A stretch of DNA of 64,000 nt, taken from contig BTVJ01000022.1 in assembly GCA_045863395.1 (NCBI GenBank), positions 1 to 64,000 on the forward strand, in the 5' to 3' direction. Position numbers and translations under genes: made by a program. The stretch comes from Myxococcales bacterium (GTDB taxonomy: Bacteria; Myxococcota_A; UBA9042; JABWCM01; BTVJ01). Each line of letters begins with the position of its first letter. Position 1 is the stretch's first letter. The notes beneath the pieces were generated by a model, which was given only the letters and a program-made list of their open reading frames with translations, ran no database searches and was not told the DNA's origin. Shown here in pieces: positions 1-64,000 of the stretch.

Positions 1-3321
<3,321 letters not shown>

Positions 3322-3505
3322 GGCTTCGAGTCCCTCCAGCAGGCCAGCGTTCGCCTCGCCCCGGGGGCGGGCGCACAAGGCGCCGATCCGCTGCGCACGG
3401 GCGGCCCCCGGGAGCAACTCAGCGGACGCCCGGCTCCTCGGAGGAGCGGGGCTGTGTGCTTGAACGCGGCACTCCGAGAGTAGGACAGATCGCCGAGTGG
3501 CTGCA

Positions 3506-3532
3506 AGGGGCCCCTCACCGAGCGGGGCCCCT
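3506..3532 (-). terminator. Possible terminator or stabilising hairpin after the dikinase-like gene
   Basis: AGGGGCCCC-9 nt-GGGGCCCCT inverted repeat 3 nt past the stop at 3536; no good U-tract. Confidence 0.3.
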
Positions 3533-3535
3533 CCC

Positions 3536-6500
3536 CTACTCGACGTCGATCAGGGACCCGTCGGGCGCGATGAGCCGGATGGTCCCCATGCCCCAGTCGG
3601 CGCGGAAGAGGATGGCGCGAATCCCTGCCCCGTCCAGCTCTTGCAGGGTCGCGGAGGAGACTCCCGTGTCGAGGCGTGGCTCGAAGAGGAACCACTCCGA
3701 GAAGTTGTGGTGCTCCGGCCGGTAGGTCTGGGCGTACCAGTTGGAGAGCACGAGGGGCTCCGCGGTGAGGCCCGAGATGGTGGTCCCTACCCACCGGATC
3801 AGCGGCGCCGTGTATCCCGCGACAATGCCGGTCGGCGGGTGGGGCCAGTGGAACTGCGTGGTGATGGTGACCCCACCGTCCGTCTGGGTGCGGGTCTGCA
3901 CCTCGGGGGCAGCGTCGGCCTCCGTCGGGCACGGCACCAGGGACACGGACTCGGTGGTGACCCAGTCCATCTGGCCATCCCAGTTCAGGAAGGGGACCGG
4001 CGCCGGGTGGGTGATCTCCAGGGTCCACCACAGGTCGGAGAGCAGCGTGACCGGGCCCTGGACGCCCTCCGTGGACGGGAACAAGGCGTGCACGCGCCAC
4101 GTACCGTCGCCCGCGGCCATGCCGACCTGGAAGGTCGTGACCAGCGTGTCGCCGTCCCATTCGGTCTTGGAGTCGGACCAGTCCGCGGGCGCCCCCATCA
4201 GGTTGCCGAGCAGGCCGTCGTCGACCCAGGTGACGTCCGCCGAGGCCGCGACGGGCGAGGGGGCCACCGCGTCGACGGAGCCGGAGGCCGCGATCAGGTC
4301 CCACTTCGACTTCAGCCGGTGGTTGGCGAACACGTCGCCGTACTCACCCTGGAAGGTGCACAGAGACGCCGACTCGCCGACCAGGATGCGCTCGCCCGTC
4401 GCGCCGCTCGGCACCGCCACCGCGCGCACCTGCTTGATCTGCAGGGGCTTCGCGGCACCGGCCACCTTCTTGTACTCCAGGTCGAGCAGGCGCGGCCCCT
4501 GCCCCGGGTGGACCTTCACCCAGGTGTCTCGGACCTTGTCGATGAGGCGGGCGAGCTCGACGTAGTCCTGCTCCCAGGTCATCACCGTGGCGCCCAGCGG
4601 CACGAGGGTCGAGCCCGTGTTGAAGGTGAGCCAGATCTCGTCGCTCCACGAGGAGTAGCCGGCGTAGACCACCTCGGGCAGCGCGCCCCCCTCCGGGTTG
4701 GTGACCGACACCGCGCCCTTCTGGGTGACCAGGGTCGCCTGGTCGTACCCGCTGTCCGTGCGCAGCGTCGCCACGCCGTTTGCCAGCTCGATCTCGTCCG
4801 GGTAGCTGTGGTGGACCAGCAGCGCCATGCCGACGGTCGCCTCGTCCACCTGGCGCCGGCGCCGCTCCAGGAACGCGTTGTCGTTCCAGAAGCTCGCGTA
4901 CACCTTGCGGATGGCCCGCAGCACGCCCCGCTCCTTGGGCTCGCCGGGGTCGCAGAGGCTCGGCCCCACCGCGTCGCCGTCCAGGTCGTCGGCGAGGCAG
5001 CCGCTGTAGCTGTCGTAGAGGCCGGCGCCAGTGAAGGTGTCGCTGTCCTCCACGTTGGTCGAGCTGCGAAACCGGATCTTGACCGCGGCGTCGAAGGGCG
5101 CCAGCGCGGCGATGATCGCCCCCTCCTGCCCCTGCGTGAAGGCGCCGCCCTCCACCAGGGCGCGCACCTCTGCGAGCACCGCCTTGGCCGCCGCCACGTC
5201 CGCGGGCCACCCGATGGAGCCGACCTTGTCCGCGATGAGCTGGCGCAGGGTCTTGCCACCCGCCGGCTGGTCCAGGAAGGCGTCGAACAGGTCGAAGGAC
5301 AGCGCGATGGCGGAGGGCGAGTTGTCGGGGATCGCCGCCCGCAGCACCGCGAAGTTGGTCGCCTTGCCGCCGAAGTACTGGATGTCCGAGGGGACGAGGT
5401 CCTTCGTGTCCTTGGCGACGGCGCCGAGCGGCTTCTTGGGGGTCAGCTCCAGGGGTGGAATCTCCTTGAGCGCGAGGAGCTCCTGCCAGGTCGCCTCATC
5501 CAGAGTGTCGAGGTCCACGACGTCCACCGCGCACGTGTTCGACCACCCCACGGTGCGCGTGCGGACCAGGACGCGCCGCCCGACGAGGGCTTCTGCGGCC
5601 GCCTTCGACGCGGCCAGCGCCAGGTGCACGAACGGGACGCCGAAGTTACCCGCCAGGATCGCCACGTGGGAGTTGGGCGTCGACGGGCTCAGCGACACGA
5701 TGCCCGCCACGTAGGGGACCTCCGCGGGCACCCCGTCGGTGAGCAAGATGTCCGTCGGAAGGAGCGTGCCCGCCGCGTAGGCGGCGTCGATCTCCCCCCC
5801 CTCCACGAAGCGCAGCGTCCCCACGGCCCAGCCCGCCGCGTAGCAGGAGTCACCTTGGGCCCAGCGCGCGGCGTCGCTGACGGGGATCCCCTGCGCAGAG
5901 AGCCACTCGGCATCCGCCGCCGCCTGCCCCTTCTGCTCGTAGGTCGGGAAGTAGAAGGCCTCGACGGGTCCGCTCGCCTTCACCGCGTCGCGCACCAGCT
6001 CGAAGACCACCCGGACCATCTCCCGGTGGTACGGGTCCTTTCGCACGAGCTGGATGCCCAGCTCCTGGGGTCCGTCCGAGGTCGGCGGCATCAGGACCGC
6101 GCCCAGGATCGCCTCCTGCCCCAGTTCGTACAGGCTCACCGCGTCGAAGGCCCCCAGGCTCATGCCCTTGAACGGGTCCAGCCGCTCGACGGCGAACGGC
6201 GAGTGGAACGGGTAGGCGTTGCTGTCCTGGAAGTAGACCTTGGTCGGGTCACCCATGAGCACCGTGAACTTCACCCACCGCGGCTCCACGCCGTAGGCCC
6301 CGGAGCTCCAGTGCACGAAGGGCTCGGCCAGCGAATACTCGATGGTGTTCTTCCAGCTCGCGTGCGGCGTGATGGCGATGGGGCCGGTCTCGACGGGCCA
6401 CTGCCACTCGCCGGTGTCCGGGGCGTCCGCGGCGTCGTGGGGGGTGCCGTCGCCTTGGGTGTCGCCCTGGGTGTCACCTTGGGTGTCGGTCGGGCCGCCG

Positions 6501-6718
6501 TCTCCGTGCCCCGTGTCTCCTTGGGAGTCACCCGGGGCGTCGCCCAGGCTCGCGTCACTGACGTCCCCCGGCGCCACGCCGTCGCCGGGCCCAGCAGCGT
6601 CGTCGACGGTGTCCCAGGAGCCCGTGTCGTCCGCGTTGGCCCCCGCGCCTCCGTCGTCTCCACAACCGGAGGTCACGAGCAGCGCTGCGAGCAGCGATAG
6701 TCCCTTCCATCTCTGCAT
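3536..6718 (-). CDS. Lipoprotein with PEP-utiliser phospho-His (swivel) domain and PPDK/PEP-synthase-type ATP-grasp domain, ~1060 aa
   Basis: ATG 6718 after AGGAGG; lipobox LVTSG-C; Asp/Gly/Thr linker; STPNSHVAILA (His-domain motif); FGGKATN, IRFRSSTNVED...FTGAGLYDS and AIRKVYASFWN (PPDK_N motifs). Confidence 0.85.
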   Translation of the reverse strand: MQRWKGLSLLAALLVTSGCGDDGGAGANADDTGSWDTVDDAAGPGDGVAPGDVSDASLGDAPGDSQGDTGHGDGGPTDTQGDTQGDTQGDGTPHDAADAPDTGEWQWPVETGPIAITPHASWKNTIEYSLAEPFVHWSSGAYGVEPRWVKFTVLMGDPTKVYFQDSNAYPFHSPFAVERLDPFKGMSLGAFDAVSLYELGQEAILGAVLMPPTSDGPQELGIQLVRKDPYHREMVRVVFELVRDAVKASGPVEAFYFPTYEQKGQAAADAEWLSAQGIPVSDAARWAQGDSCYAAGWAVGTLRFVEGGEIDAAYAAGTLLPTDILLTDGVPAEVPYVAGIVSLSPSTPNSHVAILAGNFGVPFVHLALAASKAAAEALVGRRVLVRTRTVGWSNTCAVDVVDLDTLDEATWQELLALKEIPPLELTPKKPLGAVAKDTKDLVPSDIQYFGGKATNFAVLRAAIPDNSPSAIALSFDLFDAFLDQPAGGKTLRQLIADKVGSIGWPADVAAAKAVLAEVRALVEGGAFTQGQEGAIIAALAPFDAAVKIRFRSSTNVEDSDTFTGAGLYDSYSGCLADDLDGDAVGPSLCDPGEPKERGVLRAIRKVYASFWNDNAFLERRRRQVDEATVGMALLVHHSYPDEIELANGVATLRTDSGYDQATLVTQKGAVSVTNPEGGALPEVVYAGYSSWSDEIWLTFNTGSTLVPLGATVMTWEQDYVELARLIDKVRDTWVKVHPGQGPRLLDLEYKKVAGAAKPLQIKQVRAVAVPSGATGERILVGESASLCTFQGEYGDVFANHRLKSKWDLIAASGSVDAVAPSPVAASADVTWVDDGLLGNLMGAPADWSDSKTEWDGDTLVTTFQVGMAAGDGTWRVHALFPSTEGVQGPVTLLSDLWWTLEITHPAPVPFLNWDGQMDWVTTESVSLVPCPTEADAAPEVQTRTQTDGGVTITTQFHWPHPPTGIVAGYTAPLIRWVGTTISGLTAEPLVLSNWYAQTYRPEHHNFSEWFLFEPRLDTGVSSATLQELDGAGIRAILFRADWGMGTIRLIAPDGSLIDVE

Positions 6719-6784
6719 GAGGTGCCTCCTCGGTCTCGCTCCACGTCCAGGGGTAGCGCCTGGCGCTCGACCCGTAGGCCGGAA

Positions 6785-6800
6785 AGCAACGGCCGTGCCA
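6785..6800 (-). promoter_or_regulatory. Sigma-54 (-24/-12) promoter
   Basis: Minus strand reads TGGCACGGCCGTTGCT, matching the TGGCACGRNNNTTGCW consensus with GG-N10-GC spacing, ~65 nt upstream of ATG 6718. Confidence 0.8.
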
Positions 6801-6885
6801 TCGCCCCTCCTGCGGTCGCCTGACGCCACGCGGGCACACCGCGGCAATACGCTCACGTCGCGCACCGCTCCCCAAATTCTCACAA

Positions 6886-6902
6886 TGTCGGGTTTCGCAA
6901 CA
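6886..6902. promoter_or_regulatory. Candidate enhancer-binding-protein upstream activator site
   Basis: TGT-N11-ACA (TGTCGGGTTTCGCAACA) in an AT-richer patch ~90-100 bp upstream of the sigma-54 box. Confidence 0.35.
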
Positions 6903-7035
6903 CTCAGGAGGAGACTCCGCCCCCACCCGATGGGGGCGAGGGGCACCGCACGGTCCAGGGCGTTCGGTCTGGGGAGACCCCTGGCGGATCATCGCCGCTC
7001 GACGTTGCCGTCGAGGCATCGCGGCTGCGCCACTC

Positions 7036-7299
7036 TCACGCCACCCGCCTCGCCGCCCCCCCCATCAGCGTGAGGCGCACGCGGCTGCCGCCCTCGTAGG
7101 CGCGGCACCCGTAGCTCCAGTCCGCTGCGTACAGCAGCTCCTGGACCCCGGTGACGGGCTCACGTGAGTCGTGAGGCGCGGCGCCGCGGAGGAAGACGTC
7201 TCGCGCACCGGGGTCCTCGAAGACCACCAGGTAGTGCTCTTCGCGACTGGATGCCGTGAGGGTCTGGAGGACGAAGCTGCGCGTCGGGACCGAGGCCAT
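7036..7299 (-). CDS. Small hypothetical protein, ~87 aa
   Basis: ATG 7299 with GGAG RBS; normal-looking composition (MASVPTRSFVLQTLTASSREEHYLVVFED...); fills the gap between co-oriented genes. Confidence 0.55.
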   Translation of the reverse strand: MASVPTRSFVLQTLTASSREEHYLVVFEDPGARDVFLRGAAPHDSREPVTGVQELLYAADWSYGCRAYEGGSRVRLTLMGGAARRVA

Positions 7300-7378
7300 G
7301 GCCACTCCGTGCGGGGCAAGGGCACCCTAGCACCGCGGATCTGGGGTGTCCAGGGGGGGCGGACGCGGCACGGCGAGG

Positions 7379-7467
7379 GGGCGTCCCGGGCGCGCGCGGG
7401 GCTACGTCACGGACGGTGACGCCCTCGCCGCGTGGATGCGGGCGTCCCGGGCGCGCGCGGGGCTACG
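7379..7467. repeat. 28-bp perfect direct repeat, two copies
   Basis: GGGCGTCCCGGGCGCGCGCGGGGCTACG at 7379-7406 and 7440-7467; the second copy contains the stop codon of the 7463-8080 gene. Confidence 0.85.
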
Positions 7468-8080
7468 GACGCCAGCGCGCTACGAGCCACACCCCGAGGG
7501 CGCCCGCGGCCACCAGCACGCTCACGAGGGTGATGGGCGGGAGGCCGCCGTGCCAGGTGCCGGGCGTGAGCCACTTGGGGGCGCCGATCAGGGTGGCGTG
7601 GGCCGCAGCGAGGGCCAGGACCAGGACGCGCACGCGGGCCCAGGCGCCGGGGCGGTGGCCCTGCCAGACGAGGGCGATGGTCGCCACGACGCCGGTCGCC
7701 ATGGCCAGCTCGCCGCGGCCCGTCAGGCGGCCGGCGTCGAAGAGGTCGGGGAAGAGCGTGGGGCCGAGCAACAGGAGGCTCGCCAGGGCGTGGCCCGCGG
7801 TCAATGCGCCGCCGGCCCGGGCGAGGGCTCCGCGGTCCAGGCGTCGCAGCGCCGCTGATCGTCCCTGGAGGGGGCCGACCACCAGCGCGGCTGCCAGGAG
7901 CGCCACCCCGGACAACGCCGCCGCCTTGTTCGCGACGTAGAGGGGGACGCCGGCCCAGGTCACGGGGCCGAGGCCGACGTACCGCACGAGCGCATAGGCG
8001 AGCGCGAGCACCACGGCGGCCACGACGACGCGCACCGAGGCGGCGTGAGCGGGCGTGGGGCTGGGCCTCTCGGACGACAC
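7463..8080 (-). CDS. STEAP/ferric-reductase-like transmembrane protein (membrane domain only)
   Basis: About six hydrophobic segments; VPLYVANKAAALSG resembles the STEAP NK helix motif; His residues in TM segments (TAGHALASL, AAAHATLIG) are candidate heme ligands. Start uncertain (GTG 8080 chosen). Confidence 0.6.
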   Translation of the reverse strand: MSSERPSPTPAHAASVRVVVAAVVLALAYALVRYVGLGPVTWAGVPLYVANKAAALSGVALLAAALVVGPLQGRSAALRRLDRGALARAGGALTAGHALASLLLLGPTLFPDLFDAGRLTGRGELAMATGVVATIALVWQGHRPGAWARVRVLVLALAAAHATLIGAPKWLTPGTWHGGLPPITLVSVLVAAGALGVWLVARWRP

Positions 8081-8223
8081 GCCCCGCTGTATACCCGAGC
8101 GCCCGGCGGCTGGCCAGCGCGGCTGACCGCGACGACGACCCCTACCCGAGGCGGAGGACACCGGACGCCACCGAAGTGCTCGCCGTCCACGCCACCCGTG
8201 TCACCGCCCCCGGCGCCTGCCGC

Positions 8224-8251
8224 TTGCCCGCACCAGGGGGCGCGGTATGAT
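8224..8251 (+). promoter_or_regulatory. Candidate sigma-70 promoter for the thiolase
   Basis: TTGCCC-16 nt-TATGAT, ~40 nt upstream of ATG 8291. Confidence 0.4.
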
Positions 8252-8290
8252 GCGCTCCTGCCGCGTTGGACGCGGCCAAGGAGGACCCCC

Positions 8291-9499
8291 ATGAAGACGC
8301 TGTATCTCGCCCGCTTCGCGCAGAGCCCCTTCGGCAAGCTCGGCAACACCCCCATCGAGACGCTGATCCGCGAGGCCGGCAGCACCGGGCTCGATGACGT
8401 GGACCGCACCAAGGTGGACCACGTCGCGGTGGCGGGGCTCCTCGCGCCCATCCTGAGCAACCAGTCGCTGCTCGCAGGCATGGTCGCCATGGACCCGGCC
8501 TACACGAACAAGAGCATCCGGGGCGTCGGCAACGCCTGCGACTCCGGCGGCCTGGCGGTGCTGGACTGCGCGGCACAGATCCTGGCGGGCCTCGCCCACG
8601 TGGGCCTGGCGGTCGGCATCGAGAAGATGCACCCGCTGGAGGGCAAGCTCGACTCGGACCTGGTCGGCAAGGCGCTCGGCAGCGCGGCGCACCCCGATGA
8701 TCTCTTTCCGCCCCTGACGTTTCCCCACGCCTTCGCCGTGATCATGGACCGCTACATGAAGACCTACGGCTGGACGGAGGAGGACTTCGCCGTCATCCCG
8801 CCGCTGTTCTACGACAACGCGTCCCACAACCCGCTGGCGCACATGCACGCCTTCGTCCACGCCAAGGGGCCGGTGACGCGGCAGAAGGTGCTGGAGAGCC
8901 ACCGCCTGTTCCAGGACCCGCCCCTCCCGCTGAAGCTCTACGAGTGCTCGCAGATCTCCGACGGGTGGGCGCGCATCTTCGTCTGCGACGAGGAGGGGCT
9001 CCGGCGCCTCGGTGTCCCCAAGTCCCAGGCGACGGTGCTCGCCGGCTTCGGTCAGGCGACCGATAGCCTGGCCATCGCCTCGCGGGGCGACAAGCTCCTG
9101 GAGCCCGTCGGCGCGCGCAAGGCGTTCACGGACGCCATGGGCATGGCGGGGGCGACCACGAAGGACGTCTCCCTCCAGGAGGTCCACGACTGCTTCTCGG
9201 TCATGGGGCCGCTCTCCATGGAGATCACGGGCTTCGCCGACGCCGGCCAGGGCCTGCGCTGGTTCCTCGACGGTCACGCGGCGCGGGACGGCAAGTGCCC
9301 GGTCAACACGTCGGGCGGCCTCATCGCCAAGGGGCACCCCATCAGCGCGACGGGCGTCGCCATGGTCGGCTGGATCCACCAGCAGCTCCTGGGGACGGTG
9401 CCCACCCCGCTCCAGGTCGCCGCGCCCAAGCTCGGCACCACGCTGAACATCGGCGGGCCCATCTGCAGCACCGTGGTCACCGTCCAGCGCCAGGCCTGA
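8291..9499 (+). CDS. Thiolase family protein (SCP2/SCPx-type), 402 aa
   Basis: AAGGAGG RBS; NACDSGG nucleophile Cys, AVGIEKM, CSQISDG, EVHDCFS and VNTSGGLIAKGHPISATG motifs. Confidence 0.9.
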   Translation: MKTLYLARFAQSPFGKLGNTPIETLIREAGSTGLDDVDRTKVDHVAVAGLLAPILSNQSLLAGMVAMDPAYTNKSIRGVGNACDSGGLAVLDCAAQILAGLAHVGLAVGIEKMHPLEGKLDSDLVGKALGSAAHPDDLFPPLTFPHAFAVIMDRYMKTYGWTEEDFAVIPPLFYDNASHNPLAHMHAFVHAKGPVTRQKVLESHRLFQDPPLPLKLYECSQISDGWARIFVCDEEGLRRLGVPKSQATVLAGFGQATDSLAIASRGDKLLEPVGARKAFTDAMGMAGATTKDVSLQEVHDCFSVMGPLSMEITGFADAGQGLRWFLDGHAARDGKCPVNTSGGLIAKGHPISATGVAMVGWIHQQLLGTVPTPLQVAAPKLGTTLNIGGPICSTVVTVQRQA

Positions 9500-9671
9500 C
9501 ACCCGCCCGCCGGGGACTCCCGCGCCAATCCCACCTCCCACCCTCGTTACGGTCGCCCTCACAGGGGGAGGAATAAACAGGCTTGTGTTCGGCACAATCG
9601 TGCCCATACTCTCAAGCAACTGCCCGTAACCGGCGCCGCGCGCGCCGCGAACGCAACGAGGAGCCATCGTC

Positions 9672-11648
9672 ATGAAGCGTCTCCTGCTGTGTGCCGCACT
9701 TGCCGCCACGACCCTCGGCGCCACCACCGCGCAGGCCTCCGAGCCCTCGCTCGGCGCCATCGCGAGCGCCCACGGCCTCTTCCTCTCCGGGGAGACCGGC
9801 ATGACCGCGCTGCCCGGCGGCACGCTCTACGACGTCCGCTTCCTCGCAGAGTACAGCGCCATGGCAGCGACCTCCTCGGTGGCCTGGTACACGCCCGGCG
9901 CCCCCGGCAGCCAGGTCGTGGTCTTCACGGGGCCCGAGATGCCCGGCGGCACGGTCAAGGTGACGGCCCCGGCGGCAGGCCTCGGCTTCGCGCTCCAACC
10001 GGGCTGGTACCCGGGCACCTGGTGGTACAGCGAGCCCTGGCACAACGGCGACGGCTTCGATCACGTCGTCATCTTCAAGACCCAGACCGCGGGACAGTTC
10101 CTGGTCGGGTACGAGGACCTGGTCAACGGCGGCGACAAGGACTATCAGGACCAGGTACTGCTCGTCACGACGCTCTGCGGCGACAAGGACGGCGACAAGG
10201 TGTGCGACGGGCAGGACAACTGCCCGAACACGCCGAATTCGGGCCAGAAGGACTCGGACAGCGACGGAAACGGGGACGCCTGCGACGCCTGCCCGCTCGA
10301 CCCAGCCAACGACGCCGATGGCGACGGCCTCTGCGCCAACGTGGACCCCTGCCCGCTCGACCCCGCCAACGACGCCGACGGCGACGGCCTCTGCGCCAAC
10401 GTGGACCCCTGCCCGCTCGACCCCGCCAACGACGCCGACGGCGACGGCCTCTGCGCCAACGTGGACCCCTGCCCCACGGACCCGAGCAACGACATCGACG
10501 GCGATGGGCTCTGTGCCGACGCGGACCCGTGCCCCTTCGACGCGGGCAACGACGCCGACGGCGACGGCTCCTGCGGTGACAACGACCTCTGCCCCAACGA
10601 CCCCGACAACGACGCCGATGGGGACATGCTCTGCGCAGACGCGGACCCGTGCCCCCTCGACCCGGACAACGACATCGACGGGGACGGGCTGTGCGGGAAC
10701 GTTGACCCCTGCCCCTTCGACCCGGACAACGACGCCGACGGTGACGGCGCGTGCGCCGACAACGACCTCTGCCCCAACGACCCGGACAACGACATCGACG
10801 GGGACATGATCTGCGGAGACGAGGACCCGTGCCCGACGGACCCGACCAACGACGCGGACGGTGACGGGGTGTGCGGCGCTCCCGAGCCGCCCGCCTGCAC
10901 CGTGGCCTTCACCTGGTCGTCCTTCATCGCGACTGCGTCGGAGGAGTACGGCTCCGAGAGCGACGTGGCGCGCTACGACACGCGGGCGGGCAGCGTGGAC
11001 TTCGCCTTCAACGGCGGGCACGGCTTCGACGGCGTCTGGACGGACAAGCCCTTCGACGCGGCGATCCTGACGCTGCGTAACGGCATCACCATGATCCTTG
11101 AGCAGTGGCAGCTCAACCGGCGGTGGCCGGCCACCGTCGGCTGCGAGGACTTCTCCCTGTGGCCACGCTGCTGGATCTTCGCCCCCGAGGACTCCGTGGA
11201 CGACGTGCTGTCCGCCGAGGTGCCGACCTACGCGGGCAGCTCCAACGATAAGCACGACAGCGTGGGCGACCGGGTCACGGTGTCCGGCGAGCTGCTCATC
11301 GACTACGCCGGTGGCGACGCGGCCACGGACAACTCCCACCAGACCTTCATCGTGACCTGGTACGCGCCCCACGGGCTCGATCAGACGCTCTTGCACCTGC
11401 GGGGACGCTACGACCACGACCTCAACGGGCTGACCCCCGCGGACGCCATGGTGCCCCTGTTCCGCCGCAACTTCCCGTGGGACGATGACCTGCACGACGA
11501 CGCGGTGCAGATCCTGGAGGAGACCGAAACGACCCTGACCGTGACGGTCAACGTCCAGGCCGCGCTGGACGCCATCTGCCCGGCGTACCTGCCGTCCCCC
11601 CCGCCGGTCGTGGTCACCCCGCCGGCCACCACCCCCCGCAGGCCCTGA
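9672..11648 (+). CDS. Secreted thrombospondin type-3 repeat protein with DUF4114-like N-domain and unknown C-domain, 658 aa
   Basis: Signal peptide MKRLLLCAALAATTLGATTAQA; GYEDLVNGGDKDYQD motif; a run of DxDGDGxCxxxDxCPxDPxN repeats; Pro-rich tail. Confidence 0.85.
   Translation: MKRLLLCAALAATTLGATTAQASEPSLGAIASAHGLFLSGETGMTALPGGTLYDVRFLAEYSAMAATSSVAWYTPGAPGSQVVVFTGPEMPGGTVKVTAPAAGLGFALQPGWYPGTWWYSEPWHNGDGFDHVVIFKTQTAGQFLVGYEDLVNGGDKDYQDQVLLVTTLCGDKDGDKVCDGQDNCPNTPNSGQKDSDSDGNGDACDACPLDPANDADGDGLCANVDPCPLDPANDADGDGLCANVDPCPLDPANDADGDGLCANVDPCPTDPSNDIDGDGLCADADPCPFDAGNDADGDGSCGDNDLCPNDPDNDADGDMLCADADPCPLDPDNDIDGDGLCGNVDPCPFDPDNDADGDGACADNDLCPNDPDNDIDGDMICGDEDPCPTDPTNDADGDGVCGAPEPPACTVAFTWSSFIATASEEYGSESDVARYDTRAGSVDFAFNGGHGFDGVWTDKPFDAAILTLRNGITMILEQWQLNRRWPATVGCEDFSLWPRCWIFAPEDSVDDVLSAEVPTYAGSSNDKHDSVGDRVTVSGELLIDYAGGDAATDNSHQTFIVTWYAPHGLDQTLLHLRGRYDHDLNGLTPADAMVPLFRRNFPWDDDLHDDAVQILEETETTLTVTVNVQAALDAICPAYLPSPPPVVVTPPATTPRRP
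10290..10880 (+). repeat. 60-bp tandem coding repeats (TSP3)
   Basis: First three units almost identical (CTGCCCGCTCGACCCCGCCAACGACGCCGACGGCGACGGCCTCTGCGCCAACGTGGACCC), followed by diverged 60-bp units. Confidence 0.85.
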
Positions 11649-11834
11649 CCCTCGGCCTCGGCCGCCACGCCCCGCAGGCCCTGAGCTGGCGGAGCGCCGC
11701 GGCCGCAGGCTCACCCCAGTCTCCCCCAGGCTCCCGCTCGGCCTCCGTGCTTTGGCGCAGCCGGGCGTCCTCCGACGCGCGCAAGAGTCCCTCAGCAGGC
11801 TGGTGCCCGCACCGTCTAAGGTGTGGGGAGCGGC

Positions 11835-12566
11835 TCAGCCGAGGACGTCGGCCATGGAGTAGAGCGCTGCCGGCTTGCCGATGACCCAGCGAGCGGCGCG
11901 CAGGGCGCCGTGGGCGAAGATGGCCCGGTCCGTGGCGCGGTGGGTAAGCTCGATGCGCTCGCTGTCGCCGAGCAGGTAGACGGTGTGCTCCCCCACCACG
12001 TCACCGCCGCGCAGCGTCTGCACTCCAATCTCCCCCGCCGGACGCTCCCCGATGAGGCCGCGACGCTCATAGCGCCCGACGTCCACCAGCGAGGCGTCCC
12101 GCGCCTGGGCGACGGCCTCGGCAAGGCGCAGGGCCGTGCCGCTCGGCGCATCCACCTTGTGGCGGTGGTGGAGCTCGACCACCTCGGCGTCCCACCCCGG
12201 ACCGAGGGCCGCCACGGCTCGCGCCACCACGTCCAGGAGCACGTTGACGCCGACGCTCATGTTGGGCGCGAGCAGGATGGGCACGTGCGTCGCGAGCTGG
12301 GTGAGCTCGCCCTTCTGCGCCGGCGTGAGGCCCGTGGTCCCTGCGACCATCGGGACCCCCCGCTCTGCGGCGAACCGCGCGTAGCCGAGGGTTGCCTCCG
12401 GGGTGGTGAAGTCCACTACGACGCCCACATCCGCGACGGCCCAGGGGTCGTCGCCCTGGTCCACGGCGCCCGCCAACACGAGGTCCGGAGACTCGGCGAC
12501 CACCCGCTGGACCGCGCGGCCCATGCGGCCGTGGGCGCCGGTGACCAGGACGCGCAGCGGCTCCAC
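11835..12566 (-). CDS. dapB: 4-hydroxy-tetrahydrodipicolinate reductase
   Basis: VTGAHGRMG, VDFTTP, GTTG, APNMSVG, EVVELHHRHKVDAPSGTA and RGGDVVGEH motifs; GTG 12566 directly after the dapA stop. Confidence 0.97.
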   Translation of the reverse strand: MEPLRVLVTGAHGRMGRAVQRVVAESPDLVLAGAVDQGDDPWAVADVGVVVDFTTPEATLGYARFAAERGVPMVAGTTGLTPAQKGELTQLATHVPILLAPNMSVGVNVLLDVVARAVAALGPGWDAEVVELHHRHKVDAPSGTALRLAEAVAQARDASLVDVGRYERRGLIGERPAGEIGVQTLRGGDVVGEHTVYLLGDSERIELTHRATDRAIFAHGALRAARWVIGKPAALYSMADVLG

Positions 12567-12567
12567 C

Positions 12568-13467
12568 TCAGGCCTCGTCCGCGCCGCGCAGGCGCAGGCC
12601 CAGCTCGGACATGACCGCCCGCAGCAGGGTGACCGTGCCCTTGGAGGCGGGCACGAGCGGCAGCCGGAGCTCGTTGCGCATGATCCCCAGCAGCCAGAGG
12701 GCCGCCTTGAGCGGGATGGGGTTGCTCTCCACGAAGAGCGCCTTGAACAGGGGCGTGAGCCGAGACTGGAGGTTGGCGGCCCCCGCCAGATCACCCTCCC
12801 GGAAGGTCGTGTGGATGGCCCTCATCTCAGCCGGCACGACGTTGGCGGCGACCGAAATCACGCCGTGGGCCCCGAGGGCGTACATCGGAAGCGACAGGGC
12901 GTCATCGCCGGAGAGCACCGCCATGCGGTCGCCCACCTGGTCCAGCACGTCCTGCACCTGGGCCAGGTTGCCACACGCCTCCTTGACCGCGACGAAGACG
13001 TCCGTGTCGGACAGCCGCGCGACGGTCTCGGGGAGCAGATTGACGCCGGTGCGCCCAGGGACGTTGTAGAGCACGATGGGGAAGTCCGCCACGCGCCGCG
13101 CCACCTCGCGATAGTGGGCCTCGAGCCCGGCCTGCGAGGGCTTGTTGTAGTATGGGGTCACGATGAGCGCGCCGTCGCAGCCGAGGCTCTTGGCCAGAGC
13201 CGTGGCGGCGACGGTCTTGGCGGTGGAGTTGGAGCCGGTGCCCGCGATGACGGGCACCTTGCCGCGCCCCTCCTCGACGGCGATCTGGATCGCGCGCTGG
13301 TACTCTTCGTCCGTAAGGGTGACCGTCTCGCCAGTCGTCCCGCAGGGTACGATGGCGTCCAGCCCCCCCTCTATGCAGTGGCGGATCAGCTTGCGGTAGG
13401 CGTCCTCGTCGAGCTGACCGTCGCGAAACGGTGTCGCGAGGGCCACCATCGTGCCATGGAGCTTCAT
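12568..13467 (-). CDS. dapA: 4-hydroxy-tetrahydrodipicolinate synthase
   Basis: ALATPF, CGTTGE, VTPYYNKP, LYNVPGRTG, AVKEA (Schiff-base Lys), SGDD and ESNPIPLK motifs; ATG 13467. Confidence 0.97.
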   Translation of the reverse strand: MKLHGTMVALATPFRDGQLDEDAYRKLIRHCIEGGLDAIVPCGTTGETVTLTDEEYQRAIQIAVEEGRGKVPVIAGTGSNSTAKTVAATALAKSLGCDGALIVTPYYNKPSQAGLEAHYREVARRVADFPIVLYNVPGRTGVNLLPETVARLSDTDVFVAVKEACGNLAQVQDVLDQVGDRMAVLSGDDALSLPMYALGAHGVISVAANVVPAEMRAIHTTFREGDLAGAANLQSRLTPLFKALFVESNPIPLKAALWLLGIMRNELRLPLVPASKGTVTLLRAVMSELGLRLRGADEA

Positions 13468-13471
13468 TGAC

Positions 13472-14161
13472 TCACCTCTGTGGTTGATCGGCTCGGCCCT
13501 TCGAAGGCTCCTTGGGGAGCGTAGGGCTGAAGCCAGGGGGGAACACGCGCACCGGCTGCTCGAAGATGTTCTCCGCATCGCGCCGGTCGCGCGCCATGTC
13601 GTACTGGCGAGACTGCTGGAGCGCCTTCTCGATGGCAAGACGCACGCGGATGGTCTCCTCCCGGTAGAGCCGGTTCTCGAGGAGCGTCGTCACCCGCGGA
13701 TCGTCGATGAGCCCGATACCCATGACCGCCCCCTCGCGCAGAGTCTCGGACTGCTCGTCGAGGAAGCTGATCAGGTCGTGGAGCACCTCGCTCTGCCACC
13801 CGGCACCCAGGGAACGCAGCGCCACTTTGCGGCGCACGTCGTCCGTGTCTCGGTCGTAGACCACCTCCCAGAGCACCTGCATGGACTGCTTGGTGGGGAA
13901 GAAGGGGAGCACCTCCAGCGCGCGGAGCTGGTAGATGCGGGGGACTCCCTTGCCGGTCGCCAGGTCGACGAGGAGCTTGTTGGTGGTGAGAGGCGGGCCC
14001 ATGCCAAGCCAGTCCGCCTTGGACGTCTCAGAGATCGGGCGGGTGAGCGCGTCCACGATGCGCTCTCGCTGAAGCATGGGGCGAGCCGTGGCTGTGACCG
14101 ACAACAAGAGCACGAGCACGGTCCCCCACAGTGCGAACGGGCGGCGCGGGCCTCGGCTCAT
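13472..14161 (-). CDS. Exported HEAT/PBS-lyase-like repeat protein
   Basis: N-terminal hydrophobic signal (LWGTVLVLLLSVTATA); helical repeats VRRKVALRSLG, LREGAVMGIG and VRLAIEKAL; packed between ffh and dapA. Confidence 0.75.
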   Translation of the reverse strand: MSRGPRRPFALWGTVLVLLLSVTATARPMLQRERIVDALTRPISETSKADWLGMGPPLTTNKLLVDLATGKGVPRIYQLRALEVLPFFPTKQSMQVLWEVVYDRDTDDVRRKVALRSLGAGWQSEVLHDLISFLDEQSETLREGAVMGIGLIDDPRVTTLLENRLYREETIRVRLAIEKALQQSRQYDMARDRRDAENIFEQPVRVFPPGFSPTLPKEPSKGRADQPQR

Positions 14162-14171
14162 GGACGGCACC

Positions 14172-15896
14172 TCACTTCTTTCGAGACTTCTTGCGGGCGG
14201 CGCGCGCCAGCTTCTCTTTCTTGCGCCGGTCCTTCTTCACGTCGGCGGACACACCCGCTGCCCCGGTCTTGCCCGCGGCCCGCTGGCCCATGCCCGCCTG
14301 GGCTCCCTGGGCGCCTTGGGCTCCTTGCATCAGGGCCGCAGCGTTCATCAGCTCGGGGGACATGGGCATCCCCGCTCGCTGCATCGCCTGCGCCTGCCGG
14401 GCCAGCGCCATCGGATCCAGCTTTCCCATACCGGGAAGGCCCGGCATCCCGGGCATTCCCGGCACGCCGCCCGCGCCACCGGGGCCGCCGCCTCCGAACA
14501 GGGACCCGAGATCCATGTTGCGGAGCTGCTTCATCTGGCGCATCTGCTTGACGCCCGGCAGGTTGCCGAGCAGGCCCGACGACTGGCCGAGCTGGCCCAT
14601 CATCTGGCGCATCCCCTTGAACCGCTCGACCAGCTCCAGAACTTCCTTGGGGGTGCGCCCCGCGCCGCGAGCGATGCGGGCCGAGCGCTTCTCGTCGATG
14701 AGGTCCGGGTTCGTGCGCTCCTGCTTGGTCATGGACTGGATCATCGCCTCGACCTTGACCAGCTCCTTGTCATCGAGGTTGACCCCTGCGGGGAGCCCGT
14801 CACCGAAGAAGGGCAGCTTCTCGAAGACGTCCTTCAGCGACCCGAGCTGCTTGATCATGCGGATCTGGTCGAGGAAGTGGGTCATGTTGAAGCGGCCGCT
14901 GAGGATGCGCTTGGCGTCCTCCTCGGCCTTGGCCTCGTCGACCACCTCCTCGAAGTCCTTCATCAGGCCGACGATGTCGCCCATGCCCAGGATGCGCGAC
15001 GCGAGGCCCTCGGGGCGGAACAGCTCCAGCTTGTCGAGCCCCTCACCCATGCCCAGGAACTTGATGGGCTTGCCCGTGACCTCCTTGATGGAGAGCGCCG
15101 CGCCGCCGCGTGCGTCGCCGTCCAGCTTGGTGAGCACGACGCCGTCGATGCCGACGCGCCGGTTGAACTCGGCGGCCGTGTGCACCACGTCCTGGCCGAT
15201 CATGGCGTCGGCCACGAAGAGAACGTTGTCGGGCTGGGTGCGGGCCTTGATGGTCTCCAGCTCCCCCATGAGCTCGTCGTCGATGGCCAGCCGCCCGGCG
15301 GTGTCGTAGATCAGCACCTGGCAGCCGTGCTGGCGCGCATAGGGCATGGCCTCGATGCACATCTCGACGGGGCTCGCGCCGGGCCGGTGATACACCGGCA
15401 TGCCCAGGCGCTCGCCGAGCACCTTGAGCTGATCGACGGCGGCGGGGCGGTAGATGTCCGCCGCGACGAGGCACACGCGCTTGCCGTGGGTCTTCTCGAT
15501 GAGGCGCGCGAGCTTGCCGGCGGTGGTCGTCTTGCCGGAGCCCTGGAGGCCGACCATCATCACCTTGGTCAGGCCCGTGGCCGCGAACCGGATGTCGTCC
15601 TCCACGGGACCGAGGAGCGCCACCAGCTCGTCCTGGCAGATCTTGATGAAGTGCTCACCCGGCGTCGCCCGAAGCTCCTTGCCGTCCTTCTGGACCTTCG
15701 TCAGCACGATCTCGCCGAGCGCCTTGTCCTTGACGCGGGCAAGGAAGGTCTTGACCACGTGGAACTCGACGTCCGCCTCGAGCAGCGACATGCGGATGTC
15801 GCGCAGCGCGTCCTCGATGTTCGACTCGCTGATCTCGCGGTAGCCCTTCAGGCGGTTGCGGGCGGTGCGAAAGCCTTTCTGAATCGTTTCGAGCAT
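14172..15896 (-). CDS. ffh: Signal recognition particle protein Ffh, 574 aa with extended Met/Gly/Gln tail
   Basis: LLEADV, GLQGSGKTTT, DIYRPAA, DTAGR, TKLDGDARGGAALS, RILGMGD and IQSMTKQER...RIARGAG motifs. Confidence 0.98.
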   Translation of the reverse strand: MLETIQKGFRTARNRLKGYREISESNIEDALRDIRMSLLEADVEFHVVKTFLARVKDKALGEIVLTKVQKDGKELRATPGEHFIKICQDELVALLGPVEDDIRFAATGLTKVMMVGLQGSGKTTTAGKLARLIEKTHGKRVCLVAADIYRPAAVDQLKVLGERLGMPVYHRPGASPVEMCIEAMPYARQHGCQVLIYDTAGRLAIDDELMGELETIKARTQPDNVLFVADAMIGQDVVHTAAEFNRRVGIDGVVLTKLDGDARGGAALSIKEVTGKPIKFLGMGEGLDKLELFRPEGLASRILGMGDIVGLMKDFEEVVDEAKAEEDAKRILSGRFNMTHFLDQIRMIKQLGSLKDVFEKLPFFGDGLPAGVNLDDKELVKVEAMIQSMTKQERTNPDLIDEKRSARIARGAGRTPKEVLELVERFKGMRQMMGQLGQSSGLLGNLPGVKQMRQMKQLRNMDLGSLFGGGGPGGAGGVPGMPGMPGLPGMGKLDPMALARQAQAMQRAGMPMSPELMNAAALMQGAQGAQGAQAGMGQRAAGKTGAAGVSADVKKDRRKKEKLARAARKKSRKK

Positions 15897-15928
15897 GTGC
15901 GCTCCGTGGGCCTTTGGATGAACGCGCT

Positions 15929-15957
15929 ACCATATGAAGGGCGTCCGCGGGTGTCAA
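15929..15957 (-). promoter_or_regulatory. Sigma-70 promoter of the ffh-HEAT-dapA-dapB unit
   Basis: TTGACA-17 nt-TATGGT on the minus strand, ~33 nt upstream of the ffh ATG. Confidence 0.7.
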
Positions 15958-16024
15958 GGACGACGAGGCGGGCCATGGGCCCCGCTATTGGCGCTGAAGG
16001 CGGGTCTCGGCGCGCCGGGCAGCG

Positions 16025-16621
16025 TCAGCTCGCCTGCCCGGACCGCCGCGGCTCTACATCATCTTCGGCGGCGAGGCGGATGGGCCCGAACTTGTCGGGG
16101 AAGCGGCCCTGCATGCCCCCGTAGAAGACGCGGAAGGCGTCCATGTCGCGCGTGACGTCGCCGGTCAGGGTCACCGGCGGGCCAAAGCCCCCGACCTTGT
16201 TCGCGTAGTCCAGGTAGCCGGGAACCACGGGCACGCCGGCGGCCAGCGCGATCTGATAGAACCCCGACTTCCAGTGCTCCGCGCGAGAGCGCGTGCCCTC
16301 CGGCGGAACGGCCAGGATCAGCTCGTCGGCGCGGGCAAAGACCTCCACCATCTGATCGACGACGCTGTGCCGCGAGCGCCGGTCGATGGCGATGCCCCCC
16401 ATCCACTTGAGCATGAACCCGAAGGGCGCCTCGAACATCGTGTGCTTGCCCATCCACGACAGGCGCAGCTTGTGCTTCTTCGCGATGGCCAGCATGAGGA
16501 CGAGGTCCCAGTTGCTGGTGTGGGGCGCCGCGATGAGGACGAACTTGGGGGCGACCTGCGAGACGCCCTCATCTCGCCAGCCGCCGAAGCGGAGGATGAG
16601 CCTGCCGACGAGTCCGAGCAC
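16025..16621 (-). CDS. Lysophospholipid/1-acyl-sn-glycerol-3-phosphate acyltransferase family protein (PlsC-like), ~198 aa
   Basis: APHTSNWD (HxxxxD), GGIAIDR, PPEGTRS and WKSGFY motifs; GTG 16621 after AGGAGG. Confidence 0.92.
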   Translation of the reverse strand: MLGLVGRLILRFGGWRDEGVSQVAPKFVLIAAPHTSNWDLVLMLAIAKKHKLRLSWMGKHTMFEAPFGFMLKWMGGIAIDRRSRHSVVDQMVEVFARADELILAVPPEGTRSRAEHWKSGFYQIALAAGVPVVPGYLDYANKVGGFGPPVTLTGDVTRDMDAFRVFYGGMQGRFPDKFGPIRLAAEDDVEPRRSGQAS

Positions 16622-17042
16622 GGGCGACCTCCTGAGCGGGTCCACGGGCCGCACGAGGCGCGGCCGCCGGTCTCTCCGGGTGTACGTCGATCCGCCGAGG
16701 CGTGTCAAGGAATGTCGGGCCCACTGCCGGTGACCGGCTGAGACGTGCGGCACGCGACGCCCCCCGCACTCCGACCTGTGGGACGCCCTCCGCTACGCCT
16801 CCACCGCCTCCCTGCGTGTCCATGATGTGCTCTTCGAGTCCCATGGGGCGCACACTATCTCCGATTCGCCGGGTTGGGGCCGGAAGAACCCTTGTGTCGG
16901 GCAACGTCCGGCAGGACCCTTCCCAACCTCGCTCGGGGGCCGCCCGGCGCGTGCCGCCCTTCCCTGTTCGGGGACGGGCGCCGTCTCCCCCTGGAAGGAA
17001 CCCCGGCGCCCGTGGTAGATGCCCAGGGCACACGGAGGTCTC

Positions 17043-18989
17043 ATGCGCAGCTCACTCATCGCGCTCCCCGCGCTCCTCGCTCTGGCTGCCTGCGCGGCGG
17101 ATTCAGACGGAGCCGCGCCCAACGACACGGCAGCCGCCCAGGACAGCGCTGGAGCGGACGTCCCGGTCGACGCGAGTCCGGGTGTCGATGTCGTTGACGA
17201 GGACGGCGAGGACGGCGCAGGCGCTCCCGGGGATGCCTCCGCGGACGCGTCCCCGGACGCAGCCGCGGACGCAGACCAGGACGTCGCCCCCCCGTGCACG
17301 CCGGGCAGCCTCCAGTGCGACGGCAAGGTGGTCCAGCTCTGCCAGGGGGGCGTCTGGATCAGCGGCCAGGTGTGCAGCGGCGAGAGCACCTGCGCAGACG
17401 GCCAGTGCGTCGAGGCAGCGGACTGCGAGCCGGGCACGGTGCTCGGCTGCGCCGCCATCGACGCCCGCAAGGTGTGCAGCGAGGACGGCACGGCCGCGCT
17501 CAAGGTGCCTTGCCCGCCAGGAGAGAAGTGCCTGGACGGGGTGTGCGCGGTGCTCGCGTGCCTGCCCGGCACCAGCTCCTGCGCCTCCCTCAGCGCCACC
17601 CGAGCGTGCGCTGCGGACGGCAGCGCCTGGCTCGACCCGGTGGAGTGCGCCCAGGGCACGAGCTGCATCGGCGGCAAGTGCCTCTCCGCCTGTGAGGGGG
17701 ACCTGAAGTACAACACCAACGTCGGCTGTCGCTTCTGGTCGCTGGACCTGGGGCAGTGGGAGGTGAAGCCCGGCCAGCTCAACGTGGACAAGTCCGTGGA
17801 TCCCATCCCCCACGCGGTCGTGGTGGCCAACCCGGGAACCCTTCCGGCCACCGTCACCTTCTCGTCGGAGGCGGACGTGACGTTCCAGATCGCGGACCCG
17901 GTGGTCCCCGGCGGCGCCGCCCGCGCCTTCGAGATGCCCGTCATGAGCCTTCAGAGCTCAGCCGTCTCCGACCTGAGCATCCGCTTCGTCACGGACCGCC
18001 CGGTGATCGCCGCCCAGTTCAACCCGCTGAACAACGTGTTCGCCTTCAGCAACGATGGGTCCCTGCTGCTGCCCGAGCCCGCCTTCGGCACCGAGTACAT
18101 CGCCGCGACGCTGCCGAGCGTCATGCCACCACCCATCATCAAGTCGCCGACCGTGTGGGGCTACGTCACGGTCGCGGCCACGGCGCCCGGCGAGACCCAG
18201 GTCACCGTCGTCCCGCGCTGCCCCACGGAGGCGGGTCCGGAGCTGCCGAGCTTCCCTGCCGGGGAGCCCGCTGAGTTCACTCTCCAGCAGTGGCAGGTGC
18301 TGAACCTCAACGGCCTCGCGGACACCAACGGGACCAACGACCTGACCGGTACCCTCGTGACCACGGACAAGCCGGCCGCTGCCTTCAGCGGGCACCAGTG
18401 CATGTCCATCAGCTCCAACTGCGACCACCTGGAGACCCAGCTCCTGCCGGTCTCCTCCTGGGGCAAGTCGTACATCGCGGTGTCCACGGGCAACAAGGCC
18501 GACATCTTCCGCGTCATCTCGGGCGCCGACGACAACCTGATCACGGCGATACCGCCCGTCCCGGGAGTCTCGGGAGTCACCCTGCAGAAGGGACAGTGGG
18601 TCGAGTCCAAGGCTGCCCATGACTTTCAGGTGGCGGGCACTGGCCCCCTCCAGGTCGTCCAGTACCTGACCGTGGACGACCCGTCCATGAGCATCCTGGT
18701 CCCGACGGACCGCTTCCTGGACGACTACCCGGTCCTAGTGCCCGCGGGCTTCGCGAACAACAGCCTCATCGTGATTCGCAAGCCGGGCGCGCTGGTGACC
18801 CTCGACCAGATCCCCATCTCGGGGTCCACCGCGACCGTCGGCGCCGGCCAGTGGGAGCGCGTCATCGTGTGGGTCGGGGCGGGCGTGCACCGCGTAGAGA
18901 GTGACGCCCCCTTCGGGCTCATGCTCTACGGGTGGGACACGGCGGTGAGCTACTTGGTGCCGGGCGGGATGGCGACGGGGGCGGACTAG
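17043..18989 (+). CDS. Lipoprotein with Cys-rich repeats and IgGFc-binding domain, ~648 aa
   Basis: Lipobox LALAA-C; Cys-rich repeats; NVGCRFWSLDL, AQFNPL, SNDGSLLLP, DLTGTLVTTDKP, CDHLETQLLPVSSWGKSY and FGLMLYGW...SYLVPGG motifs. Confidence 0.88.
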   Translation: MRSSLIALPALLALAACAADSDGAAPNDTAAAQDSAGADVPVDASPGVDVVDEDGEDGAGAPGDASADASPDAAADADQDVAPPCTPGSLQCDGKVVQLCQGGVWISGQVCSGESTCADGQCVEAADCEPGTVLGCAAIDARKVCSEDGTAALKVPCPPGEKCLDGVCAVLACLPGTSSCASLSATRACAADGSAWLDPVECAQGTSCIGGKCLSACEGDLKYNTNVGCRFWSLDLGQWEVKPGQLNVDKSVDPIPHAVVVANPGTLPATVTFSSEADVTFQIADPVVPGGAARAFEMPVMSLQSSAVSDLSIRFVTDRPVIAAQFNPLNNVFAFSNDGSLLLPEPAFGTEYIAATLPSVMPPPIIKSPTVWGYVTVAATAPGETQVTVVPRCPTEAGPELPSFPAGEPAEFTLQQWQVLNLNGLADTNGTNDLTGTLVTTDKPAAAFSGHQCMSISSNCDHLETQLLPVSSWGKSYIAVSTGNKADIFRVISGADDNLITAIPPVPGVSGVTLQKGQWVESKAAHDFQVAGTGPLQVVQYLTVDDPSMSILVPTDRFLDDYPVLVPAGFANNSLIVIRKPGALVTLDQIPISGSTATVGAGQWERVIVWVGAGVHRVESDAPFGLMLYGWDTAVSYLVPGGMATGAD

Positions 18990-19083
18990 GCGCGTCGTGG
19001 TCCCGACAGACCGGGCATCTTGCCGCTGGTTGCGGGGGAGGCGGTCCCCGAAGATTGCACTGTGCCGTCCGGGGCGATGACCT

Positions 19084-20151
<1,068 letters not shown>

Positions 20152-20351
20152 GGAGGGACCTCGCGCCACAGACAGCTGGTGTCCGTGCAGCACGACGGGG
20201 TCACTGACAGGAAAACACGGCTCGCTGCGAGAGTCAAGCGCGGTCACTGGCCTGAGGGTCGCGAAGGCTCCGCAGAGGTACGGATCACGAGGGGGGTGCG
20301 GTGATATAAGCGGAGAGCGGACCAGGCAAGGGGCACGGAGCCGCAACGCCG

Positions 20352-47311
<26,960 letters not shown>

Positions 47312-47315
<4 letters not shown>

Positions 47316-50300
47316 TGGCCGGCGACCGCGTCAGCCTGCGCCTTGCTCCATGCCTGAGCGTGGATCATCGTGATGATCCCCTCCTCGTAGCCGGAGCCCG
47401 TGATCCATGCAGCGTCGGGGTGGTAGAGCCCGTAACGGTCGGCCAGGTAGACCTCGACCGAGGCCCTGTCCTCGTCGCCCAGGGCCCTGTCGTAGATCAG
47501 CAGCTCCGCGAGATCGCCCGTCAGGTGCCCCGCGACTCCGGCGCCTACCCGCGATCCGTCGCGCCAGGCCAGGGGCGGCAGGGTCGCCGACCCCGTCGCG
47601 CCGTCGAGGCCGTGCTGCCGGAGGGCCACCGTCCCATCGATGGCGTGAACCACCGAGAGCACCCGCCAGGAGGTCCCGCCAAGCAGGGCGGCGCCGTCGG
47701 CAGCCACGTTGCCACTGCGATAGCGGAGCGTGGTCGTCGTCCCCTTGCGGGACAGGGAGATCGGCGCGGCACCGCCGCTCGTCGCCAGCTCCACGATGTG
47801 ACCCCACCGGTCACCGGCGGCCGGTCGCAGCACGACGAAAGCGGAGACTCCCCGATCGAAGTCCACGAAGCCGGGCGGCAGCTCCAGGGCATCGTCCAAG
47901 CCATCGAAGCGCACCGCGGGGGCGCCGCCGATGCCCACCTCGCTCGGGAGCACGAGGGGCTGGGCCCCCTCCACCGTCTGGCTCGCGTCGGCCGGCGAGG
48001 GCACGGGGGCGAGATCCGCCCACAGGGCCACGGCCCCGTCGGGCCCCGCGACCACCTGGTCGCCGCGCAGCCAGACCGATACGCCGGCGCCGGGGATCCC
48101 CGCGTCCGACGCGACTCCGCCAAACGCCACGAAGGCGTCGGCCTCGGCCTGGGACCAGCGCTCCGCATGAATCCTGGCAACGACGTCCTCCGCGTACCCG
48201 TCGACCCACGTGGCCGCCGGGTGGTAGAGGCCGTGCCGGTCGGCGAGCCAGGCGGCGACGGCCTGGTGCTCCGCAGCGGAGAGGGCGCGGGTGTAGACCA
48301 GCAGCTCGGACAGCTCTCCGACGAAGGGGGGGCCGCCAATGGCGTTCTCGGTGCGCAGGACGGCGACCGGGAGCGGCATGGCGCTCGCCTTGAGCACCTG
48401 CCCGTCGCGGGACAGGGTGACGCCCGACGCACCGTGGACCGCGGAGAGCACCTGCCAGCGACCAGGGAGCAGGCCCTTCGGGCCCGTGGCGAAGGCGGCC
48501 CCAGCGCCGTAGCGGACCGAGCCCGTCGCGCCGTCCGCGCCCAGGGACACCATCTGCTGCCCCGCCGCGTTGCCGAGGCGGAGAAGGGGCGCGCCAGGCG
48601 CCGGGCGGGCCGGGCGGGCGACGGTGAAGACCGTGACGCCCTGGTCGAGGCCCGCGAAACCGGCAGGGAGGGGCAGCACGTCGTCCACGCCGTCGAAGGA
48701 CACGGCGGGGTGGTCGCCCCCGAGCAGCACGGGGCGCCGCGAAGAGTCAGCCTGAGCCGCGTCCATGCCGGCTGGAGAGCGGTCCTCCCAGCCCTGGACG
48801 GCGCCCCCGGCCGCATCCACGCCGGTGGTGGCGTCCAGCCACAGGGCGAGCCCAGGCGCGGGGATTGGCAGGTCCGGGTTCTGCGCCATGAACTCCCCGA
48901 GCGCCACCGTCTCGGCCTTGCCGAGCCCGTAGGTGTGCGCCGCGTCCACCGCCTCGGCGGCGAGGTCCTGGTCAAGCAGCCACGTAGCGTCCGGGTGGTA
49001 CACTCCGTGCCGGTCCGCAAGGTAGACCTCCACCGCGTGGCGCTCGTCGGCGCCCAGGGCCCGATCCCAGACGAGCAGCTCGGCGATGTCCCCCGCGAAG
49101 GCCGGGAGCCCCGCGACCGGCGACAGGGCGATGCGGCTGCCGTCTCGCACGGCCGCCCTCGGCACCGCCACGGCGCCCGAGGCCGTGACCTCGCCGCCAC
49201 GGACGATCTGGGTCTGGCCGTCCGGCTGCTGGATGGCGCCGAGCAGCCGCAGCTCAGGCACGGCGAGCCCCCCGTCGCCAGTGAGGGCCGTATCGCCGGA
49301 CCGGAGCACGACGCCAGGGCCGGTCGCATCTCGCGTCAGGGCCAGCCTGCTCGCGGCGGTCGCCCCCGTCAGGTCGAGCAGCGTCCCCCAGCGGGCCGGC
49401 CCCGAAGCGCGCGCAACGGCGTAGGCGGTGAAGCCGCCGTCGAGGTGGGCCATGCCGGCGGGCAGGCGCAGCCCGTCGTTGAGGCCATCGAAGCGGACGA
49501 CGGAGGTGCCCCCCTGGGAGGCCGCGGTCGGCCGAGCCGTCGCGTCCGTCTGGGTGGCGTCATCGGCCCAGGGGTCGGCCCCCTGGTCCGCCCAGGCGGC
49601 AACGACGCCTTCGGTCGCCGTCACCCCCTCGTCGGCGCGCAGCCACAGCCGCAGCGCGATCCCGGGGACTGGGGAGGCCGGGTGGGCCGCCGTCCAGGCG
49701 ACCAGCGCGTCGGCCTGCGCCGCGCTCCAGCGGCGGGCGTGGATGGTCGCCTCCACCGTGGGCGGGTAGGCGGCGATCCACGACGCGCTCGGGTGGTAGA
49801 GCCCGTGGCGCTCGGCCAGGAAGAGCTCCACGTCGACGCGCTCCGCCTCGGTCAGCGCCCGGGTGTAGACCAGCAGCTCGGCGACCGCGCCGCCCAGTGG
49901 AGCTCCCGCCCCGCCGCAGATCAGGTTGGCCGTGCGGGTAGCCACGCTTGGGAGCCGGACGTTGCCGATGCCCGTGACGGCGCCATCACGCCGGAGCGTC
50001 GCGGCCTCGCCCGGCACATGGACCACGGACAGGGCCTGGAGCTCCAGCAGGCGGGCGCCATGAGAGGCCTCCGCCATACGCTTTGCCACCTGATAGCGGA
50101 GGCCATCCGCGCTGCCCGCGCCCCCCAGGGTCACGCGGTCGGCCCCGGCGCCGCCCAGATCCAGGAGCAGGCCGGCGCCGGCGTCCCGGTCTGGTCTGAC
50201 CACCGCGAACACCGTCAGCCCTTGTGAGAAGTCCGCGTAGCCGCTGCCAAGGACGAGCGCGTCGTCCTGGCCGTCGCAGCGCACCAGCGCCGCGCCGTAG

Positions 50301-53300
50301 ACGGGGTCTGCGATGAGCTGCGGCTGGAGCCCCGCCGTCCCCTGCGCCGCGCCCGCGCCTTGCGCCGAGCGGTCGGCCCAGGCCTGCACGCGGCCCTCGG
50401 CGTCCGTCGTGACGCCCTGGGAGGCATCGAGCCACAGAGCGAGCCCCGCGAGGAGCGGCGCCGGCTTCGACACGTCGACGGCGATGCTCACCTGGTCGTT
50501 GCCCGGCTGCGCGTCCTGGAATCCAGGCCCCAGCGCGAGGGTCACCGTCCAGGCGCCAGCTCGCGGTGGCGTCCACGTCGCCTTCAGGTGCAGGGTGCCG
50601 TTCAGGTAGAACCAGGTGGTCGGCGCGACGACGTGCGTCCCGAGGCCGTCGGTGGCGCGCCAGGTGACCGGCAGGCCGTAGTAGGAGTCGTTGCCGCCGA
50701 CCGCGCCCGTCAGGGTGACGGTGCCGCCCACCTCCACGTGGTTCGGGCTCGCCATGACCGACGCCGCGAGGACCGCCGCATCGAACGGGTCACCGCTCAA
50801 GCCGCCGGCCCCCAGCGCCCCGAGGGGCGGGCCGCCCAGGGGCACCTGATCCGTGGTGCCCGTGCCCGTGACGCCACCGCCGGTGCCGCTCCCCACCGGG
50901 CCCACGCCGGGGACTGGCGTCCCCGGGTGCACGACCCATGGCGCCGAGGCAGCGCCGTCCATGAACGACACGACGGCGGGGGCGCCGTTCGGCCCGGTGT
51001 AGGGCGGCGCCGCCACCATGGGCGCCGGCGAGCCAGCGCCGCAGTCCACGAGCACCACCTGCCGCTTCGTCACGTCCTGCTCATCGCCCGCCGAAGCCGT
51101 GACCGTCAGGTCCAGCAAGGCCCCCACCTGCTGGGGCATGGGAACGTCCAGGCGCCAGGCGCCATTGCGATCCGCGCGCCCCTCGCCGCTGGACAGGGGG
51201 GCCCCGGCCGACGCCAGGGACCAGGAGACCTGCGCCCCCTCCGCCGCCACGTCGTGGCACCACTGCGCGCCGTCGGACAGGCCCCATGACGAGCGGCCAC
51301 CCGCCGACAGCGTTGCGCCAGCGCACACCTTGCGCGCCTCGGCGGCGGCGGTGCCCAACGACAGCCACTCGGGCGACGCAGCGCCGAGCAGCACGCCCAC
51401 GCTGGCGCCATTGTTGAGCTCGTTGGGCTCGGGCAGCTCCCCGGCCGCATCGACGGTCGCCACCAGCGCGAAGGCGCCGAGGGCCAGCGCAGAGTCCGTG
51501 AGATCAAGCCCGAGGTGAAGAGGGGTCACGCCCGCGTCCAGGGCCGTCTCGACCGTCGCGACCACCTTGTCGACGCCGCAGCCCACCGCGCGCACGTCGA
51601 CCCGCACCGGGGCCACCGTCGGCGCCGTGCCCGTGTTCTCCACCGTCACGATGGCCGCGACCGGCACGCCCGCCGCGTCGCGCTCGAGCGTGAGGCCGGA
51701 GACCAGCAGGTCGTCCGCCCCGATGACGAGCACGGCGGCGGTGCCGATGACGGAGTCGCCGAGCTTGTCCGTTGCGCGGAACAGGAAGGAGTCGGGGCCC
51801 ATGTACCCCGGGTCCGGGACGTAGACGAGCTGCTGGCCGGCGGTGACGAAGGCGTCGCCGTGCGCCGGCGCCAGCTCGATGGTGAACCAGTGGGCGTCCC
51901 CCTCGTCCGCGTCGACCACGGTCGGGGTGACGGGCGCGCTCGGCGTGTCCCGCTGGGTCACGATCTCGGCGCTGGCGGAGCTGGGCGCCTCGTTGGGCGT
52001 ATCCGCGGGAACGACCTCGATGATCGCGCTACCCGAGGTGCTCGCCTTGCCGTCCGAAGCGTCGAAGTAGAGGGTATAGACGCCGAGCTGGTTCTCGCCG
52101 GGGGTCCAGGTCAGGACGGCCGTCCCGTTGCCCGCGTCTGCGAAGGACGCGCCCGCGGGCAGCGGCGTCGCCGCGATGGCGGGCGTCGTGCCGTCCGGGT
52201 CGGTGGCCGTGACCACGTACTCCAGGGTCTCGCCCACGCGGATGCTGCGGCTCGGGGTCGGGCCGAGGACCGGAGCCGCGTTGTCGGCCACCACCTGGCC
52301 CATGGTCAGGGTGTAGGACAGCCCGAGCGGGTTGCCCGTGTCGAACACGTTTATCTTATATAGATAGGACTGGCTGAGCTTCTGCCACTCGCGGGACGCC
52401 CACGCGTTGCGGGAGGACAGCACCTTCCCGTCGCTGCGCACGGCCTTGACGACGTCCTGGGTGCCAAAGAAGGGGTCCGCGAGCTTCAGGTACGAGAAGC
52501 CGGCCGTCGGAGGCACGGTGACCGTCACCGCGCCACCGGCGAGGGAGATGGCAGAGGCGCTCGACACGTCGAGGACCGCCGTGTCCACCAGCTCAGACTC
52601 GTAGACCTTCAGCGCCGTGCCGTCCTGCGCCAGGAAGTCGACGATGGCGTCCCGCCCGGGCAGGTCGACCTGGATGTCCCGGACCAGGGTGTGGGTGTTG
52701 ACCTCCTCGAGCAGCGAGGTCAGCGCCCCGCCCAGGTCGTCCGAGTGGGTGAAGGTGGCGCTGAACTCGATGAACTTGCCCTGGAGCGTGGCGGTCATGA
52801 TCCACTTGGCGATGCGCGCCTCGTTGGCGGGCACGGTCCCGAAGTCCACGAGCAGGCTCGGCGTGGACGGCTTGCCATGCACCTCGCTGCCGATGATCTG
52901 GAACGCGATGAGCAGCCCCAGCTCGTTCTCGACGATCTTGGGCTGGCTGGACTCGATGGCCAGCTTGTTCGCCGCGCCATAGCCCTTGTTGGCGACACGC
53001 ACGCCCAGAGGGAACGGCTCGGGGGGCTCGATGGGGTCGGTGTACGGGTTGTCGCCATGCACCTCGTAGGGCAGGAAGTAGTCCAGGAAGAGCTTGGGCA
53101 TGGGCTTGACGTAGATGCTGTCCGGGACGACCGCCACTTCGCTGAGCTCCCCGCCGATGCGATAGCTCACGTTGGCGCCCACGAGGTAGAGGGTGCCCTC
53201 CTTGGCGGGCCCCGCCGCCCCCGGCGCCGGGATGATCAGCCAATGGATCTCGGCGGCGGTCTGGGGCGCGATGGTGCCCGCTCCCGCCACGTCGCCGATG

Positions 53301-53692
53301 CCCTCCATGGAGTCGAGCACGATGAAGAAGCTCGCCTGCGTGTCGTTGGGGTCGGAGGTGGCGAGCACGGGCTCACCCGCGGCGTTCTGGAACACCACGG
53401 AGACCGCCACGTCGTCGACCGCCAGGCTGGTCAGGCCGTTGTTGATGCGCATGCGCGCATCGAAGGCCTGCCGCTCCAGCGTCACCTCCTGCTCGATCTC
53501 GATGTAGACCTTGGCGCACACCTGAGCGGACGCGCTGGTGGTCCAGAGCGAGGTCGCGAGGAGCACCAGGCTCGTGAGTCCCGCCGCTCGCCATGCCACG
53601 GGGACGCGGTAGCGTGGTCGCCGCCCCTCGACAACGCCGAGCGTGGCAGATCCCCGGGGCCCCGCAACAGACAACGGACTCGAGTCCATCAT
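47312..53692 (-). CDS. Large secreted protein (~2126 aa): uncharacterised N-domain, Ig-like and CARDB-like domains, four LamG/concanavalin-like repeats
   Basis: ATG 53692 lies 8 nt after the upstream stop, with GAGG RBS. Signal ...[24 protein letters not shown]; He_PIG-like (ATDPDG...LPAGASF...LTWTP) and cadherin/tandem-95-like ([21 protein letters not shown]) domains; CARDB-like ([10 protein letters not shown]); four LWLxA...WxDxS...FDGxDD...ELLVYxRAL repeats (~50450-47420). Confidence 0.88.
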
Positions 53693-53700
53693 GACAAACC

Positions 53701-55251
53701 TCACGGCCCGCAAGCCGCGCCACAGAGGCCCTCGGCCTCGGCGGCGCACAGCGCGTCCCACTCGCCGATGCAGCACCAGGGGTCGGCGCCACATACACAG
53801 TCCTGGATCGTGGAGTCGGCGCAGCCGAGCCCACCATGATCGTCGCAGCAGCTCCCCTCGCAGGGCCCGCAGTCGGCGCCACAAGAGACGCAGTCCTCGT
53901 CCCCGTCACACGCGCCATCTCCGCACGACGGCGGGCAGACCCCACAGTCGGCGGCGCAGCTCGCGCAGGACTCCCCAAGGGTGCAGCTCCCGTCCCCGCA
54001 GACGTCGGTGCAGGTGAGGCCGCATCCGATGGCCTCCTCGACGCAGAGGACGTCCCACGCCGTGGCGCAGCAGAAGGGATCGATGGAGCAGACGCAGCCG
54101 GCGACGCTGCCGTCCCCGCAGCCCGGCTCCTCGGCCGGCGCGCAGCAGTCGCCGGTGCAGGGGCCGCAGTCCGCTGGGCAGCCCTGGCAGGTCTCCGCCC
54201 CGCCGCAGGTACCGTCCCCGCAGCCGGCGCAGGCGCCGCAGTCGGACGGGCACGTGTCGCAACCCTCGCTGCCGTTGCACGCGCCGTCGCCGCACGCCGG
54301 GCAGGCTCCGCAGTCGGCAGGGCAGAGGGCGCAGGTCTCGCCGCCCTCGCAGGCCCCGTCGCCGCACTCGGGGCCGCAGCCGCCACACGCCACGGCCTCG
54401 TCGACGCACGCTGCGTCCCAGGCGATGGAGCAGCAGAAGCCGTCGGCGGCGCAGACGCAGGCAGTGATGTCCGGGTCGTCGCAGCCGGGGGGCCCCTCCG
54501 CGCAGCAGTCGCCCTCGCAGTCGCCACAATCCGCAGGGCAGGAGAGGCAGCCCTCGTCCAGGTCGCACTGGCCGTCGCCGCAGCCGGGGCAGAGACCGCA
54601 GTCCTGGGGACAGGTGCCGCAGGTCTCGCCAGGCACGCATGCGCCGTCACCACAAAGGCCCGGGCAGTCCGCGCCGCAGAACAGGGCGGCCTGCTCGACG
54701 CACAGGGCGTCCCAGCCGGTCGTACAGCAGAAGGCGTCCGTCGCGCATACGCAGTCGGCCACCGCCGCGTCGTTGCAGGAGGGGCGGTCGTGGCCCTCGC
54801 AGCAGCCCTCGGTGCAGTCGACGGTCGGGTCCTTGGGCTTGCAGTCGTCGACGTCAGGTACGCCGTCGTCGTCGTCGTCGGGGTCACAGGCGTCGATGGT
54901 GCCGTCGCCGTCGTTGTCGAGCGCTTGGGAGAAGGGCTCCTTCAAGGCGAGCAGGATCAGCGCCTGGACGTCGATGACATTGCGGACGCCGTCGCAGTTG
55001 AGGTCCGCCTCCGCCTGGGTCACCTTGAGGCACGCGGGCGTGGGGGTCCCGCCGGCGTTGGAGAGGACGAGCAGGATCATGCACTGCACGTCCACGACGT
55101 TGGTCAGCTCGTCGTCGTTGATGTCGCCCGGAGGCACCAGGACCGCCGAGGACAGCGGTCGCGGCACAAGGACGAGCAGGGCGAACAGTAGCAGGAACGC
55201 GCACGTGCCGCGTGAGGCTCGGGGCGCGCCCTGGGGGAGCGGTAAGCTCAT
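53701..55251 (-). CDS. Secreted dockerin-like + TSP3 + Cys-rich repeat protein, 516 aa
   Basis: Hydrophobic signal (AFLLLFALLVLVP); duplicated F-hand motifs GDINDDELTNVVDVQCMILLVL and ADLNCDGVRNVIDVQALILLAL; DNDGDGTIDACDPDDDDDGVPD; repeated CGDGxCxxxExCxxCPxDCG and four CVCxxDx(F/W)CCxxxWDxxC units. Confidence 0.82.
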   Translation of the reverse strand: MSLPLPQGAPRASRGTCAFLLLFALLVLVPRPLSSAVLVPPGDINDDELTNVVDVQCMILLVLSNAGGTPTPACLKVTQAEADLNCDGVRNVIDVQALILLALKEPFSQALDNDGDGTIDACDPDDDDDGVPDVDDCKPKDPTVDCTEGCCEGHDRPSCNDAAVADCVCATDAFCCTTGWDALCVEQAALFCGADCPGLCGDGACVPGETCGTCPQDCGLCPGCGDGQCDLDEGCLSCPADCGDCEGDCCAEGPPGCDDPDITACVCAADGFCCSIAWDAACVDEAVACGGCGPECGDGACEGGETCALCPADCGACPACGDGACNGSEGCDTCPSDCGACAGCGDGTCGGAETCQGCPADCGPCTGDCCAPAEEPGCGDGSVAGCVCSIDPFCCATAWDVLCVEEAIGCGLTCTDVCGDGSCTLGESCASCAADCGVCPPSCGDGACDGDEDCVSCGADCGPCEGSCCDDHGGLGCADSTIQDCVCGADPWCCIGEWDALCAAEAEGLCGAACGP

Positions 55252-55561
55252 CGATCCCGTCCAGGTGTGACCGCAGCGCGCAAGACCCCTCCTGGATCAT
55301 CGCGCAGCCGCTCGTCGGGCAATGCAGCCCAGCCTATGCCGGGGCCCGGGCGCATGCAATCACTATTTCCATTGGACGAGGGCCGCCGCGGCCTGACGCG
55401 ACGGAGCCGTGCGTAACCCACACTGGGCCTGCCCCCTCTTCGGTGACAGGCACGCCGGGGAAGCTGTGTCGGCGAGAATTCGCGGGTTTCCATCCGCGGC
55501 AGGGGGGCGTATGCTCGCGCGCGTTCGACGGTTGGCCAAGACCACCACAGGAGACGAGAAC

Positions 55562-57532
55562 ATGGCAAGACACTGTGCGTGCGCCCTCCTGGCGCTTGTG
55601 CTCGCCGCCGCGTGCGGCGACGACTCCGTCACTCCGAGCGCGGGTGGCGACGACTCGGGCGGCACACCGTCCTTCGACAGCGGCCAGCTCCCGTCCGTGG
55701 ACGCCGGGCCCACGGACACCGGCACGCCCGACACCGGAGGGCCCGACGTGGCCGAGGTGCCCGACGTCGTACCGGACGCCGGCAAGCCCGACGTCAGCGC
55801 CCCCGTCGACACGGGACCGGCCGACACGGGCCCGCTCCAGGGGATCTGCCTGCTCAACAACTGCAAGTCCGACCAGGAGTGCGCGGGCTGCACGGCGGGC
55901 CGCACCACCTGCAAGATCGACGAGGGCCGGTGCATCGCCTGCGACCCGACCACGCAGACCGGCTGCAAGGACGGCGAGACCTGCACGAGCTTCGGCATCT
56001 GCGCGCCCGTCGTGCAGACCTGCGCGACGGACGGCGGCGGCAACCCCCTCGTGTCCTGCGAGAAGAACTCGGACTGCGCGGCGTGCAGTCCGCAGCACCA
56101 GGTCTGCGATCCGGCGGACGGCCAGTGCAAGGCGTGCACCGCCACGAACACGAGCCACTGCCTCCAGACGCAGATCTGCGTCGAGGGGCGCTGCGCCGAC
56201 AAGTGCCCGAAGGCCTGCCTCGTCGATGGCGACTGCCAGTGGTGCGGCACGGCGGAGAAGCCGGCCAAGGGGTGCTTCCAGCACCAGTGCGCCCAGTGCT
56301 CGGAGACCTGGCCCTGCCCCCAGGGTCAGGTGTGCGAGGCGGGCAACTGCATCAAGCCCTGCGGAATCTATGGCTCGCCCGGAGCGTGCCAGACTGCGGC
56401 CGAGTGTGCCTGGTGTGGGGGCAACGAGGGCGATCCCGGGGCCAAGGACGCCTGGGACTGCAAGTTCCCAATCAACGGTGCCACATATGGCGTCTGCACG
56501 GCCAAGGCAGCGGGGTGCAGCGATCTCGGCGCCGGTGTGGCCGTGCTGCCGGAGCCCTGGTCACAGGGGACGAACCTCTGCTCCGGCGACGGTGACTGCG
56601 CTGGGGTCGGGATCCAGTACAACGTGGGCAAGCTGGTCAAGGACCTGATCGGCTCGGACACGCTGGACCTGGGCTTCGCGGAGCTGACGGTCCAGGACGC
56701 CAACGTCGAGTACGGCATGAACGCCTGCGCCTCGGTCAACATCCTCGGAGACATCGACTGCGGCGTCTGCGTGCCCTGCCGCGTGGACCAGGACTGCAAG
56801 CCCATCGGGGTCGACAAGCTGGCCTTCGACCTCTTCAAGGGGGAGGCGCTGGCGCAGATCGCGGCGGCCTTCCTGCTGGACCTCTTGTACGGCAAGGAGG
56901 CGGACCAGAACCTCAACTTCCGGTGCCAGTCCGTGGCGGCCGGCTACGGCGTATGCATCCCGTGCGGCAACCCCCTCAAGGCCTGCGGCAAGAGCGACGA
57001 GCCGCCTCCAGGCAGCGGGAAGTGCGAGCACGAGGTGTGCGCCACGGGGACCCCGCTGGACCCGAGCTGCGGCGCCTGCGCCAAGGCCGTGTGCAGCGCG
57101 GACGCGTACTGCTGCACGACGGAGTGGGACAACGTGTGCGTCAAGGCCGTGGATCAGCTCTGCACGACGACCTGCGGCGGCGGCGGCGGCAGCAAGTGCG
57201 ATCACGGCCCCTGCGAGCAGGGCGGACCCATGAGCCCGCAGTGCAGCCCCTGCGTCGAGGTCGTGTGCAAGGAGGACCCGTACTGCTGCAACCAGGCGTC
57301 AGGGGCATGGGACAACCTCTGCGTCGACCGCGCGGCGAGCAAGGCCGAGTGCGCGAGCCAGTGCCAGGGCGCCTGCGCCCATGACGAGTGCAGCGCTGGC
57401 GCGGCGCTGGTCTCGAGCTGCTCGACCTGCGCGACCAAGGTGTGCGCCGGCGACCCCTTCTGCTGCTCCACGGAGTGGGACTCGTGGTGCGTCGACGGCG
57501 CCAAGGGGGTCGTGGAGTGCGGCTGCCAGTAG
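55562..57532 (+). CDS. Very Cys-rich lipoprotein, ~656 aa
   Basis: ATG 55562 after AGGAG; lipobox VLAAA-C; Asp/Thr/Gly/Pro linker; many Cys modules; three C-terminal CxHxxCxxG...VCxxDx(Y/F)CC...WDxxCV repeats. Confidence 0.85.
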   Translation: MARHCACALLALVLAAACGDDSVTPSAGGDDSGGTPSFDSGQLPSVDAGPTDTGTPDTGGPDVAEVPDVVPDAGKPDVSAPVDTGPADTGPLQGICLLNNCKSDQECAGCTAGRTTCKIDEGRCIACDPTTQTGCKDGETCTSFGICAPVVQTCATDGGGNPLVSCEKNSDCAACSPQHQVCDPADGQCKACTATNTSHCLQTQICVEGRCADKCPKACLVDGDCQWCGTAEKPAKGCFQHQCAQCSETWPCPQGQVCEAGNCIKPCGIYGSPGACQTAAECAWCGGNEGDPGAKDAWDCKFPINGATYGVCTAKAAGCSDLGAGVAVLPEPWSQGTNLCSGDGDCAGVGIQYNVGKLVKDLIGSDTLDLGFAELTVQDANVEYGMNACASVNILGDIDCGVCVPCRVDQDCKPIGVDKLAFDLFKGEALAQIAAAFLLDLLYGKEADQNLNFRCQSVAAGYGVCIPCGNPLKACGKSDEPPPGSGKCEHEVCATGTPLDPSCGACAKAVCSADAYCCTTEWDNVCVKAVDQLCTTTCGGGGGSKCDHGPCEQGGPMSPQCSPCVEVVCKEDPYCCNQASGAWDNLCVDRAASKAECASQCQGACAHDECSAGAALVSSCSTCATKVCAGDPFCCSTEWDSWCVDGAKGVVECGCQ

Positions 57533-57844
57533 GCTCATCGCTCGCGGACGGCGCGACTCCTCCACCCCCACGCTCCCTTCCACGTCGCGGTCCCCCGACG
57601 ATCTCCGGACCAATGTAGCCGAAGGTCATCATCCCCCCCTTGCGGGTCTCGACGCCTGACCTGATCAGCGGTAGGGTCGGTGCCCATGTCTGGCGCACAC
57701 CCAGGCCAGCGTGCGGGCAGCATTCGGGCACTCCCCGCGCCGGGCCTCTGGCCCTGGCTGCCTCCCGCGCGCCCCCGGACGTGCCGCTCCACGGCGGAGC
57801 GCCATTGCCCGGAGAACTTACCGTGCGCCGAGGGAGTGAACGGG

Positions 57845-58522
57845 ATGAGACGCACACTGCTCGTAGGAGTCCTGGCCCTGGCGATGGGCATCGCAGGCTG
57901 CAAGAAGGAGGAGGCGCCCGCCCCCAAGGGCGGCGCGAAGGCGGCCACCAAGGAGGCGCCCAAGGAGACACCGAAGGGGGAGGCGACCGCGCCGGACATC
58001 GCGTCGAAGAAGGCGGCCCTCGTCGAGGAGAAGGCGCCGGAGGCCACGCCCGAGGAGAAGGCGCCCGAGGCCGTGCCCGAAGAAGCAAAGGCCCCTGAGG
58101 CAGCACCGGCAGAGGCTCCAAAGGCCCCCGAGGCCGCGCCCGAGGAGGCGAAGGCACCCGAGGCCGCACCGGCGGAGGCCCCCAAGGCACCCGAGGAGGC
58201 GAAGGCACCCGAGGCCGCACCCGCGCAGGTCGCCCAGGCCGAGCCGGCGGCACCCGCCGAGGAGAAGGCCCCTGCCGAGGAGGCGAAGCCCGCCGCGGCG
58301 CCGCCCAAGTCCGTGACCCTGAAGGCCAAGAAGGGCGACGTGACCTTCGACCACGGGTCCCACTCCGACGGCTACAAGTGCACCCAGTGCCACGGCGAGG
58401 GCACGCCGGCCAGGATCGGCCTGGACAAGAAGAAAGCCCACGACCTCTGTATCGGCTGCCACAAGAAGGAGGAATCGGGCCCGACCAAGTGCAAGGAGTG
58501 CCACGGCGGCGCTGACGAGTAA
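57845..58522 (+). CDS. Lipoprotein-anchored triheme cytochrome c7 (PpcA-like) with long Ala/Glu/Lys/Pro tether, 225 aa
   Basis: Lipobox GIAG-C; three CxxCH motifs (CTQCH, CIGCH, CKECH) and distal His residues in VTLKAKKGDVTFDHGSH and KAHD, the same layout as Geobacter PpcA including the GPTKCxECH end. Confidence 0.9.
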   Translation: MRRTLLVGVLALAMGIAGCKKEEAPAPKGGAKAATKEAPKETPKGEATAPDIASKKAALVEEKAPEATPEEKAPEAVPEEAKAPEAAPAEAPKAPEAAPEEAKAPEAAPAEAPKAPEEAKAPEAAPAQVAQAEPAAPAEEKAPAEEAKPAAAPPKSVTLKAKKGDVTFDHGSHSDGYKCTQCHGEGTPARIGLDKKKAHDLCIGCHKKEESGPTKCKECHGGADE

Positions 58523-58540
58523 GCCCCAGCCCAACTGCCC

Positions 58541-59038
58541 TCAGGGAGCGGGACGTCTGAGCATCGCCAGCGGGTCCAGATAGCCCGCCAGCCTTGGGTC
58601 CTTTGCCGTGAGCCCGCCGTCGGGGGAGCGCCCCAACCTGGCGGCCAGGTGGAGGTGGCAGGGTCTCTCCGGCGCGTCCGACCCCACGCGACCGAGCACG
58701 GCGCCGGCCTCTATGGGGCCCTCCACCGCCTGGACCTCCGACAGGTGGTCGAAAGCCACGAAGAGGGCGCCGTCTGGGCCCTCCACCCGCAGAACGAGCC
58801 GGCCGTCGCCGCGCCGGGCCGAGGTGACGACGCCTCGCGCGGGGGCCAGGACCGGTGCGCCGCACGACGCAGCCAGATCGACCCCCGCGTGATATCCGCC
58901 GCTCGGGCGGCGAGCGGCGAAGGGCTGAGTGACCTGGGCGCAGGACTGCGCGCCGGCGCCAAAGGGGCAGAGCCACGAGGGCTCCGCCCACGAGGTCGAC
59001 GCGACGCACGAGAGCGCCATGAGCAGCCCCCACCTCAC
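58541..59038 (-). CDS. M23 family metallopeptidase, secreted
   Basis: YHAGVDL (HxxxD), VLAPARGVV, FDHL, VLGRVG and CHLHL (HxH) motifs; GTG 59038 overlaps the upstream TGA; signal-like VRWGLLMALSCVASTSWA. Confidence 0.8.
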   Translation of the reverse strand: MRWGLLMALSCVASTSWAEPSWLCPFGAGAQSCAQVTQPFAARRPSGGYHAGVDLAASCGAPVLAPARGVVTSARRGDGRLVLRVEGPDGALFVAFDHLSEVQAVEGPIEAGAVLGRVGSDAPERPCHLHLAARLGRSPDGGLTAKDPRLAGYLDPLAMLRRPAP

Positions 59039-62000
59039 GGCGCGCCGACGCAACATGCGGGGGCGGCCTCCGTGCTGAGGACGGGCCACAGCGGGTAGCC
59101 GGTCTCCGTGGCCAGCACCACGGCGCCGGGGGCCGGCATGGCGGGGGCCACCGCCTTGCGGGCAAGCAGGAGGAGAGGCGGATCTGCGGGCACCCACGCT
59201 GGCGCGCGGTCATCGCAGCCGCCCGGCGTGAGCGGGCTCTCCGCGCCCGTCGCCAGATCCCGCAGGACGACACGGCAGCGCCCCTTCTCACACCGGGCAA
59301 AGGCGACGCGGTCGCCGCCGGGGTGCCACGCGGGCGTGCGCTCGTCTGCTGCCGTGTCGATCACGGAGGTCACCGCACCATCCAGCCGAGAGACACCGAA
59401 GACTGCCTTGCCGACGGGTCGGCGCGCAAAGACGAGGGCGCCACCCGGTCCAAAGGACGGCTCCCGGTCCTCGTCGGCGCCCGCCGTCAGCGAAGCGGGA
59501 GTACCACCGCTCGTGGGTACCGCGAAGAGGTCGTAGGTCCCCTCCCGATCCGACGCGAAGGCCAGCGTCTGGCAGTCCCAAGAGAAGGCGGGGTCCGTGT
59601 CCGTGCCCGGAGCGCTGGTCACGGTCTGTGTGACGCCGACGACCAGGTCACGCAGGTACAGATCCTGACCGCCGATGCCAGGCGCAGCGAAGGCCACGAG
59701 GTCTCCACAGGCTGCGGCGCGCCCGACGCCGTCGAGGTCCGCCAGGACCGCGGAGACCCCGGTCCCGATGGTGGTCGCAGCCCCCGAGCCCGCCAGCGTC
59801 ACCACGCGCAGCGCCAGAGCGTCCGCGCCGCCCGTCAAATCTCCGGGTGGAGCGCCGCCCAGGTCGCACGAGCCGACCGGAACGGCGGCCTCCGGGTCGT
59901 CCAGCACCACCGGCCCCAGCTCCGAGGTGTTGCCGGCGGGGTCCGTGACGGTCGCGTGCAGGAACAGGGAGGCCAGCGAGCCGGCGGGAGCCAGATCGGC
60001 CGCGGGCGGCCCCAGCACGCCGGTCATTGACCAGAGCCCTCCGACGACGATGGCGCTCGCCACGGGGACCCGGGCCTCGTCGGCCTCATCCGCGTACAGC
60101 TCGACCAGGGACCCGTCGGGGACGGAAGGGTGCACCGTCCCCGCGAAGGACCAGCCGCCCGGGGACGGGAGCGCCGCAGTCACGACCGGCGCCGGGATGC
60201 CGGCGTTACCGCCTCCCTCGAGGGCGATGGCGGAGCCCGCGTGTGCGGTGATGCGGTTCTGGGACAGCGTGTTCCGCAACGATCCGGGGCCGACCATGAC
60301 CCCGGCGCCGCCGCCGGCGCTCCCGTCGATGCGGTTCGCGTGGAGGCGGTTGTCCGAGGAGCCGACGAGCGCCACCTGCGTGTCGCCTTGGGCGCGCAAG
60401 ACGTTGGCGTCCATCACACAGTCGTGGGACCCCGTCAGGAGGACCCCCGCTCCCGGCCCCGCCACCTGGTTGCCACGCAGGAGCGCCCCCTCCGCGTCCT
60501 CTAGTGCGACGCCAGCAAACCCGTTGCCCAGGGGAATGTTGGGGCCGGCGAAGGGCGGGTTCAGCTCGCCGACGAGGTTGTCTGTAAGCCGCAGCGGGCC
60601 GACGCAGGACGCTACGCCGATTCCGGCGCCCGCGTTGCCCGACACCATGCAGCCCGTGACCTGTGGTGCCGCTCCGTCACAGCCCTGCACGCGGATACCG
60701 TCGCCCTCGTTGGGGAGCGCTGCCGTCCCGGACGAATCCACCCCGGCATAGACGTTGTGTACGCGGGCCGCGACTGCTACGCCTGAGGCGTCCACCTGAA
60801 CACCGTGGGCGCCGTTTCCGCTGACCAGGACGGCCCCGCGCCCGCCCGGCGCCCCCAGCGAGAGCCCCTCCGCGCCGGCCGCGACGACGCCGCTGCCCCC
60901 GTTGGGCACGGCGACGGTGCCCGTGTCGTCCGTGCCGACGAAGCTCGCCTCGATGCGAACGCCCGAGGCGCCGTCGATGACGACTCCGTCGGCCCCGTTA
61001 CCCGACACCACCAGGCCGCGCCCCGGCGCGCCGAGCCGCACGCCAGAGGTGCCCTTGACCCGCACGCCCGCGCCCTCGTTCGGGTGCACTGCGTCCGCAC
61101 CGGGACCCGCAAGCAGCCCGAAGGCCGACGAGATGACCTCGACGGGGCCGTCGTAGGACTCCACCCGGAGGCCGTCCCCCCCGTTGCCGATGGAGGTCGC
61201 CCCGGCGAGCGCCACGGGGACCGAGCCGGTGTGGGCGTGGACGCCGTGGGTCGCGTTGGCGTGGAGGAGCAGAGTCCCGGCGCCGAGGGGGAGCCGCGGC
61301 GCGAGGTGAGCGAAGAGCGTCCCCTTGGGCTCCTGGGGCGCCGACGACGACGGCACGGGGAGGTCCCGCCCGGCACGTGGCCCCCCGGGCCCCACGGGGG
61401 CTCCCGTGATCTCGAGGCCCGCGGCCCCGTTGCCGCCGAGGCACCCGGTCACCGCCACGTCGTCCGTGCCGTCGAGCCAGACTCCCGACTGGGCGGCGCC
61501 CTCGACCACGACCTGCTCCAGCGTTGCAGATGCCCCTTGGACGTAGACTCCGGGGCCCGCCGTGTTGGCGACCCGGGTCCCGACGACCGAGACGTCCGTG
61601 GAGTCGAGGATCGCCACTCCCGCCCCCACCATGGCCCCGCCCTCGATGCGCACGTCCTGCGCGTCGCCGACCAGGACGGCCACGCCGCTCGCCGACCCGG
61701 CGAAGCCCGCCGTCACGGTCACCGGAGCTCCGGGTGCATTGTCAGGTCCGCAGGGCCCTGGCGACAGACCGGCGTCCATCGTCGGGAAGGGGTGCTTTTT
61801 GGTCCATGTCTCCAGGTTCCGCCCCGCGTGGAGGTTTCCTGCGAGCCGGACCCCGGTGGCGCCGTCCACCTCCACGTCCGCGATGACGTTGTCGCCGAGG
61901 TGAGACCCCTCGACGCGCACGCCTGTCGCGCCGTCGAGGATCTGGATGCCCACGTGATTGCCGGCGCTCGTCCACGGCGGCGAGAGCCCCACGTAGGCGC

Positions 62001-64000
62001 GGGTGATCACGACGTCGGCGGCCTCCCCCACGCGGATCCCCGCCCCGTCAGAGAGGCGGCCGTTGTTTGCGATGACCGTGATCTTGGGTGGAAAGACGGT
62101 CCCGCCTGGCAGGACGATGGGCGTGTCGTCGGCGAAGATGTTGCCCCCGATGACGACGCCGGAGACGGGGCCCGCGAGGTCGATGCCCACATGGTTGCCC
62201 CAGAGTGGGTTTGCCGAGGCGCCCCCGATGGGGGGCGGGGCGCCCACCGTGCCCCGAATCACCACGTCGGTGGCATCCAACACCTCGATCCCCACCTCGT
62301 TGGACGTGACGTACTCGTTGTGGAGGGTGACCCCCTCGGCACCGTCGCGGATGCGGACACCGCGAGACCCCGCCGTGATGGACGATGGCGGCGCCGAGGC
62401 GCTCGCACCACCCCGAATCTCCATGGACTGGGTCTGGATCTGTCTGCTGCCGCCGTGAATGTCGAGGCCCGCGCCCCCGCCGTAGCCCCGAATGGAGCCG
62501 GCGATTGAGATGGCCTCCGAGCCGTCGATGTCCAGACCCGTGCGACAGCCCGTGATGACCACGTTCAGAAGAACGGCGCGGCAGTTCACCAGCCGAATTC
62601 CGGTGTGACACGTGTCCGGGGTGCCTTTGATATTGGCGATCACTACGGCGTCCTCGATGTCCACCAGCTCGAGCACGGGCATCTCCGGGTCGTCGAGCTG
62701 CACCGACGCCACGGAGAGGCTGATGGAGGAGTGAGCCGGCTTCGCGGAGATCCCCTTGAGCAGGAGTCCTCCGCCGGTCTGGACCGAGATTGCCACGTCC
62801 GTCCAAAGCAGCCCGTCGATGGTCAGCGGCGGCAAGTGGGTGACCCCTGGTCCGTTCGTCAGAGTGTCGCGGATATCGCCGGCGGTGACCCCCTCCCAGG
62901 TGTTCGGGCAGGGGCTCGTGGGGAGCCCGAGCAGCTGGTTGAACGAGTTCGGCTCGGTGTACGTGCACTTCGCCGGGCAATGCACGCCATCCCCCGCCCG
63001 GGCCGGCGGGTACGTCGAGGTGATGGGTGGGGGCGGCGAAGCCTGGATGTCGTAGGCCCACTCCCCGAGGGGAGGCACGAGCTCGCAACTGTAGACGGGG
63101 GGTTCGCCCTCGGGGGCCACATTCACCGCCTGATAGGAGAAGTGCCCCTCCGGCTGACTCAATCCGGTGACGAACGAGACTCCGGTCTGCCATGCGCTCG
63201 GAGAGTTCACGGAGATCGTCCGCCCATGGATGGGCCAGGGCTCCTCGCCGATCGGAATCTCGAAGGTCGTCTCGCCAGACGGGGTCCGCAGCTTTGCAGT
63301 CATCGACGCGGGAAACGGAGGGACGAGCTTCAGCCCGAGGCGGGTCGTCAGCTTCGATGCCTGGACATCGCCGCCCGGGAGCGCCTCCAGCGCCAAGATG
63401 GGCAGCACCGTGGTCGCCGCTCCGTCGGCCTCCTGCAGCACGAGGCGCAGCGCGTCCCTGCGCTCGCCCAGGTTGAAGCCGCCGATGGTGAACACCTCGT
63501 TTCCTCCGACGGACTCGGGCTGGAGCGCGCCCTCGGCAGGGATCACCGGCGCCGGGAGCACGGTCAGGGTGCGCCCCGTGTCCACCCGGCCCCCTGGGTG
63601 CAGCGCGGCGAAGGCGGGGGAGTCGATGCCCGTGTCGATGAGGAGGGCAAATGTCCCCGGTGGCGTCGTGGGCTCGGTCGCGGCCACCAGCTCCGTGTCG
63701 CTGGAGAAGCCCGGATCGTGGAACAGCGTCACGGGGCCTGACGGGGTCTCCAGCAGCACGGTCATTGTCTCTGGGTCGAAGCCCGCCCCGCTCAAGCGCA
63801 CCGCCGGGTCGTAGTTTCCGCCGACCTGGATCAGGGGGATGAAGGTCGTGCCTGGACTGACTGCCGAGACCGTGGGGACGATGACCAGAACCTCGCCCAG
63901 CTCGGCCCCTTGCGGGGGGTGGAGGATACTCACCGAGACTGCGCCCGCCAGCCCGGTCGGCACCGCGAAGGTCAGCTCCGCGCCGGCGAGATTACCCGAG
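59035..64000 (-). CDS. Large surface or secreted protein: IPT/TIG-like domains, right-handed parallel beta-helix repeats, C-terminal TolB-like PD40 propeller; 5' end beyond the right edge
   Basis: Frame open to base 64000; LSGAGF/IGGFNL IPT-like motifs; many VSGNGxxGVxV beta-helix repeats; HATVTDPAGNTSELG; PD40 motifs (DPAFSWDCQTLAFASDREG, EPSFGPGG, TPAWHPGGDRVAF). Confidence 0.82.
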   Translation of the reverse strand, partial: SGNLAGAELTFAVPTGLAGAVSVSILHPPQGAELGEVLVIVPTVSAVSPGTTFIPLIQVGGNYDPAVRLSGAGFDPETMTVLLETPSGPVTLFHDPGFSSDTELVAATEPTTPPGTFALLIDTGIDSPAFAALHPGGRVDTGRTLTVLPAPVIPAEGALQPESVGGNEVFTIGGFNLGERRDALRLVLQEADGAATTVLPILALEALPGGDVQASKLTTRLGLKLVPPFPASMTAKLRTPSGETTFEIPIGEEPWPIHGRTISVNSPSAWQTGVSFVTGLSQPEGHFSYQAVNVAPEGEPPVYSCELVPPLGEWAYDIQASPPPPITSTYPPARAGDGVHCPAKCTYTEPNSFNQLLGLPTSPCPNTWEGVTAGDIRDTLTNGPGVTHLPPLTIDGLLWTDVAISVQTGGGLLLKGISAKPAHSSISLSVASVQLDDPEMPVLELVDIEDAVVIANIKGTPDTCHTGIRLVNCRAVLLNVVITGCRTGLDIDGSEAISIAGSIRGYGGGAGLDIHGGSRQIQTQSMEIRGGASASAPPSSITAGSRGVRIRDGAEGVTLHNEYVTSNEVGIEVLDATDVVIRGTVGAPPPIGGASANPLWGNHVGIDLAGPVSGVVIGGNIFADDTPIVLPGGTVFPPKITVIANNGRLSDGAGIRVGEAADVVITRAYVGLSPPWTSAGNHVGIQILDGATGVRVEGSHLGDNVIADVEVDGATGVRLAGNLHAGRNLETWTKKHPFPTMDAGLSPGPCGPDNAPGAPVTVTAGFAGSASGVAVLVGDAQDVRIEGGAMVGAGVAILDSTDVSVVGTRVANTAGPGVYVQGASATLEQVVVEGAAQSGVWLDGTDDVAVTGCLGGNGAAGLEITGAPVGPGGPRAGRDLPVPSSSAPQEPKGTLFAHLAPRLPLGAGTLLLHANATHGVHAHTGSVPVALAGATSIGNGGDGLRVESYDGPVEVISSAFGLLAGPGADAVHPNEGAGVRVKGTSGVRLGAPGRGLVVSGNGADGVVIDGASGVRIEASFVGTDDTGTVAVPNGGSGVVAAGAEGLSLGAPGGRGAVLVSGNGAHGVQVDASGVAVAARVHNVYAGVDSSGTAALPNEGDGIRVQGCDGAAPQVTGCMVSGNAGAGIGVASCVGPLRLTDNLVGELNPPFAGPNIPLGNGFAGVALEDAEGALLRGNQVAGPGAGVLLTGSHDCVMDANVLRAQGDTQVALVGSSDNRLHANRIDGSAGGGAGVMVGPGSLRNTLSQNRITAHAGSAIALEGGGNAGIPAPVVTAALPSPGGWSFAGTVHPSVPDGSLVELYADEADEARVPVASAIVVGGLWSMTGVLGPPAADLAPAGSLASLFLHATVTDPAGNTSELGPVVLDDPEAAVPVGSCDLGGAPPGDLTGGADALALRVVTLAGSGAATTIGTGVSAVLADLDGVGRAAACGDLVAFAAPGIGGQDLYLRDLVVGVTQTVTSAPGTDTDPAFSWDCQTLAFASDREGTYDLFAVPTSGGTPASLTAGADEDREPSFGPGGALVFARRPVGKAVFGVSRLDGAVTSVIDTAADERTPAWHPGGDRVAFARCEKGRCRVVLRDLATGAESPLTPGGCDDRAPAWVPADPPLLLLARKAVAPAMPAPGAVVLATETGYPLWPVLSTEAAPACCVGAP

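What the first reader, a model, noticed from the sequence alone, without database searches (positions are those of the whole stretch)
52300..53530. Partner N-domain ([23 protein letters not shown]) may be the split half of a module whose other half lies in the RHS protein
Seen: the mature partner begins with a Cys-bearing beta-strand-rich domain of ~400 aa, and the giant protein carries [33 protein letters not shown] (~25265-25165) plus nearby Cys residues just before its hinge. From unverified recollection, motifs like 'WxVxxTxIxDxY...FETxVPAPVV' and 'VCAxVxIxIxQ...RQAF' occur in that order within single large CARDB-type proteins. Inference: the module is split over two genes here and re-forms in trans (strand complementation or disulfide), clipping the LamG-bearing partner onto the base of the RHS cage as a swappable targeting subunit.
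Basis: inference. Interest (0 to 1): 0.8.

Follow-up and report, generated by a model that had tools for sequence, protein, structure and literature searches.

The report
Two-gene clamp on giant Rhs protein
A secreted bacterial protein domain that is one chain in many bacteria is split here between two neighbouring genes, and the halves most likely lock back together so that a partner protein is clamped onto a giant, probably toxin-carrying Rhs protein.

Summary
The partner's N-domain (B, 53524-52295) and a module of the 8987-aa Rhs protein (A, 25913-24507) lie in one frame, A before B, in 24 of 80 related genome loci. Elsewhere B starts its own signal-peptide protein next to the A gene. In 301 genomes of one phylum the same 8 hold A and B. 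A complex prediction scored 0.89 against 0.00 for the best of three controls. In it, giant residues 7350-7380 form a long donor strand between partner strands 1-31 and 247-261; folded alone, the partner loses strand 247-261. Corrections: B has one Cys. The Cys before the hinge are not conserved (1 of 43). The likely disulfide partner is C7583 after the hinge (43 of 43). 'Swappable targeting subunit' is untested, and one locus has one B with four A-Rhs genes. B matches no Pfam, NCBIfam or PDB sequence. Verdict: an undescribed split-domain clamp on Sec-type Rhs systems. Binding is predicted, not measured.

The parts
47312..53692 (-). Partner gene (2126 aa from ATG 53692): leader, B domain, Ig/cadherin-like domains, four LamG-like repeats
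   Evidence: P0004; repeat count read from the translation
53525..53692 (-). Signal-peptide-like leader ending SASA|Q
   Evidence: sequence; hydrophobic leaders ending at the same point in the homologue listing; no signal-peptide predictor was run
52295..53524 (-). B domain (mature residues 1-410): three beta subdomains, no Pfam/NCBIfam/PDB sequence match, invariant QPKIVENE at 52945-52922
53432..53524 (-). Partner residues 1-31 with Cys3: acceptor strand, antiparallel to the giant's donor strand in the model
   Evidence: Cys3 in 76 of 77 rows, the other row being a gap
52742..52786 (-). Partner residues 247-261: second acceptor strand; beta in the fused model, not when B is folded alone
20352..47315 (-). 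Giant Rhs gene, 8987 aa; start overlaps the partner's stop (ATGA)
25269..25913 (-). A module, first part: PapD/ASH-like Ig domain and transthyretin-like (CarboxypepD_reg) domain, residues 7135-7349
25176..25268 (-). Donor strand, giant residues 7350-7380 (LVTIEW...VPA)
   Evidence: interface residues 216-246; among the most conserved 31-aa windows of A in split relatives, rank 5 of 295 overlapping windows
24942..25175 (-). Second Ig domain of A (7381-7458); holds C7396, a Cys found only in this protein, perhaps paired with C7463
   Evidence: pairing inferred
24615..24920 (-). Gly/Pro hinge (7466-7567), an insertion in a linker of variable length
24507..24611 (-). Conserved Cys hairpin (C7569, C7583, C7603); turn Cys C7583 at 24569-24567 touches the partner in the model
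   Evidence: (residues 447-449)
20853..24332 (-). Rhs/YD shell and Rhs-associated core
20355..20852 (-). 166-aa Cys-rich, beta-patterned C-terminal tip; no known family; 34% identical to the tip of the C10 paralogue

Best explanation
A and B are two halves of one beta-sandwich scaffold. The giant supplies a 31-residue donor strand (7350-7380) that runs antiparallel along the partner's first strand (1-31) and fills the gap next to strand 247-261, spanning the partner's first two Ig-like subdomains (predicted). A Cys hairpin just before the Rhs shell folds back over the Gly/Pro hinge, and its turn Cys (C7583) probably bonds to partner Cys3 (inferred). The turn between the donor strand and B's first strand is an insertion site. 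One-chain relatives carry a variable Cys-rich insert there. Split relatives carry an Rhs cage plus tip, or a cargo plus Hint domain, so B has to be a separate secreted chain (inferred; the direction of change is not resolved). Here the two translationally coupled, signal-peptide proteins assemble after export into a 1:1 complex that joins the partner's Ig/LamG arm and the giant's propeller/Fn3 arm to the base of the Rhs module. The likeliest purpose is to hold and present a polymorphic Rhs effector at a cell contact (inferred from relatives).
For: Fusion: A then B in one frame in 24 of 80 loci. Co-occurrence: the same 8 of 301 genomes in G305's phylum. In the window's phylum B is in 4 of 301 genomes and strong A hits are in 3 of those 4 and nowhere else. 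9 of 10 genomes whose B locus lacked A within 10 kb have A elsewhere, 7 of them on a B-bearing contig. The own genome has a second B|A-Rhs pair on C10. Complex: ipSAE 0.89 (runs 0.89, 0.90, 0.89), best of 3 controls 0.00; the mark was reached by 116 of 157 solved and 2 of 215 mismatched pairs; contacts agree at least 78%; partner pLDDT at least 88. AF2 of a fused relative gives continuous strands at the donor, B 1-31 and B 249-260 positions; B alone has them broken or non-beta. Interface columns are better conserved in split rows: donor 0.78 vs 0.56, B interface 0.74 vs 0.61. In G192, TTR is joined to B position 4 by 37 residues, which fits one strand plus a turn, and hairpin and Cys3 are both absent. 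Rhs is in 0 of 24 fused loci and 42 of 126 loci with N-terminal B. Relatives carry PT-HINT+LHH, Ntox44-like and PLA2-like tips and truncated cassettes.
Against: No binding was measured. Halves of split genes tend to pass the complex test, and my alignments held fused rows (24 of 43 and 24 of 77), so the score may reflect the one-chain fold; the tool's calibration counts hold only roughly for own alignments. Inter-chain covariation is weak (Neff about 30; predicted pairs mean Z 0.60 vs 0.26, p about 0.04). The tool lists 447-449 in the interface but does not report a C7583-Cys3 bond. G118 (96% complete) and G308 have B with no A found; both B genes lie on short contigs. The G192 junction is not significantly like the donor profile (28 of 200 shuffles score as high). 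The window's tip matches no toxin family and no small immunity-like gene follows it. L029 and L035 have an even hairpin Cys count, and four Hint-type A genes lack the three-Cys hairpin pattern while their B keeps the Cys.
Confidence: 0.78

Rival explanations
1. The complex forms, but the partner is a base or anchor, not a targeting subunit: it holds interchangeable A-Rhs chains at the producer's surface, and the giant's own N-terminal arm does the targeting.
For: G305 has one B gene followed by four A-Rhs genes, and 6 B to 9 A overall. Partner C-termini often carry dockerin, cohesin or Ig stalks. The L007 partner ends in a hydrophobic tail next to an Rce1-like gene. The giant has about 4900 residues of propeller-like, Cys-rich and fibrinogen-like domains.
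Against: The window's partner ends in LamG repeats with no hydrophobic tail. The three extra G305 genes are 5'-truncated, as silent cassettes would be. This rival shares the clamp with the best explanation and differs only in the partner's role.
Confidence: 0.4
2. Strand donation is used between molecules to build a polymer or surface lattice, in the manner of a pilus or S-layer, rather than a 1:1 clamp.
For: Donor-strand exchange builds pili (recalled). Fold hits include pilin, PapD-like and S-layer chains. The invariant QPKIVENE surface is not in the A interface and is unexplained.
Against: In split systems each chain has only a donor or only an acceptor, so the strand alone cannot chain. 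The fold hits are generic Ig matches (Z below 8 for B).
Confidence: 0.1
3. The chains are joined or processed enzymically by the neighbouring transglutaminase-like protein, and strand pairing only positions them.
For: A Transglut_core gene lies in 70 of 126 loci with N-terminal B and 0 of 24 fused loci. The C10 paralogue has one between partner and giant, with C, H and D motifs.
Against: The window's locus has no such gene, and 56 of 126 loci show none (many are short contigs). No substrate residue was identified. The association may follow the split lineage rather than the mechanism.
Confidence: 0.15
4. The two genes are co-inherited remnants of a one-chain protein, and the products no longer bind each other.
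For: No experiment exists. Two genomes show B without detected A, and G305 has one B without the Cys.
Against: The donor strand is more conserved in split rows (0.78) than in fused rows (0.69). Co-occurrence is 8 of 8. The genes are coupled by ATGA.
Confidence: 0.07

Closest known systems
Sec/T2SS-exported Rhs polymorphic toxins (Zhang et al. 2012, PMC3482391, passages read)
   Same: Signal-peptide-like leader, Rhs repeats and core, variable tips, Hint domains and truncated cassettes in related loci.
   Different: A dedicated partner gene whose product completes a domain of the Rhs protein. That paper's Table 1 lists no neighbourhood gene for the Sec route. The window's tip has no known toxin fold and no evident immunity gene.
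Donor-strand complementation in chaperone-usher pili, and split CnaB2 (SpyTag/SpyCatcher) (recalled)
   Same: A beta strand from one chain completes an Ig-like sandwich of another; possibly locked covalently.
   Different: The donor is internal to a 9000-aa chain, about 31 residues long, and spans two subdomains. No chaperone or usher was found among the window ORFs scanned. The proposed lock is a disulfide. No sequence match.
Bacterial teneurin-like proteins (PMC6425310, passages read)
   Same: Ig/Fn3 stalk, then a TTR-like domain, then a YD shell with a variable tip.
   Different: No NHL propeller between TTR and shell; instead donor strand, Ig, hinge and Cys hairpin. Two genes, not one.
TcB-TcC of ABC (Tc) toxin complexes (PMC6425310, passages read)
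   Same: An Rhs system split over two chains that assemble.
   Different: In Tc both chains build the shell. Here the partner has no YD repeats or SpvB hit and binds upstream of the shell.
VARTIG hypervariable Ig loci of Thermococcales (PMC8416519, passages read)
   Same: Large CARDB/Ig surface proteins with variable neighbours.
   Different: Analogy only: no homology was tested, and the passages read describe no Rhs-clamping partner.

Membership tests
Rhs polymorphic toxin system | YD/Rhs repeats and Rhs-associated core | tested here: met
   PF05593 E 2e-66; TIGR03696 73 bits, cut-off 32.5
Rhs polymorphic toxin system | Autoproteolytic core motif before the tip | tested here: inconclusive
   GRYLSADP...[12 protein letters not shown]: the recalled DPxGL reads DTRGL, with Asp kept and Pro lost; cleavage not testable
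Rhs polymorphic toxin system | Variable tips on a constant body, with cassettes | tested here: met
   Met in relatives: 15 tips extracted are mostly unrelated to one another; G305 has three truncated cassettes. None in this window.
Rhs polymorphic toxin system | Tip is a toxin domain | tested here: inconclusive
   Window tip: no Pfam hit, Atlas hits unnamed. Of 15 tips scanned, L038 hit LHH above cut-off; L029 Ntox44, L107 PLA2-like and L015 CHAP were below cut-off.
Rhs polymorphic toxin system | Adjacent immunity gene | tested here: inconclusive
   The next ORF encodes a secreted protein of about 370 aa with a C-terminal hydrophobic tail and no Pfam hit; it does not look like a small immunity gene, but its function is untested
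Chaperone-usher pilin (donor-strand exchange) | Incomplete Ig fold completed by another chain's strand | tested here: met
   By prediction only
Chaperone-usher pilin (donor-strand exchange) | N-terminal extension as donor, on a subunit that is also an acceptor | tested here: not met
   The donor is residues 7350-7380 of a chain that has no B domain
Teneurin-like protein | TTR-like domain before the YD shell | tested here: met
   PF13620 above cut-off; TTR folds at Z 12-13.5, rmsd 1.4-1.6 A over 80-90 residues in the fused model
Teneurin-like protein | FN-plug and NHL propeller between TTR and shell | tested here: not met
   The 312 residues between TTR and shell are donor strand, one Ig, about 100 aa Gly/Pro hinge, hairpin and Gly linker; no room for a six-bladed propeller
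TcB-TcC | Both chains contribute YD repeats; SpvB domain on the partner | tested here: not met
   The partner hits only LamG, Big_9, Cadherin_5 and He_PIG in Pfam

The most novel reading that the evidence does not exclude
The A|B junction is a widespread plug-and-socket display system. A conserved beta scaffold has one turn that takes hypervariable cargo: Cys-rich inserts in one-chain forms, whole Rhs or Hint cassettes in split forms. In split forms any A chain can plug, by a roughly 31-residue strand and a disulfide, into any B chain of the cell, so bacteria assemble effector and adhesin arms combinatorially. The two paralogous pairs of this genome (donor strands 24 of 31 identical) would cross-assemble, and the beta-type inserts of fused proteins would be homologues of this Rhs tip. 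It would amount to a natural covalent peptide-tag and catcher pair.
Probability: 0.3. Interest if true: 0.82.

Novelty: new variant of a known kind. Interest (0 to 1): 0.68.

Why it matters
It defines an unannotated secreted domain family (at least 880 near relatives, across about ten phyla by record titles) and gives it a specific, cheaply testable role. It adds a partner subunit to Sec-type Rhs systems, whose presentation to target cells is poorly understood (own knowledge). It offers a reason why a domain is split when a self-cleaving Rhs or Hint module sits inside it. A 31-residue donor strand with a Cys lock could also serve as a protein-ligation tool.

Tried and rejected
Family scans of B: no hit in Pfam, NCBIfam or PDB sequences at E up to 1. 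The Atlas top three hits (0.93-0.95) are unnamed clusters. Fold searches gave generic Ig matches only: best Z 7.9 for B alone, low TM-scores. Absence of a match there does not show a new fold.

Rhs tip versus fused inserts: a two-sequence profile found nothing. The insert profile ranked the tip second among 1000 shuffles, E 0.19. A deeper tip profile hit 1 of 24 inserts (L079, E 0.003; best shuffle E 1.3), with hhalign probability 12%. It reached 33% after I added two tips chosen by eye that the tip profile itself did not hit. Not established. Helical inserts matched none of 15 tips. No Hint or Rhs match in the 24 inserts.

An independent split in L052: it grouped with fused L050 in the 77-row tree (support 82) but was unresolved at the base of the fused side in the 34-row tree, and the one-clade test did not finish. 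Both are quick trees without a root, so direction (fission or fusion) is open. L063 and L071 are broken fused genes without a leader, not true splits; L071 meets the rule that counted 50 loci as N-terminal. Rows dropped from alignments: L046 from A4; L071 from the A set; duplicates L014 and L069, and short or truncated L037, L040 and L044, from A2.

Pre-hinge Cys as disulfide partners: rejected (1 of 43 each).

Literature: seven searches found no description of this module. The library lacks most subscription papers, and no supplements were read; those of PMC3482391 could list such neighbourhoods. Earlier findings of the scan: nothing in four look-ups.

Full report
Observation. The partner ORF (47312-53692, minus strand) has the mature start QVCAKV at 53524. 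The giant ORF (20352-47315, 8987 aa) has the VTIEWEVV motif at 25265, residue 7351. The partner's stop overlaps the giant's start as ATGA. The partner's first 415 residues (B) hold one Cys and match nothing in Pfam, NCBIfam or PDB sequences. Ig, cadherin-like and LamG domains follow. The giant has propeller-like and Cys-rich repeats, Fn3 domains, then the A module, an Rhs shell and core, and a 166-aa tip.

The family. B has 880 relatives at E up to 0.001 among 7999 candidates of 1138-3623 aa, and 939 among proteins of 728-2075 aa. In all 120 listed, B starts within the first 111 residues, mostly right after a hydrophobic leader. Their C-terminal domains differ widely.

Fused and split forms. 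Of 152 matching genome stretches, 80 loci were kept. In 24 of 80, A lies upstream of B in the same frame: cyanobacteria, Verrucomicrobiota, Planctomycetota, Methylobacterium and others, by record title. In 50 of 80, B is N-terminal (one of these, L071, is really a broken fused gene), and 18 of the 50 show A within the flank. Of 80 metagenome loci, 76 have N-terminal B and none is fused, but that scan ranked by likeness to the window. Split forms come as A-Rhs plus B; as A, Rhs and B in three genes (L028, L029, L035, L038, L039); and as A-cargo-Hint plus B (G111, G346, G568, G591). Rhs is seen in 0 of 24 fused loci and 42 of 126 N-terminal loci; no fused insert holds Rhs or Hint.

Co-occurrence. 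In 301 genomes of G305's phylum, A and B are found in the same 8 (G305 itself is one of them). In 301 genomes of the window's phylum, B is in 4; strong A matches are in 3 of these and nowhere else, and four weak hits (E about 1e-9) cover only the TTR domain. G118 has B on an 11.5-kb contig and no A was found. Of 10 genomes whose B locus lacked A within 10 kb, 9 have A, 7 of them on a contig that also carries B; G308 does not, and its B lies near a contig end. The own genome has a second pair on C10. Kin are not independent, so these are counts, not a test.

Anatomy of A. The order is Ig, TTR, the motif strand, a second Ig, a linker of variable length (here the Gly/Pro hinge), and a Cys hairpin. 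C7569, C7583 and C7603 are Cys in 43 of 43 rows once rows are trimmed to the hairpin's end; C7396 and C7463 are Cys in 1 of 43; B's Cys3 is in 76 of 77. Most hairpins have three or five Cys, leaving one unpaired; L029 and L035 have six. In fused proteins an 85-416 aa, mostly Cys-rich insert lies between hairpin and B.

Structure. The predicted complex of giant 7135-7605 and partner 1-415 scored 0.89 (runs 0.89, 0.90, 0.89); the best of three controls scored 0.00. The mark was reached by 116 of 157 solved complexes and 2 of 215 mismatches. Runs agree in at least 78% of contacts and the partner's pLDDT is at least 88. The interface centres on giant 7350-7380 against partner 1-31 and 247-261. The best pairs (220 with 25, 232 with 14, 236 with 10; 234 with 258, 240 with 251) are antiparallel to both strands. 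Residues 7581-7583 also touch the partner. AF2 of fused L072 (pLDDT 79, pTM 0.64) shows long continuous strands at all three places. B alone (pLDDT 93.8) has the first broken and 251-271 non-beta. This supports binding and does not show it: split halves tend to pass, and fused rows were in my alignments. No solved relative was found by sequence from which the model could recall the interface. In split rows the donor is conserved at 0.78 against 0.56 for non-interface columns, and B's interface at 0.74 against 0.61. Direct covariation is only marginal (p about 0.04). The register puts the donor's end opposite B's first residue. G192 has TTR joined to B position 4 by 37 residues, without second Ig, hairpin or Cys3, which fits that geometry, though its junction is not significantly like the donor profile. 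Its halves score higher with split-type profiles, so it looks like a re-fusion.

How it most likely works. Shown: gene layout, fusion and split pattern, co-occurrence, conservation. Predicted: donor-strand complementation across two subdomains of B. Inferred: Sec export of both chains, 1:1 assembly, a C7583-Cys3 disulfide that brings the start of the Rhs module back to the scaffold across the hinge, and splitting as the price of placing a self-cleaving module in the scaffold's turn. The trees separate fused from split B sequences, but they are unrooted quick trees, and fission versus fusion is open. Function as a toxin system is inferred from relatives: LHH, Ntox44-like and PLA2-like tips and, in G305, one B gene, a transglutaminase-like gene (one search shows the motif pattern), one full A-Rhs gene and three truncated ones. 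The window's own tip belongs to a family of 12 representatives, three of them on other A-Rhs proteins, with no known activity and no evident immunity gene. Whether the partner targets or anchors is not decided.

Accessory genes. A transglutaminase-like gene is in 70 of 126 and a rhodanese-like gene in 49 of 126 N-terminal loci, against 0 of 24 fused loci. The C10 pair has the former between its two genes; the window's pair has neither.

Comparison and novelty. It works like pilin donor-strand complementation (recalled) but is not a pilin. It shares the TTR-then-YD-shell order of teneurin-like proteins but lacks the NHL propeller, and unlike TcB-TcC the partner does not build the shell (PMC6425310, passages). 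PMC3482391 (passages) lists no neighbourhood gene for Sec-exported polymorphic toxins. PMC8416519 and bioRxiv 10.1101/2023.11.21.568195 (passages) do not describe it in what I read. Other papers were seen only as search listings. Seven searches found no account of the module; supplements were not read. Verdict: a real, apparently undescribed two-chain clamp, best filed as a new variant of Rhs systems; interest 0.68.

Noticed in passing
G000:C10:41203-69001 (L081, L082): Second partner plus giant Rhs pair in the same genome, with a transglutaminase-like gene between them (ATGA overlap, C-H-D motifs) and a tip 34% identical to the window's.
   Followed up: yes
L002, L007, L013, L028, L036, L041, L047 and others, next to B: Recurrent rhodanese-like proteins of about 300 aa, many ending in a CxxC or Cys tail; they might help form the inter-chain disulfide (speculation). 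A relative lies at G000:C4:7093-8058.
   Followed up: partly
L097:12003-16133; L189:4867-8001; L190:4649-7999; L191:771-3998: A genes ending in a helical cargo plus a Hint domain that starts with Cys and ends H/Q-Q/E-R/K-C, followed by a signal-peptide B gene.
   Followed up: partly
L028, L029, L035, L038, L039, L107: Three-gene form: the A protein ends in a short Cys-bearing tail and the Rhs protein is a separate gene with its own leader. How it attaches is unexplained.
   Followed up: no
G305:C1:1204095-1268859 (L101-L104): One B gene, one full and three 5'-truncated A-Rhs genes with different tips and small downstream genes, among insertion-sequence-like ORFs.
   Followed up: partly
L099:9994-15381: Minimal one-chain form: TTR joined directly to B, lacking second Ig, hairpin, cargo and Cys3.
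   Followed up: yes
window 52945-52922: QPKIVENE is nearly all invariant in 77 B domains, fused or split, yet lies outside the predicted A interface: a second, unknown binding surface.
   Followed up: no
fused loci, e.g. L061:9137-9997, L068:3485-4411: Inserts fall into a helical Cys-rich type followed by a conserved RWNR helical domain (15 of 24) and a beta type with a CC motif (5 of 24); seven scanned had no Pfam hit. Four fused proteins end in a subtilase domain.
   Followed up: partly
window 19084-20196 (-): Gene right after the giant: secreted protein with an acidic Pro/Asp linker and a GGC...hydrophobic-RRR tail, like a myxobacterial sorting signal (label recalled); no Pfam hit.
   Followed up: partly
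window 53701-55251 (-) and 55409-57532 (+): Cys-rich secreted proteins flank the partner's 5' end; the first has a weak dockerin-like hit (below cut-off) and abuts the partner gene.
   Followed up: no
window 11835-15896 and 17019-18989: Housekeeping dapB, dapA and SRP54 (ffh) genes, and an IgGFc-binding-domain protein.
   Followed up: no
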